From positions 6,035-70,034 of the forward strand of contig CAMYUQ010000001.1 of NCBI GenBank assembly GCA_947302045.1: a stretch of DNA of 64,000 nt, written 5' to 3'. Within the stretch, counting starts at the first letter, position 1; the number at the start of each line of letters is the position of its first letter. Positions 1 through 64,000 of this stretch are shown here, piece by piece. A program made the translations under genes and the position numbers. The notes under the pieces are model-generated. The model was not told where the DNA came from. It did not search any database and saw nothing but the letters and a program-made list of their open reading frames with translations. This DNA is from an uncultured Clostridia bacterium. GTDB lineage: Bacteria > Bacillota > Clostridia > Oscillospirales > CAG-272.

Positions 1-133
1 TGAATCCGGTTTCAACCATTGCGAATCCGGCTTGCATGAAAAAGATAAACGCCGTACCGATCAGAAGCCATACGGCAAACACTTCTTTCGTTGCCGCTTC
101 TTTGACCAGTTTTGCAAGTTCTTCGGGTAACAT
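1..133 (-). CDS. amt: Ammonium transporter (Amt family), first ~44 codons only; gene runs off the window start
   Basis: Minus-strand ATG at 131-133 with AAGGAG 9 nt upstream. Translation MLPEELAKLVKEAATKEVFAVWLLIGTAFIFFMQAGFAMVETGF contains the Amt N-terminal signature FMQAGFAMVETGF. Begins 21 nt after the glnN stop on the same strand. Confidence 0.8.
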   Translation of the reverse strand, partial: MLPEELAKLVKEAATKEVFAVWLLIGTAFIFFMQAGFAMVETGF

Positions 134-154
134 GGGGAAAGTCTCCTTTGATTT

Positions 155-2251
155 TTATCGGACGCTGAACAAAATATCCGCGTAGCTCGGGAACGGCCAA
201 TAGCTCTTTTCCGTCAGCGTTTCCGCCTCGTCGCAGGCAAGGCGCAAATTGCACATTTCGGGGAGAACGGCATCGCGGATCTTCCGGGATTCCGCGAGGA
301 TGTCCTCCGCATCGTGCAGAGAAATCACGGTGCTCTGCAAATCGGCAGCGGCCGCCGCGATCCGATCGGTCAATCCAGAAAGTCTGGCGATCAGATCGGT
401 TTCATACGAACAGGCGATCGTTGGCGAAATCGCCTTTTTCGCGGCCGCATTCCGCGCAAGATCGGCGACAAACCGTTCCACGGCGGGAGCGATCTGCGTT
501 TTTGCCATATCGATCATCGTGTTTGCCTCGATCACAACCGACTTGCAGTAGTTTTCGAGCATGATCTCACAACGGGACTGCAATTCCGCTACCGTAAACA
601 CTTTATGCGCCGTCAGCATATCGACGTTCTTCTTGTCGAGCAGATGAGGCATACAGTCGGCGGTCGTGCGGTAGTTGAGCAGACCCCGCACTTCGGTCGC
701 TTCTTTGATCCATGCGTCGTCGTAGCCGTTTCCGTTGAAGATGATGCGCTTGTGATCCTGAATGGTCTGTTTGATCATCTCGTGCAAAACAACTTCAAAG
801 TTCTCCGCCCCTTCCAGACGGTCGGCATAAATTTTCAAACTTTCGGCAACCGCGCTGTTGAGCATGATGTTGGCGCAGGCAATGCTGTTGGAGGAGCCGA
901 GCATCCGGAATTCGAATTTGTTTCCGGTAAAAGCGAACGGAGAGGTACGGTTGCGGTCGGTGGTGTCGCGGTTAAATTTCGGAAGGACGTGAACGCCGAG
1001 TTTCATCTGCGTCTTTTCCACGCCCTGATAGGGCGTGTCGGTTTCGATCGCATTGAGCACCGCGGTCAGCTCGTCGCCGAGGAAGATCGAAATAACGGCG
1101 GGCGGCGCTTCGTTAGCTCCCAGCCGGTGATCGTTTCCGGCGGTTGCAACCGAGATGCGAAGCAGATCCTGATAGTCGTCCACAGCTTTGATCACCGCGC
1201 AGAGGAAGAGCAAAAATTGCGCGTTTTCATAAGGCGTTTCGCCCGGAGAGAGCAAATTCTGCCCGTCGTTCGTTGCGATCGACCAGTTGTTGTGTTTACC
1301 CGAACCGTTCACGCCGGCAAAGGGCTTTTCGTGAAGCAGGCAGACCAAACCGTGCTTTGACGCGACTTTTTGCATGATCTCCATGGTCAGCTGGTTGTGA
1401 TCGGTCGCTACGTTGGTGGTGGTGTAAATGGGTGCGAGTTCGTGCTGCGCGGGAGCGACTTCATTATGCTCTGTCTTTGCAAGAATGCCGAGCTTCCAGA
1501 GCTCTTCGTTCAGTTCTTCCATATAAGCGGCAACGCGGGGCTTGATCACGCCGAAATAGTGATCGTCCATCTCCTGTCCTTTCGGGGGCTTTGCGCCGAA
1601 CAGCGTTCTGCCGGTAAAGCGCAGATCCGGGCGGGCGTCGTACATTTCTTTGGTGATCAGGAAATACTCTTGTTCCGGACCAACCGAGGAACGCACGTAT
1701 TTTGCCGTAGTGTTTCCAAACAGCCGCAGAATGCGGAGCGCCTGCTTGTTGAGTGCCTGCATCGAGCGAAGCAGCGGTGTTTTCTTATCCAGAGCGTGCC
1801 CGCCGTAGGAACAGAACGCCGTGGGAATGCAGAGCGTCTTTCCTTTGATAAACGCGTAGGAAGTCGGATCCCACGCGGTATAGCCGCGCGCCTCAAAGGT
1901 GGCGCGCAGACCGCCGGACGGGAAAGACGAAGCGTCGGACTCGCCCTTGATCAGTTCCTTGCCGGAAAACTCCATAATCACGCCGCCGTCGGGCGAGGGG
2001 GTAATGAAACTGTCGTGCTTTTCTGCAGTGATGCCGGTCAGCGGTTGGAACCAATGCGTAAAATGCGTTGCGCCTTTTTGGATCGCCCAATCCTTCATGG
2101 CCGCCGCAACGGCATTGGCAACGGTCAGATCCAGCTCCTTTCCCTCGTCGATGGTTTGTTTGAGAGATGCGTAGACCTTTGCGGAAAGAGACGCTTTCAT
2201 TACTCTGTCGTCAAACACCATGCTTCCGAAATACTCCGATACCGTTTTCAT
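155..2251 (-). CDS. glnN: Glutamine synthetase, type III
   Basis: 698-aa ORF with AAAGGAG SD. N-terminus [22 protein letters not shown].. and the ~700-aa length are typical of GlnN-type GS. Stop TAA. Confidence 0.93.
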
Positions 2252-2274
2252 TCTTTTTTCTCCTTTTCTTTTTC

Positions 2275-2388
2275 GGAAAAGACAGAGCGTCCTTCATGCT
2301 TCGCAACATGAAAGACGCCCTTGCCCTTCTTTTTCTATTTGTCCGTAAAAACGAAAATCGCGCCTTTGAGCCCATGCCCAAAGACGCC
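2275..2388 (-). promoter_or_regulatory. glnN leader attenuator: two tandem terminator-like hairpins with exchangeable arms
   Basis: Read on the minus strand. Hairpin 1 has arms at 2379-2387 and 2360-2368 (GCGTCTTTG / CAAAGGCGC), followed by GATTTTCGTTTTT. Hairpin 2 has arms at 2307-2318 and 2287-2298 (GCGTCTTTCATG / CATGAAGGACGC), followed by TCTGTCTTTT. Both 5' arms start GGCGTCTTT, so CAAAGGCGC can pair with either one. Confidence 0.55.
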
Positions 2389-2408
2389 ATTGCCTTTTCA
2401 CGAGAGTC

Positions 2409-2437
2409 ATTATACAACGCGAAAAACGATTTGTCAA
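2409..2437 (-). promoter_or_regulatory. sigma-A promoter for glnN-amt (perfect consensus)
   Basis: Minus strand reads TTGACA (2437-2432), a 17-nt spacer, then TATAAT (2414-2409). This gives a ~150-nt leader before the glnN ATG. Confidence 0.8.
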
Positions 2438-2477
2438 CCCCTTTTTTCAAAAAAATCGAAAAAATTTTTGTTTTCTC

Positions 2478-2506
2478 TTGACAAACCGAATTTTGCGGCG
2501 TATAAT
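2478..2506 (+). promoter_or_regulatory. sigma-A promoter for the glutamate synthase/glnA operon (perfect consensus)
   Basis: TTGACA 2478-2483, 17-nt spacer, TATAAT 2501-2506. It lies back-to-back with the glnN promoter. Confidence 0.8.
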
Positions 2507-2534
2507 ACAATTCAATGAGCAAAGGCGTTCATTT

Positions 2535-2581
2535 CGCGCGGGAAATTTCCCGCCGGGAGTGAGCGCGCTTTTTCTTTTTTT
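2535..2581 (+). terminator. Leader terminator/attenuator upstream of the first glutamate synthase gene
   Basis: GCGCG (2536-2540) pairs with CGCGC (2564-2568). This encloses the perfect palindrome GCGGGAAATTTCCCGC and is followed by TTTTTCTTTTTTT. It sits between the promoter and the SD AAAGGAGG. Confidence 0.55.
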
Positions 2582-2608
2582 ATAGGTACAAAGGAGGAGT
2601 TACAAACG

Positions 2609-3706
2609 ATGAATATGCGCGAGGGAGAGGTACGCATCCCGTCGGGATGTGCGATCGCCGCGGTGATTTCCAAAGAAGGAAAGCGCATGACGGCGGAAAA
2701 GATCATGGACGCCATGAAACCCATGCACGACCGTTCCAACGGCCTGGGCGGCGGATTTGCCGGCTACGGGATTTATCCCGAATACCGCGATTTTTACGCT
2801 TTCCATCTGTTTTTTGACAGCCGCGACACCAGAAAGCGGTGCGAAGCATTCCTCAAAGAGGGATTTGAAATCGTCCGGGGCGAGACCATTCCGACAAGGA
2901 AGATTCCCGCGATCACCGACGAACCGATCATCTGGCGGTATTTCGTCTCGCCGCTTCGCTCGGTGCTTGCCGACCTGCAACTCGATGAAAAGGAATTTGT
3001 CGCGCGGACGGTTATGAAGATCAATACCGAGATGAAGGGCGCTTACGTTTTTTCAAGCGGTAAGAACATGGGAACGTTCAAGGCGGTCGGGTATACCGAG
3101 GACGTCGGGGTGTTCTATCGGCTGGATGAATACGAAGGGTACAGTTGGACGGCACACGGACGCTATCCGACCAATACCCCCGGTTGGTGGGGCGGCGCGC
3201 ACCCATTTACCCTGCTCGATTATTCGGTCGTCCACAACGGGGAGATTTCCTCCTACGACGCCAACCGACGCTTTATGGAAATGTTCGGCTACAAATGCAC
3301 CCTGCAAACCGACACCGAGGTCATTACCTACATTTTAGACTATTTGATCCGCCGTCAGGGGTTGACGCCGACCGAGGCGGCAAACGTGATCGCCGCACCG
3401 TTCTGGACTACGATCGACGGCAAAAGAGACGCATACGAAAAGGCAAAACTGCAATACCTGAGAACCGTTTTCCCGAGTTTGCTCGTCACCGGTCCCTTTT
3501 CCATCGTTCTCGGCTTTGACGGCGGACTGATGGCGCTCAACGATCGATTGAAACTGCGTTCGATGGTGGTTGGCGAGCTGGACGACAAAGTGTTCATCGC
3601 CAGCGAGGAAGCCGCCATCCGCGCCATGGAGCCGAACGCGGGAAAAATCTGGTCGCCCGCCGGCGGAGAACCGGTGATCGTGGCGGTCAAGGAAGGAGCA
3701 TACTGA
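2609..3706 (+). CDS. Glutamate synthase domain 1: class II (Ntn) glutamine amidotransferase, stand-alone subunit
   Basis: 365 aa. Has ..RIPSGCAIAAV.. (catalytic Cys at residue 14) and ..HGRYPTNTPGWWGGAHPF..VVHNGEISSY.. class II GATase motifs. SD AAAGGAGG. The stop lies 1 nt before the next start. Confidence 0.85.
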   Translation: MNMREGEVRIPSGCAIAAVISKEGKRMTAEKIMDAMKPMHDRSNGLGGGFAGYGIYPEYRDFYAFHLFFDSRDTRKRCEAFLKEGFEIVRGETIPTRKIPAITDEPIIWRYFVSPLRSVLADLQLDEKEFVARTVMKINTEMKGAYVFSSGKNMGTFKAVGYTEDVGVFYRLDEYEGYSWTAHGRYPTNTPGWWGGAHPFTLLDYSVVHNGEISSYDANRRFMEMFGYKCTLQTDTEVITYILDYLIRRQGLTPTEAANVIAAPFWTTIDGKRDAYEKAKLQYLRTVFPSLLVTGPFSIVLGFDGGLMALNDRLKLRSMVVGELDDKVFIASEEAAIRAMEPNAGKIWSPAGGEPVIVAVKEGAY

Positions 3707-3707
3707 T

Positions 3708-5213
3708 ATGGGAGTTGAATTTATCTATCCGGAATTTGAAGTGGTCCGTAATGAATCCCGCTGCATTCGCTGCCGCGTTTGCGAGCGGCAATGTGCGAAT
3801 GAGGTGCATTCGTTTGACGCGGAGCATCAGGTGATGCTCTCGGACGAAACCAAGTGCGTGAACTGTCAGCGTTGTGTTTCGCTCTGCCCCACGAGGGCAC
3901 TCAAAATCGTCAAGAGCGATTGCACCCTGCGCGAAAATGCCAACTGGCAGAACGATACGATCAAAGAGATCTACAAGCAGGCGAACAGCGGCGGCGTTCT
4001 GCTCTCATCGATGGGCAATCCGAAACCGCTCCCCGTTTATTGGGATAAGATCCTGATCAACGCCTCACAGGTCACCAATCCGCCGATCGACCCCTTGCGC
4101 GAGCCGATGGAAACGAAGGTCTTTCTGGGAAAGAAGCCCGAAAAGATCACACGCGGCGCGGACGGATCGATCGACTGCACGCTTCCGCCGCAGGTCGAGC
4201 TTGCCATGCCGGTCATGTTCTCGGCGATGAGTTACGGTTCGATCAGCTACAATGCCCACGCGTCTCTTGCTCGTGCGGCAACCGAGCTGGGGATCCTATA
4301 CAACACCGGGGAGGGCGGATTGCACGAAGATTTTTATCAATACGGCAAAAACACGATCGTGCAGGTCGCATCGGGACGCTTCGGCGTGCATGAGGATTAT
4401 CTCAATGCCGGCGCGGCGATCGAGATCAAGATGGGACAGGGTGCAAAGCCGGGCATCGGCGGGCACTTGCCCGGAGCAAAGATTGTCGGAGACGTTTCCC
4501 GGACGCGTATGATCCCGGAGGGATCGGACGCGATCTCCCCTGCTCCGCACCACGATATCTATTCTATTGAAGACTTGCGGCAGCTCGTCTTTTCGCTCAA
4601 AGAAGCAACGAGATACCAAAAACCTGTCATCGTTAAGGTTGCGGCGGTTCATAATATTGCCGCCATTGCCAGCGGCATTGCCCGGAGCGGAGCAGACATC
4701 ATTGCCATCGACGGCTTCCGCGGCGGAACCGGCGCCGCTCCCACGCGCATCCGCGACAACGTGGGGATTCCGATCGAGCTTGCGTTGGCGGCGGTCGATC
4801 AGAGATTGCGCGACGAGGGGATCCGCAACAATGTATCGCTCGTTGTCGGAGGTTCGATCCGCTCGGCATCTGACGTGATCAAAGCCATCGCCCTCGGTGC
4901 CGACGCCTGTTACGTTGCTACCGCCGCACTGCTCGCGCTCGGCTGTCATCTCTGCCGCACCTGCCAGACCGGCCGGTGCAACTGGGGCATCGCAACCCAG
5001 CGTCCCGATCTGGTCAAGCGCCTCAATCCCGATATCGGTTCCGCGCGGCTCGTCAATCTGATGACGGCATGGCGGCACGAGATCATGGAAATGATGGGCG
5101 GCATGGGCATCAACTCGGTGGAAGCGTTGCGCGGCAACCGTCTGATGCTTCGCGGCGTCGGGCTGAACGAAAAAGAATTGGAAATTCTCGGAATTTCCCA
5201 CGCGGGGGAATGA
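3708..5213 (+). CDS. Glutamate synthase FMN-binding (GltS) domain protein with N-terminal 2x[4Fe-4S] ferredoxin module
   Basis: 501 aa. Cys clusters CIRCRVCERQC and CVNCQRCVSLCP, then ..SAMSYGSIS..GEGG..IKMGQGAKPGIGGHLPG.. typical of the GOGAT FMN domain. Confidence 0.88.
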   Translation: MGVEFIYPEFEVVRNESRCIRCRVCERQCANEVHSFDAEHQVMLSDETKCVNCQRCVSLCPTRALKIVKSDCTLRENANWQNDTIKEIYKQANSGGVLLSSMGNPKPLPVYWDKILINASQVTNPPIDPLREPMETKVFLGKKPEKITRGADGSIDCTLPPQVELAMPVMFSAMSYGSISYNAHASLARAATELGILYNTGEGGLHEDFYQYGKNTIVQVASGRFGVHEDYLNAGAAIEIKMGQGAKPGIGGHLPGAKIVGDVSRTRMIPEGSDAISPAPHHDIYSIEDLRQLVFSLKEATRYQKPVIVKVAAVHNIAAIASGIARSGADIIAIDGFRGGTGAAPTRIRDNVGIPIELALAAVDQRLRDEGIRNNVSLVVGGSIRSASDVIKAIALGADACYVATAALLALGCHLCRTCQTGRCNWGIATQRPDLVKRLNPDIGSARLVNLMTAWRHEIMEMMGGMGINSVEALRGNRLMLRGVGLNEKELEILGISHAGE

Positions 5214-5216
5214 AAA

Positions 5217-5657
5217 ATGAAACGTGTTTATGTCAACGAAGAATGGTGTCTGGGCTGCCATTTGTGCGAATATAACTGTGCGTTTGCCAATTCTGGCATG
5301 AAAAACATGGCGATGGCTCTGAAAGATCAAGCGATATTTCCGCGCATCCACGTTGAGGGTGACGACAAAATCACCTTTGCCGTCTCCTGTCGGCATTGCA
5401 GCGATCCCATCTGTGTCAAAAGCTGCATTGCCGGAGCGATTTCCAAGCAGAACGGCGTGGTAAAGATCAACCGGGAAAAGTGCGTTGGTTGTCTGACCTG
5501 CGTCCTTGTCTGTCCCTACGGTGCGCTCGCACCGGGCAAGGACGGCGCTATGCAGAAATGCGAACTGTGTCTGGAAAACGCCTGCGGCTCGCCCGCCTGC
5601 GTTGCCGGATGCCCCAATAACGCCATTGTTTATGAGGAAAGAGGGAACGAAAAATGA
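5217..5657 (+). CDS. 4Fe-4S dicluster ferredoxin-domain protein
   Basis: 146 aa with repeated CxxCxxCxxxC(P) motifs (CLGCHLCEYNC, CVGCLTCVLVCP, CELC..C..C). Its stop overlaps the next start (ATGA at 5654-5657). Confidence 0.8.
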   Translation: MKRVYVNEEWCLGCHLCEYNCAFANSGMKNMAMALKDQAIFPRIHVEGDDKITFAVSCRHCSDPICVKSCIAGAISKQNGVVKINREKCVGCLTCVLVCPYGALAPGKDGAMQKCELCLENACGSPACVAGCPNNAIVYEERGNEK

Positions 5658-6886
5658 GACGATATGTAATCATCGGTAACGGTACCGCCGCCGTCGGCTG
5701 CGTGGAGGGGATCCGCTCGGTGGATAAAACCGGAGAGATCACCATTATTTCCGAAGAGAATCATGCGGTTTACAGCCGTCCGCTCATTTCCTACTATCTG
5801 GAAGGAAAAACCGACTTGGAGCGCATGAAATACCGTGGCGATTCCTTCTATGCGGATAACGGTTGCAAAGTCCTCTTCGGGAAGCGTGCGGCTTTGCTGG
5901 ACGCAGAAAAGAAACAGGTCGTTCTGGACGACCAAACGACGCTTCCCTACGACAAGGTTTGTGTTGCCGCCGGGTCGCGCCCGTTCGTTCCGCCCTTTGA
6001 GGGGCTGGAAACGGTTGAAAACAAATTTTCCTTTATGACGCTGGACGACGCGCTTGCCCTGGAAAAAGCACTGAACGAGCGATCCAAAGTCCTGATCGTC
6101 GGCGCCGGGCTGATCGGGCTCAAATGCGCCGAGGGGATTTGCGGACGCGTCAAGAGTATCACGGTTTGCGACCTTGCCGACCGGGTACTTTCCAGCATTC
6201 TGGATTTTGACTGCGCCGCCGTTGCGCAAAAGCACCTGGAAGAAAACGGCATCCGCTTTTTGCTCGGCGACACCGCCGTCCGCTTCGAAGGAAACCGGGC
6301 GTGTATGAAGAGCGGTAAGGTGGAAGAATTTGACGTTCTGGTACTCGCCGTCGGCGTTCGCGCCAATACGGAACTCGTCAAAAATGCAGGCGGAGAAGTC
6401 AATCGCGGGATTGCGGTCAATCCCAAAATGGAAACTTCGCTGCCCGATGTTTTTGCGGCAGGCGACTGTACCGAGGGCTATGATTCCTCGCTGGGCGCAA
6501 ACCGCGTGCTTGCCATTCTTCCAAACGCCTATTTGCAGGGGCAAACCGCAGGCGGCAACATGGCAGGCGGCAACGTTGCCTTCGAAAATGCGATCCCCAT
6601 GAACTCGATCGGCTTCTTCGGCTTCCATATCATGTCGGCAGGAACCTACGACGGTGAGCGGATCGAAGAGCGGACGGAAAAAGCGATCAAACGCTTTTTC
6701 GTCAAAGACGGATTCTTAAAAGGATTTATTCTATTGGGCGAGACGGAGCGCGCCGGAATCTACACTTCTCTGATCCGCGAAAAGACGCCGCTCGATACCG
6801 TTAATTTCGATTTGATGAAAAAAGTTGCCTCGAATTTGATTTATTCGCAAGAAAAACGTAGAAAAAAGTTTGGAGATGTAGTATAA
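5654..6886 (+). CDS. NAD(P)/FAD-dependent pyridine nucleotide-disulfide-type oxidoreductase
   Basis: 410 aa. N-terminal Rossmann motif VIIGNGTAAVG and a second dinucleotide motif VLIVGAGLIGLKCAE. Translationally coupled within the cluster. Confidence 0.8.
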   Translation: MRRYVIIGNGTAAVGCVEGIRSVDKTGEITIISEENHAVYSRPLISYYLEGKTDLERMKYRGDSFYADNGCKVLFGKRAALLDAEKKQVVLDDQTTLPYDKVCVAAGSRPFVPPFEGLETVENKFSFMTLDDALALEKALNERSKVLIVGAGLIGLKCAEGICGRVKSITVCDLADRVLSSILDFDCAAVAQKHLEENGIRFLLGDTAVRFEGNRACMKSGKVEEFDVLVLAVGVRANTELVKNAGGEVNRGIAVNPKMETSLPDVFAAGDCTEGYDSSLGANRVLAILPNAYLQGQTAGGNMAGGNVAFENAIPMNSIGFFGFHIMSAGTYDGERIEERTEKAIKRFFVKDGFLKGFILLGETERAGIYTSLIREKTPLDTVNFDLMKKVASNLIYSQEKRRKKFGDVV

Positions 6887-6887
6887 T

Positions 6888-7610
6888 ATGATTATCGATA
6901 CACAAAATCTCGATCACCGCGCGATCAACGAAGCGATCCGCAAGGCCGGAAACGACTGCGAAATCACCGGTTGTCTCGGTCAACGCTTCCTTTGCGCCGG
7001 AATGACGGGCGGGAACGTGACGATTTCAGGCGGCATTCCCGGCAACGCGCTGGGCGCATACCTCAACGGCGGAACCGTCACCGTCCGCTCAAATGCGCAG
7101 GACGCTGTGGGCGATACCATGAACGCCGGCGAGATCGTCATTCACGGCAACGTCGGAGATGCGGTAGGTTACGCAATGCGAGGCGGAAAAATTTACGTTC
7201 AGGGCGACGCCGGCTACCGCGCCGGTATTCACATGAAAGCGTATCGGGAAAAGATCCCGGTGCTTGTCATCGGCGGAAAAGCCGGCAGTTTCCTCGGTGA
7301 ATATCAGGCGGGCGGCGTCATCGTCGTGCTCGGGCTGACCGAAAATGATCGGCGCATCGTGGGGAACTTCCCCGGTACGGGTATGCACGGCGGCAAAATG
7401 ATCCTGCGCTCGGAATGCCGGGACGTCGTTTTTCCCGGTCAGGTCACTGCAAGAGCGGCAACGCCCGAGGATTTCAAAGAAATCGAAACCTACGTTTCTG
7501 AATATTGCGCCTTGTTCGGCGGCTCGACAAAGGAAATTCTGGATTCCCCGTTCACCGTGGTCACGCCGGACAGTAAAAATCCCTACCGGCAGCTTTACGT
7601 TGCCAACTGA
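6888..7610 (+). CDS. GXGXG-motif protein (glutamate synthase alpha-subunit C-terminal domain homologue)
   Basis: 240 aa with beta-helix-like repeats ..GNVGDAVGYAMRGGKIYVQGDAGYRAG..IGGKAGSFLGEYQAGG... Starts 1 nt after the previous stop. Confidence 0.82.
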   Translation: MIIDTQNLDHRAINEAIRKAGNDCEITGCLGQRFLCAGMTGGNVTISGGIPGNALGAYLNGGTVTVRSNAQDAVGDTMNAGEIVIHGNVGDAVGYAMRGGKIYVQGDAGYRAGIHMKAYREKIPVLVIGGKAGSFLGEYQAGGVIVVLGLTENDRRIVGNFPGTGMHGGKMILRSECRDVVFPGQVTARAATPEDFKEIETYVSEYCALFGGSTKEILDSPFTVVTPDSKNPYRQLYVAN

Positions 7611-7625
7611 AAAAAGGAGGACACC

Positions 7626-8834
7626 ATGAACTATTCCAAAGAAGAGGTCCTGCAATACGTTGCCGAGGAGGACGTCAAGTTTATCCGTTTGGCATTTTGC
7701 GACGTATTCGGAAAACAGAAGAACATTTCCATTATGCCGGAAGAGCTGCCGCGCGCGTTTGCGTACGGCATCGCGTTCGATGCTTCCGCCATCGCAGGAT
7801 TTGGCGACGAGGCGCACTCCGACCTCTTTCTGCACCCCGATCCCGAGACGCTGACCTGGCTTCCGTGGAGGCCAGAACACGGCAAGGTGGTGCGGATGTT
7901 CTGCACCATTACCTACCCGGACGGCAGACCCTTTGAATGCGATACCCGAACGCTCCTCAAACAGGCAGTCGACGACGCAAAAGCGGCAGGTTATACCTTC
8001 TTTTTCGGTGCGGAGCAGGAATTTTATCTCTTTGAGCTGGATGAAAAAAACGAGCCGACCAAAGTCCCTTACGACAAAGCCGGCTATATGGACATTGCCC
8101 CGGAGGATCGGGGAGAGAACGTCCGCCGCGAGATCTGTCTGACGCTGGAACAGATGGGCATCCGTCCCGAAAGTTCCCATCACGAGGTGGGCCCCGGGCA
8201 GAACGAGATCGACTTCCGTTACGCCGACGCGCTTGCCGCCGCCGATAACGTTATGACCTTTCAAACGGTCGTTAAAACGGTGGCTCGCCGCAACGGGCTT
8301 TATGCTGATTTTTCTGCAAAACCGCTCCCCGGCGTTCCCGGCAACGGGTTCCATATCAACTGTTCGGTCAAGCCGGGAGAGACCCCTGCGGCGCAGGAAA
8401 AACCGGTTGCCGGCGTTCTGGATAAGATCGTTCCCATGACCGTTTTCCTCAATCCGACCGCGCAGTCCTACGAGCGTCTCGGGCAGATGAAAGCGCCCAA
8501 ATACGTTTCCTGGTCGCACCAGAACCGCTCCCAGTTGGTGCGTATTCCGGCGGCGGAGGGCGAATACCGCCGCGCCGAACTGCGTTCGCCAGACCCCTCG
8601 GCAAACCCCTATATCGCCTTTGCGCTTATGATTCGAGCCGGACTTTACGGGATTCAAAACGGGTTGACGCTCCCGGCTCCGGTGGACTTGAATCTTTACC
8701 GCGCAGACAGTGCGGCAACGAAAGACCTGCAAACACTTCCAACCTCGTTGGAGGCGGCAAAAGCCGCGGCAAAAGCAGATGAATGGATCAAAAAGAACAT
8801 TCCCGAGAAGATTCTGAATCTTTACTGCAAGTAA
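7626..8834 (+). CDS. glnA: Glutamine synthetase, short type I-like (402 aa)
   Basis: Beta-grasp N-domain (VKFIRLAFCDVFGKQKN) and catalytic domain (GAEQEFYLF, HHEVGPGQNEIDF, NRSQLVRIP). SD AAAGGAGGA. Confidence 0.88.
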   Translation: MNYSKEEVLQYVAEEDVKFIRLAFCDVFGKQKNISIMPEELPRAFAYGIAFDASAIAGFGDEAHSDLFLHPDPETLTWLPWRPEHGKVVRMFCTITYPDGRPFECDTRTLLKQAVDDAKAAGYTFFFGAEQEFYLFELDEKNEPTKVPYDKAGYMDIAPEDRGENVRREICLTLEQMGIRPESSHHEVGPGQNEIDFRYADALAAADNVMTFQTVVKTVARRNGLYADFSAKPLPGVPGNGFHINCSVKPGETPAAQEKPVAGVLDKIVPMTVFLNPTAQSYERLGQMKAPKYVSWSHQNRSQLVRIPAAEGEYRRAELRSPDPSANPYIAFALMIRAGLYGIQNGLTLPAPVDLNLYRADSAATKDLQTLPTSLEAAKAAAKADEWIKKNIPEKILNLYCK

Positions 8835-8873
8835 TTTCCGATTGAAAAATTCGGTGAAAGGAGGGGACGGAAT

Positions 8874-9458
8874 GTGAGTCTGAAAGAACAGGTTTACAGC
8901 GTTTTGGTCGTTTCGGCATCCGAAAAAATCAATCTGGCATTATCCGAGCAATTTTCCGTTCCGACCTTCTCGCCGGTTCAGGTGGTTGCGGGCGTCAGCG
9001 TCGCAAAACGAGCACTTGCGGAACGGGATTTCGACTTCGTGGTGGTAAATTCCCCGCTGCCGGACGACACGGGCGTTCGATTCTCCATTGACGCGGCAAA
9101 CGATTCCGGGGCTGTGGTGCTGTTTCTGGCAAGAGCCGATCAATATGAAGACGCCTATGAAAAACTCGCCGCAAACGGAGTGTTCCTCATGCAAAAACCG
9201 ATTGCGAAAACGGTATTGCAAATTGCTTCCGAATGGTTGATCAGCGCACGCGAGGGCTTGCGCAAGAGCCATAAAAAAACGATGTCCATTGAGGAAAAGA
9301 TGAACGAAATCCGGCTCGTTAACCGCGCGAAATGGTTACTCATCAGCGAGCTGAAAATGAGCGAATCCGACGCTCACCGCTACATTGAAAAGCAGGCAAT
9401 GGACCGATGCGTTCCGAAAGGTCTCGTTGCGGAGGAAATTATCAAATTATATCACTGA
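8874..9458 (+). CDS. ANTAR-domain RNA-binding antiterminator with receiver-like N-domain
   Basis: GTG start after AGGAGGGGA. The C-terminus ..IEEKMNEIRLVNRAKWLLISELKMSESDAHRYIEKQAMDRCVPK.. is a typical ANTAR helix bundle. Last gene of the nitrogen operon. Confidence 0.8.
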   Translation: MSLKEQVYSVLVVSASEKINLALSEQFSVPTFSPVQVVAGVSVAKRALAERDFDFVVVNSPLPDDTGVRFSIDAANDSGAVVLFLARADQYEDAYEKLAANGVFLMQKPIAKTVLQIASEWLISAREGLRKSHKKTMSIEEKMNEIRLVNRAKWLLISELKMSESDAHRYIEKQAMDRCVPKGLVAEEIIKLYH

Positions 9459-9476
9459 TCGGATGCGGAGAAAGCG

Positions 9477-10076
9477 ATGAAAATATACGATATTTCCCAA
9501 GAGGTTTTCGGGTGTCGGGTATATCCCGGCGATCCTATGCCGGAGAGAGAGCTGCTCCGGTCAACCGATAAGGGCGACATATATAATCTGACGGTTTTTC
9601 GGATGTGCGCGCACAACGGCACGCACATAGACGCGCCGTTCCACTTTTTCAAAGATGGAAAAACGGTTGACGCCCTCTCTCTGGATGCGCTGATCGGGGC
9701 GGCTTACGTTGCGGAGCATCACGGGGTCGTCTCGGGCAACGACGCCGTGAAGATCCTCGAAAAAGCGGAAAGGCAGAACCCGGAGGCGGCAAAAAGAGTC
9801 CTGATAAAAGGAGACGCAGTCGTCTCCTCTGATGCGGCGCGCGTGTTTGCCGCAAAGGGGATCTCCCTGCTCGGAAACGAATCCCAAACCGTCGGTCCCG
9901 AAAATGAACCGATGGAAGTCCATCTGATCCTGTTGGGAGCGGACGTGATCCTGTTGGAAGGGATCAACCTGGCAGAGGTTACGGAAGGAGTCTATTTCCT
10001 GAATGCCGCACCGCTGAATCTCTCCGGCGCGGACGGTTCGCCGTGCAGAGCAATATTGATCGACAACGAAGGATAA
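9477..10076 (+). CDS. Cyclase-family protein (kynurenine formamidase-like)
   Basis: 199 aa with the cyclase metal motif AHNGTHIDAPFHF. Confidence 0.75.
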   Translation: MKIYDISQEVFGCRVYPGDPMPERELLRSTDKGDIYNLTVFRMCAHNGTHIDAPFHFFKDGKTVDALSLDALIGAAYVAEHHGVVSGNDAVKILEKAERQNPEAAKRVLIKGDAVVSSDAARVFAAKGISLLGNESQTVGPENEPMEVHLILLGADVILLEGINLAEVTEGVYFLNAAPLNLSGADGSPCRAILIDNEG

Positions 10077-10113
10077 AATCAAAACAGCCACCGCGGTGGC
10101 TGTTTTGATTTTG
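10075..10113. terminator. Bidirectional intrinsic terminator between convergent genes
   Basis: AAAATCAAAACAGCCAC-CGCG-GTGGCTGTTTTGATTTT is a perfect 17-bp stem flanked by A and T runs. Confidence 0.85.
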
Positions 10114-10117
10114 TTCT

Positions 10118-11791
10118 TTATTTGAGGATCACATTTTCCGCTCCCAGAAGCGCTTGGAATTCCCGGACAAGGTAATCGCTCAAAGCGATGCCCCTCCCCG
10201 AAAAATCGTACTGCCCGACGGAGGCGTCGTAGTAGGCGATCGGGAAAGAACCCTCGAAAATTTCCGCCAGGTTGACCGCCTTTCTATACTGCTCGCTCTC
10301 CCGGTCGGGAACGCGCAGATACAACCGTTTGGGCATTGCAGGTCGGGTGTTTCCTTTCGGTTCGGACGGCGACACTTGCGAAACCGTCGGATCCGGTTCG
10401 GTGTAGCGGTCGTTTTCAATCAGTTCTTCCAGCCGGTTCAGATTCAGTTTCGGCGGCTCATCCTCTCGCAGGGAGAGCGTCCCGGTGGCAAAAACGGCGT
10501 TATCCGAACGGATCAGACGTCCGTATTCGGCAAAAAGATTCGGAAACGCGATGCATTCGATCTCTCCGAACTGGTCTTCCAGTGAAAAGAACGCCATTCG
10601 CTCTCCTTTTTTGGTGTTCTTGACCGTTACCGAGGTGATCATCCCGGCAACCGATACGCGCGTGCGGTCGGCAAGGTCCGCATCCTCTCCGACTAGAGTT
10701 GAGATCGGCGTCGGATGCAAAACGGCAAGCTGTTTGGAAAAGCTCTCCATCATCTCGCCCGAGAAGAACATCCCTGCCGCTTCCCTCTCCATCATCAGCT
10801 TCTCCCGCACACTGAATTCGGGAAGATTCGGGTAGGAAAACAGAGACGGTTGCTCTGCCGCGTTCGGCATGGAAAAGAGATCCAACTGTCCTGCCAGATT
10901 GTTCTTGTCCTTTTCCGACGCCTGTTGGATCAGCCGTTCGTGAGCCGCCATCAGACGACTGCGATAAACGCCCAAACGGTCAAAGGTTCCCGCCTTGATC
11001 AGCGATTCTACCATCCGTTTGTTCAAATCCCCCGCGCTCATGCGGCTGATAAAATCTTCAAACGAGCTGAATTTCCCGTTTTGCTCCCGTTCGGAAAGGA
11101 TCTGTTCGAGAAATTGTCTGCCCACATTTTTGATCGCCAACAGTCCGAACCGGATGTCTTTTCCCGAAGTGGAAAACGGGATCCGGCTCTCGTTGATGTC
11201 CGGCGGAAGTGTTCGGATCCCGCGCGCGGAACATTCTCCCATATATTCGGCGATTTTGGTCTGATTGCCGAGCACGCTCGTCATCAGCGCCGAGAGATAG
11301 GCGCTCGGGTAGTGCTGTTTGAGGTACGCCGTGCGATAGGAAATCAGCGCGTAGGCGGCGGCGTGCGACTTATTGAACGCATAGTTTGCAAAGCTCTCCA
11401 TATCGGAAAAGAGCTTTTCGGCGACTTCCTGTTCCACCCCGTGTCCTTTTGCACCCATGACAAAAGCTTCCCTCTCGGAGAGCAGAACGTCGGCTTTCTT
11501 TTTGGACATGGCGCGGCGAACGATATCGGCGTGTCCGAACGAATAGCCCGCCACGTCCCGGAAGATCTGCATGACCTGCTCCTGATAGACCACGCACCCG
11601 TAGGTGGACCGCAGGATCGGTTCGAGCAGAGGCGTTTCGTAGGTTACCTCCTCCGGATGATGCCGGCATTTGACGAACCGCGGGATCGAGTCCATCGGCC
11701 CCGGACGGTAGAGGGCGATCGCGGCGATGATGTCGTCGATCCGCTCGGGCGCGAGTCCGGTCAGCATTTTCTGCATCCCTGCCGATTCCAA
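10118..11791 (-). CDS. dnaE: DNA polymerase III alpha subunit DnaE, C-terminal part (ATG-to-stop ORF; the same frame stays open upstream to the TAG at 11894-11896)
   Basis: ..ESAGMQKMLTGLAPERIDDIIAAIALYRPGPMDSIP.. plus the downstream HhH and OB-fold regions typical of DnaE. Stop TAA. Confidence 0.9.
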   Translation of the reverse strand: MESAGMQKMLTGLAPERIDDIIAAIALYRPGPMDSIPRFVKCRHHPEEVTYETPLLEPILRSTYGCVVYQEQVMQIFRDVAGYSFGHADIVRRAMSKKKADVLLSEREAFVMGAKGHGVEQEVAEKLFSDMESFANYAFNKSHAAAYALISYRTAYLKQHYPSAYLSALMTSVLGNQTKIAEYMGECSARGIRTLPPDINESRIPFSTSGKDIRFGLLAIKNVGRQFLEQILSEREQNGKFSSFEDFISRMSAGDLNKRMVESLIKAGTFDRLGVYRSRLMAAHERLIQQASEKDKNNLAGQLDLFSMPNAAEQPSLFSYPNLPEFSVREKLMMEREAAGMFFSGEMMESFSKQLAVLHPTPISTLVGEDADLADRTRVSVAGMITSVTVKNTKKGERMAFFSLEDQFGEIECIAFPNLFAEYGRLIRSDNAVFATGTLSLREDEPPKLNLNRLEELIENDRYTEPDPTVSQVSPSEPKGNTRPAMPKRLYLRVPDRESEQYRKAVNLAEIFEGSFPIAYYDASVGQYDFSGRGIALSDYLVREFQALLGAENVILK

Positions 11792-11893
11792 CTGAAAGAT
11801 GCCGGACGTTTTTCCGGAACTGATGAGCTGATAGGTTGCCGCGTCGTCAAGCGGGATTTTTTCAATATCAAATTCCGGCGCCTCTTCCCGGAT

Positions 11894-13609
11894 CTACTCT
11901 TCCACGTCCCGGATAATGGTCAGATACCGGAGCGCGAGAAAATCGAATTTCAGCAGTCCGAGTTTTGCGACCGTGTCCATATCAAACTGGGTCACGACCG
12001 TTCCGTTGCTCATGGAAAGCGGAACGTAATCCGAAACCGGGCGATCCGTGATGACAACCCCCGCCGCGTGAACCGATACGTTGCGCGGCATTCCTTCGAG
12101 CGCCATCGCGGTATCCACCAGCCGCCGCACCTGCGCGGAACCGTCGTACAAACGTTTCAGATCCGGCATTTTGAGTGCTACCGGAATGGTGATTCCGAGC
12201 TCCTGCGGCACAGCGCGAGCCACGACGTCCACGTCCGCGTAGCTCATTCCGAGCGCACGTCCGACATCCCGGATGGATGCGCGCGCCGCAAGCGTTCCGA
12301 AGGTAATGATCTGCGAGACGTGATCTTCTCCGTATTTCCGGCTCACGTAATCAATGACTTCATCCCGACGGTTGTAGCAAAAATCGATATCAAAGTCTGG
12401 CATACTGACGCGTTCCGGGTTGAGGAAACGCTCGAAAAGCAGATCGAACCGCAAGGGATCGACGTCGGTGATCCCGATGCAGAACGCCACCAGACTCCCT
12501 GCTCCCGAACCTCTCCCAGGGCCGACCGGAATGCCGGTTTGTTTGGCATAGGATACATAGTCCTGCACGATCAGAAAATAATCTTCATATCCCATCTTTT
12601 CGATGACCGAAAGCTCGTATCCGATCCGCTCCCGGTATTCGGACTCGCTATGCAGGTCAAGCGAGAATCTCCCTCCCGACAACCGTTTTGAAAAGCCCTC
12701 TTCTGTCACTTCCCGCAGATAAGCGGCGGCGGTCTTCCCTGCCGGACAGGGGTATTTCGGCAAATAGGTGGTGGAGAAATCAAAGGTGACCTGACAGCGG
12801 TCGGCGATCCGAACGGTGTTTTCGAGTGCCTCCGGATACCCTTTGAAGAGCATCGACATTTCATTTTCATCTTTGAGATAGAATTCATCGGTCGCAAATG
12901 CGGCGGGACGACCGGCATCGACCGTTGTGTTGGTCTGAATGCACATCAGAACCGCCTGCTTATCGGCATCCTCCCGGCGCAGATAATGGCAATCGTTGGT
13001 CGCCACCGTCGGGATCCCGCATTCCTCGGCGAGCTTTGCAAGCACGGGAAGCATGGTTCTCTGCTCGGGCAGTCCGTGGTTCTGCAATTCGATGAAGAAG
13101 TTTCCCTCTCCGAACAATTCCCGGTATTGCAGAGCCGTTTCTTTGGCACTCGCGTAGTCTCCTTTTGCGAGCAGCTTCGGAATCTTTCCGCCGAGGCAGG
13201 CCGAAAGCGCAATCAGTCCGCCCGCGTGGCGGCGAAGCAGTTCTTCATCGACGCGCGGCTTGTTGTAAAAGCCCTCGGTAAAAGAGAGCGACACCATTTT
13301 GGAGAGATTGCGGTATCCCTCATTGTTCTCACAAAGCAGGACGAGATGATCGGCATAGCCGTCGTCGCCGCGGGTCTTTTCAAACCGGGAACCGCGCGCC
13401 ACATAAACTTCGCACCCGATGATCGGTTTGATTCCCGCTTCGGTACAGGCACGGTAAAATTCCACCGCGCCATACATGACGCCGTGGTCGGTGATCGCAA
13501 CCGCGCCCTGCCCGGCTTCCGATACCCGCTTCGGGATCTCCCGGATCCGGCAGGCGCCGTCGAGCAGACTGTATTCACTGTGCAGATGCAGGTGTACGAA
13601 CCGGTTCAC
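11894..13609 (-). CDS. dnaE: DNA polymerase III alpha subunit DnaE, N-terminal part (PHP + palm), ending at an in-frame TAG
   Basis: GTG start at 13607-13609 after GAGGGAGGGA. MNRFVHLHLHSEYSLLDGA.. is the PHP domain. The ORF ends ..LRYLTIIRDVEE-TAG, and the next codons in the same frame read IREEAPEFDIEKIPLDDAATYQLISSGKTSGIFQLES. Confidence 0.9.
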   Translation of the reverse strand: MNRFVHLHLHSEYSLLDGACRIREIPKRVSEAGQGAVAITDHGVMYGAVEFYRACTEAGIKPIIGCEVYVARGSRFEKTRGDDGYADHLVLLCENNEGYRNLSKMVSLSFTEGFYNKPRVDEELLRRHAGGLIALSACLGGKIPKLLAKGDYASAKETALQYRELFGEGNFFIELQNHGLPEQRTMLPVLAKLAEECGIPTVATNDCHYLRREDADKQAVLMCIQTNTTVDAGRPAAFATDEFYLKDENEMSMLFKGYPEALENTVRIADRCQVTFDFSTTYLPKYPCPAGKTAAAYLREVTEEGFSKRLSGGRFSLDLHSESEYRERIGYELSVIEKMGYEDYFLIVQDYVSYAKQTGIPVGPGRGSGAGSLVAFCIGITDVDPLRFDLLFERFLNPERVSMPDFDIDFCYNRRDEVIDYVSRKYGEDHVSQIITFGTLAARASIRDVGRALGMSYADVDVVARAVPQELGITIPVALKMPDLKRLYDGSAQVRRLVDTAMALEGMPRNVSVHAAGVVITDRPVSDYVPLSMSNGTVVTQFDMDTVAKLGLLKFDFLALRYLTIIRDVEE

Positions 13610-13630
13610 AAACAGTTCCCTCCCTCTTTT

Positions 13631-14521
13631 TTATGATCCGGATATCAGATCCGCCTCCTCCAACAGTTTACGCAACCGATGGTTCAACCCGGATTTGGTG
13701 ACCGGCGGATTATGCAGTTTTGCCAGCGTTTCGAGAGACGCCTCGGGGTTTTCCATCCGGAGTTTTGCCGTTATCCGCAGTTCCGTCGGAAGCGATTCCA
13801 AACGACCTCCGGCAATCAGCTTTTCGATCGCCGCCGTCTGTCTGCCCGTTGCGGCCACGTTGCGGCTGATATTTCGCGTATCGCAATTCGTGGCACGGTT
13901 CTCGTTGTTCCGGATCTCCCTCTCGATCCGTCCGTCCATCATGCGGAAGATCATCTGGTGCGAACCCATCAGAGCCACCAATTCCTCCACCGTTCCACGG
14001 TCCTTATAATAAAATCCGGTTCCGCGCGACCGTTTCATCTGCCGGGGCGGATAGCCGAGGCAGGATAAAGACGAATCCGCATAGCGAGCAGAAAGCTCGT
14101 CCGCGTAGAGAAATTCCAAATGGACCGACCTGCGCGGGTCATTCACCGTTCCCGCCGACAGAAACATACCCCGCAAAAATGCGGAGCGGCATCCGTCGCA
14201 GGAAAAGATCGGTTCCTTTGTCTGTCCAGCCCCCTCTTCCAGCCGACGAAACTGTTTTAACAAGGATGGACTGCTCACGGATACCGTTTCATAGTGACGA
14301 CCGCACCGACCGACGCGGGAACGCCTCGCTTCGACGCCGTATTGCAGGCGGACGAGGTCGCATAGCGTGTCCGCCGCCGGAACGGATTGCAACTGCCACA
14401 CGAGCGTTTGATCTGTTTTGATCGCCGCCGGCAAAAAACCGGCGATCATGGATTTTCGGCAACAGGGACGTTTTACGGGGACAGAAGCCAGCTCCGCCCG
14501 CAACAATTCGGCAAACGACAT
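13631..14521 (-). CDS. whiA: DNA-binding protein WhiA
   Basis: 296 aa. MSFAELLRAELASVPVKRPCCRKSMIAGF.. with a C-terminal HTH ..PPVTKSGLNHRLRKLLE... SD GGGGAGGGAAG. Confidence 0.88.
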   Translation of the reverse strand: MSFAELLRAELASVPVKRPCCRKSMIAGFLPAAIKTDQTLVWQLQSVPAADTLCDLVRLQYGVEARRSRVGRCGRHYETVSVSSPSLLKQFRRLEEGAGQTKEPIFSCDGCRSAFLRGMFLSAGTVNDPRRSVHLEFLYADELSARYADSSLSCLGYPPRQMKRSRGTGFYYKDRGTVEELVALMGSHQMIFRMMDGRIEREIRNNENRATNCDTRNISRNVAATGRQTAAIEKLIAGGRLESLPTELRITAKLRMENPEASLETLAKLHNPPVTKSGLNHRLRKLLEEADLISGS

Positions 14522-14542
14522 TCCGCTTCCCTCCCCACTTTT

Positions 14543-15445
14543 TCATTCTTTCACGATCTTGATTTCCGGCTCTAATTTCACACCTGTTTGAGACAGCACC
14601 CGATCCTGAATTTCCGCAATCAGTTTGCAGATATCCGCAGCGGTTGCACCTTTGCGGTTGATGATGAATCCCGCGTGCTTTTGCGAAACTTCGGCTCCGC
14701 CGACGCGCAATCCTTTGAGTCCGCAGTCTTCGATCAATTTTCCGGCAAAATATCCCTCGGGACGTTTGAAAACACTGCCTGCGCTCGGATATTCGAGCGG
14801 TTGACTCTGCCTGCGCTTCGCGGCAAGTTCTTCCATTCGCGCGGCGATCTCTTCCCGCTTTCCCGGTGTAAGGTGGATCGACGCACCCAAAACGACCCAT
14901 TCCGGATGTTCTGCGAAAATACTGGTTCGGTAGCCGAACTTCGCTTCCGAAGCCGGGAGGATCACCCGTTCATCTGTATCCATCCGGTAATATTCCACCT
15001 GCGATACGACGTCCTTCATTTCGGGTCCGTATGCGCCTGCGTTCATCCGGATCGCACCGCCGACCGTGCCCGGGATGCCGTGTGCAAATTCGAATCCGGT
15101 CAATCCGGCGTCGCGTGCGTAGGTCGCGGCAGAGGCGAGAGAAACGCCCGCCGCTGCGAAAAAGCCGTTTTCTTTCGGTCTGATGTTCCGCACGCCTGCC
15201 GTCAGGATCACCGCACCGTCAAAACCCGTGTCCGGAAAGAGCAGATTGCTTCCCTTTCCGACGATCAGATACCGGAGCCCGAAGCGGTTGACCGTTTGCA
15301 GGCAGAAGATCAGTCGTTCCTCTGTCATCGGTTCCAGCAGATAGCGTGCCGATCCTCCCACACGGAAGGTAGAATAACCCGACAGCGGAACGCGCTCCCG
15401 GATCCGTATTTCCGCCGCCTGCATGGTTTGCAAAAAAGCTTCCAT
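14543..15445 (-). CDS. murB: UDP-N-acetylenolpyruvoylglucosamine reductase
   Basis: 300 aa. ..PLSGYSTFRVGGSARYL..GKGSNLLF..GGAIRMNAGAYG.. is the MurB FAD-binding fold. Confidence 0.9.
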   Translation of the reverse strand: MEAFLQTMQAAEIRIRERVPLSGYSTFRVGGSARYLLEPMTEERLIFCLQTVNRFGLRYLIVGKGSNLLFPDTGFDGAVILTAGVRNIRPKENGFFAAAGVSLASAATYARDAGLTGFEFAHGIPGTVGGAIRMNAGAYGPEMKDVVSQVEYYRMDTDERVILPASEAKFGYRTSIFAEHPEWVVLGASIHLTPGKREEIAARMEELAAKRRQSQPLEYPSAGSVFKRPEGYFAGKLIEDCGLKGLRVGGAEVSQKHAGFIINRKGATAADICKLIAEIQDRVLSQTGVKLEPEIKIVKE

Positions 15446-15603
15446 TCCCGATCCTCCCGCGCGTTTCTTTCTTTCTCATTATACTCTGTTTTCACCGGAA
15501 ATGCAATACCAATAGCAGAAAAAACGGTTTTCCCGAAAGAAAAAGCGAGAGCGGTCTCGGGTTTGTCGATCGGCAAACCAAAAACCGCTCCCGGGAAGAA
15601 TCT

Positions 15604-18264
15604 TTATTTCAGTTTTGCAAGGGCTGTCCGGACGCCGTCCAGATTTTCGGTATAGCGCGCCAGTTTGGTGCGTTCGGCTTCCACAACCGCCGCCGGTGCT
15701 TTGGCAACGAAGCTCTCGTTGGCAAGCTTGGCGTTCACGCGCGAGATTTCGGAAACGAGCCGCTCTTCTTCGGCAGTCAGTCTTGCGCGTTCCTTTTCGG
15801 TATCCACCAGATCCGAGAGCGGCAGATAGACCGTTGCCGAATCGGTGATGATCTGCACCGCGTCGTCGGCAGAGATGATATCCGGCGTGAAGTGATCCGA
15901 AACGATCACCTCGGAAGCCGACGCCAACCGACAGAAGAACGGATGCGTGGCCGTTCCGAAAGAATCGGGATATTTGGTTTCCAGATACACCTTCGCTTTT
16001 CTGGAAGGCAGAACGTTCATTTCGTTGCGGCGCATCCGGATCGCCTTGATCGCCGCGATCACGCGCGAGATCTGCAAGGATTCCACCGGATAATCCAGCC
16101 CCTGATCCTCGCTCGGATAGGAAGAGATCATGATGCTCTCCTCCTGCGAATCGTGCGGAAGCGCCTGATAGATCTCCTCTGTGATGAACGGCATGAACGG
16201 ATGGAGCAGTTTGAGGATCCCGGTCAGCACGTAGCAAAGAACGTTCTGCGCCGCGAGATTTTCTCCCGTTCCCTTTTCCGCGAGCCGACTCTTGGTCAGC
16301 TCGATATACCAATCGCAAAAGATATCCCACGTGAAATCGTAGATCGCCGAGAGCGCGACGCCGACCTCAAAATTATCGAGCGCGCTGACGACCGATTTCA
16401 CGGTCTTGTTGTACTCGGAAAGGATCCAACGATCCTCAGCGGCAAGTTCGGAGGATGCCGGGAGCTTGACCTTCTCGATCGTGAGATTCATGCGGACGAA
16501 TCTTGCCGCGTTCCAGAGTTTGTTGGCAAAGTTGCGCGCCGCTTCCATCTTCTCATCCGAGAACCGCATATCGTTTCCGGGAGAGTTGCCGGTCGAGAGC
16601 GCAAAGCGCAGGGCGTCCGCACCGTATTGCTCGATCACTTCGAGCGGATCGATCCCGTTGCCGAGCGATTTCGACATCTTGCGCCCCTGCGCGTCCCGCA
16701 CCAGACCGTGGATGAAGACGGTGTGGAAGGGTTCTTTCCCGGTCTGTTCCAGACCCGAGAAGATCATGCGCGCGACCCAGAAGAAGATAATGTCGTAACC
16801 CGTGACCAGAACGCTCGTCGGGTAGTATTTTGCCAGATCGACTGTCTTTTCAGGCCAGCCCAATGTGGAGAACGGCCAGAGTGCCGAGGAGAACCAAGTG
16901 TCCAGAACGTCGCTGTCCTGTTCCATCTTGTTGCTTCCGCATTTGGGACAAACGGTGATATCGTCGCGTGAAACGGTCATTTCTCCGCAGGAGCGGCAGT
17001 AGAACGCCGGAATGCGGTGTCCCCACCAGAGCTGCCGGGAAATGCACCAGTCGTGGACGTTTTCCATCCAGTTGATATAGATTTTGGAGAACCGTTCCGG
17101 CTCGAATTTTACGCGTCCGTCGCGCACGACTTCGAGCGCCGGTTTGGCGAGCGGCTCCATCTTGACGAACCACTGATCCGAGGTGATCGGCTCGACCGTC
17201 GTGTGGCAACGGTAGCAGGTTCCGACGTTATGGGTATGCGGAACGGTTTTGACGAGGTAACCCTCGGCTTCCAGATCGGCGACCAGGGCGCGTCTCGCCT
17301 CGTAGCGATCCATCCCCTCATATTTTCCGCCGTAAGCATTGACGGTTGCGTCATCGTTGAGCACCTTGATGATCGGCAGACCGTGGCGCTGTCCCACCAA
17401 AAAGTCATTGGGGTCGTGCGCCGGGGTGATCTTGACGCACCCGGTTCCGAATCCGATCTCGACGTATTCGTCGGCAATCACCGGAATTTCTCTTCCCACC
17501 ATCGGCAGGATCAGGGTCTTTCCGATCAGATGCGCGTGTTCGGCATCGTTCGGGTTGACGGCAACGGCGGTATCGCCGAACATGGTTTCGGGACGCGTGG
17601 TCGCGACCTCTACGTATTCATCCGCGGATCCCTTAACCGGGTAGCGGATATGCCAGAAGAACCCGGACTGCTCGGAATACTCCACCTCGGCATCCGAGAG
17701 CGCCGTGATGCAATGCGGACACCAGTTGATGATACGGTTGCCGCGATAGATCAGCCCCTTTTCATAGAGGTTGACGAACACCTCGCGCACAGCTTTGGAG
17801 CACCCCTCGTCAAAGGTAAACCGCTGACGGGTCCAGTCGCAGGAAGCACCCAGCTTTTTGAGCTGACCGGTGATGCGGGCCTCATATTTATCCTTCCACT
17901 GCCAGACGCGTTCGAGAAACTTTTCGCGCCCGAGGTCGTAGCGGGTCAGTCCTTCTTCCACACGCAGGCGTTCTTCCACCTTGATCTGCGTCGCGATCCC
18001 GGCGTGGTCGGTACCCGGCACCCAAAGGGTGTTGTAGCCCTGCATCCGTTTGTAACGGACGAGAATATCCTGCAAGGTTTCATCGAGGGCGTGTCCCATA
18101 TGGAGTTGTCCCGTCACGTTGGGCGGCGGGATCACCACCGAAAAATGTTCGGCGTTGTTGGTGACATCGGGGGTGAAATATCCCTTTTCGCACCAATTCT
18201 GATAGATCCTGTCCTCAAATTCGGACGGATTATAGGTTTTCGGCAATTCGATCGGTTGATTCAT
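15604..18264 (-). CDS. valS: Valine--tRNA ligase
   Basis: Start chosen at the ATG 18262-18264 ([13 protein letters not shown]..), preceded by GAGGAGG. Has HMGH and KMSKS class I motifs and a C-terminal coiled coil. The longer ORF to 18342 would run into the T-box terminator. Confidence 0.93.
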
Positions 18265-18277
18265 AGAAACCTCCTCA

Positions 18278-18524
18278 AAAAAGAAAGCCCCCACCCTTGC
18301 ACAGGGCGTGGAGCACGCGGTACCACCTGTTTTTGTTCTCAAATCCGATAACGGCGGAACCGTTGCAGACTACTGACTTCACCCGCACCGCTCGGGAACG
18401 ACTTCGCCTTTCCGTGTTCTCCGGCTCGCACCGTCCGCCGGCTCTCTTTGCAACCGTAAAAAGCTACTCTTCTCCGTCTTTGCGTTTACGCGAATAGTAT
18501 AGCACAGCTTTTCGGCTTTGTCAA
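18278..18524 (-). promoter_or_regulatory. T-box leader (Val specifier GUC) with its promoter, upstream of valS
   Basis: Minus strand has TTGACA (18524-18519), a 17-nt spacer and TATACT (18501-18496). The conserved T-box AGGTGGTACCGCG is at 18328-18316. GAA-GTC-A and GAA-GTC-G specifier-like contexts are present. Terminator is CACGCCCTGTGCAAGGGTGGGGGC + TTTCTTTTTT. Confidence 0.88.
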
Positions 18525-18559
18525 CCGTTTTCGGATATTTTTTCAGCAGAGCCGGAAAA

Positions 18560-18900
18560 ACAACTTTTATGTAGGCAGTTCTCTCTTCTTCTTTCAAGAT
18601 CAAGAATCTGTTTCTTTCGGCGTTGGCGGAAAAGGGATATACCTACCAAAACGGCAAGGTCGTTTCGGCGCGCAAGCCGGAGGAAAAAGGCGAAGGAGAC
18701 ATATCGTTTCTAAAAAGTATGACGGGGCAACCGTCTATGTTTCGTTCAAGAGCAATCAATTCAAGAACGCCGACAATGCTTCCCCGACAAAAGATGCAGA
18801 TATTCTCTTCTCCCGCGGTATGAACGCGCGCGTCGCGGCGAACAACACCGGAAAGCCGATCGACTCGACTACAGTACCCCCGCCGCGAATGAGGTGGGGG
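18560..18900 (+). pseudogene. Decayed fragment of a larger gene (frame-shifted; no start or SD)
   Basis: Two adjoining frames read ..LAEKGYTYQNGKVVSARKPEEKGEGDISF and ..YDGATVYVSFKSNQFKNADNASPTKDADILFSRGMNARVAANNTGKPIDS... It resembles C-terminal tails of large mobile-element proteins as I remember them. Not verifiable here. Confidence 0.3.
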
Positions 18901-18925
18901 TGCTTCATTTTGCTTGGAAAACAGA

Positions 18926-19996
18926 TCAGAACACTGCCACGGGCATCAGTTTTTCGATCAATCCGATCATGCGGGGATCCTTTTCAAATAGTTTGAATCT
19001 CTCCCCTTTCAGTACTTTCAGAAGCAGTCCGGACTGGTTTTCGGTAAAATTCTTTACGCCGTCCGCGCAGGATAATTTCACCTTGTTTACCAGAAAAGAA
19101 GTGTACATTCCGTCTTTCAGCGTATCGGATTTGATCGCGTGTTCCGCGGATTTTTCAAGACATTCAAACATTTTCTCCGTATCGTTTAATTTCAAATAAT
19201 CTTTCGCCGTTTCCCGGTAGAATTCCGCATATCTCACATGAAAAAAACCGCAGTTTCCGTCCGAATAAAGCAAATCGAACAACTGAATCAAAAATTCATA
19301 CGCCCGGATCGTCTCTTCCGGCGTGTATTTTCCCTTCATGCACATCATTTGCGTATTCAGATTGATCATATCAAAAAGGGCTTGCACGTTGGTCTGGCAG
19401 TATTCGACCGCCTCGTCGCCTTCCAGCAGGCGCGGCATCAATTCATTGACGGTAATAGAGTAGTTATACGCCATTTTCGCGTATTGCTTTGCGGATTCCG
19501 CATCTTTTTTCGCATAATAATAAGTGAAACAAAGGCATTGGATCGCCCCGCCCCGTAGAACGCTGTCGGTAGATTCTTCCAGAATCCGCTTGCCGTATTC
19601 GATGATCTCGTCGGCGTTTTCTTTGCGGTCTTCCGCAGACAGAGCATACATCAAACCGTGAATGACCGACATCTCGTTCGGAAATTCTTTTTCCGCCTCT
19701 CTCCAAAGGGCAACGCGCTCCGAAGTTTTGCCTTCGTGGAACAATTCCATGTCCTTTTTCTCATACGAATTCAGTTTTTTCTCTTTTTCGATCGTTCCGA
19801 CGCCGAGAAGATCGTCAATGCTCACATTGTAATAGGAAGCGATCGCGGGCAGCAAGGTGATATCCGGATATCCTTCCTCCCTTTCCCATTTGGAAACCGC
19901 TTGCATCGTGATCCCGAGATACGCCGCCAGTTCTTCCTGCGTATTGCCCTTTTCCCTGCGCAATTTTTTGAGTTGTTCGCTCAGATAAATGTTCAT
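18926..19996 (-). CDS. XRE-family HTH regulator with ~290-aa helical-repeat (TPR-like) C-domain
   Basis: Start at ATG 19994-19996 (MNIYLSEQLKKLRREKGNTQEELAAYLGITMQAVSKWEREEGYPDITLL..LLGVG) after GGGAGGAG. The C-terminus is rich in paired helices. Confidence 0.8.
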   Translation of the reverse strand: MNIYLSEQLKKLRREKGNTQEELAAYLGITMQAVSKWEREEGYPDITLLPAIASYYNVSIDDLLGVGTIEKEKKLNSYEKKDMELFHEGKTSERVALWREAEKEFPNEMSVIHGLMYALSAEDRKENADEIIEYGKRILEESTDSVLRGGAIQCLCFTYYYAKKDAESAKQYAKMAYNYSITVNELMPRLLEGDEAVEYCQTNVQALFDMINLNTQMMCMKGKYTPEETIRAYEFLIQLFDLLYSDGNCGFFHVRYAEFYRETAKDYLKLNDTEKMFECLEKSAEHAIKSDTLKDGMYTSFLVNKVKLSCADGVKNFTENQSGLLLKVLKGERFKLFEKDPRMIGLIEKLMPVAVF

Positions 19997-20267
19997 TTTC
20001 TCCTCCCGTATTTCGATAATAAGAAACAAGCGCCTGTTCTTGCTTTCAGTATAACAGATAACCCACCGAAAAGCAATAACCGTATTGTTGACGAGCGGTT
20101 GTTTTTTTCAACGAATGGTTTAGAAAATGACAAAAGCAAGATTGCAGACGCCGCGTACCATTTACTCATCCATCAGGTCGCAACCTTGCCGGCTTATCAT
20201 CCGCTCTGCTTTGTCAACTACTTTCCCGATATTTCGCAAGAAACGCAAAAATAATTTCGGAAAACTC

Positions 20268-20296
20268 TTGACAAAGTACGATCAGCGTGATATAAT
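20268..20296 (+). promoter_or_regulatory. sigma-A promoter for the tRNA-Met/tRNA-Glu pair (perfect consensus)
   Basis: TTGACA 20268-20273, 17-nt spacer, TATAAT 20291-20296. Confidence 0.8.
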
Positions 20297-20313
20297 ATTC
20301 AAGCGTTGAGCAT

Positions 20314-20390
20314 GGCGGGATAGCTCAGTTGGCTAGAGCAACCGGTTCATACCCGGTAGGTCATGGGTTCAAGTCCAATTCCCGCTACCA
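20314..20390 (+). tRNA. tRNA-Met (anticodon CAT; elongator-like)
   Basis: 77 nt: GGCGGGATAGCTCAGTTGGCTAGAGCAACCGGTTCATACCCGGTAGGTCATGGGTTCAAGTCCAATTCCCGCTACCA. Cloverleaf with anticodon loop TTCATAC and encoded CCA. A lysidine-modified Ile2 identity cannot be excluded by eye. Confidence 0.9.
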
Positions 20391-20392
20391 TC

Positions 20393-20467
20393 GGCCCGTT
20401 GGTCAAGAGGTTAAGACACCGCCCTTTCACGGCAGTAACAGCAGTTCGATTCTGCTACGGGTCACCA
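20393..20467 (+). tRNA. tRNA-Glu (anticodon TTC)
   Basis: 75 nt: GGCCCGTTGGTCAAGAGGTTAAGACACCGCCCTTTCACGGCAGTAACAGCAGTTCGATTCTGCTACGGGTCACCA. Acceptor GGCCCGT/ACGGGTC, encoded CCA. Confidence 0.9.
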
Positions 20468-20475
20468 AACGTAAC

Positions 20476-20522
20476 AAATCCGAACTATTTCGTAAATCGA
20501 AATTGGTTCGGATTTGTTTTTT
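20476..20522 (+). terminator. Intrinsic terminator after the tRNA pair
   Basis: AAATCCGAAC..GTTCGGATTT stem followed by GTTTTTT. Confidence 0.8.
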
Positions 20523-20552
20523 ACTATAATTACTCAAGTTAATGCCAAATGT

Positions 20553-20643
20553 ACCGCCGAGAGCAACCTAACGGTTACTCTCGGCGGTTTGTGTTAAACA
20601 TTTGCAGCTACCTCTTTAAAATATCACAAAAATATGATATAAT
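20553..20643 (+). repeat. Copy 1 of a ~90-bp terminator-hairpin + promoter module
   Basis: ACCGCCGAGAGCAACCTAACGGTTACTCTCGGCGG (20553-20587) matches 22006-22040 at 32 of 35 positions. About 45 nt further, ..ATATGATATAAT (TGnTATAAT at 20635-20643) repeats at 22097-22105. Confidence 0.7.
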
Positions 20644-20789
20644 AAATACGGCTTAAACGCGACCATTTGATTTCGAACGAATATTATAAATGCGTTTGTA
20701 GTGGAGTTAACGATTTGTTATATTTTTTTTCTGAGTATTTACTGCTATAATGTCATCAGAAAGAGTAGCTACGATCTTTCTATCAAATC

Positions 20790-21968
20790 ATGAAAGAAGG
20801 AATGAATATGTTGAATTTTGGTCAAAAAATTAAGAAGTTGCGCACGGATGCAGGCTTGTCGCAAGCGATGCTTGCTGAACACATTGGTGTTTCGGTTCAG
20901 TCTATATCCAACTGGGAATGTAATAACACCATGCCGGATATCTCTCAAATTGTTCCGCTTGCAAGCATCCTTTGTGTTTCAACCGATTATTTACTCGGAG
21001 TCGGATTCGACGAAAAAGCCGATCACGAAGCACTTATCCGCAACGTGAACACCGTTTGGGCAAATTATTCCGTCAACACAAAAGAAAACAATGCCGATTT
21101 GTTGGTCGCTGATCTGTATAAAGAGTATCTGCGCAAGTATCCTACCGATTACGAGGCAAAATATAAGTGCGCTTTGGCTTTATACGATTATCTTTTGGTA
21201 GACAAGGTAAGAGGAAAATTTCATATTGAAGCAGATGCCTATGAGTCAATCTACACTCCGTGCAAATCGATGCTGTCCTCGGTTTGTAACAACACCTTGA
21301 AAATAGAGCTTCAGATAAATGCCAATCAGTTGATGATCGTGCTTTTGCTCTTGAACGATAACTTTGATGAAGCTCTGCATTTCGTTGAAATGCTTCCGGA
21401 AACGTGCGGAATCAAATGCGAGGCACAAAGCAAGGTGTTGTACGCTCAAAAAGCAAACGGCAAGGCAAATCAAGTAAAGTTGATGGCAGATAAAGAAAAA
21501 TGCTTGAATTACCTGATGGCATTGTACGAGAGCGTGATTTCCGGTGCATATGAGAAAGATAAATCACTCTCGGTATTGGAGCACGCCGAAAGCACTGCAA
21601 AAACGGCAGTATCTTTGTATATGGATGCAACAACGCTTGCCGTGAATTCTTATGAAAAAATGCCGTATTGCTATCTGATCACGGCGTACACTATGATGTG
21701 CAAAATTCATTTGCTGAATAGCGATTACGATGCTGCATATACAGCGCTTGACAAAGCCGCAAAAACAGCGTGTGAAATGTATGTGTGGGTAAAAGGAAAG
21801 ACACAAGATAAAGAAATTTTGGCAGATTACAAGTTCTTTGCTGAAAAGACCCCTCATTGGGCATTTAGTTTTAGCGGCTTGTATTCAAGTGAAGATAATG
21901 ATTTCACAAGGTCGGAATGTTATAAAAACGCAGTTAAAGAAATCGAGAAAGTTCTTTGTGATGCTTAA
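20790..21968 (+). CDS. XRE-family HTH regulator with ~300-aa helical-repeat C-domain (AT-rich paralogue of 18926-19996)
   Basis: ..MLNFGQKIKKLRTDAGLSQAMLAEHIGVSVQSISNWECNNTMPDISQIVPLASILCVSTDYLLGVG... In-frame ATGs at 20790, 20802 and 20808; the last has the best SD spacing (AGAAGGA). Confidence 0.8.
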   Translation: MKEGMNMLNFGQKIKKLRTDAGLSQAMLAEHIGVSVQSISNWECNNTMPDISQIVPLASILCVSTDYLLGVGFDEKADHEALIRNVNTVWANYSVNTKENNADLLVADLYKEYLRKYPTDYEAKYKCALALYDYLLVDKVRGKFHIEADAYESIYTPCKSMLSSVCNNTLKIELQINANQLMIVLLLLNDNFDEALHFVEMLPETCGIKCEAQSKVLYAQKANGKANQVKLMADKEKCLNYLMALYESVISGAYEKDKSLSVLEHAESTAKTAVSLYMDATTLAVNSYEKMPYCYLITAYTMMCKIHLLNSDYDAAYTALDKAAKTACEMYVWVKGKTQDKEILADYKFFAEKTPHWAFSFSGLYSSEDNDFTRSECYKNAVKEIEKVLCDA

Positions 21969-22005
21969 TATTTGCACGTTAAATTAACAAGTCTATAAAA
22001 CAAAC

Positions 22006-22105
22006 ACCGCTGAGAGCGACCAAACGGTTACTCTCGGCGGCGTTTATTTTTTTAATAATACGATATGTGACAGCACTTTACAAAATGTGGAATATATGAT
22101 ATAAT
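22006..22105 (+). repeat. Copy 2 of the terminator-hairpin + promoter module
   Basis: ACCGCTGAGAGCGACCAAACGGTTACTCTCGGCGG + GTTTATTTTTTT acts as terminator of the XRE gene. It is followed by ..ATATGATATAAT with TATAAT at 22100-22105. Confidence 0.7.
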
Positions 22106-22120
22106 TGTAATTGTTTATAA

Positions 22121-22390
22121 TGCTTTCAATTTATCTTCCGTAACCTTGACCTGAGATTCGAGAAAAATAAGGAACGCTTGATCGATGGTCTGGTCAAAGC
22201 GATATTCGTTTACGATGATTATATCAAGCTCATCCTCACCTTCGATGATAAGCCCATCAACATCCCTACAACCGAAGAAATTGAATATATGGCTAATAGT
22301 TCGGACATTCAATCGTCCGCTTCACCACGAAAAAAGCACTGCGAAAGCAGTGCTTTTTTCAACGAAGCGTTCCGCTTACGCGGAACGTGA
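22121..22390 (+). pseudogene. C-terminal remnant of a serine recombinase gene
   Basis: An open frame without a start reads CFQFIFRNLDLRFEKNKERLIDGLVKAIFVYDDYIKLILTFDDKPINIPTTEEIEYMANSSDIQSSASP... The ..LID.FV.AIy.YDD...l.F.. tail is characteristic of clostridial recombinase-family proteins (recalled, not searched). Confidence 0.5.
22330..22359. terminator. Bidirectional terminator hairpin
   Basis: AAAAAAGCACTGC-GAAA-GCAGTGCTTTTTT is a 13-bp stem with a GNRA loop. Confidence 0.75.
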
Positions 22391-22538
22391 AGCGCACTTC
22401 GTGCGTGAAGTGTGCCTTCGGCACGATGACGGAACGTCTTCACTTGCCGCAAAACGGCAAACTTCATGGCAAGCGAAAGCAAGCCGCTTCACTTGTCCGC
22501 AATGGCAAACATCACTGATCTTTCACCTCATTCCATAG
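22361..22538. other. Dense array of short GC-rich hairpins with GTGAAG/CTTCAC flanks (structured RNA or recombination-site relic)
   Basis: Hairpins at 22367-22388 (loop TTAC), 22392-22406, 22412-22424 (GTGCC-TTC-GGCAC), 22444-22460 and 22493-22508. There are two GTGAAG+hairpin units, then two CTTCAC+hairpin units (22438-22462 and 22487-22510, ~21/25 identical). Lies between two terminators. Confidence 0.3.
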
Positions 22539-22542
22539 AAAG

Positions 22543-22571
22543 AGCCCGCCGTTGGTTCGGCGGGCTTTTTG
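22543..22571. terminator. Bidirectional terminator (serves the minus-strand yfcC-like gene)
   Basis: AGCCCGCCG-TTGGTT-CGGCGGGCT + TTTTT, with a T-rich run on the other strand too. Confidence 0.8.
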
Positions 22572-22586
22572 ATTTGAATGGCGTTT

Positions 22587-24026
22587 TCAGTAAGAAATCG
22601 CTACGCCGATGACGATGAAGAGGATCACCAGCGCGAAATTCACCAAAAAGAGCAACCAACTCTTTTTCACCCACCGGAAATAGTCCACGCCGATCATGGA
22701 GAGCGAGATCAGGAGAACCGGCGAGGTCGGGAACAGGACGTTCGTGTAGCCGTCCGCAAACGTATAGAGCAATACCATCATCTGTTTGCTCAGTCCGATG
22801 TTGACCATCGCAAGCAGTCCCATCACCAGAACGGCTTTTGCGGTCGAGGATGAAATGAAAAATTCCAGCGCGAGGACGATCAGGTAGATCAGAAGCGCGA
22901 TCAGGAAAATATTCTTCCCTGCCGAGAGCGTGTTGATCTGATGTACTACGGTCGGCAGAATCCTGCCCTCTTCAAAGATGTATTTTACAGATGCCGCGCA
23001 AGCGATGAAAACGACCGTCGGCAACGCGCCGAGCAGTCCTTTCCCGAAGCTCTTGAAAACAGCGCCCGGAGTTCCTGTTACGAGAATCCCCGCAAGGATC
23101 CCGAAAATCAGGAAATATGCGATCAGGATCACGACCGTATACGACCGGATCGCGGAAATACTTGACGCCGCAATAATAAGCAGTAGGGAAAGGATCAGGA
23201 AAACTGCGTAAACGAGCTGCGTCTTCCGGGTGTTCCGGGAGGCGTTCTCGTATTGTTCTCCGCCGTCTGCCGCCAGCGTCTCCCGCAGTTGCCTGTCGTG
23301 CGAGAGCGTCACGCTCTTTTCCGGATTCTTTTCGATCCCGTGCACATAAAAGAACAGATACCCTGCAAACAGCAAAAACATAACGACGAAGATAATCAGT
23401 CGATACCAGATATGCTCCATGGGGTTGACGCCGATGATCTCGGACGCAAGCAGGACCGTGAACGGGTTGGTGATCGCCCCGGCAAATCCGAATCCGCACG
23501 CCACGATACAACACAAAAAGCCGGTAAAGGAGTCGTAGCCGAGCGTTACGCAAAGGATCGCGATAACCGGCAGCATCGTCAGCATTTCTTCAAACAGTCC
23601 GAGGAAAGAACCGAAGCAGTAGAACAACAAAGAGATCAGGATCAGAAGCGTTTTCTTTCGGTTCTGAAATTTTGTCGAAACGGCTCCGACCATCGCCCGG
23701 ATCCCGCCGACGTCGTTCATCACCTGGAAAGACGCAGAGATCACAAGCAAAAAGATCGTCAGCATCAGCAGGGAGAGCCCGTCAGACGAGAAGAATACAA
23801 GAACCGGCGCAAAAATCGCCTTCACCGGAGAAATTCCGCTCCGGTCATTGAGCCGGATGTAATTCAGATAATCGACTTCTCCGTTACCCAGTTTTCCGAA
23901 TTCCCCTCTCGGGATCACATAGGTCAGGATCGCGGATACCGCCACCAGCGCAAACAGCAGGATCGTTACCTGCAAAAAGGTCTTGCGAGAAATATTGATC
24001 AGCGGTTTTGCTTTTTGCTTTTGCAT
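22587..24026 (-). CDS. YfcC-family integral membrane transporter (C4-dicarboxylate anaerobic carrier-like)
   Basis: 479 aa, multi-TM. The N-terminus MQKQKAKPLINISRKTFLQVTILLFALV..GEVDYLNYI.. is typical of YfcC/ArcD-type carriers. Starts 1 nt after the upstream stop. Confidence 0.75.
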   Translation of the reverse strand: MQKQKAKPLINISRKTFLQVTILLFALVAVSAILTYVIPRGEFGKLGNGEVDYLNYIRLNDRSGISPVKAIFAPVLVFFSSDGLSLLMLTIFLLVISASFQVMNDVGGIRAMVGAVSTKFQNRKKTLLILISLLFYCFGSFLGLFEEMLTMLPVIAILCVTLGYDSFTGFLCCIVACGFGFAGAITNPFTVLLASEIIGVNPMEHIWYRLIIFVVMFLLFAGYLFFYVHGIEKNPEKSVTLSHDRQLRETLAADGGEQYENASRNTRKTQLVYAVFLILSLLLIIAASSISAIRSYTVVILIAYFLIFGILAGILVTGTPGAVFKSFGKGLLGALPTVVFIACAASVKYIFEEGRILPTVVHQINTLSAGKNIFLIALLIYLIVLALEFFISSSTAKAVLVMGLLAMVNIGLSKQMMVLLYTFADGYTNVLFPTSPVLLISLSMIGVDYFRWVKKSWLLFLVNFALVILFIVIGVAISY

Positions 24027-24027
24027 T

Positions 24028-25920
24028 TCAAATCGTCCTTTCTGTCTTTTTCTCGGAATGATTTTCGGTTTCTTTCCTGCGGCGTGCCGTCAGCAGATCG
24101 ACGATCATCGCCCACCGCACCACCTGACGGCGATTCTCACGGGGATAGAAATAATACAACCGGTTCTCATGGTAGAGTTCAAACTCCTCCCCACAGGAAA
24201 ACGGAAGAGCCGGAAGCTCGGAAATTGCCACGGAAAACTGTTCGGATCCGGAACGGTAGGTGAATTCCCGCGCGTTCAGCGAGCAGATTCCCTTCTCCCG
24301 TTTTCTGACCTTTCCGTTTGCGTCAAACACCTTTATTTTTACATTGCACTCCAAAGCTACCGTATCAAGCTCTTTGGCTTCAAGCTGCGCGATTTCGCGG
24401 TAATATCCGGAAATACTGCCGGGAGAGCCGATAAAGCGGTACCGTTCATCCAGCGTATGGACCGCGCCGCACGCGGAGCAGACAAGCGAATTGCCCTGCC
24501 CGACGGTCGTATAGAGTTCCCCGCAATCGGCACACCGGTAAAGGATCTTTTCCAATCCTTTCGCCTTTTCCGTCTGCGGGTAAACGTTTTCGGAAGTTTC
24601 CGAAGCGTCGCGGTTCAGGGTCTTGGCGATCAGCGCGTTCAACTCCGCATCGGTCATCCCCGGCAGTTCCTCCCGGCGGATGACACGGGCAACCTTGACG
24701 TCGATCCGGGACGGGAAGGATTGCTTCCTCCATTTCGGCTTTGCAAAATAGGCGCCCGCAATATTGAGAAGAACGATGTCGACGTTGAGCTTCCGATAAA
24801 ACGACGCCGCCTCTTGCAGGATCGGGTTTGAACGCCCGTCCGGAGAAAGCCGCCCCTCCGGGAACACAGCGACGGGATAGCCGCGCTGGATCATCCGCAG
24901 GATGCCGACCGTCGTTTCAAAATCCGGAACGAACAGCCGTTTGGAGATCATGCCGCCTTTTTTCCAAAGCTTCCGGAAAGGCGCAAGCGTCAGGTAATAC
25001 CGGTTGACAACGAAAGACGCGCGGTGATCCGGATCAAACAGGGAAACATAATAAAAATCAAAGAACGATTCGTGATTGCAAAGGATCAGATAGGGAGGGT
25101 TCAGCTCCGGCGGAACCGGATCCACCCGGATTTGTTTCTTTTTGGAACAGATCAGGCGAGCAAACCGGAGAAACGCGACGTTGAGGATCGAATCGGGGGT
25201 CCCGCTGTTCTCCCGGAAATAGATTTTGTCCAGAAAAAGGAAAATGAGGATAAAAAGCGCCGCCGCTAACAGAACGATAATGGCGATGAGCAAGCCGATC
25301 GGCAAAGAATTGGAAAGAAACGCCTTCCCTGCCGCGCCCATGAGATTGGAAACCACAATGGACGGGATCACACCCGCCGCAACGGTCAGAATATAGGGAC
25401 CGTAACGGATCCGCGTACTGCTGCCGTAATAACAAATCGCGCCGAACGGAATGAGCGGCATGAAAAACAGGAAGAACAAAAGCAGGATCGTATTCCGTTC
25501 TTTTTTGGAAGCCGATGAAAGTTTTTCGATCTTTTCGCGGCTCTTTTCGTACGCGGAGTTGTTAAACCGAAAGGTGCGAACCAATATAAAAATAATGGTT
25601 GCACCCAGGCAGACGCCCAGATCGCAAAGGAGCAACGCGACTGGGAAAGGATAGCTGAGTCCGCTCGAAATCTGGATAAACTCCGCCGGAATAAAAATCA
25701 CGACCATTTGGAGCGCTTCCACCAAGGTCACCGTAAAGAAACCGAGCACGCCCTTTTCCCGAAGCAAGGTACGCGCCCCGTCCAGATCATTGTTGATCTC
25801 CAACTTCAAAAACGGGACGAGGATCTCCCGCAAAAAGAAGAAAAACAAGGCAATGATTGCGATCAGTGCCACAACAATAACCGATTTTTCGATCCATTGT
25901 TTTTTCGTTTTCATAAGCAT
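24028..25920 (-). CDS. Fusion protein: VTT/DedA (TVP38-like) membrane domain + PlsC-type lysophospholipid acyltransferase + Zn-ribbon + C-terminal domain
   Basis: Start at ATG 25918-25920 (MLMKTKKQW..) after GGAG. VTT region ..IFIPAEFIQISSGLSYPF... Acyltransferase motifs NHESFFD (HX4D) and VAVFPEGRLSPDG. CADCG..CSACG ribbon. Confidence 0.75.
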   Translation of the reverse strand: MLMKTKKQWIEKSVIVVALIAIIALFFFFLREILVPFLKLEINNDLDGARTLLREKGVLGFFTVTLVEALQMVVIFIPAEFIQISSGLSYPFPVALLLCDLGVCLGATIIFILVRTFRFNNSAYEKSREKIEKLSSASKKERNTILLLFFLFFMPLIPFGAICYYGSSTRIRYGPYILTVAAGVIPSIVVSNLMGAAGKAFLSNSLPIGLLIAIIVLLAAALFILIFLFLDKIYFRENSGTPDSILNVAFLRFARLICSKKKQIRVDPVPPELNPPYLILCNHESFFDFYYVSLFDPDHRASFVVNRYYLTLAPFRKLWKKGGMISKRLFVPDFETTVGILRMIQRGYPVAVFPEGRLSPDGRSNPILQEAASFYRKLNVDIVLLNIAGAYFAKPKWRKQSFPSRIDVKVARVIRREELPGMTDAELNALIAKTLNRDASETSENVYPQTEKAKGLEKILYRCADCGELYTTVGQGNSLVCSACGAVHTLDERYRFIGSPGSISGYYREIAQLEAKELDTVALECNVKIKVFDANGKVRKREKGICSLNAREFTYRSGSEQFSVAISELPALPFSCGEEFELYHENRLYYFYPRENRRQVVRWAMIVDLLTARRRKETENHSEKKTERTI

Positions 25921-25983
25921 TGCCGTCTCCGCTGAAAGATCGGATGTCAAAAAAAGATTGCATCAAAACATAACATCTTGTTT

Positions 25984-26012
25984 ATTATACGCGAGAACCG
26001 CCTTTTTGTCAA
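25984..26012 (-). promoter_or_regulatory. sigma-A promoter for the VTT-PlsC/yfcC operon (perfect consensus)
   Basis: Minus strand reads TTGACA (26012-26007), 17-nt spacer, TATAAT (25989-25984). Confidence 0.75.
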
Positions 26013-26084
26013 GTACGGGAGAGATGTTTTTTCAGTGGAAAAACCTGCACCCGCGCGCGACAAACCTTTTTTGAAAAACATTTC

Positions 26085-26113
26085 TTGCATTCTTTGCAAA
26101 AATGTGGTATACT
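26085..26113 (+). promoter_or_regulatory. Promoter for the rrf2-nifS-nifU operon
   Basis: TTGCAT 26085-26090, 17-nt spacer, TATACT 26108-26113. Confidence 0.65.
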
Positions 26114-26148
26114 GAAATCAATCCAAACGGAATATGGAGGGAAATCAC

Positions 26149-26559
26149 ATGATGGTATCTTCCAAAGGTCGGTACGCCATGCGGCTTGTCATCGACCTTG
26201 CCCAACATACCGATACCGGCGCGGTATCGCTCAAAGAAATTTCGGATCGGCAGGAAGTTTCCCTGAAATATCTGGAATCGATCGCGTCCATGCTCAACAA
26301 GGGCGGGATCATCAAAAGCATGCGCGGAAAAGAGGGCGGATACCTGCTCGCCAGACCTGCTTCGGAAATTTCGGTTCAGCAGATCATGGCGATCACCGAG
26401 GGTTCCCTCGCGCCGGTCGCCTGCCTGGAAGAAAACGGCGCTCCCTGCGGCAGAAGCGAGCTCTGCCTGACCTTCCCGCTCTGGCAAAAGCTCGACGGGA
26501 TCATCGAATCCTATCTCTCCGGCGTCAGTATTCAGGATCTGATCGACCGCCGGATCTGA
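26149..26559 (+). CDS. Rrf2-family transcriptional regulator (IscR/CymR-like)
   Basis: MMVSSKGRYAMRLVIDLAQH..VSLKEISDRQEVSLKYLESI... Cys residues CLEENGAPCGRSELC could ligate a cluster. Start after GGAGGG. Confidence 0.85.
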   Translation: MMVSSKGRYAMRLVIDLAQHTDTGAVSLKEISDRQEVSLKYLESIASMLNKGGIIKSMRGKEGGYLLARPASEISVQQIMAITEGSLAPVACLEENGAPCGRSELCLTFPLWQKLDGIIESYLSGVSIQDLIDRRI

Positions 26560-26586
26560 TTTTGCGGAAAATATTTGAAAATCCTA

Positions 26587-26637
26587 TTGACAAGATAGGA
26601 ATTTGGTGTTATAATTCCTATGAAAAAGATAGGAATT
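26587..26637 (+). promoter_or_regulatory. Internal perfect-consensus promoter overlapped by a 9-N9-9 palindromic operator, upstream of nifS
   Basis: TTGACA 26587-26592, 17-nt spacer, TATAAT 26610-26615. ATAGGAATT (26595-26603) and AATTCCTAT (26613-26621) form a perfect inverted repeat across the -10. A further direct copy AGATAGGAATT lies at 26627-26637. Confidence 0.6.
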
Positions 26638-26652
26638 GAGAAGGAGTTTTTC

Positions 26653-27864
26653 ATGTTTGTTTATGCCGACCACGCGGCAACCACAGAAATGAGTCCGGTT
26701 GCCATTGAAAAAATGACGGATGCGCTCAAAACGGTATGGGGCAATCCGTCCAGCTTGCATACCGTCGGGCAGGAAGCAAAAGTCGTTCTGGAAAAGGCGC
26801 GCGAAGAGATCGCCGCCGTACTCGGCGCCGAACCGAGGGAGATCACCTTTACCTCCGGCGGCTCCGAATCCGACAATCAGGCGATCCTTTCGGCTGTTGC
26901 GCTCGGCGCCGCAAAGGGAAAAAAGCATATCGTTTCCACCAAATTCGAGCATCATGCCGTTTTGCACACTTTGCAGAAACTGGAAAAACAAGGGTATGAA
27001 GTTACCTACCTCGACGTGCATCAAAACGGAATCGTTGCCGCCGAAGACGTTGCCGCCGCGATCCGCCCGGACACCGCTCTGGTGACGGTTATGTTCGCAA
27101 ACAACGAGATCGGAACGATCCAGCCCGTCCGGGAGATCGGAGCGGTGTGCCGCCAAGCAGGCGTATTGTTCCACACCGACGCGGTACAGGCAGTCGGGCA
27201 TCTGCCGATCAACGTCAGGGACGACAACATTGATCTGCTTTCCCTTTCCGCGCATAAATTTCACGGTCCGAAAGGGATCGGCGTGCTGTACGCGCGCCGC
27301 GGCGTGCGGCTCTCTTCCCTGATTGAGGGGGGCGCACAGGAACGCGGAAAACGTGCGGGAACCGAAAATATCCCCGCGATCGTCGGTATGGCGGCGGCGC
27401 TGACCGAAGCGGCTGAAAATATGGAAGCCAACACCGCAAAAGTGACTGCCATGCGGGAAAAGCTGATTCGCGGACTGAGAGGGATCCCGTATGCACATCT
27501 GAACGGAGATCGGACGCGCCGCGTGCCCGGAACGGTAAACTTCTGCTTTGAGGGGATCGAGGGCGAGTCGCTCCTGCTCCTGCTCGACGCCAAAGGAATT
27601 TCGGCTTCGTCCGGTTCCGCCTGCACGTCCGGCTCGCTTGATCCGAGCCACGTTCTGCTGGCGCTGGGGCTTCCGCACGAAGTGGCGCACGGTTCCCTGC
27701 GGCTCTCAATCGACGAGACCAATACGGACGCCGAGGTTGACTATATGATCCGATCGGTGGAGGAAGTCGTTTCCTATCTGCGCCGGATGTCCCCGGTTTG
27801 GGAAGATTTGGAAAACGGGAAACGCAAGCATTTCTTTGCAGAATATGAAAGTGAGGAAAAATAA
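26653..27864 (+). CDS. nifS: Cysteine desulfurase (NifS/IscS type)
   Basis: Start MFVYADHAATT.. after AAGGAG. PLP lysine context SLSAHKFHGPKG. Active-site loop SSGSACTS. Confidence 0.92.
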   Translation: MFVYADHAATTEMSPVAIEKMTDALKTVWGNPSSLHTVGQEAKVVLEKAREEIAAVLGAEPREITFTSGGSESDNQAILSAVALGAAKGKKHIVSTKFEHHAVLHTLQKLEKQGYEVTYLDVHQNGIVAAEDVAAAIRPDTALVTVMFANNEIGTIQPVREIGAVCRQAGVLFHTDAVQAVGHLPINVRDDNIDLLSLSAHKFHGPKGIGVLYARRGVRLSSLIEGGAQERGKRAGTENIPAIVGMAAALTEAAENMEANTAKVTAMREKLIRGLRGIPYAHLNGDRTRRVPGTVNFCFEGIEGESLLLLLDAKGISASSGSACTSGSLDPSHVLLALGLPHEVAHGSLRLSIDETNTDAEVDYMIRSVEEVVSYLRRMSPVWEDLENGKRKHFFAEYESEEK

Positions 27865-27866
27865 AA

Positions 27867-28292
27867 ATGTTATACAGCGAAAAGGTAATGGATCATTTTC
27901 AGAATCCGCGCAACGTTGGCAAGATGGATGACGCCGACGGGATCGGCGAGGTCGGAAACGCAAAATGCGGCGACATTATGAAAATGTATATCAAAGTAAG
28001 CAACGGTGTGATTACCGACGTAAAATTCAACACGTTCGGTTGCGGAAGCGCGATCGCCTCTTCTTCGATGGCAACCGAGATGATCAAGGGAAAACCGATC
28101 GACGAGGCGTTGCAGTTGACCAACAAGGCGGTTGCCGAAGCGCTTGACGGTCTGCCGCCGCACAAAATGCACTGCTCTGTTCTGGCAGAGGAGGCAGTCC
28201 GGGCGGCCGTGAAAGACTATTACGACAAAAACGGGATCGCCTACAATCCGGAAGATTTCAGAGAGAACAGCTGCGCGCACTGCCACGAATAA
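27867..28292 (+). CDS. nifU: Fe-S cluster assembly scaffold (NifU/IscU N-domain type)
   Basis: 141 aa. MLYSEKVMDHFQNPRNVG..GNAKCGDIM..FGCGSAIASSS..MHCSVLAEEA... Confidence 0.92.
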   Translation: MLYSEKVMDHFQNPRNVGKMDDADGIGEVGNAKCGDIMKMYIKVSNGVITDVKFNTFGCGSAIASSSMATEMIKGKPIDEALQLTNKAVAEALDGLPPHKMHCSVLAEEAVRAAVKDYYDKNGIAYNPEDFRENSCAHCHE

Positions 28293-28311
28293 AGGAATAA
28301 ACACCCCAAAA

Positions 28312-28345
28312 GAAACCTGCTTTTGGGGTGCTGATTCTTTCATTT
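28312..28345 (+). terminator. Intrinsic terminator after nifU
   Basis: CACCCCAAAAG..CTTTTGGGGTG stem followed by a T-rich stretch. Confidence 0.75.
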
Positions 28346-28409
28346 TGGGAATTTAGAAAAAATTTCCACGATATTTTTTCCAAAAAACGACTTTTTGCAT
28401 AAAAAGGGC

Positions 28410-28438
28410 TTGACAATCCGGCTTTCCTGTCATATAAT
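28410..28438 (+). promoter_or_regulatory. sigma-A promoter for mgtC (perfect consensus)
   Basis: TTGACA 28410-28415, 17-nt spacer, TATAAT 28433-28438. Confidence 0.75.
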
Positions 28439-28457
28439 ACTACTATTCTAACCTACA

Positions 28458-28500
28458 CCTGCGTGCGCTTGCCTCTGTTGAGACACGCGGTTTTGTTTTT
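28458..28500 (+). terminator. Terminator-like hairpin inside the ~100-nt mgtC leader (possible attenuator)
   Basis: CC-T-GCGTG (28458-28465) pairs with CACGCGG (28484-28490) and is followed by TTTTGTTTTT. A second small hairpin ACGCC-GTCG-GGCGT precedes the SD. Confidence 0.35.
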
Positions 28501-28544
28501 CAACGCCGTCGGGCGTCAGAACAGAAGAAAGAGAGGAGATCGTT

Positions 28545-29255
28545 ATGAACACTTTTGCTGAATTGCTGCATCAACAATTCACGTGGCAACAGATCGGGGA
28601 GCTGGTTTTGCGGATCGTGTTTTCCTGCGTTTGCGGTGCTCTGATCGGAATTGAACGCAGTAAACGCTTCAAGGAAGCCGGCATCCGCACCCACATCATG
28701 GTTTGCTTTGCCGCCGCGCTGATGATGATCGTTTCCAAATACGCCTTTTTAGAGATTGCAGGTATCACCAAAGGAGCCGACCCTGCCCGTATCGCGGCGC
28801 AGGTCGTGACCGGCGTCAGCTTCCTCGGCGCGGGTGTGATCTTCCGGAACGGCGCGACCGTCAAAGGTCTGACGACCGCGGCAGGGATCTGGGCAACCTC
28901 CGGCATCGGATTGGCGGTCGGCGCCGGAATGTATCTGATCGGTGGGATCGCGACGGTAATTATCGTCGCGTTGCAGTTCATCATGCACAAAGTGCAGGTG
29001 GGCGTTGACGCTTTTTCGGTTTCGCACCTGCAATTCACGGTTTCCAATGACGCCTCGTTCCGTCAGCCGTTCCTGGACTTCCTCAAAGAACACAAAACAC
29101 AAATTGCCGAAACCAGAATGGAAGCAAAGGAAAACGGAGAGATCACATACGACCTGATCCTGCGCGTCCCCAGACAGGATTCGGTTGAGGACATCACCGC
29201 ATATCTCATGGAAAACGAAACGGTCAAAACCGTTTCGATCCTGCCCGGTACTTAA
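28545..29255 (+). CDS. mgtC: MgtC/SapB-family membrane protein
   Basis: 236 aa. ..RIVFSCVCGALIGIERSKRFKEAGIRTHIMVCF..GVSFLGAGVIFRNG..GLTTAAGIWATSGIGLAVGAGMY... Confidence 0.88.
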   Translation: MNTFAELLHQQFTWQQIGELVLRIVFSCVCGALIGIERSKRFKEAGIRTHIMVCFAAALMMIVSKYAFLEIAGITKGADPARIAAQVVTGVSFLGAGVIFRNGATVKGLTTAAGIWATSGIGLAVGAGMYLIGGIATVIIVALQFIMHKVQVGVDAFSVSHLQFTVSNDASFRQPFLDFLKEHKTQIAETRMEAKENGEITYDLILRVPRQDSVEDITAYLMENETVKTVSILPGT

Positions 29256-29261
29256 ACAAAT

Positions 29262-29299
29262 AAAAAACGACGGTTTGTTTTTCAAACCGTCGCTTTTTC
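29262..29299 (+). terminator. Intrinsic terminator after mgtC
   Basis: CGACGGTTTG-TTTTT-CAAACCGTCG + CTTTTTC. Confidence 0.8.
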
Positions 29300-29357
29300 T
29301 ATATATTGCCTCCAAACTGCGCGAAGCACAATATAACTCGTCGAAGATGAATATAAC

Positions 29358-29540
29358 CGAAAGAAACCTGATTTGGTAGACAAATCAGGTTTCTTTCATG
29401 GTGGAGCGTAAGGGATTTTTCCGTCGCTCCGCGACTCTCGCCTCGCTTCGCTCGTTGCCTCGTCGGCGGAAAACCCGCCCCCGGCGGCTTTTCCTTCCGC
29501 CGCTTCGCGGCTCCCTCCTGGTTCGAATCCCTACCAACAA
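29358..29540. other. tRNA-Arg-derived fragments plus GC-rich hairpins (possible att-site relic)
   Basis: 29399-29417 (TGGTGGAGCGTAAGGGATT) matches the 3' end of the adjacent tRNA-Arg gene (29574-29592) at 16/19 positions, including the CCA, in the same orientation. An inverted GGTTCGAATCCCT lies at 29520-29532. A 16-bp hairpin at 29358-29396 abuts the fragment. Confidence 0.35.
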
Positions 29541-29572
29541 CAAAACGGGCAGGCGATTGCCTACCCGTTTTG
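29541..29572. terminator. Hairpin terminator immediately 3' of tRNA-Arg
   Basis: CAAAACGGG-C-AGGC-GATT-GCCT-A-CCCGTTTTG, followed by T-rich sequence on the minus strand. Confidence 0.75.
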
Positions 29573-29573
29573 T

Positions 29574-29650
29574 TGGCGCGGCGTAAGGGATTCGAACCCC
29601 CGACCTTTTGGTTCGTAGCCAAACACTCTATCCAGCTGAGCTAACGCCGC
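29574..29650 (-). tRNA. tRNA-Arg (anticodon ACG)
   Basis: Minus strand: GCGGCGTTAGCTCAGCTGGATAGAGTGTTTGGCTACGAACCAAAAGGTCGGGGGTTCGAATCCCTTACGCCGCGCCA. 77 nt, anticodon loop CTACGAA, encoded CCA. Confidence 0.9.
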
Positions 29651-29668
29651 ATTTCCGATAGCCCGTAT

Positions 29669-29697
29669 ATTATACAACAATTCCTCCTTTTTGTCAA
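29669..29697 (-). promoter_or_regulatory. sigma-A promoter for tRNA-Arg (perfect consensus)
   Basis: Minus strand reads TTGACA (29697-29692), 17-nt spacer, TATAAT (29674-29669). Confidence 0.8.
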
Positions 29698-29769
29698 GCC
29701 CTTTTTTCAAAAAACTCGTCGCTTTTTTGCGCGTCTTTTTCCCTGACGCAAAAAGATGCCGTTTTCCGA

Positions 29770-29798
29770 TTGCTTTTTGATATTTTTTATGGTATAAT
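29770..29798 (+). promoter_or_regulatory. Promoter for the 29834-32566 accessory operon
   Basis: TTGCTT 29770-29775, 17-nt spacer ending TGG (extended -10), TATAAT 29793-29798. Confidence 0.7.
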
Positions 29799-29833
29799 GA
29801 GGAGTAGGGACCAATTTACAAAGGAGAGATGCA

Positions 29834-30382
29834 ATGATTCTTTTGATCAATGCCTGTGTGCGAAAAGAATCCAGGACCAAACTGCTGGCAGATCGTTTTC
29901 TTGCGAGCACGGGTCAACCGATCGAAGAGGTGCGATTGCATGAAATTTCATTCCCGGTCGCGGATGAACGATTTCTCAACAAACGCGACCGTCTGATTGC
30001 GGAACGCAGATTCGACGATCCGCTCTTTGTTCTCGCGCGGCAGTTCGTAAACGCCGATGAGATCGTGATCGCCGCGCCCCTCTGGGATCTCTCTTTCCCT
30101 GCCGCGCTCAAACAGTATCTCGAACAGATCAACGTGGTCGGTCTGGCCTTCGGCTATTCGCCAGATGGACGTCCGGTCGGGTTATGCCGGGCAAAATCCC
30201 TGACTTATATCACGACCGCCGGCGGAGATTTCCTCCCGGAAGAATTCGGGTTCGGCTACGTCAAGGCGCTGGCGCAGACCTTTTACGGCATCCGCGACGT
30301 GCGGCTGATCAAAGCGACCGGACTGGATATCGACGGCGCGGACGTTGACGCGATCGTAAACGCCGCCGAAGAAAATCTGTAA
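29834..30382 (+). CDS. Flavodoxin-like-fold NAD(P)H-dependent oxidoreductase (azoreductase/ACP-phosphodiesterase-like)
   Basis: 182 aa. MILLINACVRKESRTKLLA..IVIAAPLWDLSFPAALKQYLEQI... Confidence 0.7.
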   Translation: MILLINACVRKESRTKLLADRFLASTGQPIEEVRLHEISFPVADERFLNKRDRLIAERRFDDPLFVLARQFVNADEIVIAAPLWDLSFPAALKQYLEQINVVGLAFGYSPDGRPVGLCRAKSLTYITTAGGDFLPEEFGFGYVKALAQTFYGIRDVRLIKATGLDIDGADVDAIVNAAEENL

Positions 30383-30398
30383 AAATCTACTTCGGGAG

Positions 30399-30953
30399 GT
30401 GAATCGCTTGAATCTCGAAACAGAACGTCTGATCATGCGTCCGTGGACGGAATCCGACGCGGAAGAATGTTTCCGATACGCAAAAGATCCGCGCGTGGGA
30501 CCGATTGCCGGATGGCCGGTACATACGAGCGTCGAAAACAGTCGGCAAATTATTCGCGAGGTTCTTTCCAAGCCGGAAATCTACGCGATCGTATGGAAAG
30601 AAACCGGACTGCCGATCGGCAGTATCGGATTGCATTTTCACAGCGATCTCGCAACCGCGGACGACGAATGCGAACTCGGTTACTGGATCGGCGTTCCCTT
30701 CTGGGGGCGCGGGATCACACCCGAAGCCGCGCGGGAAATGCTGCGCCACGCCTTTGAAGATCTCGGCATGGCGCGCGTCTGGTGCGGTTACTACGACGGT
30801 AACCTGCGCTCCAGACGGGTACAGGAAAAGGTCGGTTTCCGGTATCAATGGTCGAACGATGCCGTACCGGTCCCGCAGATCGGAGAGGTACGCAAAGGTC
30901 ACGTCAATCTGCTCACAAGAGAAGAATGGCTCGGAGGAAACCGGCATGAATGA
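30399..30953 (+). CDS. GNAT-family N-acetyltransferase (RimJ/RimL-like)
   Basis: ..LETERLIMRPWTESDAEECF..GYWIGVPFWGRGITPEAAREML... The track start is GTG 30399. The in-frame TTG at 30408 has better spacing to GGGAGG. Confidence 0.8.
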   Translation: MNRLNLETERLIMRPWTESDAEECFRYAKDPRVGPIAGWPVHTSVENSRQIIREVLSKPEIYAIVWKETGLPIGSIGLHFHSDLATADDECELGYWIGVPFWGRGITPEAAREMLRHAFEDLGMARVWCGYYDGNLRSRRVQEKVGFRYQWSNDAVPVPQIGEVRKGHVNLLTREEWLGGNRHE

Positions 30954-31278
30954 CTTTATTGCTTATTGCGGACTGAATTGTGAAGTTTGCGAAGCCCGCA
31001 TCGCAACGATCCGGGACGATCAGACTCTGCGCGTAAAAGTCGCGCGGGAATGGTCGCTGCTCAACGGCGTTGAAATCACGCCCGATATGATCCATTGCGT
31101 CGGCTGTCGGATCGACGGCGTGAAAACGCCCTACTGCGAATCGCTCTGCCCGATCCGGAAATGTGCGCTTCAAAATAAAATGGAAACCTGCGGCGCTTGC
31201 GGCAGGATGAAAGAATGCGAAAAGGTGGGCATGATCCTGCAAAACAGCGAGGTGGCGCGAAATAATTTGAAAGCGTAA
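30946..31278 (+). CDS. DUF3795-like Cys-rich protein
   Basis: 110 aa from ATG 30946 after GGAGGAAA. MNDFIAYCGLNCEVCEARIA..HCVGCRIDG..CPIRKCA..CGACGRMKEC... Overlaps the GNAT stop by 8 nt. Confidence 0.7.
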   Translation: MNDFIAYCGLNCEVCEARIATIRDDQTLRVKVAREWSLLNGVEITPDMIHCVGCRIDGVKTPYCESLCPIRKCALQNKMETCGACGRMKECEKVGMILQNSEVARNNLKA

Positions 31279-31297
31279 AGCAAAGAGAGAAAACGAC

Positions 31298-32017
31298 ATG
31301 AGAAAATACCCGCTTGCCGAAAAATATCAAACGCCCGAACTCATGGCGAAGATCATGGGTCCGAATCCGCTCAAACTCGAAGAAGAACTGCTCACGGGAC
31401 ATAAAATTCCGGTAGGCAGTCTGGTCTGCGACCTCGGAAGCGGTCAGGGGCTGACGAGCGTCTTTCTCGCGAAAGAATACGGATTCCGCGTCTATGCCGC
31501 CGACCTTTGGAGCGATCCGGAAGACAACCGCCGCTTTTTCAGGGAAATGGGCTTGACCGAGGAACAGATCGTCCCCGTGAAAGCCGACGCGACCGCCCTG
31601 CCCTTCGCAAAAGATTTTTTCGACGCGGTGGTCTCGACCGATTCCTACAACTATTTCGGTCGCGATCCGGACTACCTCGACGAAAAGTTGCTCCCCTTTG
31701 TGAAAAAAGGCGGCTATCTTTATATCGCCGTTCCCGGTATGAAAAAGGACTGTCACAAAAATCTGCCTCCCGAACTGCTCCTTTCCTGGACGCCCGAACA
31801 ACTTGATTATCTGCATGACGTCGCCTATTGGAGAGGGGTCGTTTCGCAATGCAAGAGTGCGGAAATTCTGGACATTTCGGAGATGGAATCCAACGAGGAA
31901 GTCTGGGCGGACTGGCTCAAACAGGAAAACGAATATGCCATCGGCGACCGTGCGGCGATGAACGCCGGCGGCGGGAAATACCTCAACTTTGTAAAAATCG
32001 TTCTGCGGAAACACTGA
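31298..32017 (+). CDS. Class I SAM-dependent methyltransferase
   Basis: 239 aa. Motif I VCDLGSGQGLTSVFLAKE, post-I YAADL, motif ..FDAVVSTDSY... Confidence 0.8.
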   Translation: MRKYPLAEKYQTPELMAKIMGPNPLKLEEELLTGHKIPVGSLVCDLGSGQGLTSVFLAKEYGFRVYAADLWSDPEDNRRFFREMGLTEEQIVPVKADATALPFAKDFFDAVVSTDSYNYFGRDPDYLDEKLLPFVKKGGYLYIAVPGMKKDCHKNLPPELLLSWTPEQLDYLHDVAYWRGVVSQCKSAEILDISEMESNEEVWADWLKQENEYAIGDRAAMNAGGGKYLNFVKIVLRKH

Positions 32018-32119
32018 TTGGACAATCGGCGACTATGAAAAAGTCGCCGTTTTTCATCTTGCAATCGCCGAAAAACCGTGTTATGATAGAAGTGTAAAAC
32101 GAAAAAGGAGGCACCAACC

Positions 32120-32566
32120 ATGGACGAAAAGACCTACACACTGAACGACCTCGCTATGATGACCGGTTTTACCACCCGAACGCTTCGCAACTATCTCTTG
32201 CAAGGACTTCTCAAAGGAGAGAAGATCGACGGCGTCTGGCGGTTCACACCGCAAGAACTTGAAACTTTTTTTGCCGAACCGTTCGTCAAGGAAGGGTTGC
32301 GGATCAAGCACAGCGCGGCTGTATTTGATTTTCTTGCGGATAAGCATAAAAAAGAGAACCGGATCTGCATCATTCTGGATCTTCCCACTGCCAGAAAAGA
32401 AGGTCAGCAGATCTCATCCTTCTTTTGTGAACAGATGAACCGCATCTCGGACACGACCTTTACCTTTGACTGGGACCACAACTTCGGGCGCGTGATTCTT
32501 TCGGGCGCGGAAGATCAGGTGATGAAAATTCTGGAAGCGTATAACGCTTTTCGACTTGAAAATTGA
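32120..32566 (+). CDS. MerR/excisionase-type HTH protein with uncharacterised C-domain
   Basis: 148 aa. YTLNDLAMMTGFTTRTLRNYLLQGLLKGEKIDGVWRFTPQEL... Confidence 0.65.
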   Translation: MDEKTYTLNDLAMMTGFTTRTLRNYLLQGLLKGEKIDGVWRFTPQELETFFAEPFVKEGLRIKHSAAVFDFLADKHKKENRICIILDLPTARKEGQQISSFFCEQMNRISDTTFTFDWDHNFGRVILSGAEDQVMKILEAYNAFRLEN

Positions 32567-32572
32567 TTTTCG

Positions 32573-32617
32573 ATATCAAAACGGCGGCTTGCGAAATGCA
32601 AGCCGCCGTTTTGATAT
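32573..32617. terminator. Bidirectional terminator between the accessory operon and thrS
   Basis: ATATCAAAACGGCGGCTTGC-GAAA-TGCAAGCCGCCGTTTTGATAT (about 20-bp stem, GNRA loop). Confidence 0.85.
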
Positions 32618-32627
32618 GGTTCGCGAA

Positions 32628-34559
32628 TTATCTTCTCTTCTCCGCCACTTCGAGCAATGCGTCAGCGAGGAACTGATCCACCGTTTTGGTGACCGTCTCG
32701 CCCGCACGGTTGCGGACCGCCACCGTTCCGGTTTCGATCTCCTTCGCACCGATCACGAGCATATACGGCACCTTTTCCATCTGCGTTGCACGGATCTTAT
32801 AGCCGATCGTGTTGGAAGAATCGTCGAGTTCCACCCGCAATCCCGCATCGGCGAGCTTTTCTTTGAGCTGTTTTGCGTAGGCGATATGCTCGTCGCCGAT
32901 CGGCAGGATCCGCACCTGCTCGGGCGCGAGCCAGAGCGGAAACGCTCCCGCGTAGGTTTCGATCAGGTAGGCAAGCGTACGCTCATAGCAACCGAGCGAG
33001 GTCCTATGGATGATATAGGGCAGTTTCTTCTCGCCGTCCCGGTCGGTATAATACATTCCGAACTTCTCGGCAAGCAGCATATCGATCTGAATGGTGACAA
33101 GCGTATCTTCCTTGCCGTAGACGTTGCGATACTGCACGTCGAGTTTCGGTCCGTAGAACGCCGCTTCGTCGATCCCGACCGTATATTCGACGCCGAGGTC
33201 GTCCAGAATCTGCGCCATGACTGCCTGCGCCTTTTCCCATTGCTCGGGCGTGCCTTCATATTTGTTCTTCGGGTTTGCCGGATCCCACTGCGAGAACCGG
33301 AAGGTGCATTTATCGAGCAGTCCCACCGTTCCGAGGAAATACTTGCAGAGTTCCAGACAGCCGCGGAATTCCTCTTCGAGCTGCTCCGGGCAGAGGATAT
33401 AGTGCCCTTCGGAAATGGTGAACTGCCGCACCCGGATCAGACCGTGCATCTCGCCGCTATCCTCGTTGCGGAAGAGCGTGGAGGTTTCGGTCAGGCGCAT
33501 CGGAAGTTCTCTATAAGAACGATTCTTATTCAAATAAACCTGATACTGGAAGGGACAGGTCATCGGACGGAGCGCAAAGCACTCTTTGGTTTCGTCGTTC
33601 GGATCGCCGAGAACAAACATCCCGTCCAGATAATGATCCCAGTGTCCCGAAATCTTATAAAGTTCCCGTTTCGCCATGAGCGGCGTTTTGGTGAGGATGC
33701 ACCCCTTCTTCTGCTCCACGTCCTCGACCCATCTTTGCAGAAGCTGGATCACGCGCGTCCCCTTCGGGAGCAGGATCGGCAAACCTTGACCGATATAGTC
33801 CACCGTGGTGAAGTAGCCGAGGTCGCGACCGAGTTTGTTGTGGTCGCGCTTGACGGCTTCCTCCTGCGCGGCGAGATAGGCGTTCAGTTCATCCTTGGAG
33901 GGGAACGCCACGCCGTAAATGCGTTGCAGAACCTTGTTCTTCTGGTCGCCTTTCCAGTAGGCACCGGTGCACTGCGTCAGCTTGAATGCCTTGACAAGCC
34001 CGGTCGAAAAAAGGTGCGGACCGGCGCAGAGGTCGGTAAACTCTCCCTGCCGATAGAAGCTGATGGCCTCTCCTTCCGGCAGTTCCTCAATCAGTTGAAC
34101 CTTATACGGCTCCTGCCGCTCGGTCATGAGCGCGATCGCCTCGGCGCGCGGCAATTCAAACCGCTCGATCCGCAGATTCTCCTTGACGATCTTCTTCATC
34201 TCGTCCTCGATCTGTTTGAGGACTTCGGGCGTGAAAGAGACGTCCGAATCGATATCATAGTAGAATCCGTTTTCGATCGCCGGACCGATCGTCAGTTTTG
34301 CGTTCGGGTAGAGCCGCTTGACCGCCTGCGCCAGAATATGGGACGCAGTATGGCGGAACAGGTGCTTCCCTGCTTCGTCGGCAAAGGTCAGGAGCTTGAC
34401 CGAATCCCCGTCGGAAAGCGGTTCGGTCAGCGCAACGGTCTTGCCGCCGATTTCTGCGCCGATCACTTCCCGCGAGAGCAAGTCATTCTCTTTCGCCGCT
34501 TCGTAGACCGTTGCCGGCGCGGCAATTTTCAGATCTTTTCCGTTGATTTTCACATTCAT
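32628..34559 (-). CDS. thrS: Threonine--tRNA ligase
   Basis: Start at ATG 34557-34559 (MNVKINGKDLK.., TGS domain) after AGAGGGAAG. Class II motifs ..FRNEDSGEMHGLIRVRQF.. and a C-terminal anticodon-binding domain. Confidence 0.93.
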   Translation of the reverse strand: MNVKINGKDLKIAAPATVYEAAKENDLLSREVIGAEIGGKTVALTEPLSDGDSVKLLTFADEAGKHLFRHTASHILAQAVKRLYPNAKLTIGPAIENGFYYDIDSDVSFTPEVLKQIEDEMKKIVKENLRIERFELPRAEAIALMTERQEPYKVQLIEELPEGEAISFYRQGEFTDLCAGPHLFSTGLVKAFKLTQCTGAYWKGDQKNKVLQRIYGVAFPSKDELNAYLAAQEEAVKRDHNKLGRDLGYFTTVDYIGQGLPILLPKGTRVIQLLQRWVEDVEQKKGCILTKTPLMAKRELYKISGHWDHYLDGMFVLGDPNDETKECFALRPMTCPFQYQVYLNKNRSYRELPMRLTETSTLFRNEDSGEMHGLIRVRQFTISEGHYILCPEQLEEEFRGCLELCKYFLGTVGLLDKCTFRFSQWDPANPKNKYEGTPEQWEKAQAVMAQILDDLGVEYTVGIDEAAFYGPKLDVQYRNVYGKEDTLVTIQIDMLLAEKFGMYYTDRDGEKKLPYIIHRTSLGCYERTLAYLIETYAGAFPLWLAPEQVRILPIGDEHIAYAKQLKEKLADAGLRVELDDSSNTIGYKIRATQMEKVPYMLVIGAKEIETGTVAVRNRAGETVTKTVDQFLADALLEVAEKRR

Positions 34560-34598
34560 GTTTTCTTCCCTCTTTCTATTCGTTAAAAAATCTTTTAC

Positions 34599-34800
34599 AA
34601 AAAAACAACACACCCCGCACAGCCGTACACGGCTATGTTCGGGGTGTGGATTTCGGTCCGCACGGTTCCACCCGGACGTTTCGCTCATTCGGAATCATTC
34701 AAGGTAGCGGGCAAGTGGTATTCTGCGCGGCGGCAACGGAGATCTTTCAGCCGGGGATCTCTTCTCTTTGGATGCCGTGGGCGCGCGAACGGGTCTTTCC
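34599..34800 (-). promoter_or_regulatory. T-box leader upstream of thrS (probable Thr ACC specifier)
   Basis: Minus strand has AGAGA-type stem I start, GAATACCA context, the T-box CGGGTGGAACCGTGCGG (about 34676-34658) and the terminator CACACCCCGAACATAGCCGTGTACGGCTGTGCGGGGTGTG + TTGTTTTTTT. Specifier assignment is tentative. Confidence 0.8.
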
Positions 34801-34811
34801 CACAAAAAAGT

Positions 34812-35237
34812 TTAAGAATTGGCAACGTTGCGTTTCGACCGCGGATTGACGTACTCACGCCAATCCAGATCGCCGCGATCCAGCGCCAGAATCAGCACTT
34901 CCGCCGTTGCGATATTGGTTGCAACCGGAATATTATACAGGTCGCACAGCCGGAACATTTCCTGCTCCATCTCTCCGGAGCTTGACCCCGGACGGGTATT
35001 GCCGAAATAGAGCAACATATCAATTTCGTTATAGGAGATCCGGGACGCGATCTGTTCTTCTCCGCCCTGAGAGCCAGAGAGCAACCGCTCAACTTCAAGC
35101 CCGGTCGCCTCGGAAATATACTTCGCCGTGATACCGGTAGCACACAGGTGGTGCTTACTCAAAATGCCGCAATAAGCAATACAGAACTGGGTCATCAACT
35201 CTTTTTTCATGTCGTGCGCGATGATGGCGATTTGCAT
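34812..35237 (-). CDS. mgsA: Methylglyoxal synthase
   Basis: 141 aa. MQIAIIAHDMKKELM..LCATGITAKYI..LLSGSQGGEEQI... Confidence 0.9.
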   Translation of the reverse strand: MQIAIIAHDMKKELMTQFCIAYCGILSKHHLCATGITAKYISEATGLEVERLLSGSQGGEEQIASRISYNEIDMLLYFGNTRPGSSSGEMEQEMFRLCDLYNIPVATNIATAEVLILALDRGDLDWREYVNPRSKRNVANS

Positions 35238-35276
35238 AACGTTGTGATCCCTCCCCTTTCTATCCTGCTTGTTTCT

Positions 35277-35305
35277 ATTATACCATTATGCGTGCCCGGT
35301 GTCAA
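35277..35305 (-). promoter_or_regulatory. sigma-A promoter for mgsA (perfect consensus)
   Basis: Minus strand reads TTGACA (35305-35300), 17-nt spacer ending TGG, TATAAT (35282-35277). Confidence 0.75.
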
Positions 35306-35333
35306 TAGCCGCACCGCATTTTTTGTGAATTTT

Positions 35334-35873
35334 TCATTCGTACTGCGCCCGCGCTCCGCCGATCAGTTTCGGCCGGGTGCGCGCGCAAAGGATCGATGCT
35401 TCACCGATTTTCGAGACGCCCAGACGAACCGGAACCGCTACTGCGCGCAGGTGCATTCCGATCAGGGTCCCTCCGATATCCAAACCCGCATGGGCGCGGA
35501 TCTGCTCCACGGCGACCGGATCGGCGAAGTTGTTCCACGCGGTGGTTGCGAAAGAACCGCCGGCTTTCGGTTTCGGAACGACCCAAACCAGTTCCAGACC
35601 ATAGGCATCGGCACAGGCACGCTCCACGATGATCGCCCGGTTGAGATGTTCGCAGCATTGCGCCGCCAGATAGATTCCCCTGTCCCGTAAAATCGGGTAT
35701 ATCGCCGAAAAGACCGCTTCCGCGGCTTCCAGGCTGGATCCGTGTCCGATCCTCTCTCCCACGATCTCGGAAGATGAACAGCCGACCACCAGAATCTGAC
35801 CGGGTTTCAGCCCGGCAACTTCCAGAAGCTCCGATACGGCACGCGATGCCTGCTCCCGAATTTGTTCTGTCAT
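35334..35873 (-). CDS. TIGR01440/DUF436 (UPF0340) family protein
   Basis: 179 aa. ..GQILVVGCSSSEIVGERIG..YLAAQCCEHLNRAIIVER..GGTLIGMHL... Confidence 0.75.
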   Translation of the reverse strand: MTEQIREQASRAVSELLEVAGLKPGQILVVGCSSSEIVGERIGHGSSLEAAEAVFSAIYPILRDRGIYLAAQCCEHLNRAIIVERACADAYGLELVWVVPKPKAGGSFATTAWNNFADPVAVEQIRAHAGLDIGGTLIGMHLRAVAVPVRLGVSKIGEASILCARTRPKLIGGARAQYE

Positions 35874-35905
35874 TGTAAAACGCCTCTTTTCCGCAATGCA
35901 ATCAA

Positions 35906-36988
35906 TTATTGGATCCTGTCGCTCCCGTCATCGGGAATGACCTCGTTCACCGAAGCGATCGCGCATTCGATCATATCATCCGTCGGTTCCTTGACCGTAA
36001 TATGCTGTAACCACACGCCGGGGGCGGAGATCATCCGCGTGAACCGGTTATCGTGCCGTCCCGCAAACTTGATCAGCTCATATCCCAATCCGACGATCAG
36101 CGGGATCAGCGCAAGGCGAACCAATACCCGCGGCAGGGTTGGCAGCGTACTTCCCGAAATCGCAATGGCGATCGGGTCGATGAAGAAAGAAATGAAGATA
36201 CTCACCAAAACCATCAGGATCAGGAAAGACGTTCCGCATCTGGGATGGAATCGCCGCTGCAACCGAACGTTTTCCACCGTGAGCGGCAGACCCGCTTCAT
36301 AGCAGAAGATCGTTTTGTGCTCGGCTCCGTGATACATAAACGTCCGCTTGATGTCCTTCTCCAAAGAGATCACCAGCATATACCCTACGAGCAGGATCAC
36401 TTTTAGAACGCCCTCAAACGCCGATTTGATCAGAGAATTGAGCGCCGCGCCGTTTGCCTCTCCCTGCGCTGCCGGAACGGCGCGTACGAACAGCTCAAAC
36501 AACTTGGACGGAACGTAGACAAACAGCCCGATCGCAATGGCAAGCCCTAAGACCACGCTGACGATCATCGTGGCCGTCATGACCCAGGCAGGCAGTTTTT
36601 TCTCTTCCTTTTCCGCCTCTTTCCCGGATTCCGGTGTCTGTTCCGACGGCTCTTCCGGTACCGACTCGACCGGCTCCTGCTTTTTCCTCTTTTTCGGCTT
36701 TTCTTCCACGACTTCGTTCAGCCCTGCAAGCTCCGCCGACCGCATCAGTGCTCTGTAACCGACCGTCATGGAATCAATATATCCGAAAATGCCCCGAATA
36801 ATCGGCAGTTTACAGATCTTCGGTCTGTTCGCACCTTTGGTTTCTTCCACTTCGGTCACGATCTCGCCCTTCGGCGTGCGCACCGAGAGCGCGGTCTTTT
36901 TCGGGCCGCGCATCATGATTCCTTCCATCAATGCCTGCCCGCCGATTGACGTCCGGATGGCACAGGCATTCCGTTCCTGTTTTTTCAA
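35906..36988 (-). CDS. DUF1385 (YqhQ-like) membrane protein with an acidic/lysine-rich insertion
   Basis: 360 aa. ..IGGQALMEGIMMRGP..YHGAEHKTIFCYE... Contains a low-complexity insert EEKPKKRKKQEPVESVPEEPSEQTPESGKEAEKEEKK. Confidence 0.75.
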   Translation of the reverse strand: MKKQERNACAIRTSIGGQALMEGIMMRGPKKTALSVRTPKGEIVTEVEETKGANRPKICKLPIIRGIFGYIDSMTVGYRALMRSAELAGLNEVVEEKPKKRKKQEPVESVPEEPSEQTPESGKEAEKEEKKLPAWVMTATMIVSVVLGLAIAIGLFVYVPSKLFELFVRAVPAAQGEANGAALNSLIKSAFEGVLKVILLVGYMLVISLEKDIKRTFMYHGAEHKTIFCYEAGLPLTVENVRLQRRFHPRCGTSFLILMVLVSIFISFFIDPIAIAISGSTLPTLPRVLVRLALIPLIVGLGYELIKFAGRHDNRFTRMISAPGVWLQHITVKEPTDDMIECAIASVNEVIPDDGSDRIQ

Positions 36989-37048
36989 GGTAAAATTCCT
37001 TTCAGAGAAGCTTTGAGATTATTATACACCCCACATATGAACGCCGTA

Positions 37049-37951
37049 TTAACAGAGCGAAAATTCCCGATTGACAGGCGTACAAACCGAGCCGGATATT
37101 CCGATCCTTTTCAGTTCCGCCAGCCCCGCTTCCGCCTCCCGTTCCGTTCGGAAAATACCGAACACAGACGGTCCGCTCCCGCTCATCATGGCACCCACGG
37201 CACCCTTTTCGGTCAGCGCGTTCCGGATCACTTCCACATACGGATTGCGTTCACAGATGACACTTTCAAATATGTTATCCATCCGACCGCAAACGGTCGA
37301 AAGATCCCCTTTTTGCAGGGCGTCTATCAGTTTTTCGGGATTTGACGCTCCGACAGCATGCGTAAAATCGCCGTATCGGCGATCCAGCTCCGCGTAAGCC
37401 AGCGGAGTGGAAACGCCGTCCCCGGCGCAAGCGATCACCAGAGAGCAAGGCGGCAATCCGGCGCATGGGGTCAGCAAATCCCCGATTCCCTGCGTTCGCA
37501 TCGTCCCACCCCGGATGCAGAATGGAATATCGGCGCCGAGTGCTGCTCCGGTTTGGCAAAGTTCCCCGGCGGAAAGAGGGAATCCGAACAACCGGTTGAG
37601 GGCACGCAAGGTTGCCGCCGCATCCGCGCTTCCGCCCGCCAAACCGCCTGCCATAGGAATGTTTTTTTCAATGTGAATATGCACGCTTCCGGTTCTCCCG
37701 GTCGCTTTCAGCAGTGCGTCCGCCGCCCGGTATGCCAGATTCCGTCCGTCGGTCGGCATTGCCGGATTTCCGTCGGCAGTCAGGAAAACCGTATTTTCTG
37801 CCGCCGCTTCAAAATCAACCGTCACCGCGTCCCGGAGAGAGACCGTCTGCATCACGCCGTCCAGAATGTGATACCCATCCGTCCGCTTCCCGACGATCTG
37901 CAGGGAAAGATTGATTTTCGCATACGCCGATTCCGTCACGCGCCCCGTCAT
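37049..37951 (-). CDS. ispE: 4-diphosphocytidyl-2-C-methyl-D-erythritol kinase
   Basis: Start at ATG 37949-37951 (MTGRVTESAYAKINLSLQIVGKRTDGYH..) after GGGAGGGAGAAGA. GHMP motif PMAGGLAGGSADAAA. Confidence 0.9.
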   Translation of the reverse strand: MTGRVTESAYAKINLSLQIVGKRTDGYHILDGVMQTVSLRDAVTVDFEAAAENTVFLTADGNPAMPTDGRNLAYRAADALLKATGRTGSVHIHIEKNIPMAGGLAGGSADAAATLRALNRLFGFPLSAGELCQTGAALGADIPFCIRGGTMRTQGIGDLLTPCAGLPPCSLVIACAGDGVSTPLAYAELDRRYGDFTHAVGASNPEKLIDALQKGDLSTVCGRMDNIFESVICERNPYVEVIRNALTEKGAVGAMMSGSGPSVFGIFRTEREAEAGLAELKRIGISGSVCTPVNREFSLC

Positions 37952-38154
37952 TCTTCTCCCTCCCGGCTGTTTTTGGTTGGATTGCACCGCTTTTCGATCC
38001 TATTTTACCACAGAGAGGGATAATTTGCAAGAATATTTTGAAAATCTTGCGAATTCTCTTGACGAATCGGGAAAAATGATATAAAATAGTATGAGATATG
38101 CCAATTTATCTACCGCGCACGCACTCGCGCACGCAGGAGGAAAGGAGGAAGACC

Positions 38155-39672
38155 ATGGAAGAGAATCAAACCGGCAAAAAGAAATGGTTGATCGGGATCG
38201 CCATTTATACCGTTTTACTGTTTGCGGTTTTGCTGATTTCCAAGATCGAGCCGCTGGCGATGTGGTTCGGCACGTTCTTTTCTCTTTTGCGCCCTCTTGT
38301 GATCGGGCTCGTGATTGCCTATCTGGCAAATCCGTTCTTCCGCCTGTTTGAGCGGAAACTCTTTTTCCGGGTCCGCCCCAAATCCCTGCGACGGGTTTTG
38401 TCCCTGCTCTGCACTTACCTCGTGTTCCTGCTTATTCTGGCTCTTTTGGTGATCCTGATCGTTCCGCAGCTTTCTTTCAGCATCCGGAACTTTCTCGTTC
38501 ACATTGAGGAGCGGGTGGACGATTATCTTCCCTCTCTGAACCGGCTGATCGATCGTATCAACGGGATCCTTCCGGCAAAAAGAGACGGAACGCCCGCCAT
38601 TGCTCCGCTGACCCGGGAAGCGGTTTTCGGATGGATCGGCAATCTCGGAAAATCGCTGACCGGTATGCTGACCGACCGGATCGGCTTTTCCAACGTTTCA
38701 AAAATTTGGCAGTTTCTTTCCGGAACGGCAGTCGTTCTGAAAAATCTGTTTCTGGGACTCTTCCTATCCTTGTATTTTCTTGCATCCAAAGAGCGGCGGT
38801 ATGCGCAGGTCATGAAGACGCGCCGCGCGCTGTTCAGCGACCGGGTCAATCGGCGGATCACCCATATCTGCACGGTTGCGGATCGGTCTTTCGGCGGCTT
38901 TTTGCGCGGTAAGATCATCGATTCCCTGATCGTCGGGCTGCTGGTTTACCTGGCTTGCCTGATCTTCCGGATCCCCTATCCTCTGCTCGTCGCCACCATC
39001 GTCGGAATCACCGACATCGTCCCGGTCATCGGTCCCTTTATCGGGGTCATTCCGACGGCGATCATCATCCTGCTCACAGACCCCGTCAAAGTGATATTCT
39101 TCCTGCTCGCCGTCCTGGTAATTCAGCAGATCGACGGAAACATCATCGCACCGAAGATCTTAGGCGAGCAAACGGGCGTCAGCTCCCTTTGCGTCATCAT
39201 TGCGGTGATCCTCATGGGCGGACTGTTCGGATTTGTCGGTATGCTGATCGGCGTTCCGTTGTTTGCAACCGTTCTGGAACTTCTGGACGTTTATCTCGAC
39301 AAACGGTTGCGGGAGCGCGGACTCTCCGACGACGCGGGGCATTTCTGCTCCGGAGCCACGTACCTGCCTGAACCGGAGATTTCAAAAGAGGTCAAGAAAG
39401 AAACGCTGGACGAAAAATATACGCGGCTCACGCAGGAAGCCGGAAACGGCGACCTTTCCCTGATGGAGCGAATCCAGCTCCGCACTTTCCGTCTGGCGCG
39501 CAAGCATCATCTCTATTCGGATTTTTCCGAGGAAACGATGGCAAAATTCGCCGAGGAAGAAAACGCGGTATTTTTTGAGACCGTTCAACCTGCGCAGGAT
39601 GCGTCCGAGGAGCCGGATGTCGACGCCTCGGCGGACAAGTCGGATCCCACGGAGGGAGGTGCGCCGACATGA
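38155..39672 (+). CDS. AI-2E family transporter (PerM-like), copy 1, with ~130-aa hydrophilic C-terminal tail
   Basis: Start MEENQTGKKKWLIG.. after AGGAGGAAAGGAGGA. ..GITDIVPVIGPFIGVIPTAIIILL..QQIDGNIIAPKILG... Confidence 0.85.
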   Translation: MEENQTGKKKWLIGIAIYTVLLFAVLLISKIEPLAMWFGTFFSLLRPLVIGLVIAYLANPFFRLFERKLFFRVRPKSLRRVLSLLCTYLVFLLILALLVILIVPQLSFSIRNFLVHIEERVDDYLPSLNRLIDRINGILPAKRDGTPAIAPLTREAVFGWIGNLGKSLTGMLTDRIGFSNVSKIWQFLSGTAVVLKNLFLGLFLSLYFLASKERRYAQVMKTRRALFSDRVNRRITHICTVADRSFGGFLRGKIIDSLIVGLLVYLACLIFRIPYPLLVATIVGITDIVPVIGPFIGVIPTAIIILLTDPVKVIFFLLAVLVIQQIDGNIIAPKILGEQTGVSSLCVIIAVILMGGLFGFVGMLIGVPLFATVLELLDVYLDKRLRERGLSDDAGHFCSGATYLPEPEISKEVKKETLDEKYTRLTQEAGNGDLSLMERIQLRTFRLARKHHLYSDFSEETMAKFAEEENAVFFETVQPAQDASEEPDVDASADKSDPTEGGAPT

Positions 39673-41120
39673 AGTTCTCCCGCAAAAAGACCGTGATTGC
39701 CGTTTGTGTCATCGCCGTTCTGATCCTGGCAGTCCTTTTTATCGTCAATGCCAACGCCCTGAAAACGTGGGTACGGTCGCTGCTGCTTCTGTTCCGTCCG
39801 ATCCTGATCGGATTGGGGATCGCTTATCTGCTCCACCCGGTTTTCCGGCTTTTGGAACAGCGCGTATTTCGTCTGGTTCACCCCCTGTGGCTGCGCCGTG
39901 CGATTTCCCTGTTCTTCTCCTACCTGTTCCTGCTGGTGCTGATCGCATTGCTGTTTGCTCTGATCGTGCCGCAGTTTGTTGCGAGCGTACGCACCTTCTC
40001 CGCAAATTATACGTCCTATCTCTCGGCGGGGATCGAACGTTACAACCGTTCTCTGGAATCGCTCAACGCCTTCCTCGACCGGTTTGATATCTCGCAGAAC
40101 ATCCTGCGTCAAAGCTCTGTCGAAGAGCTGGAATCCTACCTTTCCAACCTCATCCGGGATACCTCCACGTGGACGTCCTTCCTGGAATCTCAGAATCTGG
40201 GACGCGTCATCGGCGCCGCGCGCAGCACCGTTGCGATCATCATAGACGTTCTTTTCAGCTTCTTCATTTCTCTGTATCTGCTCTCCACGAAGGAGAAACG
40301 CTACGCGCAGGTCATGAAGCTCCGGCGCGCCATGCTCAGCGACCGGGTCAACACCGCCGTCACGCAATTCTGCACCGTTGCGGACAGGGCATTCGGCAAC
40401 TTCCTGGGAGGAAAAATGCTGGATTCCCTGATCATCGGTTTGATCACTTACGTCGTATTGCTGATCTTCCGGATGCCGTATCCGGTTCTGTGCGCCGCGA
40501 TCATCGGCATTACCAACATGATCCCGTTCATCGGTCCCGTTTTCGGCGCGATCCCGACCGGACTGATCGTTTTGCTGACCGACCCCGCAAAGGTGATCCC
40601 CTTCTTGCTGATCGTTCTGGTCATTCAGCAAACCGACGGACACGTTATCGGTCCCAAAATTCTGGGCAACAGCAACGGTATCAGCCCGTTCTGCGTTCTG
40701 GTCGCGCTCTTCACGATGGGTGAGCTTTGGGGATTCTGGGGAATGCTCTTCGGAGTTCCGTTGTTCGCAACGGTGATCGAACTGTTCCGCTCCTTCCTCG
40801 AACAGCGGCTGCATACAAAAGGTCTCCCTGCCGCCACCGAAAACTATTACCCCCCGGACAGCATGGTGGACCCTGCGCTGGATACGCAAACGTCGACAGA
40901 AAAGAATCTGCGCGGATTTGAAAAGCGGATCCTTCGGCTCAAAGCCGCGCAGGAACGCAATCTGCCGCTTACCCGGCGTCAGCGGCTGAACCTCTGGTTC
41001 TACGAGGTCGGGAAAAAGCTCTCTCTCTTCCCGCAAAGATCGGTCAAGGCGGAAACGCAATTCTCCGCGGAAGAGGCCGTTCGGGAACGCAAATCGGAAA
41101 TCAAAAAACAAAGAGGATAA
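39669..41120 (+). CDS. AI-2E family transporter (PerM-like), copy 2
   Basis: ATGA start/stop overlap with copy 1. ..GITNMIPFIGPVFGAIPTGLIVLL..QQTDGHVIGPKILG... Confidence 0.85.
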   Translation: MKFSRKKTVIAVCVIAVLILAVLFIVNANALKTWVRSLLLLFRPILIGLGIAYLLHPVFRLLEQRVFRLVHPLWLRRAISLFFSYLFLLVLIALLFALIVPQFVASVRTFSANYTSYLSAGIERYNRSLESLNAFLDRFDISQNILRQSSVEELESYLSNLIRDTSTWTSFLESQNLGRVIGAARSTVAIIIDVLFSFFISLYLLSTKEKRYAQVMKLRRAMLSDRVNTAVTQFCTVADRAFGNFLGGKMLDSLIIGLITYVVLLIFRMPYPVLCAAIIGITNMIPFIGPVFGAIPTGLIVLLTDPAKVIPFLLIVLVIQQTDGHVIGPKILGNSNGISPFCVLVALFTMGELWGFWGMLFGVPLFATVIELFRSFLEQRLHTKGLPAATENYYPPDSMVDPALDTQTSTEKNLRGFEKRILRLKAAQERNLPLTRRQRLNLWFYEVGKKLSLFPQRSVKAETQFSAEEAVRERKSEIKKQRG

Positions 41121-41124
41121 ACAC

Positions 41125-42978
41125 ATGAACGAAACCGTAAAAAAGGGCGGAATCTCGGTGCAAACCGAGCATATCTTCCCGGTCATCAAAAAATGGCTCT
41201 ACTCCGAAAAGGACATCTTTCTGCGCGAGATCGTTTCCAACGCCTGTGACGCGATCACCAAATTGCGTCGGCTCTCCTCGCTCGGCCAGTACGACGGCGG
41301 CGACGAAACCTATCGCGTTGACGTGACGCTGGATAAAACCGCAAAAACGCTGACGGTTTCCGACAACGGGATCGGTATGACCGCCGAGGAAGTAGATAAA
41401 TATATTTGCCAGATCGCCCTTTCGGGAGCGCTCGATTTTATTGAAAAATACGAGGGTGATAACCAAAACAACGGGATCATCGGGCATTTCGGGCTCGGAT
41501 TCTACTCCGCGTTCATGGTAAGCGATTCGGTGGAAGTTCTGACCAGATCCTACACCGGCGCACCCGCCGTACACTGGACCTGTTCGGAAAGCGGCTCCTA
41601 TGAATCCGGTGAGGGCTCCCGGGAAGCGCACGGAACGACCGTTGTGATGCACATTTCCGACGAGGAAGCCGAATATCTGGACGCAGGCAAAATCGAGGGG
41701 ATCCTCGATAAATACTGCGCCTTTATGCCGGTGGAGATCTATTTCGAGAACGAATCGGACGACACGGACGGCAAGAGCAAGAAAAAAGACAAAAAGAAGG
41801 AAGAACCCAAGCCCATCAACGATACCACGCCTCTGTGGCTGAAAAATCCGTCGGATTGCACGGCGGAGGAATACAAGGATTTTTACCGCAAGGTCTTTCA
41901 CGATTTTCGTGAACCGCTCTTCTGGATCCACATCAACGCCGATTATCCGCTGAATTTCCGGGGGATCCTCTATTTCCCGAAGATCTCAAACGAATATGAA
42001 TCCATCGAGGGGCAGGTCAAGCTCTACTACAATCAGGTCTTTGTTGCCGACAACATCAAGGAAGTGATTCCCGAATACCTGCTCATGCTCAAAGGGGTTC
42101 TCGACTGTCCCGAACTGCCTCTTAACGTATCCCGCAGCTATCTGCAAAACAACACCTACGTTTCAAAGGTATCGGCTCATATCGTGAAAAAGGTTGCCGA
42201 CAAGCTCAACAGTCTGTGCGGAACCGAACGGGAAACCTACGAGAATGTCTGGTCGGATATCAGGACGTTTGTGGAATATGCCTGTATGCGGGATCGAAAA
42301 TTCTACGACCGCGTCAAGGATTCGCTGCTTCTCAAACTGACCGACGGAAAATTCCTGACCACAAAGGACTATCTGGAAGCCGCAAAAGAGAAGCACGAAA
42401 ACACCGTTTATTATACCTCCGATCCAGCGGCACAGGCGCAGTATATCGCGCTCTTCGACGCGCAGGGCGTGCAGGTTGCCGTATTTGACCACAGTCTCGA
42501 CTCTCAATATCTTTCCACGCTGGAAAGCTACGAGACGACCGTTAAATATCTCCGCATCGACGCGGACGTGGCCGGTGCTTTGAAAGGAGACGGAGAAACG
42601 ACCGAAAACGCCGATCTGACCGCTCTGTTCCGCAAGATCGCCGGGGATGAAAAGCTGAAAGTCGAATACGTTGCCCTCAAAGACGGGAGCGTTCCGTTGC
42701 TCCTGACCGTTTCCGAGCAGTCCCGCCGGATGGAGGAGATGATGAAGCTCTACGCCATGAGCGGAATGGGATCCATGCCGCCCTTCCCCTCCGAAGCGAC
42801 GCTGACCGTCAACACCGCTTCCCCGCTGATCGCAAAACTTGGCGGCATGGATGACAGCCGGCGTGAACAGATTGCAAAACAACTCTACCGTCTGGCATTG
42901 CTTTCGCAAAGAAAGCTGACCGCGGAAGAACTGAAAGAGTTTCTTTCCGGCAGCTATGAAATTCTGAACCTGATCTGA
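41125..42978 (+). CDS. htpG: Molecular chaperone HtpG (Hsp90)
   Basis: 617 aa. ..IKKWLYSEKDIFLREIVSNACDAITKLR..GIIGHFGLGFYSAFMV... Confidence 0.93.
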   Translation: MNETVKKGGISVQTEHIFPVIKKWLYSEKDIFLREIVSNACDAITKLRRLSSLGQYDGGDETYRVDVTLDKTAKTLTVSDNGIGMTAEEVDKYICQIALSGALDFIEKYEGDNQNNGIIGHFGLGFYSAFMVSDSVEVLTRSYTGAPAVHWTCSESGSYESGEGSREAHGTTVVMHISDEEAEYLDAGKIEGILDKYCAFMPVEIYFENESDDTDGKSKKKDKKKEEPKPINDTTPLWLKNPSDCTAEEYKDFYRKVFHDFREPLFWIHINADYPLNFRGILYFPKISNEYESIEGQVKLYYNQVFVADNIKEVIPEYLLMLKGVLDCPELPLNVSRSYLQNNTYVSKVSAHIVKKVADKLNSLCGTERETYENVWSDIRTFVEYACMRDRKFYDRVKDSLLLKLTDGKFLTTKDYLEAAKEKHENTVYYTSDPAAQAQYIALFDAQGVQVAVFDHSLDSQYLSTLESYETTVKYLRIDADVAGALKGDGETTENADLTALFRKIAGDEKLKVEYVALKDGSVPLLLTVSEQSRRMEEMMKLYAMSGMGSMPPFPSEATLTVNTASPLIAKLGGMDDSRREQIAKQLYRLALLSQRKLTAEELKEFLSGSYEILNLI

Positions 42979-43024
42979 TCGCCGAGGGATCGGACACACC
43001 CGAAAAAAGAGAGGTTACCCGTTT

Positions 43025-44746
43025 ATGAAACAGTATCGCATCGAATATGAGAGATGGCTTTCGGAGCCGGCAGTCAGCGACTCCGAAAAGCAGGAACTCC
43101 GCTCCATCGCGGAAAACGAAACCGAAATCGAATTGCGGTTTTCCAAAGGTCTGACCTTCGGAACAGGCGGATTGCGCGGCGAAATGAAAGCCGGGCTGAA
43201 CGCCATGAATATACATACCGTAGCGCACGCCACCCAGGGGCTTGCCAACCTGATCCGGAAGCAGAACCGTGCAAACGAGGGCGTCGTTGTCGGCTGTGAT
43301 TGCCGGAACAATTCTCCGCTGTTCGCCAAGACCGCGGCAAGCGTTCTTGCGGCAAACGGAATTAAAGTCTACCTGTTCGATGCACTGCGCCCGACTCCCG
43401 AACTTTCGTTTGCGGTGCGGGAACTGCACTGCGTTGCCGGGATCAACATCACCGCCTCCCACAATTCCAAACAGTACAACGGCTACAAGGTGTATTGGGA
43501 CGACGGCGGTCAGCTTCCGCCCGAACACGCCGACACGGTGTTTGCGGAGATCACAAAGCTGGATATTTTCCGGGACGTCAAACAAACCGACTTGCAGGGA
43601 GCAATCGACGCCGGAATCGTTTCGATGATCGGCAAAGAGATCGACGAAAAGTACCTTGCCGCCGTGCAGGCGCAAGCGGTCAACCCCGCCGCCGTGAAAG
43701 AGGTTGCAAACGATCTTTGCATCGTTTATACGCCGCTCCACGGAGCCGGTTACCGTCTGGTTCCCGAAATCTTGCATCGCATCGGTCTGAAACGTCTTTA
43801 TACGGTTGACGAACAGATGGTGAACGACGGGAATTTCCCGACCGTAAAAAAGCCCAATCCGGAATATCCGGACGTATTTGCGCTCGGGATCGACCTGGCA
43901 AACCGAGTGGGATCCGATTTGATCATCGCGACCGACCCGGACGCCGACCGCGTTGGCGTTATGAGCCGCACCAAATCCGGAAAGTTTGTAACGATCTCCG
44001 GTAACCAGATGGGAGCCCTGCTGGTTCATTATATCATCACGGCATATCGCCGCACGAATACCATGCCGAAAGACCCCTACGCGGTCAAAACCATCGTATC
44101 CTCCGAACTCGCCACGCGGATCTGCGAGGCAAGCGGCGTTAAGATGTTCAACGTGCTGACCGGATTCAAGTTCATCGGCGAGGTGATCAAGAATCACGAA
44201 ATCAGCGGCGAGGGAACCTTCCTCTTCGGGTTTGAGGAAAGCTACGGATACCTCAAAGGAACCTACGCCCGTGATAAAGACGCGGTCGTTGCCGCGATGC
44301 TGATCTGCGAAATGACCGCCTACTACCGTAAAAAGGGCATGACGCTCTCGGACGCGCTCGATCAACTGTTTGAGCAGTTCGGCTTTTGCTATGAATACAG
44401 CGCGGAGATCTACATGGAAGGGCTGGACGGCGCCGCCCGGATGGAGAAGCTGATGAATACCCTGCGCTACAATCCGCCCAAGGAATTTGACGGCGAACCG
44501 GTCGCCGTTGTCAGCGACTATCTGACCGGAACCGTTCGATCCGGCGAAACGGTTTCTCCGACCGGACTGCCGAAGTCCAATGTCCTTTCCTACCGTTTGA
44601 AAAACGATGATCTGATCGTGATCCGCCCGTCCGGAACCGAGCCGAAAATCAAGTTCTACTATCTGCTTCGCGCGAAGGACGCCGCCGACGGGGCATCCAA
44701 ATCCAAGCGCTACGAAGCCGCGCTTTTCCGGTTAGCCGGAATTTGA
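43025..44746 (+). CDS. Phospho-sugar mutase (phosphoglucomutase/phosphomannomutase family)
   Basis: 573 aa. Active-site loop GINITASHNSKQYNGYK, metal loop ATDPDADRVG. Confidence 0.9.
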   Translation: MKQYRIEYERWLSEPAVSDSEKQELRSIAENETEIELRFSKGLTFGTGGLRGEMKAGLNAMNIHTVAHATQGLANLIRKQNRANEGVVVGCDCRNNSPLFAKTAASVLAANGIKVYLFDALRPTPELSFAVRELHCVAGINITASHNSKQYNGYKVYWDDGGQLPPEHADTVFAEITKLDIFRDVKQTDLQGAIDAGIVSMIGKEIDEKYLAAVQAQAVNPAAVKEVANDLCIVYTPLHGAGYRLVPEILHRIGLKRLYTVDEQMVNDGNFPTVKKPNPEYPDVFALGIDLANRVGSDLIIATDPDADRVGVMSRTKSGKFVTISGNQMGALLVHYIITAYRRTNTMPKDPYAVKTIVSSELATRICEASGVKMFNVLTGFKFIGEVIKNHEISGEGTFLFGFEESYGYLKGTYARDKDAVVAAMLICEMTAYYRKKGMTLSDALDQLFEQFGFCYEYSAEIYMEGLDGAARMEKLMNTLRYNPPKEFDGEPVAVVSDYLTGTVRSGETVSPTGLPKSNVLSYRLKNDDLIVIRPSGTEPKIKFYYLLRAKDAADGASKSKRYEAALFRLAGI

Positions 44747-44783
44747 TCCACTTCCCCACTCCAACGAAAGGAGGAACACAAGA

Positions 44784-46214
44784 ATGTCCGAGAACGAAGA
44801 ACTGAACGAAATCGTTTCAAACGAAGATCTTGTGGAAAACAAAAAAGAACATCTCCGGGAATTGCTCGAAACAAAGCATTATGCCGCTTTCATTCGCGCA
44901 ATGGATGAAATGATCCCGGTTGACGCCGCGGAATTTCTCTCGGAGCTTCCGACAAACCGCGCGTCGGTCGCATTCCGAATGCTCAAAAAAGATACCGCCG
45001 CCACCATTTTCGCAGAACTTGAACCCGATCTGCAAACGTCTCTGGTTGGCGCCATGACCGACCGCGAAGTCCATGACATTCTGGAAGAGCTCTACGTCGA
45101 CGACGCCGTCGATATGCTCGAAGAAATGCCGGCAAACGTCGTCAAACGGATCCTCAAAAACGCCACGAAAGAAACACGCGCCGAGATCAACCGCTTCCTT
45201 TCCTACCCTGAGGACAGCGCCGGAAGCGTGATGACGAGCGAGTTTATTGACCTGACCAAAACGATGACCTGTACCCAGGCGATCGAACACATCCGGCGAA
45301 CCGGTATCGACAAAGAAACGGTCTACGTTGCCTACGTGACCGATTCCTCCCGGGTTCTGGAAGGCGTGGTTCCGCTCAAACATCTGCTCTTCTCGGAGCC
45401 GGACGAGATCATCGAGAACATCATGAATACCAACGTGGTCTATGCGCATACGCAGGATGACCAGGAAACGGTTGCGAACATGATCTCGCACTACGACTTG
45501 ATCGCTCTTCCCATCGTGGACAAAGAGGAACGGCTGGTCGGGATCGTAACGGTCGACGATGCTCTGGACGTCCTTGAAGCCGAGGCAACCGAGGACATTG
45601 AAAAAATGGCGGCTATTTTGCCGACCGACAAGCCCTACCTTAAAACCGGCATCTTTGAAACTTGGAGAAAGCGTATTCCGTGGCTGTTGCTGCTGATGGT
45701 TTCGGCAACCTTTACCAGCACCATCATCACGCATTACGAAGTCGCCATCGGACGATACGCCGTTTTGACCGCGTTCTTCCCGATGCTCATGGATACCGGC
45801 GGAAACGCCGGCGGGCAAACGTCCGTCACCATTATCCGCGGACTCTCTCTGGGAGATATCCGGATGCGGGATATTTTGCGCGTCCTCTGGAAAGAGCTGC
45901 GCGTTTCTATGCTTTGCGGCGCAACCATTGCCGCCGCCACCTTTATCAAAGTCTTTGCGATCGACTTCAAATTCAAGCCGTCTGTGATGGTCGGCGAAGC
46001 CCTGCAAAACAATCTGCAGATCTGCCTGATTATCTGCATGACGGTATTCTTCGCGATCGTTGTGGCAAAACTGGTCGGCGCAACGCTGCCGATCCTGGCA
46101 AAGCGCATCGGATTCGACCCTGCCGTGATGGCTTCTCCGTTCATTACCACCATTGTGGACGCCGTCACGCTGGTCATCTATTTTGCCATCGCTTCGAGCA
46201 TTCTCAAATTTTAG
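44784..46214 (+). CDS. mgtE: Magnesium transporter MgtE
   Basis: 476 aa. N-domain, 2 CBS domains and TM domain ..PMLMDTGGNAGGQTSV... Ends in TAG (46212-46214), with a terminator hairpin starting 11 nt later. Confidence 0.92.
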   Translation: MSENEELNEIVSNEDLVENKKEHLRELLETKHYAAFIRAMDEMIPVDAAEFLSELPTNRASVAFRMLKKDTAATIFAELEPDLQTSLVGAMTDREVHDILEELYVDDAVDMLEEMPANVVKRILKNATKETRAEINRFLSYPEDSAGSVMTSEFIDLTKTMTCTQAIEHIRRTGIDKETVYVAYVTDSSRVLEGVVPLKHLLFSEPDEIIENIMNTNVVYAHTQDDQETVANMISHYDLIALPIVDKEERLVGIVTVDDALDVLEAEATEDIEKMAAILPTDKPYLKTGIFETWRKRIPWLLLLMVSATFTSTIITHYEVAIGRYAVLTAFFPMLMDTGGNAGGQTSVTIIRGLSLGDIRMRDILRVLWKELRVSMLCGATIAAATFIKVFAIDFKFKPSVMVGEALQNNLQICLIICMTVFFAIVVAKLVGATLPILAKRIGFDPAVMASPFITTIVDAVTLVIYFAIASSILKF

Positions 46215-46224
46215 GATCGCAAGC

Positions 46225-46272
46225 AAAAGAAGGGATCCGAAAAGCCGGCGACTTTTCGGATCCCTTCTTTTT
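46225..46272. terminator. Bidirectional terminator between mgtE and the lipoprotein gene
   Basis: AAAAGAAGGGATCCGAAAAG..CTTTTCGGATCCCTTCTTTTT. Confidence 0.85.
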
Positions 46273-46294
46273 CTATCGGAATATCAAAGCAGGA

Positions 46295-48559
46295 TCATTC
46301 CTGAATCAAATTCTCCAAATCTCCGTAAACGACTTTCGCCCCGATCAATTTGTAGGGGGACGTTTCGTCTCCCGCCGAAAGAAAATCGTAGCAAATTTGC
46401 GCCTGTTCACTGCTTGTAAAATAATAGATAAAGATGCCGTTTTCTTTCATTGCAGAAACCGCACAGGGCATAGAATTTTCTTCCACGCCGAATTGCGTTT
46501 CGAACTCGCGCGTTGTTTCAACGGAAATATACACGATATATCCGTTGCTTTCCAGAAGCGCGCAGTCAACGAGAGCAGGCCCCCATTCTGTTTCGCCGGA
46601 GATACCGGAGTCATCATCGTCATCCCCTGTCGGATCATCCTCATCCTCGTGATAAGACGGAATGAACTCCTCGATCATCTTTGCGCCTTCCAGACGGTAG
46701 GAATCGCGGTTCCACCATGCTTCATAGCATTCACGCGCAACTTCCTCGGAGACGAAGCGGTAGATATTGATTATCGCGCCTTCATCATTCACCCCGCAAA
46801 TTGCCTCAACCACAGTCCCCTCAGGCATATCGAACATACGTGCCTGGCTGTCAAGCTCCGATTCGGGGCAAACCCAAACTTCATATCCCTGCTCGATCAG
46901 TGCGGCCTGATCCGGCGTTTGGGGCTCGGTCACCAGATTCCATTCCACTCCCCCGTCATCGTCCGGATCTTCATCCGGATCGTTCCCCCACGGGTCAAAC
47001 ATCCCTCCCAGGAAATCCAACATCCCTGCATACGGTGCCAGTCTGGTCTGAACGTCTTCCATGAAGGCATCCAGCTCGAATTCGCTCATGCCGAGAATAT
47101 TCACATATTCCTCCGGAGCTGCCGGCATATCATCTTTTTCCCGAACCGTCAGCAGAAAATCCGGGATGATCGACAGAACGGTTCCGTTCTGCTTGAATTC
47201 CGGGCGACCGAACATGAAAACTCCGTCGCCGATCTTGTAGAGAAATCCGATCTCATAAACGGTGGACCGCAGAATCCCGGTTTGCTCTACGCGGATCTGC
47301 ACGTTGCCTGTTTCCTTATCGTAGGTGAACGATCCGGAGAAATCGCCCAGCCCGGTAACGGCAAGACCGGTCGTGTTGAAGCGGATCGTTTTGATGTGCT
47401 CGGTTTTCTCGACCGAAACGTTCACGGTGACCGTCACCTGAACACCTACCTGAGGAGCAACTACTGCCGTCAAACGGCATCCGGAAAATTCCTCTTCAAA
47501 TCCGGCAAGTTCCAAAGAGAGCGCAATCGGCATTCCGTTCACTTCAAGCTCGGTATCCAGGCGGACAACGCTTCCCGTCGCATCGGTTGAAATGACGAGT
47601 TTGAATTCAAACGGCTCCGCATCCTTAATTTCATCTATGGCTTCGTTGATCTCCTGCTCAATCGAAAGCTCCGCATCCACGGGAAGATTCTCCGTGCCGT
47701 CAATCGCGCCCGGCAGCTCGACCGACATTACCGCGGAGATCATTTCATCCAACAGCGCGGAAAACTCCGGATTATCTTTGATTGCCTGGTAGAATGCATG
47801 GAGCATTTTTGCAACGCCTTCGTTATCGATACGCACCGCGATGCAGTATGCGTTGATCTCCCGATCCATCGAAGAAACCGTTTTCGCTTCAACCGAAATG
47901 TCGGCACCTCCCACAACGCTGCTGAGCAGAATACTGCCGATCTGCTCGGTCAACGCTTCCCGTTTCTGCAAAAGTTCCGGGATTTTGCCGAGGACGGCAG
48001 GGATCATGCTCGTATAAGCGTCCATCACCTGATTCATACTGCTGCCCTCGTCGGTGCCGGAGATCAGCGCGCCCAACACGTCGGCGAAATTCGTCAGATC
48101 AATGCCGTACGTGCCGCCGAGCAGCTCCTCACTGCCGATAACAATCCGGTCGGTGGGGTCGATGTAGGCATCTGCGCTGATGCTTTCCTCACCCATACCC
48201 GCATTCAGCTTCAAGGCATATTTTGTTCCCGTTTCCCAGATTTTTGCGCGCAGGGAGATCGGTTCGCTTTGCCCCGTGATCGATTCATTCAGGGTCGCTT
48301 CAAACTGTACGGATCCGGATTGCACAGCCGCATCCAATACCTTGGAGAGCTCGGCAACTTCTTCCCAGTTCTGAACCGATTCCCCGGTTTTGAGCAATGA
48401 TGCCGTCAGTTTCTGTTCCGGCGTCATATCGCGGTATATTTCTTCCGCGGTTGGCTCCTTTTGCTCATTTTCGCGGTTCTTTTTGCAGGACGTCAGCGCG
48501 GACATGGCAAACAGAACGGCCATGCATAAAACGAATGCAAAAATGCGTTTCATTTTCAT
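46295..48559 (-). CDS. Large putative lipoprotein of unknown function (754 aa) with duplicated C-terminal domain and poly-acidic linkers
   Basis: Start at ATG 48557-48559 after AAGGAG. MKMKRIFAFVLCMAVLFAMSALTSC is a lipobox signal peptide. Linkers are DPDEDPDDDGG and EDEDDPTGDDDDDSG, each followed by a ~95-aa related domain. The longer ORF start at 48649 lies inside the promoter. Confidence 0.75.
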   Translation of the reverse strand: MKMKRIFAFVLCMAVLFAMSALTSCKKNRENEQKEPTAEEIYRDMTPEQKLTASLLKTGESVQNWEEVAELSKVLDAAVQSGSVQFEATLNESITGQSEPISLRAKIWETGTKYALKLNAGMGEESISADAYIDPTDRIVIGSEELLGGTYGIDLTNFADVLGALISGTDEGSSMNQVMDAYTSMIPAVLGKIPELLQKREALTEQIGSILLSSVVGGADISVEAKTVSSMDREINAYCIAVRIDNEGVAKMLHAFYQAIKDNPEFSALLDEMISAVMSVELPGAIDGTENLPVDAELSIEQEINEAIDEIKDAEPFEFKLVISTDATGSVVRLDTELEVNGMPIALSLELAGFEEEFSGCRLTAVVAPQVGVQVTVTVNVSVEKTEHIKTIRFNTTGLAVTGLGDFSGSFTYDKETGNVQIRVEQTGILRSTVYEIGFLYKIGDGVFMFGRPEFKQNGTVLSIIPDFLLTVREKDDMPAAPEEYVNILGMSEFELDAFMEDVQTRLAPYAGMLDFLGGMFDPWGNDPDEDPDDDGGVEWNLVTEPQTPDQAALIEQGYEVWVCPESELDSQARMFDMPEGTVVEAICGVNDEGAIINIYRFVSEEVARECYEAWWNRDSYRLEGAKMIEEFIPSYHEDEDDPTGDDDDDSGISGETEWGPALVDCALLESNGYIVYISVETTREFETQFGVEENSMPCAVSAMKENGIFIYYFTSSEQAQICYDFLSAGDETSPYKLIGAKVVYGDLENLIQE

Positions 48560-48620
48560 TGTTTTGTTCTCCTTTTTTATAAAAAATGGATTCGCAAGAA
48601 AAATGTTTTTTCTCATGGAA

Positions 48621-48649
48621 AGTATAGCATATTTCTTCTTGTTTGTCAA
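48621..48649 (-). promoter_or_regulatory. Promoter of the lipoprotein gene
   Basis: Minus strand reads TTGACA (48649-48644), 17-nt spacer, TATACT (48626-48621). Confidence 0.7.
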
Positions 48650-48698
48650 GTGTTAAAAATTGCTTTCCCGAAAACGGACTATGATCTGACAACATTTG

Positions 48699-48746
48699 AA
48701 AAAGCGGACAACGATTCCACCCACCCGAATCGACTGTCCGCTTTTT
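48699..48746 (-). terminator. Terminator after the glycosyltransferase operon
   Basis: Minus strand: AAAAAGCGGACA..TGTCCGCTTTTT with a long internal loop. Confidence 0.7.
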
Positions 48747-50747
48747 TTATGACTTTTGTTTTTTCTTTTTTTTGTATTTCGGGGTAATTCCCTCCGCCTC
48801 GTAATCCGGTTCAATATAGGGCTTTCCGGTTATACGGCAGAGAAACTTTTTCATATTCTCCCGACGTCTTGTTCCCTTGGGAAGCAACCTGCCGAACTTC
48901 CCCGCCCCCGGTCTGTATGCCCACCGGATCTTTCTTGCAAGCGGGTAAAGGAACTTCGGGCAGTGCCTTTTGAGAAACTGCACGAACCGCTTTTTTCTTC
49001 CGGTCGTCTGCCCCAAGGAAGAGCCGACCGCACCGCACATCGTTGCAAGCAGTTTTTCATAGAAAGGCGTTTCTTTCGCGACCTCCCAGAAATAGGGGGA
49101 AAGATCGCAATCCGGGTCATTCCACGGCTTCCGGTAACCTGCGTAATGCACGATCCACGGATTCTTCCGTGCTTCGTGGTAACTTCTCCTTATCGCATCC
49201 GGCGACGCCTCCACGAGAACCGGAACGCGGATCCTGTCGCAATCAATCAGGAGATTCCAACGCATATCCATCGTGTAGTCATGTTCATAACAATACCGGT
49301 TCAGAATATCCTGATCTCCGTACCGATAGTACCCGGAAGAAGCAAACGTCAACCACTCGTCAACCGTATGCGCCGCCAGCATAGCCCGCGTATTCAACAG
49401 CAGGACTCCCGCCTGAAAATAGCGATACGGGTTCGGCATTTTCAGGTTTTCTTTCACGTATTTGCAAGCGTCTTCGTGCAGAGTGATCTGCCCCTGCATA
49501 TCCGGATCCGGCACCGCGCCGATCCAGCAGTCTCCCAGATCGGTCTCATAAAGCTCGGCTACGTCGCGGCGGCAAATCAGGTCGCTGTCCAGATACAGAA
49601 CCTTGTCGTAGTCCGGCAGAATTTCCGGGATCAGGAAACGGTAGTAGGTTTCCACGCTGATGTGTTCCTGCGCCCGCAATTTGTATTTTCCTACGATGAA
49701 CGCTGTGTTCAGGAACCGGATGCTCACCTGCGGAAGATCCTTGCGCATGGATTGGATCCACCGCTGATTTTCCCGGTCAATATCACTGTGCAAAACGACA
49801 ATATCGTAATACTTTTCCGGATCCGCATGATCCAGAACAGAACGGATCGCCACGGCGCAAACCGGCGCGAAGGAATTGTTCGCCGCCAGAACAACCGGAA
49901 TTGTCTCTTTCCCGGGGAACGCCGCCGGCAGAACCGTTTGCAACCGTTCGGGATTGCGGAACAGCATGGTTTGCAACTCCTGAACTTTCAGGTTCGGATT
50001 CCGCTTTCTCTGGTAGGCGAGGAATATGCCAAACAGCCGCTCCGCCAAATGCCCCGGCGTCCGCAAACTTTGTCTGGAATAATAGGTCATATCGAGGTTC
50101 GGCTCCAAAGCTTTGAGAATGGTAAACAACCATTCGCAGTAGGAGAAAAAGAGTTCCCGCTTCATAACAAACAGCTGGCAGAAATACCCTTGTTTGCCCG
50201 CAAAATATTCTTTCGCCGTTTCCAGATAATCCGGGTAACACGCCTCGATCGCCTCCATGAGCCGGTCGACGTCCTTTTCATAAAGCAGAGGCGCTTTGGC
50301 GTAGTGATCCCGAATAGACGAATAACGCTCCGGGAAGGCGCCCACGTTTACCGGCTTGCAGGTTACGATGTCGTATCCCTCGATCCTTTTTTCGATCTGC
50401 TCTTTGCAAAGACCGTAATCCCGAATCGCTTCATCATCGATGGCCCCCGCAAGAACGTTGCCGTAAAAATCCGTTCGGTAGGTCTTTTCGGAGAAAGAAA
50501 GGAATCTTCTGTAATGGCAAAGTCCGTAATAATCCGCCTGACAGTTCTTCCATGCCCAATATTGCAGGGTAAGCTCGCAGTAGGAAGGATTCTTTTCGGA
50601 AATATTATCCCCGGTATCATCGCCTTGCAAATCTGTCAGGGGATTCCGATCGAAAACGGCTCCACTCCGAACCGGAACAAAAACCGGATCCGGCGGACAG
50701 TTTGCCGCAAGATCGATTCGATGGGATACGAAAATCTTAATATCCAT
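48747..50747 (-). CDS. Bifunctional putative glycosyltransferase: N-terminal DUF4422 domain + C-terminal family 8 glycosyltransferase
   Basis: 666 aa. N-terminal MDIKIFVSHRID..YCELTLQYWAWKN..GLCHYRRF (DUF4422-like). C-terminal IPVVLAANNSFAPVCAVAIRSV..VLYLDSDLICRRDV (GT8 DxD). Confidence 0.8.
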   Translation of the reverse strand: MDIKIFVSHRIDLAANCPPDPVFVPVRSGAVFDRNPLTDLQGDDTGDNISEKNPSYCELTLQYWAWKNCQADYYGLCHYRRFLSFSEKTYRTDFYGNVLAGAIDDEAIRDYGLCKEQIEKRIEGYDIVTCKPVNVGAFPERYSSIRDHYAKAPLLYEKDVDRLMEAIEACYPDYLETAKEYFAGKQGYFCQLFVMKRELFFSYCEWLFTILKALEPNLDMTYYSRQSLRTPGHLAERLFGIFLAYQRKRNPNLKVQELQTMLFRNPERLQTVLPAAFPGKETIPVVLAANNSFAPVCAVAIRSVLDHADPEKYYDIVVLHSDIDRENQRWIQSMRKDLPQVSIRFLNTAFIVGKYKLRAQEHISVETYYRFLIPEILPDYDKVLYLDSDLICRRDVAELYETDLGDCWIGAVPDPDMQGQITLHEDACKYVKENLKMPNPYRYFQAGVLLLNTRAMLAAHTVDEWLTFASSGYYRYGDQDILNRYCYEHDYTMDMRWNLLIDCDRIRVPVLVEASPDAIRRSYHEARKNPWIVHYAGYRKPWNDPDCDLSPYFWEVAKETPFYEKLLATMCGAVGSSLGQTTGRKKRFVQFLKRHCPKFLYPLARKIRWAYRPGAGKFGRLLPKGTRRRENMKKFLCRITGKPYIEPDYEAEGITPKYKKKKKQKS

Positions 50748-50790
50748 CTCAAAAGCTCCTTCTCTTCATGAGTTTATCTTTCGTCAAATA

Positions 50791-51651
50791 TCAAGGTCCT
50801 ACGCTCTCGGTCTGATGCAAAATGCGATCCGCTTTTTTCTTCCACCGCAGTCGGTTGACTGCTCCCCGCAGCCGACTTCCCGGTGGCAACAGAAAATTGA
50901 GATACCGCTTTGCCGCCGTATGGTGACCTGCGTCGTCGTAGCAGGTAAAATGCAGGCGCGGCACCGTTTTCACCGCAAGTCCGCTCTGCATCGCCCACGT
51001 CAGATAGATCCCGAACAATCGCTCCGCAAGATACCCTTCGGTGCGCGGTTTGGCATCCGGCCTCTCCGCCCGGAACTGTTTCAAAAGCGGAAACAGCCAT
51101 GCGCAGTAGTCGCAAAAGATCTCTTTGCGCGCAAGGAACATATTCCCGTAATACTCTTCTTTCCCGTTCAGATAGGCGTCCGCCGCCGCACGGTACGCCG
51201 GCTGTGTTTTACATAAGATCCGGTAAACCGTTTGCAGATCCCGGATATCCTGCATCGGAAAGATCGCATATCGTTGCCAGACCGTCAGCCCGGTATATTC
51301 CGGCAGAGGCGCTACGATATCGGTATTCTGCAAAAGAGGCAGCAACGTTTTTGCCTCATAGAGCGAGGGATCCGGTTCTTTTTCGATCCGGTACGGTCGC
51401 CTCCCCTTTCTGGGAACCGGATCAAGATACCGCCGGTAGTGGAAAAAGCCGACCACATCCGGAAGCGTTGCATTTTTCCAAACCCAGTAATGCGCGCGCA
51501 GTTCTGAATAATTCTGCTCGTCCGCGATCTGAATACCGTCTGTACGACCCGCGTCAATAGGATGCAGAACGTCGGTTTCGGGGAGTGGGAGCGGTTTGTG
51601 ATACACCGTATAGATTGCGACCGAAGCAACCTGACGCGCAGTTTTCCTCAT
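50791..51651 (-). CDS. DUF4422-domain putative glycosyltransferase
   Basis: Start ATG 51649-51651 overlaps the glf stop (ATGA). ..IYTVYHKPLPLP..YSELRAHYWVWKN..GFFHYRRYL... Confidence 0.78.
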   Translation of the reverse strand: MRKTARQVASVAIYTVYHKPLPLPETDVLHPIDAGRTDGIQIADEQNYSELRAHYWVWKNATLPDVVGFFHYRRYLDPVPRKGRRPYRIEKEPDPSLYEAKTLLPLLQNTDIVAPLPEYTGLTVWQRYAIFPMQDIRDLQTVYRILCKTQPAYRAAADAYLNGKEEYYGNMFLARKEIFCDYCAWLFPLLKQFRAERPDAKPRTEGYLAERLFGIYLTWAMQSGLAVKTVPRLHFTCYDDAGHHTAAKRYLNFLLPPGSRLRGAVNRLRWKKKADRILHQTESVGP

Positions 51652-52745
51652 CGGAATTCCTCCGCACAAACGTCCAGTGCCGCACGGATCACTTTGTCCA
51701 TATCGAAATACCGGTACATCCCGAGCCGTCCGCCGAACAGAACGTCTTTGCGGGTTTGCGCCAAAGCCCGGTACTTTTCGTATAGCGCGTTGTTCTTTTC
51801 ATTGTTCACCGGGTAATACGGTTCAACGCCCGGTTTCCACTCTGCCGGATATTCCCGCGAAATAACCGTTTTTTCCTGCGTACCGAAGGTAAAATGCTTA
51901 TGTTCGATGATCCGCGTATAGGGGATTTCCCGCTCGGTATAGTTCACAACGGCATTTCCCTGATGATTTTCTTCCTCCAAAACTTCTGTTTCAAACCGTA
52001 CCGACCGGTATTCCAAAGGACCGTAACAAAAATCGAAGAATGCGTCTATCATACCGGTATAAACCGTTTTACGTGCGATCTGCGGCTGATTTTTCACCAG
52101 ATCGGCATAATCGGTATTGAGCCGCACTTCCGAACCCTCCAACAGTTTTTCCACCAGCTTGGTATATCCCTCAACCGGAATCCCCTGATACCGGTCGTTG
52201 AAATAGTTGTTATCATAGCGGAAGCGGAGCGGCAGACGTTTGATGATAAACGCAGGCAAATCTTTGCAGTCTCTTCCCCACTGTTTTTCGGTATATCCCC
52301 GGATCAACTTTTCGTAAACGTCCCGCCCGACCAGTTTCAGCGCCTGTTCTTCCAGATTTTTCGGCTCTCCGATGTTCAGCTCGCGGATCTGCGCCTCGAT
52401 GATCGCTTTTGCCTCGGCAGGCGTGCGGATCCCCCACATTTTGCTGAACGTATTCATATTGAACGGAAGATTATAAAGCTCGTCCCGATAAACCGCGACC
52501 GGCGCGTTCACATAGTTGTTGAATTCCGCGAACCGGTTGACATATTCCCACACTTCGCGGTCGGACGTATGAAAAATATGCGCTCCGTAAACATGAACCG
52601 CAATTCCTTCAATCTCTTTGGTATAGATATTCCCCGCAACGTGGTCGCGCCTGTCAATCACCAAACAGGTTTTTCCTCTTTGCGTCGCTTCTCTTGCGAA
52701 AACGGCTCCGAACAATCCGGCTCCGACAATCAGATAGTCATACAT
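51648..52745 (-). CDS. glf: UDP-galactopyranose mutase
   Basis: 365 aa. MYDYLIVGAGLFGAVFARE..GNIYT..HIFHTS..GRLGMYRYFDMD... Confidence 0.93.
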   Translation of the reverse strand: MYDYLIVGAGLFGAVFAREATQRGKTCLVIDRRDHVAGNIYTKEIEGIAVHVYGAHIFHTSDREVWEYVNRFAEFNNYVNAPVAVYRDELYNLPFNMNTFSKMWGIRTPAEAKAIIEAQIRELNIGEPKNLEEQALKLVGRDVYEKLIRGYTEKQWGRDCKDLPAFIIKRLPLRFRYDNNYFNDRYQGIPVEGYTKLVEKLLEGSEVRLNTDYADLVKNQPQIARKTVYTGMIDAFFDFCYGPLEYRSVRFETEVLEEENHQGNAVVNYTEREIPYTRIIEHKHFTFGTQEKTVISREYPAEWKPGVEPYYPVNNEKNNALYEKYRALAQTRKDVLFGGRLGMYRYFDMDKVIRAALDVCAEEFR

Positions 52746-52774
52746 CCGGGATCCCTCCGCATTTCAGTTTCCCC

Positions 52775-52803
52775 ATTATACCATATTTTTCTATGTTTGT
52801 CAA
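52775..52803 (-). promoter_or_regulatory. sigma-A promoter for the glf operon (perfect consensus)
   Basis: Minus strand reads TTGACA (52803-52798), 17-nt spacer ending TGG, TATAAT (52780-52775). Confidence 0.78.
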
Positions 52804-52883
52804 TGAATAATGCACCGGAAAGTCAAATCTGCGCAAAGAAAAAACGCGCGATCCACATTTTTCAAACTTTTTTCAAAAAACAC

Positions 52884-52912
52884 TTGACAAAACCCGCTAT
52901 CTTTGGTATAAT
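52884..52912 (+). promoter_or_regulatory. sigma-A promoter for tRNA-Thr (perfect consensus)
   Basis: TTGACA 52884-52889, 17-nt spacer ending TGG, TATAAT 52907-52912. Confidence 0.8.
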
Positions 52913-52934
52913 AGCAAGGTCAGAATGACGGAAC

Positions 52935-53010
52935 GCTGGTATGGCTCAGTCGGTAGAGCACGTCATTGGTAATGACGAGGTCATCAGTTCGATTCTGATT
53001 ACCAGCTCCA
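52935..53010 (+). tRNA. tRNA-Thr (anticodon GGT)
   Basis: 76 nt: GCTGGTATGGCTCAGTCGGTAGAGCACGTCATTGGTAATGACGAGGTCATCAGTTCGATTCTGATTACCAGCTCCA. Acceptor GCTGGTA/TACCAGC. Confidence 0.9.
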
Positions 53011-53011
53011 C

Positions 53012-53046
53012 AAAAAACGGTTGCAAACGCAACCGTTTTTTGTTTT
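53012..53046 (+). terminator. Intrinsic terminator after tRNA-Thr
   Basis: AAAAAACGGTTGC-AAAC-GCAACCGTTTTTT + GTTTT. Confidence 0.85.
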
Positions 53047-53104
53047 GTAAAAGCGACGCGGCGGAAACATTCCCGAACAGAGGAATTTCCCGCCGCGCCG
53101 TCGC

Positions 53105-54682
53105 TTACGGTTCTGTCGGCGGTTGCTGTTCGCCGATGGCTTGCGCTACACGCCTGAAATTCTGTTGGATCGTCTTGACCGAATAAAGATGGTTGCGCTT
53201 TTTGAGGATCCGGATCATATTGCGGATCTCATCGCGCAATTCAGCTTTCCGCTCTGCGCTCGTCGTCGGCATCGACCACTCGGCAAACAGAAGCGACAGC
53301 TCCAATTCTCCGTGGTAGATGATCTGCGTTGATTCGGGCACGCGCCAACGTTTGATTTTGCGTCCGCGCAGGAAAGTCCCCTCCGGAATGACAAGTACTT
53401 CCAGTTTTTCGCACCCCGAAAAGACGCCCTTCCCGATCTGCGCGTTCCGCTCCGGCAAAATAACCGTTTCAAGCTCACGGCAATCGGCAAACGCACGGGT
53501 TCCGATCCGATTCAACCGGAACGGCAAACTGATAGACCGCAACGCGCATTTCCGGAACGCGTCATCCCCGATCTCCCGGAGCCCACGCGGTAAATAAACC
53601 GAAGAAAGAGCTTTGCATCCCGAAAAAGCATCTTCACCGATCTCAACCGTCTCCGCCGGCAAAACGATCTCTTTCAGCTCGGCACAGTATTGAAACGCGC
53701 CGTCCGGGATCGCCGTCAGTCCGGCGTTGAGCTTTACCGTGGAAAGGAGATCGCAATATGCAAACGCTTCGTTTCCGACCCGTTCGACCCGATCGGGCAG
53801 GTTCACGCACTGTAACTTTCTGCACCCGAAAAAGGTACGGATCCCGATTTCTTTGAGCGATTGCGGCAGTCGGATCTCCGAGAGAGACTGACAGTCGCAG
53901 AACGCATAGTTCCCGATAAAGGCGATCTGATCCGAAAACTCGGCCTCTTCCAACGCCCGGCAACAGGAGAACGCGTAGTTTGCGACAAATTTCACCCCCA
54001 CCGGAAAACGGATCTTCCGCAACCCCGCGCACCGACTGAACGCGCCGATCCCCAGATAAACGGTTTCATCCGGTATTGCGACCTCGATCAAAGAGGTGCA
54101 ATTTGCGAAAGCATAATCTCCGATGGTTTGCAAAAGCTCCGGAATATGGACCTTGTTCAGAGCTCTGCAATCGAAGAAGGTACCGGGGCGGATCGCCGTC
54201 AGCTTTTTGGGCAGAACCAGCTCTTCCAAAGCGGAGCATTCGGCAAACGCATATTCCCCCAGCATCTGCAATTCAGCGGGTAGATTGATTTTTTTGAGCG
54301 CTTTGCATCCGCGGAACGCTCCGTTTCCGAGAAAATAAAGGGTTCGCGGCAAACTGACCCGGGAAAGCGAACTGCAATTTGCAAACGCTTCGTCTCCGAT
54401 CGTCCGCAAGCCGGAGGGGAGACTGATCTGTTTGAGTCCCTGGCATTCTCGGAACGCGCCGCGATGAATTGCCGTGACGCGCGGTCCGAGCACGATCTCG
54501 GTCAGCCGTTTACACTTTGCAAACGCTTCTGTCGCAATGATGCTGACGTCTTCCGGCACGGTAAACACCGTCTCATCTCCGTAGTAGCGGATCAGTTCTC
54601 CGTTATGGATCTCGCATACGCGCGACAATGCCCGATTCTTTTCTTTGTCGGCACTGATATTCCGGCGCAAAACGCTTTTCAT
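53105..54682 (-). CDS. BspA-type leucine-rich-repeat protein without recognisable signal peptide
   Basis: 525 aa. About 15 tandem ~23-aa repeats of the form I.LP..L..IG..AF..C..L, then a C-terminal ~90-aa non-repeat tail. SD AAAGGAGGA. Confidence 0.8.
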   Translation of the reverse strand: MKSVLRRNISADKEKNRALSRVCEIHNGELIRYYGDETVFTVPEDVSIIATEAFAKCKRLTEIVLGPRVTAIHRGAFRECQGLKQISLPSGLRTIGDEAFANCSSLSRVSLPRTLYFLGNGAFRGCKALKKINLPAELQMLGEYAFAECSALEELVLPKKLTAIRPGTFFDCRALNKVHIPELLQTIGDYAFANCTSLIEVAIPDETVYLGIGAFSRCAGLRKIRFPVGVKFVANYAFSCCRALEEAEFSDQIAFIGNYAFCDCQSLSEIRLPQSLKEIGIRTFFGCRKLQCVNLPDRVERVGNEAFAYCDLLSTVKLNAGLTAIPDGAFQYCAELKEIVLPAETVEIGEDAFSGCKALSSVYLPRGLREIGDDAFRKCALRSISLPFRLNRIGTRAFADCRELETVILPERNAQIGKGVFSGCEKLEVLVIPEGTFLRGRKIKRWRVPESTQIIYHGELELSLLFAEWSMPTTSAERKAELRDEIRNMIRILKKRNHLYSVKTIQQNFRRVAQAIGEQQPPTEP

Positions 54683-54725
54683 GGGGGTGCGTCCTCCTTT
54701 CCCGCGGATTTATCGATCGTAAGGT

Positions 54726-56147
54726 TTATTCTTCGGCTTCTTCTTTTTTCTTATCCGTTTTCTTTTCGATTTTCTTGACCGCCGCCGCTCCTGCCGCTCC
54801 GGTCAGGATGGCATTGAGGTCAATTCCGGTGCTCTCCCGAACGCCTTCCATGATCTGGCTTGCGCTGTTCATCACGTCCTTGACCATCCGGGTTGAATTT
54901 CCGTCTCCGTACATCACGATCCGGTCGGTTTGCGCCAACGGAGCCGCGGCATTCTTCACTACTTCGGGCAGAGCGTTGAGATACATTTCCAGAACCGACG
55001 CCTCTCCCATCTTTTTCTGTGCTTCGGCTTTCTTTTCGATCGCTTCCGCCTCGGCGAGACCTTTGGCGCGGATACCTGCCGCCTCCTGCTCCATCGCATA
55101 GCGCAACGCTTCCGCTTCTGCCTTTTTCGCCTCCGCCTGCTGCATAATCCGGTATTTTTCCGCCTCTGCCAGCTTCTGGCTCTTGATCAGCTCTGCCTCT
55201 GCGTTCTTTTCCGCCTGATATTTGAGAGCATCCGACTGTTTCCGGATCTCGGCGTCCAGCTGTTTCTCTTTGAGCGCGATCGCCTTTTCCGCCAGCTCAG
55301 CTTCTTTTTCCTTGCGGGCAATATCTGCGTTCGCCTTCGTGATCTCAATGGTCTTTCTCTGGTTTTCCTGCTGGATCGAATAAGCCGCGTCCGCTTCTGC
55401 GCGCTTGGTTTCGGAACGCACCTTCATATCCGCCTGCTGAACCGCCAGTTCGGCATTCTGCTCCGCGATCTTCTTCTCCGCCTCAACCTTGACTGCATTT
55501 GCCTCCTGCTGTGCGTTGGCAGTTGCGATCGAAATGTCCCTTTGCGCGTTCGCTTTTGCGATCTGGGCATTCTTGCGGATCTGCTCGACGTTGTCGATAC
55601 CCATATTTTCGATCGTCCCAGCCGCGTCCTTGAAATTCTGAATATTGAAGTTTACCACCTCAATACCCAGTTTTTCCATATCCGGCACAACGTTTTCGGT
55701 GATCTTTTTCGCAACGCCCTGCCGATCCTGCACCATCTCTTTGAGCCCGACAGAGCCGACGATCTCGCGCATATTTCCTTCCAGCACCTGCGTGACGAGA
55801 TTGATCAGCTCCTGCTGACGCATATTGAGCAATGCCTCGGACGCTCTTTGGAGCAACTGCGGATTGGAAGAAATTTTGATGTTTGCAACGCCGTCCACCG
55901 TTACGTTGATAAACTCGTTGGTCGGAACCGCCTCGCTGGTTTTAACGTCCACCTGCATCACGCGCAGGGAAAGTCGGTCGACCCGGGTAATGAAAGGCAT
56001 TCTCCAACCCGCTTTACCGATCAGGATCTTTTTCTTTCCCAGACCGGAAATGATATAGGCGGTGTCCGGCGGTGCTTTCAAATACCCCATAAAGAACATC
56101 AACACTGCAAAAGCCGCTACTCCCAAACCAATTAACACACCTGTCAT
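54726..56147 (-). CDS. Flotillin-family (SPFH/band 7) protein
   Basis: 473 aa. N-terminal TM helix, an SPFH domain, a long Ala/Glu/Lys coiled-coil (AEAEK, AEAKKAEAEA) and a C-terminal flotillin tail. Confidence 0.88.
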   Translation of the reverse strand: MTGVLIGLGVAAFAVLMFFMGYLKAPPDTAYIISGLGKKKILIGKAGWRMPFITRVDRLSLRVMQVDVKTSEAVPTNEFINVTVDGVANIKISSNPQLLQRASEALLNMRQQELINLVTQVLEGNMREIVGSVGLKEMVQDRQGVAKKITENVVPDMEKLGIEVVNFNIQNFKDAAGTIENMGIDNVEQIRKNAQIAKANAQRDISIATANAQQEANAVKVEAEKKIAEQNAELAVQQADMKVRSETKRAEADAAYSIQQENQRKTIEITKANADIARKEKEAELAEKAIALKEKQLDAEIRKQSDALKYQAEKNAEAELIKSQKLAEAEKYRIMQQAEAKKAEAEALRYAMEQEAAGIRAKGLAEAEAIEKKAEAQKKMGEASVLEMYLNALPEVVKNAAAPLAQTDRIVMYGDGNSTRMVKDVMNSASQIMEGVRESTGIDLNAILTGAAGAAAVKKIEKKTDKKKEEAEE

Positions 56148-56200
56148 CTCAAAATATCCTCCTTTGATTTTTGATTTTTATTTTGTGTCCGGTTTTGATT

Positions 56201-57148
56201 TCAATTTTCCGACTCGGGATCCAATCCCATCTGCAACATCAGTTTTTTGTTGAACTCGGCGGCGGTATTATATCCCATCCGTTTCTGCCGGTTGTTCATC
56301 GCCGCGATTTCCAGAATGATCGCGAGGTTTCGTCCGGGACGTACCGGAACCGTTACGGCGGGGATCTCCAAGCCGAGAATATTGACCGTTTCCTCCTCCA
56401 TTCCGAGCCGGTCGTACATCTTCCCTTCCACCCAGTTTTCAAGCTGAATCACGAGGTCGATCCGCTCGGTGTCCTTGATCGCCCCCATACCGAACAGGCG
56501 GCGCACATCCACGATCCCGATCCCGCGCAGTTCCACGTAATGGCGGATCATCTCCGGTGCAGAGCCGACCAGCGTCTTTTCGGAAACCCGTTTGATCTCC
56601 ACCGCGTCGTCGGCGATGAGCCGATGTCCGCGCTTGACCAGTTCGATGGCGGTTTCGCTTTTTCCGACGCCGCTGTCCCCGAGCAGGAGCAAGCCCTCGC
56701 CGTAAACCTCCACCAGCACGCCGTGCCGGGTGATACGCGGTGCGAGGTAAGTATTCAGCGACGCGATCAGGCTCGACATGATCGGGCTTGTTTTGATCGG
56801 CGTACGCAGGACTGGAACCTGCTGTTTCTTTGCCCTCTCGATCAGAGCGTCGTCAACCGGAAGATCTCTTGTATATAGGATCGCCACCGGTTTTGCGTCC
56901 ACGAGCTTTTGGAGCATCAACCGCTTGGTGCTCGGTTCGAGCGACGCCAGATATTTCGTTTCGGCTTCCCCGATCAGCTGGATCCGTTCGGTATCAAAAA
57001 TTTCATAGAACCCTGCCAACGCAAGGCCGGGACGGTTGACTTCCGGCGTTTGGATCATGATCTGATCAAAATGTTCGGGACGAACGATCACCTCAAAGTG
57101 AAATTCATCCACAATTTTGGAAAGCGCGATCTCATAGGTCGCTTTCAT
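56201..57148 (-). CDS. hprK: HPr kinase/phosphorylase
   Basis: Start at ATG 57146-57148 (MKATYEIALSKIVDEF..) after GGGGGAGGA. Walker A GDSGVGKSETAIELV. ..RGIGIVDVRRLFG... Confidence 0.92.
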   Translation of the reverse strand: MKATYEIALSKIVDEFHFEVIVRPEHFDQIMIQTPEVNRPGLALAGFYEIFDTERIQLIGEAETKYLASLEPSTKRLMLQKLVDAKPVAILYTRDLPVDDALIERAKKQQVPVLRTPIKTSPIMSSLIASLNTYLAPRITRHGVLVEVYGEGLLLLGDSGVGKSETAIELVKRGHRLIADDAVEIKRVSEKTLVGSAPEMIRHYVELRGIGIVDVRRLFGMGAIKDTERIDLVIQLENWVEGKMYDRLGMEEETVNILGLEIPAVTVPVRPGRNLAIILEIAAMNNRQKRMGYNTAAEFNKKLMLQMGLDPESEN

Positions 57149-57190
57149 CCAATCCTCCCCCTTTCTCCCTGCACACTCTCTGTTTTCCTC

Positions 57191-57219
57191 ATTATACCAT
57201 ATTTTGTACGGAAAAGCAA
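57191..57219 (-). promoter_or_regulatory. Promoter for hprK
   Basis: Minus strand reads TTGCTT (57219-57214), 17-nt spacer ending TGG, TATAAT (57196-57191). Confidence 0.7.
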
Positions 57220-57339
57220 ATGGTTTTTGCAAAAAAGCGGTGAAATGTTTATGGTAATATGTATTGCGAAAGGGTTTTGGAACCTTTTCAAAAAAAATAC
57301 GCCCGAAAAAGGGCAAAGAAAAGGAGGTCATCGAGAAAG

Positions 57340-57912
57340 ATGGCAACAGCAGAAAAGGTGACGGGAAAGGTCACGGAAAAGGCAGCAGAAAAGGTACAGG
57401 AGATGGAAGCGGCGAAAGTCGCCCGGTCGATGGAGGCGCAGGAAGCACCGGAAGAGGCAGACGTTCTTTCGGATGACGAATTGCCTACCGATCTGGAAGG
57501 CATGGAAAACACGGGGCTTGTAGTTGAACGCCGGAAAGTGCCGTCCACCAAAAAGAAAGGCGAAAAGATCTGGGTTTACTTTGTTTCCGGTATTCTCCGG
57601 AATCGTGAAGTACAAGCCGGACTTCTTGCCTACGATGTCGGCGGCTACTCTCTTCTGGATCTTGTGTTTGATGGTACAACGGAAGTTCCTCTTTGGCGCA
57701 AGCATTATGAGGTTCGCGACAATGACGGAAAAGTTTCGATGACCGGTTACCATTATTACGCTGTCAGCGTAGATGATGACGGAACGGCATACCTTGCGCA
57801 GGTCAAGCCGTCTGCAAAGTCGGATAATTCGTTCCTTGAAGCTCTGATCAAGAAGTTTTCCCTTGCCGAACAACAGCGAAAGGACGGTGATCGGATTGCA
57901 TCCGAGGGATAA
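57340..57912 (+). CDS. Hypothetical protein (191 aa): Lys/Glu/Ala-rich acidic N-region + ~110-aa beta-rich C-domain
   Basis: ATG 57340 lies 12 nt after AAGGAGG. MATAEKVTGKVTEKAAEKVQEMEAAK..; C-domain ..KIWVYFVSGILRNREVQAGLLAYDVGGYSLLDLVF..GYHYYAVSVDDDGTAYLAQVKP... Confidence 0.6.
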   Translation: MATAEKVTGKVTEKAAEKVQEMEAAKVARSMEAQEAPEEADVLSDDELPTDLEGMENTGLVVERRKVPSTKKKGEKIWVYFVSGILRNREVQAGLLAYDVGGYSLLDLVFDGTTEVPLWRKHYEVRDNDGKVSMTGYHYYAVSVDDDGTAYLAQVKPSAKSDNSFLEALIKKFSLAEQQRKDGDRIASEG

Positions 57913-58126
57913 AGCGAAGCGGTACGCCGCCGAGTTGAGATCCCGAACCGGTTCCGATGGGAAACGATTAACAGACAATCAAATCAATTTTCGGATCGGA
58001 TATTTGCGAGCCCGACAGGATGCCGGAGAGGCATATCGCGCGTGGAAAGCGTCGCAGCGTCGTGGCAGCTTTGACACCGATGAATTTTATCAGGCCGCGC
58101 TGCGGCGAACAAAACAAAAGAAATGA
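57863..58126 (+). CDS. Hypothetical small basic protein (87 aa)
   Basis: Overlaps the previous gene by 50 nt in another frame. ..KRYAAELRSRTGSDGKRLTDNQINFRIGYLRARQDAGEAYRAWKASQRRG..RRTKQKK. Start uncertain. Confidence 0.45.
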   Translation: MPNNSERTVIGLHPRDKAKRYAAELRSRTGSDGKRLTDNQINFRIGYLRARQDAGEAYRAWKASQRRGSFDTDEFYQAALRRTKQKK

Positions 58127-58142
58127 GAAAAAAGGAGAAAAC

Positions 58143-58700
58143 ATGAGAAGTTTGAAAAAAGGTCTTTGGATCGTGGGGCTGATTGCCGTGGTAATCGTCC
58201 TGCTGGTTCTGGTAGTCAAGGTCTTTGGCGTTGGCGGTAAGAAGGTTACCAATCCGGACAACCTTGTCAGCATTGACAATATCGGCGCGACCGAATATGC
58301 AACTACGACCGGCAACACCGGGTATGGCATCAATGTTACGGTCAATGACAAAGGTGCAATCAAGATGACCGGCAAGGCAACCGGCAATATGGAATACGAA
58401 ATTTGCACGGTTACCCTTACCGCCGGAGAAACCTACTATCTTTCTTCCGGTGTGAACGGTCAATCCCGTGTAGCCGGAACCAACGCAAGCGAAAAGGGTT
58501 ATGCTCTCGTCCTGAAAGACAACAACGGTGTGATCCATGCGGATCTGGATGGCAAATTCATTGCGGGAAGCAATCCCTATACGCTTGAAATCATCGTTCT
58601 GAAAGATACCAATCTGGGTGTCTTTGGCAAAACCTTCAAACCGGTGCTTGTGGAAGGCGCGAAAGCAGGCGCATTCTTGACGGTTGAAGCAGCAGATTGA
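58143..58700 (+). CDS. Hypothetical N-terminally membrane-anchored protein (185 aa)
   Basis: ATG 58143 after AAAGGAGAAAAC. MRSLKKGLWIVGLIAVVIVLLVLVVKVFG followed by a Gly/Thr/Asn-rich beta-type ectodomain. Confidence 0.7.
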   Translation: MRSLKKGLWIVGLIAVVIVLLVLVVKVFGVGGKKVTNPDNLVSIDNIGATEYATTTGNTGYGINVTVNDKGAIKMTGKATGNMEYEICTVTLTAGETYYLSSGVNGQSRVAGTNASEKGYALVLKDNNGVIHADLDGKFIAGSNPYTLEIIVLKDTNLGVFGKTFKPVLVEGAKAGAFLTVEAAD

Positions 58701-58721
58701 GATCCTGCACATATTGAAAAT

Positions 58722-58758
58722 AGCCCGTCTGTTCAAAATTGAATAGGCGGGCTGTTTT
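58722..58758 (+). terminator. Intrinsic terminator
   Basis: AGCCCGTCT..AGGCGGGCT, with inner TTCAA/TTGAA pairing, followed by GTTTT. Confidence 0.7.
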
Positions 58759-58775
58759 CCATAGGAGGGTGAAAA

Positions 58776-59171
58776 TTGAAACTCTATGATATAGACGATG
58801 AATATATGTTCCGAACCGGCGAAAAAAATGGGAAACACACCTATGCTGTTTATTATGACCGCAAGGCAAAACGGTATAAGGCGATCCAGACAACGCATTT
58901 ATATCGGAAAGACAATCGGAGAGATGCCGAAATTAAGGCAGGGGCGCTGATGAAAGAACAATTACCGACCTTTGAAGGAATCCCTTCCTGTGTTCGAAAT
59001 TACGCCTATACAACGGATGTGAATGGAAACAAAATCAATTTGAAAAGTCCTCATGTAAAAGAGCGGACTAAATGGCATCTTTCCAAAAAGACATCCAACC
59101 GAATCCGACAATTTGCTTCTGCCGTTTTCCGGCATAAAAAGAAAACACCATCGAGTAAAACAAAACGATAG
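58776..59171 (+). CDS. Hypothetical basic protein (131 aa)
   Basis: TTG start 4 nt after GGAGGGTG. MKLYDIDDEYMFRTGEKNGKHTYAVYYDRKAKRYKAIQTTHLYRKD.. with basic tail RHKKKTPSSKTKR. Ends in TAG. Confidence 0.6.
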   Translation: MKLYDIDDEYMFRTGEKNGKHTYAVYYDRKAKRYKAIQTTHLYRKDNRRDAEIKAGALMKEQLPTFEGIPSCVRNYAYTTDVNGNKINLKSPHVKERTKWHLSKKTSNRIRQFASAVFRHKKKTPSSKTKR

Positions 59172-59179
59172 TTCTCGAT

Positions 59180-59231
59180 GACAAAAAGAGAGGGGAGTGT
59201 AAACACTCCCCCGGAGATGATTTTCATCCTG
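59180..59231 (-). ncRNA. Candidate ~50-nt antisense small RNA in the 59171/59299 intergenic region
   Basis: Minus strand has TTGACA (59265-59260), a 17-nt spacer ending TGA and TATTCT (59242-59237). Downstream is a 5' hairpin GATGA-AAA-TCATC, then GGGGAGTG-TTTA-CACTCCCC + TCTCTTTTT. The U-run follows the hairpin only on the minus strand. Confidence 0.3.
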
Positions 59232-59298
59232 TTATTAGAATATCACAAAAATCTCCGGATGTCAAGTAATCCGGGCAAAAAAGAAAGGAAAAAAGAAA

Positions 59299-59838
59299 AT
59301 GAAAAAAGTTTTGAAAAGAATTGGTCTGATTTCTCTGTGCCTTATTCTTCTGGTTATTTCGGCAATCGGAGTTCGCGCGCTTCTGAATGCAAGCAGTACA
59401 GGAAAAACGGCTACCAGAACGGGAACGGTTCAAAGAGGGGGAACAACGATTTACCGGAACGGCGTTGCTCTCACGGAATTTGATTTGGATGGGTTCATGG
59501 AAGAGCTTGAAGAAAGCGGTTCCGGCGAAGAGGAAGAAGAACCGGCAACGATGTATCAGCATGTTGTAACGCTTCTTTATCAGCCGAGCAATTATGATTA
59601 TTACTATTATTCTTTTGAGGTTGTTTCGGCCAGAGACTCTGCTTTTACCGACCTTTCGGATATTCCCAATGGATTCTATGAGGGGACTTCAGCTTATGAT
59701 AATCCCAATAATGTTACAGATAATTGTCTGTTCTTGATTGAACCACGCTCGTTTTATGTCCTTTCAAATGGTTCCTTTTTTCAAACTAGTGTTTCTTTCC
59801 TTACCGATGATGTAACGGCAATATCCAACAATACGTAA
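59299..59838 (+). CDS. Hypothetical membrane-anchored protein (179 aa), one copy of a novel ~100-aa domain
   Basis: MKKVLKRIGLISLCLILLVISAIGVRAL.., acidic linker EESGSGEEEEEP, then ..HVVTLLYQPSNYDYYYYSFEVVSARDSAFTDLSDIPNGFYEG... Confidence 0.7.
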   Translation: MKKVLKRIGLISLCLILLVISAIGVRALLNASSTGKTATRTGTVQRGGTTIYRNGVALTEFDLDGFMEELEESGSGEEEEEPATMYQHVVTLLYQPSNYDYYYYSFEVVSARDSAFTDLSDIPNGFYEGTSAYDNPNNVTDNCLFLIEPRSFYVLSNGSFFQTSVSFLTDDVTAISNNT

Positions 59839-59851
59839 AAAAGGAGGAACC

Positions 59852-60736
59852 ATGAGAAAGATACTGAAAGCGATTGGTCTGATCTTTATGTGCTTGACGC
59901 TTGTGGTTGTTGCGGCGGCAGGCATTCGTGCGCTTTCGCAAACAAGCCAAACGGGAAGCAGAACGACAGCCGGCAAGGTAACCAAGCCGGCAAGCGGATC
60001 CGAGCAGGAGCCCGGCACAACTCCCGGGAACGGATCCACGGAAGAGCCCGGAACAACGCCGAGCGAACCGGATCCGGAAAACTCGGTTCAATATAGTCAT
60101 GCTATTGTTCTTCTTTATTCACCTACGGGAGATTCAACGGATGACGTTCGATATACCGTTGGATTCCGTTCTTCGAGCAGCTCTGCGGTAACAAGTCTTT
60201 CGCAGATTCCGAACGCAACTTATATAAGTTCGGGGTCATATTATTCGATTTATAACGGTTCGTTCCGCCTTTATCGGGATGCGTCTTTCTCGGAATATGA
60301 TGTGATTTCCGTGACGATCGAATCCGATCGTGTCACCGAGGTCAACGGATCGTCGCAGGAAGCCTCAACAACGCCGGGAAGCGGATCTACGGAAGAATCC
60401 GGAACGACACCCGGGAACGGATCCACAGAAGAACCCGGAACGACGCCGAGCGAACCGGATCCGGGAAATCCAACCTTGTATATTCATTCCGTTCGGCTTG
60501 TCTATTCGCCTACGGATTATGATATCTCTTACTATACAATTGAATTCAGTTCTTCGAGTAGCTCTCCTGTTACAAGTCTTTCGGAAATTCCGGATGGCGT
60601 TTATCTTTGTGAAGGAAATTATTACAAAATTGAAGATGGTGTGTTCTATCTTGATGCAAGTGGTGGAAACGGTTCGGAGTATGTTCCCTATGGTGTTGGA
60701 TATGTAACTGTTGACTTCGATCAGGTTCACAGTTGA
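59852..60736 (+). CDS. Hypothetical membrane-anchored protein (294 aa), two copies of the same domain separated by Pro/Thr/Gly/Glu linkers
   Basis: MRKILKAIGLIFMCLTLVVVAAAGIRAL.. is paralogous to 59299-59838. Domains are ..AIVLLYSPTGDSTDDVRYTVGFRSSSSSAVTSLSQIPNATY.. and ..SVRLVYSPTDYDISYYTIEFSSSSSSPVTSLSEIPDGVY... Confidence 0.72.
   Translation: MRKILKAIGLIFMCLTLVVVAAAGIRALSQTSQTGSRTTAGKVTKPASGSEQEPGTTPGNGSTEEPGTTPSEPDPENSVQYSHAIVLLYSPTGDSTDDVRYTVGFRSSSSSAVTSLSQIPNATYISSGSYYSIYNGSFRLYRDASFSEYDVISVTIESDRVTEVNGSSQEASTTPGSGSTEESGTTPGNGSTEEPGTTPSEPDPGNPTLYIHSVRLVYSPTDYDISYYTIEFSSSSSSPVTSLSEIPDGVYLCEGNYYKIEDGVFYLDASGGNGSEYVPYGVGYVTVDFDQVHS
60023..60080 (+). repeat. Intragenic direct repeat, copy 1 (encodes PGNGSTEEPGTTPSEPDP linker)
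   Basis: CCCGGGAACGGATCCACGGAAGAGCCCGGAACAACGCCGAGCGAACCGGATCCGGAAAA differs from copy 2 at 4 positions. Confidence 0.85.
60410..60467 (+). repeat. Intragenic direct repeat, copy 2 (387 nt downstream of copy 1)
   Basis: CCCGGGAACGGATCCACAGAAGAACCCGGAACGACGCCGAGCGAACCGGATCCGGGAAA. Confidence 0.85.
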
Positions 60737-60755
60737 GAGGGGGGAAAATATTTCA

Positions 60756-63221
60756 GTGAAAAAAAGGTTGAAACAGATCTGTTCTTTCGGGCTTTTCTGT
60801 TTTATGGTTTTTCTTGCCGTTTTCACATCGGTTGCTTCGGCATTTGATCCGCAGGCATCCATTCCGCCGGAAGTAGTCAAGTATTACGATAACCTTGAAA
60901 TTGAGGGGACGGATCTTTTCCTCGGCTTGCAAGATTGGTTTGAAGATAAGAAAGGTTCAATTCACAACTATGAACAGGGCTCTTTTGAAAATCTTCAATA
61001 TGGCGAGCTTACCATTTCCAGATGTTCCTATTATATGGCGCAAGCAAGTTTCACTTTCCGGCTTGAAAGCGGGCAATATTATATCATGGATGTGAGCGAT
61101 TCGGTTTACCAATTCGTGAACTTGAATTTGAAAAATTCGCGGGGCGATTATGTTGACCTGCGGAGTGACGGAAGATCTTCCGGACGGTATTCTTATATTT
61201 TCTGCCCGAATGAGGAATTCTGCCTGCTTTCGTTTTCATGCGCAAACTTTTATGAGTTCGACGGGCATTTTTACAAAGTCAGCAATTTTGAATCGGTTTA
61301 TGACGTTTCGAGAACGTTCTTTGAGGAAGATATGCAATACCTTTTCGACGGGAAGATCGATTTGAGCAAATATTCCACAAAGAAAGCAGCGTCAAACGAT
61401 CACAAAACCTGTCCCTATATTGATCTCGTTGCGGCGCATTCGGATGTTGTATTCAGCGAGTGGGGGACAGGCTCCGTTCAAAGCGGAAACGATTATCTTT
61501 ATATCTACAACAGCTATGGGGAACATCCTGTAAGCGGAACGATTCAGTTCAGTTCCGAATATAGTGCTGCGTTGGAAGTCGTTTCCACCTCCCGCTTTTT
61601 CACGAAATTTTCAACCAGATGTGCATCTCAATTCAACCAAACCAAAACCAGACGGGTTCCGATTCAATCCATCACTTTGAATTTCCTGAACGGTACTTTC
61701 CGAGTATATCCGTTTAAGGATTTTTACATCAGTTTTCAGTACACCAACCAAACAGATTGGGAAGTGGAACACGTTATTTTTGACGGGCAGCAAAAGGTAA
61801 CTCTTGACATCGATTATACGTATTGGCGGCAAGCGGATTTTTCCAGTAAAGGAATTGGATGGCACAATCAGGTTGACAGCATATATTTTGCTGTTCCGAA
61901 CGATTTGCTTCAGGGGGATCGCTTGGTTAATGCAAAGCTTGCGTATCAGAAAGTGACAACCAAACCGATTGTAGTAACCAAAACCGGTGATAACATCAAT
62001 GGAACGTACGTTTCACAATGGTTTGCCGAAACGGCTGCTAATCCGTTCAATGAATTGACACATAATCAGGGTTGGGTGCGATATCAAAAAGGCGTTCCAT
62101 ATTTTTGTGCCAATCCTTCTGGTGCGCTTTCTTCATTGCTTATGGAAGCTAATGGTTCTTATGTAGATTATGATTATTCATTTAATGTACGTTCAGGGTC
62201 GTCCAGGTGTGGTGATCATTCGCTATATTCCGTTTATTGGGCTTTTGACGTAAAAGATCCGACAATAGTCGATAAAATTCCGGATAATGGTGTTAATTCT
62301 TTGCAGAATTCCGCTTTGTCAGATCCTCGTGCAATTGTTTCTCGGGAACAGTTGGAGGAATGGATGCTGAATTATACCCTTGTTGGCGCTCCAAGTACAG
62401 TTCAAGCGGCAACCGCAGACGAAACCGGAACGCAAGCCGTCAATGCTGTTTTGTTCAGTGATATTCAAGAACCGGCTGTTCGTCTTGCATCTGATGTTAC
62501 CGGTGAAAAACTTGAACAGTTTGGCGCCACACATAATTTTTGGCAAAATCTTTCGGTTGGTTGGAGTTATGCGTTTGCCGTCTTAACCGGTGCAGTTGAT
62601 GTTTCCCCGGTTGAGCTGGATCGGGCTATTTGGGAAATAGAATCTCTTGATTTTTTCACTGTTGCCGGAGCTTCGGATTACTATAAATACGCCACGTCCG
62701 ATGTGGATAATATGAAGAGTCTGTATGCTGATTGTCAAAAGAATGATCAAAAAATGTTTTTGGTTCATTTTGATACCAGCCAATATTATTCAGCTTCTTT
62801 TTGGGGGAAATATAAAGCAGGAAACGTAGATAACGGTGATGAATCTGTCTTTTATGGTTATCTCGCCATTGAGGATCTGTATTTGGATCTTCACGTTTTG
62901 GAGCTGTATATCCAAAACGCGAACGGAAGGGTTACTCCCGTTGCGGTAGATTCCAATCATATCAATGGCATTGCAGATGTTACACCCGCGCCGGACTCTA
63001 TGGAACTGGGACATGCAGCCGGGGTTGCGTTGCTGAATCAGTTCAATATCGGATGGAGCAACATGCAGGATCTTTTAAAAAAAGCACTTGTCGTGATCCT
63101 CATTCTTGTGATCGTGATCGTAACGATCTGGGCGGTCAGCAAAATTGTCGGCATTTTCAAGAAAAATAAAGCGAATCCTTCCGACCGGCCGCGAAGCCGT
63201 CACCGACGATGGAGGCGCTGA
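60756..63221 (+). CDS. Hypothetical 821-aa type I membrane protein (signal peptide, large ectodomain, C-terminal TM helix, Arg-rich tail)
   Basis: GTG 60756, 11 nt after GAGAGGGGGG. VKKRLKQICSFGLFCFMVFLAVFTSVASA/FDP.. at the N-terminus; the C-terminus is ..LLKKALVVILILVIVIVTIWAVSKIVGIFKKNKANPSDRPRSRHRRWRR. No family recognised. Confidence 0.75.
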   Translation: MKKRLKQICSFGLFCFMVFLAVFTSVASAFDPQASIPPEVVKYYDNLEIEGTDLFLGLQDWFEDKKGSIHNYEQGSFENLQYGELTISRCSYYMAQASFTFRLESGQYYIMDVSDSVYQFVNLNLKNSRGDYVDLRSDGRSSGRYSYIFCPNEEFCLLSFSCANFYEFDGHFYKVSNFESVYDVSRTFFEEDMQYLFDGKIDLSKYSTKKAASNDHKTCPYIDLVAAHSDVVFSEWGTGSVQSGNDYLYIYNSYGEHPVSGTIQFSSEYSAALEVVSTSRFFTKFSTRCASQFNQTKTRRVPIQSITLNFLNGTFRVYPFKDFYISFQYTNQTDWEVEHVIFDGQQKVTLDIDYTYWRQADFSSKGIGWHNQVDSIYFAVPNDLLQGDRLVNAKLAYQKVTTKPIVVTKTGDNINGTYVSQWFAETAANPFNELTHNQGWVRYQKGVPYFCANPSGALSSLLMEANGSYVDYDYSFNVRSGSSRCGDHSLYSVYWAFDVKDPTIVDKIPDNGVNSLQNSALSDPRAIVSREQLEEWMLNYTLVGAPSTVQAATADETGTQAVNAVLFSDIQEPAVRLASDVTGEKLEQFGATHNFWQNLSVGWSYAFAVLTGAVDVSPVELDRAIWEIESLDFFTVAGASDYYKYATSDVDNMKSLYADCQKNDQKMFLVHFDTSQYYSASFWGKYKAGNVDNGDESVFYGYLAIEDLYLDLHVLELYIQNANGRVTPVAVDSNHINGIADVTPAPDSMELGHAAGVALLNQFNIGWSNMQDLLKKALVVILILVIVIVTIWAVSKIVGIFKKNKANPSDRPRSRHRRWRR

Positions 63222-63224
63222 CCG

Positions 63225-63533
63225 ATGATGAACCGCAAGAGAAAACCGGCTGTCAAGAAAAGGCAGCCGGCAAAGGAAACATTTCCGCATTTCCGCAAGT
63301 ATAGAAAATCTAATCATCCGGCTTTGATTTTGGCAGAGGTCAATGACAACAAAGATTATTTGTTTCGTAAGACTTCTCATAAAAAAACAGTTGCTCGGAA
63401 AAGGGGTTATGAGGAAGTAAGCCCTAATCCTAATCCTAATGACCCAGAGCCGATGATTATTGAAAAACGAAAGCGTGTAGATAAAAAGTCAAATTTTTAT
63501 CCTCGCCCATATCCGTGGAAATATAACAAATAA
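63225..63533 (+). CDS. Hypothetical very basic protein (102 aa)
   Basis: Starts 3 nt after the previous stop. MMNRKRKPAVKKRQPAKETFPHFRKYRKSNHPALILAEVNDNKDYLFRKTSHKK..NPNPNDPEPMIIEKRKRVDKKSNF..PWKY. Confidence 0.65.
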   Translation: MMNRKRKPAVKKRQPAKETFPHFRKYRKSNHPALILAEVNDNKDYLFRKTSHKKTVARKRGYEEVSPNPNPNDPEPMIIEKRKRVDKKSNFYPRPYPWKYNK

Positions 63534-63600
63534 AAAAAGTAGTGCCAGCAAGAGTTTCCTCCGCAAAAATGACATTCCTTAACAGGTTGTCGCACTACTT
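63531..63600 (-). ncRNA. Candidate ~65-nt countertranscript between 63225-63533 and the last ORF
   Basis: Minus strand has TTGACT (63634-63629), a 16-nt spacer ending TGG and TATAAT (63612-63607). The predicted RNA carries AGTAGTGC (comp. of 63592-63599) pairing with GCACTACT (comp. of 63538-63545), followed by TTTTTTTATTT. An alternative AGCAAG/CTTGCT pairing crosses it. Confidence 0.3.
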
Positions 63601-63665
63601 GCTATTATTATACCACAAAAAATCAGAAAGTCAACACTTTTGAAGAAAAAAGGAGAAAAAAAACA

Positions 63666-64000
63666 ATGGCAACCAAAAGAACTTATCGCCCGCGTAAGGT
63701 GAAAAAGCAATTATCTTTGAAAGAAAGATTGCGTAGATCGCAAGTAGCGCATGATCGGCTTGCTTCGAAGTATCAAAAGCAATATTTGCAGAAAGATAAT
63801 GACCCTATTGCACATACGAAGGCAACCTATCACAATGCAGTTTTTGTTCATCAGGATGAACAAAATAGGATTTTGAATTCGGAAGAAAAACGACATGTGT
63901 TCCAGCGTGCAAAGTCTGCCTTCATAACAAAGAAGCCGTCAAAACGCTCGCCGAATAAAGACGGTTATTCCAAGATGATCCGCGACATGGAAGATCGCAA
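63666..64000 (+). CDS. Hypothetical basic protein, N-terminal 111 codons (continues beyond window end)
   Basis: ATG 63666 after AAAGGAGAAAAAAAACA. MATKRTYRPRKVKKQLSLKERLRRSQVAHDRLASKYQKQYLQKDNDPIAHTKATYHNAVFVHQDEQNRILN..KDGYSKMIRDMEDR... No stop before 64000. Confidence 0.6.
   Translation, partial: MATKRTYRPRKVKKQLSLKERLRRSQVAHDRLASKYQKQYLQKDNDPIAHTKATYHNAVFVHQDEQNRILNSEEKRHVFQRAKSAFITKKPSKRSPNKDGYSKMIRDMEDR

Follow-up and report, generated by a model that had tools for sequence, protein, structure and literature searches.

A single in-frame TAG in an otherwise intact dnaE gene of a once-sampled genome most likely reflects an ordinary lesion rather than altered code reading

The DNA analysed here, a 64-kb stretch that we refer to as the window, contains a dnaE gene whose reading frame is interrupted by one TAG, at codon 572 (Table 1). 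The forward strand reads CTA at this position, that is, TAG on the coding strand. Translation of positions 13609..10118 yields one stop symbol inside the gene, flanked by LRYLTIIRDVEE and IREEAPEFDIEKIPLDDAATYQLISSGKTSGIFQLES (the residues across the codon being RDVEE-x-IREEAPEFDIEKIP), and ends at the natural TAA. The listing of open reading frames splits the gene in two, an ORF of 571 aa with a GTG start (11894..13609) and another of 557 aa with a TTG start (10118..11791). The two parts of the gene abut in frame with zero extra bases between them, and there is neither a frameshift nor a second internal stop, which bears out the sequence-only reading of this locus as a lone in-frame TAG in an intact, non-decaying dnaE. 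The gene order murB-whiA-dnaE-cyclase is common to the window and to the loci of two relatives (L081 and L089).

Table 1. Positions in the window of dnaE, its in-frame TAG and related features
Feature	Position	Strand	Remarks
dnaE (DNA polymerase III alpha subunit, DnaE type)	10118..13609	-	1163 codons including one internal TAG; translation, NF005298, Pfam
Natural dnaE stop, TAA	10118-10120	-	
First start-type codon in frame past the TAG, TTG	11789..11791	-	Leu of the GIFQLES motif
In-frame continuation, 591 codons	10121..11893	-	finger, HhH and OB domains
In-frame TAG, dnaE codon 572	11894..11896	-	ancestral codon CAG (Gln)
N-terminal ORF, 571 codons	11897..13609	-	PHP, aa 6-178; polymerase NTPase/palm, aa 297-559
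dnaE codon 569, GTG (Val)	11903..11905	-	GCG or GCC in relatives; C to T at window 11904
mgtE stop TAG, then 20-bp hairpin and U-tract	46212..46272	+	TAG at 46212-46214

When the two parts are joined with Gln at codon 572, the protein scores 1523.9 bits against NCBIfam NF005298, the DnaE equivalog (also PRK06826), whose cut-off is 1260, and the match covers the whole length (residues 2-1162 on profile positions 3-1150/1151). Pfam hits on both halves follow the order PHP, DNA_pol3_alpha, finger, HHH_6 and OB. This is the architecture of DnaE and not of PolC, models of which remained far under their cut-offs. Given the finger, HhH and OB domains downstream of the TAG and the full-length match of the joined protein, the continuation past the stop is not due to chance.

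A gene caller likewise reports two ORFs for naturally split dnaE genes. In cyanobacteria dnaE is split by a trans-splicing intein, and among related Oscillospirales the dnaE of locus L087 contains an ORF-less group II intron. Such genes provide a model in which DnaE would be made as two polypeptides, one of residues 1-571 and a C-terminal one arising from re-initiation, which would either assemble or be joined in the manner of the intein- or intron-split cases. In those cases, however, an intervening sequence lies between the halves, whereas in the window they are contiguous in frame and separated by the stop codon only, and no relative is split at site 572. Moreover, ATG, GTG and TTG are all missing from the 34 codons that separate the TAG from the first start-type codon, in agreement with the earlier remark that no rescuing start follows the TAG. 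Any C-terminal product with a start of its own would therefore be devoid of GKTSGIFQ, a conserved segment of the finger domain, and re-initiation at the TTG would remove 34 conserved residues. Re-initiation was thus ruled out for want of a start codon, and the anatomy of dnaE effectively refutes a natural split gene, an explanation to which we attach next to no probability.

The alignment column of codon 572 in 119 homologues holds Q in 83 sequences, M in 22, L in 9, E in 3 and K and G in one each. At the nucleotide level, CAG occupies the site in six relatives' loci (L081, L082, L085, L086, L089 and L090) representing four distinct dnaE sequences, while CAA is found in L084 and ATG in L083. 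All relatives of ~90% identity carry CAG, a stop at this site is seen in none of the relatives, and 0 of the 120 dnaE fragments examined end at this column. Over the 24 nt around the site, L089 and the window differ by GCG/GTG, a synonymous GAA/GAG and CAG/TAG, with no others. On the evidence of these orthologues, the lesion is a single-base C to T transition that turned CAG into TAG, with Gln as the ancestral residue; the changed base is window position 11896 (C to T on the coding strand, G to A on the forward strand). The Leu residue and the TTG to TAG substitution assumed in the sequence-only reading are ruled out by the composition of the column and by the codons of the relatives. Comparison with orthologues did reveal the sense codon that had been considered there, but as CAG, CAA or ATG rather than TTG.

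A second change accompanies the TAG. Codon 569 encodes Ala in the 120 closest homologues, with at most one exception, and Val in the window (GCG to GTG), which makes it one of only 3 unique deviations of this DnaE at near-invariant columns, located 3 codons from the TAG. Both changes are C to T on the same strand and they lie 8 nt apart (11904 and 11896), a closeness whose chance probability is ~0.015 by our own estimate. This suggests that the two changes are one local event, either error or damage, and the C to T at 11904 flags a locally unreliable stretch of the assembly.

We then considered the age of the lesion. Compared with the nearest relative (L081), dN/dS was 0.068 for the part before the TAG and 0.075 for the part after it, the first 100 codons past the TAG giving 0.056. 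Synonymous to non-synonymous changes were distributed 165:50 in the N half and 177:60 in the C half (Fisher P = 0.66). The value of the C half implies that the part past the TAG has been translated through essentially all its history and, judged by these substitution patterns, the lesion is very young. At near-invariant columns the protein is off consensus in 3 of 456, against an average of 1.2 in the 120 homologues, 15 of which show at least 3, and it thus falls within the range of intact homologues. Inspection of the frame and of the 456 columns found no extra pseudogenising lesions in dnaE. A decaying pseudogene was rejected in view of the absence of relaxed selection, the single stop and the lack of a frameshift.

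TAG is rare as a terminator in the window. Crude gene calls gave 25 TGA, 23 TAA and 1 TAG, that of mgtE, the dnaE TAG being kept apart; the doubtful ORF 58776-59171 likewise terminates in TAG, and the earlier count, limited to these two cases, is confirmed by the gene calls. TAG accounted for 1 of 80 stops in close relatives and for ~1-2% of stops in the lineage, the more distant baseline consisting of relatives at no more than 53% identity among the matches listed. In mgtE, the Pfam domain finishes 7 residues ahead of the TAG and a terminator hairpin (-33.6 kcal/mol, z = -5.8) lies 10 nt past it, from which it follows that TAG is a true terminator in this genome. The release factor gene prfA (RF1) is absent from the window; L083, L084 and L086 encode a release factor with a PCRF/RF-1 domain at the same position. 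The three proteins contain the PxT motif, and that of L083 is a prfA equivalog (482.5 bits against a cut-off of 423). Regarding composition, the observed/expected ratio in the window is 0.63 for the TAG trinucleotide and 0.1 for CTAG (6 observed against 60 expected). With TAG scarce throughout the lineage, TAG and CTAG avoided, RF1 encoded in relatives and TAG terminating mgtE, the rarity of TAG was rejected as a recoding signal. It is a lineage-wide, compositional trait and no pointer to suppression in this genome, and its earlier use as a hint of suppression was an over-reading.

These results bear on the proposal that UAG stands for Gln (genetic code 15) or for pyrrolysine in this bacterium or in its lineage, so that dnaE would be intact as written. 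The TAG falls exactly at a conserved Gln column, a feature shared with code 15 in crAss-like, Lak and other gut phages, and the near absence of TAG terminators would suit such a proposal. There is also a precedent, as gut phages are known to read TAG as Gln with the help of suppressor tRNAs, the standard code being retained in their hosts (PMC9523058, PMC10879173). However, code-15 phage genomes have in-frame TAGs in large numbers, suppressor tRNAs of their own and, in many cases, RF-related genes, whereas the window is part of a bacterial chromosome where the dnaE TAG stands alone in ~19,000 codons, 549 of them for Gln, and where TAG is also a terminator. A scan of these codons found no other in-frame TAG in the conserved genes of the window and, with TAG read as sense, the two dnaE pieces are all that merge among credible genes. 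The CAG of the ~90%-identical relatives, the RF1 of the relatives and the compositional origin of TAG rarity argue against recoding as well. None of the four tRNAs in the window has a CUA anticodon, as had been noted before, and no tRNA(CUA) was found in 86 related loci (1.6 Mb). The 64-kb window also lacks pyl genes. JGI metagenomes yielded 0 matches to a DNA pattern of 27 nt that includes the TAG, and 0 to a degenerate dnaE family pattern requiring TAG, the latter search being of low power, as its site-free form recognises only 5 of the 86 loci.

Among the candidate forms of recoding, a TAG to Gln reassignment of the code-15 type is made improbable by the lack of many in-frame TAGs across the genes of the window and by the retention of TAG as a terminator, and pyrrolysine decoding by the lack of conservation of the TAG among orthologues at site 572. 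The low-GC region at 58-64 kb, considered as a prophage or code-15 region, gave one weak match to a PHROG of unknown function (E = 4e-4) and no informative PHROG or Pfam matches, and reading TAG as sense lengthened none of its ORFs. Overall, we regard an evolved recoding as very improbable. Just as poor a prospect is an Oscillospirales-type bacterium in which an amber suppressor tRNA(Gln, CUA), chromosomal or carried by a code-15 prophage, translates UAG572 as Gln; if true, a suppressor-read UAG572 in a genome with TAG at ~1-2% of stops would represent an early natural capture of the amber codon in a cellular organism.

Under the standard code, the TAG could still be a genuine, very recent allele of the cells or population that were sequenced, which would survive on a little full-length DnaE or with another polymerase. 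The routes would be near-cognate read-through of UAG (inserting Gln, Tyr or Lys), a spontaneous or mobile-element amber suppressor tRNA, or partial cover by PolC or a second DnaE. The TAG is present in the sequence itself and the rest of the window is clean. Basal read-through of UAG, however, usually stays well under the need of an essential replicase, which weighs against this reading. In E. coli reporters, a premature TAG is read through measurably, with insertion of Tyr, Gln or Lys, and a G-rich, T-poor upstream sequence favours the process (PMC11126739). Directly upstream of the dnaE TAG stand the 5 nt AAGAG, with A at +4; this G-rich, T-free context, with a purine on the 3' side of the codon, is not unfavourable to read-through (PMC11126739). 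Both supE-type suppression, by a tRNA(Gln, CUA), and near-cognate read-through, as known in E. coli, would restore the ancestral Gln. Since Q, M, L, E and K are all accepted at this column, where the Thermus aquaticus enzyme has Ile, insertion of those residues would probably yield an active enzyme, and a real allele could give active protein if read through; with TAG at so few stops in the lineage, the harm from a suppressor would be slight.

Against a real allele, and unlike the supE-type case, there is no suppressor tRNA in the window or in the related loci and no sign of read-through in the organism. The 161-nt fold 3' of the TAG revealed no RNA structure that would stimulate read-through (z = 0.07 against shuffles), and programmed stop-codon read-through was rejected for this reason and for the lack of conservation of the stop in orthologues. 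In addition, no second assembly with the TAG was found, and the adjacent C to T at an otherwise invariant Ala resembles damage or error more than a selected state. A real nonsense allele is therefore possible but rather unlikely in our view. Were the TAG fixed, the viability of a bacterium with an amber dnaE would imply efficient natural UAG suppression in a lineage nearly devoid of TAG stops, with a bearing on how stop-codon reassignment begins.

Sampling of the species is limited to one assembly. The 571-aa N-terminal product has an identical entry, P0245, on one NCBI/ENA contig of 85,396 bp, to which all the window proteins looked up and found in the collection trace back, and most of the proteins looked up form singleton clusters at 90% identity; hence, no independent copy replicates the dnaE TAG. 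Protein searches with the full length, the N half and a 234-aa segment spanning the site retrieved nothing closer than 90%, and the gene-position index contained no exact matches for the 571-aa fragment, WhiA, the cyclase or MurB. Many public dnaE fragments within long contigs finish in out-of-frame tails, which indicates that broken dnaE ORFs are common in assemblies.

DnaE is reportedly essential in PolC-containing Bacillota, on the basis of work in B. subtilis. Cut at residue 571, the protein would be left without its finger, clamp-binding, HhH and OB parts, so a true null allele should not be viable. Judged from the assembly alone, a technical origin is most likely when weighed against an allele in living cells, and we lean towards a consensus, sequencing or assembly error under an unchanged standard code. 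According to this explanation, a very recent C to T would have converted the conserved Gln572 CAG of dnaE into TAG through an error of consensus calling, sequencing or template damage in the sole assembly of the species, an 85-kb draft or metagenome-type contig. The TAG and the neighbouring GCG to GTG would then be absent from the working gene of the organism, and cells would read CAG and produce normal full-length DnaE, with no special decoding and with TAG remaining a stop. The CAG ancestry, the youth of the lesion, the lack of decay, the clustering with A569V, the single sampling and the base rate of dnaE breakage are all in favour of an error. On the other side, the roughly 50 genes of the window show no frameshifts or split genes elsewhere, so the assembly is not generally error-ridden, and Gln is the very residue that would be put back by a suppressor tRNA(Gln) or a near-cognate one. 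In short-read consensus sequence, errors of the substitution type are uncommon.

Both an error and a very recent nonsense mutation, the likely explanations, were among the candidates already listed by the sequence-only reading. Taken together, the data are most likely accounted for by an ordinary lesion in a once-sampled draft genome and not by altered reading of the code. Like an ordinary premature amber or 'internal stop' call in a draft or metagenome-assembled genome, the dnaE case consists of one substitution in an intact conserved ORF, in a single assembly and with no recoding machinery. It differs from such calls in that it strikes an essential replication gene, whose true null should be lethal, and in the second unique C to T found 8 nt away. 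For annotation and quality control, the locus illustrates how one base makes an essential replication gene appear as two fragments or as a pseudogene.

Translation of dnaE (13609..10118) gave 1163 codons, of which codon 572 is the sole internal stop, and the frame closes with its natural TAA. The residues LRYLTIIRDVEE precede the internal stop and IREEAPEFDIEKIP follow it; the gene being on the minus strand, the coding-strand TAG appears as CTA at 11894-11896 of the plus strand. The sequence-only reading had described a lone in-frame TAG with continuation in the same frame and with no start codon after it that would keep the conserved GIFQLES segment. Translation and ORF listing agreed with this description in every detail, and the 34 codons from the TAG to the TTG that opens the 557-aa ORF contain no ATG, GTG or TTG. 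The finger-domain match begins just 5 residues past the TAG, at profile position 17, and thus the stop sits at the palm/finger junction. When Gln was placed at codon 572, the DnaE equivalog NF005298 matched end to end (1523.9 bits, cut-off 1260), and PolC models scored far under threshold on the joined protein. The region around codon 572 can be aligned to solved Pol III alpha structures, the Thermus aquaticus enzyme having Ile there. Nothing is inserted between the two parts of the gene, which distinguishes it from intron- or intein-split dnaE, and a functional split of DnaE is in our judgement vanishingly improbable. The gene order murB-whiA-dnaE-cyclase is common to the window and its nearest relatives, and the window elsewhere is an ordinary Clostridia-type chromosome (nitrogen assimilation genes, valS, thrS, iscSU, htpG, pgm, mgtE, hprK and others).

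Features of dnaE and of other loci in the window and in relatives (L-numbers)
Feature	Position	Strand	Details
N-terminal dnaE piece	11894..13609	minus	571 aa (ORF listing)
C-terminal dnaE piece	10118..11791	minus	557 aa, TTG start (ORF listing)
PHP domain	aa 6-178		N-terminal piece
DNA_pol3_alpha domain	aa 297-559		N-terminal piece
Finger, HHH_6 and OB-fold domains			C-terminal piece
Codon 569	11903-11905	minus	GTG (Val); relatives read GCG or GCC
T-box leader	18299-18489	minus	105.9 bits, upstream of valS
784-aa ORF	46295-48649	minus	strong coding signal, no Pfam or PHROG family
Basic 131-aa ORF	58776-59171		low-GC stretch, ends in TAG
836-aa ORF	60711-63221		low-GC stretch
prfA (RF1)	L083:3078-4178		
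prfA (RF1)	L084:3651-4733		
prfA (RF1)	L086:2465-3556		
Group II intron in dnaE	L087:10030-10765		Rfam RF02004 127.6 bits, RF00029 54.8 bits

The site could be located in 119 of the 120 best homologues, and the residue at the TAG column was Q in 83, M in 22, L in 9, E in 3, K in 1 and G in 1. All four closest proteins (P0001, P0241, P0243 and P0244, ∼90% identical) have Q. The orthologous dnaE genes of relatives read CAG in six loci (L081, L082, L085, L086, L089 and L090), CAA in L084 and ATG in L083, and none of them TTG. A Leu ancestry via TTG to TAG, proposed earlier, is therefore wrong; as judged from the relatives' codons, mainly CAG, the lesion is a C to T transition, CAG to TAG. Among known categories, the dnaE case comes nearest to the common internal-stop lesions seen in draft genomes. 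supE-type suppression resembles the dnaE case only in a TAG standing where Gln belongs, and the same single likeness holds for phage code 15 (PMC9523058, PMC10879173). Those defining traits of the two systems that could be checked did not appear.

Compared with L081, a near relative with 85% nucleotide identity, dN/dS was 0.068 in the upstream half of dnaE, 0.075 in the downstream half and 0.056 in the first 100 codons past the TAG, with synonymous to non-synonymous codon counts of 165:50 and 177:60 (Fisher P = 0.66). An alignment of 121 sequences has 456 near-invariant columns, and the window DnaE deviates at three of them (homologue mean 1.2; at least three in 15 of 120). These low ratios and few deviations indicate that purifying selection has acted in full on the sequence downstream of the stop through essentially its whole past. 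Three readings follow: the stop arose extremely recently, it does not act as a stop in vivo, or the DNA does not contain it.

If DnaE ended at residue 571, it would be without its fingers, clamp-binding region, HhH and OB domains. DnaE is essential in PolC-containing Bacillota, as Dervyn et al. reportedly found in 2001. A true null should thus not persist in living cells, which penalises a real mutation unless it is rescued. Leakiness, a suppressor or redundancy would have to sustain a real, very recent nonsense allele, and we consider such an allele possible but doubtful. The TAG column accepts other residues, as the homologues show, and in E. coli a measurable fraction of ribosomes can pass a premature UAG by inserting Tyr, Gln or Lys, more readily where the sequence before it is rich in G and poor in T (PMC11126739).

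We also examined whether TAG is decoded differently. When TAG was read as sense, the two dnaE pieces were the only credible genes to join; a single in-frame TAG was counted in ∼19,000 codons, 549 Gln codons included. At mgtE the TAG is a genuine terminator: the MgtE Pfam domain stops at residue 469 of 476, close to the TAG, and a perfect 20-bp hairpin with a U-tract lies 10 nt past it (−33.6 kcal/mol, z = −5.8). The rarity of TAG as a terminator, already noticed from the sequence, was borne out (1 of 49 in the window) and extends to close relatives (0 of 60 in L081 and L083-L086, 1 of 20 in L089 and L090) and to many more distant Oscillospirales loci in which TAG terminators are absent; across loci of 50-60% GC the figure is 14%. 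The TAG trinucleotide is itself under-represented in the window (O/E 0.63, first-order Markov) and CTAG nearly missing (6 observed vs about 60 expected in 1-64000), while GATC is over-represented (O/E 1.26). The rarity of TAG thus belongs to the composition of the whole lineage and is no sign specific to this genome; the near-absence of TAG stops probably stems from this bias. RF1 is encoded a few kb from dnaE in relatives; the L083 copy scores as the prfA equivalog (482.5 bits, cut-off 423), and the copies of L083, L084 and L086 carry the PxT motif. Relatives with 72-76% identical DnaE have prfA and sua5 some kb upstream of their murB-whiA-dnaE genes, a position filled by valS, DcuC and a VTT/acyltransferase gene in the window and in L089 (∼85% nucleotide identity). 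As had been noted, the window has no tRNA with a CUA anticodon, nor do 1.6 Mb of fetched loci. The predicted fold of the 161 nt around the stop was as weak as that of shuffled controls (z = 0.07). All relatives lack a stop at this site, and 0 of 120 dnaE fragments end at that column. A degenerate DNA pattern with TAG required had no match in JGI metagenomes, a search of low power since the pattern, with any codon allowed at the site, recognises only 5 of the 86 fetched loci. None of these observations supports programmed read-through, pyrrolysine or a code change. Evolved UAG decoding is highly improbable, and natural amber suppression in a lineage that nearly abandoned TAG stops, which found no positive support, seems to us just as hard to credit.

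A second change lies 8 nt from the TAG change (window 11904 and 11896), both being coding-strand C to T. It replaces Ala569, present in the 120 closest homologues with at most one exception, by Val, and is one of the three unique deviations of the protein; by our estimate, the probability of finding any of three such deviations no more than three codons from the stop is about 1.5%. Over 24 nt around the site, L089 differs from the window only in those two bases and one synonymous GAA/GAG. This suggests that both changes are one local event, which might come from template damage or mis-calling, from a minority haplotype that entered the consensus or from real clustered mutation.

P0245, identical to the 571-aa fragment, comes from one 85,396-bp contig (NCBI and ENA; 15-billion-protein collection), as do all 8 of 10 other window proteins found there, 7 of these 8 being singleton clusters at 90% identity. 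No protein closer than 90% was retrieved with the full protein, the N half or a 234-aa segment across the site; exact look-ups of window proteins in the gene-position index gave no record, and the DNA pattern around the TAG no metagenome match. Since these searches found no independent copy of the species, the TAG is attested by a single draft-type assembly. Public assemblies often contain broken dnaE ORFs: many fragments located within long contigs finish in an out-of-frame tail, which shows that technical breaks of dnaE occur at a high base rate. The remainder of the window is clean, with no split or frameshifted genes, which speaks against an error. On balance we lean towards a technical error or a non-representative allele and do not regard the dnaE TAG as a genuine biological feature, a small share of the probability being assigned to none of the readings.

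Several related Oscillospirales have an ORF-less group II intron of ∼0.7 kb in dnaE, an essential replicase gene, where it splits the conserved YGCIVYQ|EQ site. Gene calling yields 683 aa for exon 1, ending in YQGATRS, and 484 aa for exon 2; the intron recurs across several contigs (also proteins P0140-P0144, P0183, P0219 and P0239), which accounts for the 683-aa 'truncated' DnaE proteins that turn up repeatedly in databases.

Other observations concern the rest of the window. The longest valS ORF (912 aa) overlaps the T-box leader, so that translation probably begins downstream of the start of this ORF; the L089 orthologue has 886 aa. At 18926-21968, in a pocket of 40% GC, a tRNA-Met/tRNA-Glu pair lies between two long XRE/HTH_3-type regulators (367 aa, minus; 392 aa, plus); this segment is missing from syntenic L089, where DcuC is directly followed by valS. 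The 784-aa ORF lies directly downstream of a bidirectional terminator hairpin that it shares with mgtE. The region 57900-64000 is of low GC (42-45% vs about 54% elsewhere) and may be a horizontally acquired island; its ORFs gave no Pfam match and one weak PHROG match of unknown function only (59852-60736, E = 4e-4). Finally, 155-9458 holds a compact nitrogen-assimilation cluster with type III and type I glutamine synthetases, an ANTAR-domain regulator and a glutamate synthase whose GATase, FMN, ferredoxin, oxidoreductase and GXGXG parts are each encoded by a gene of their own.
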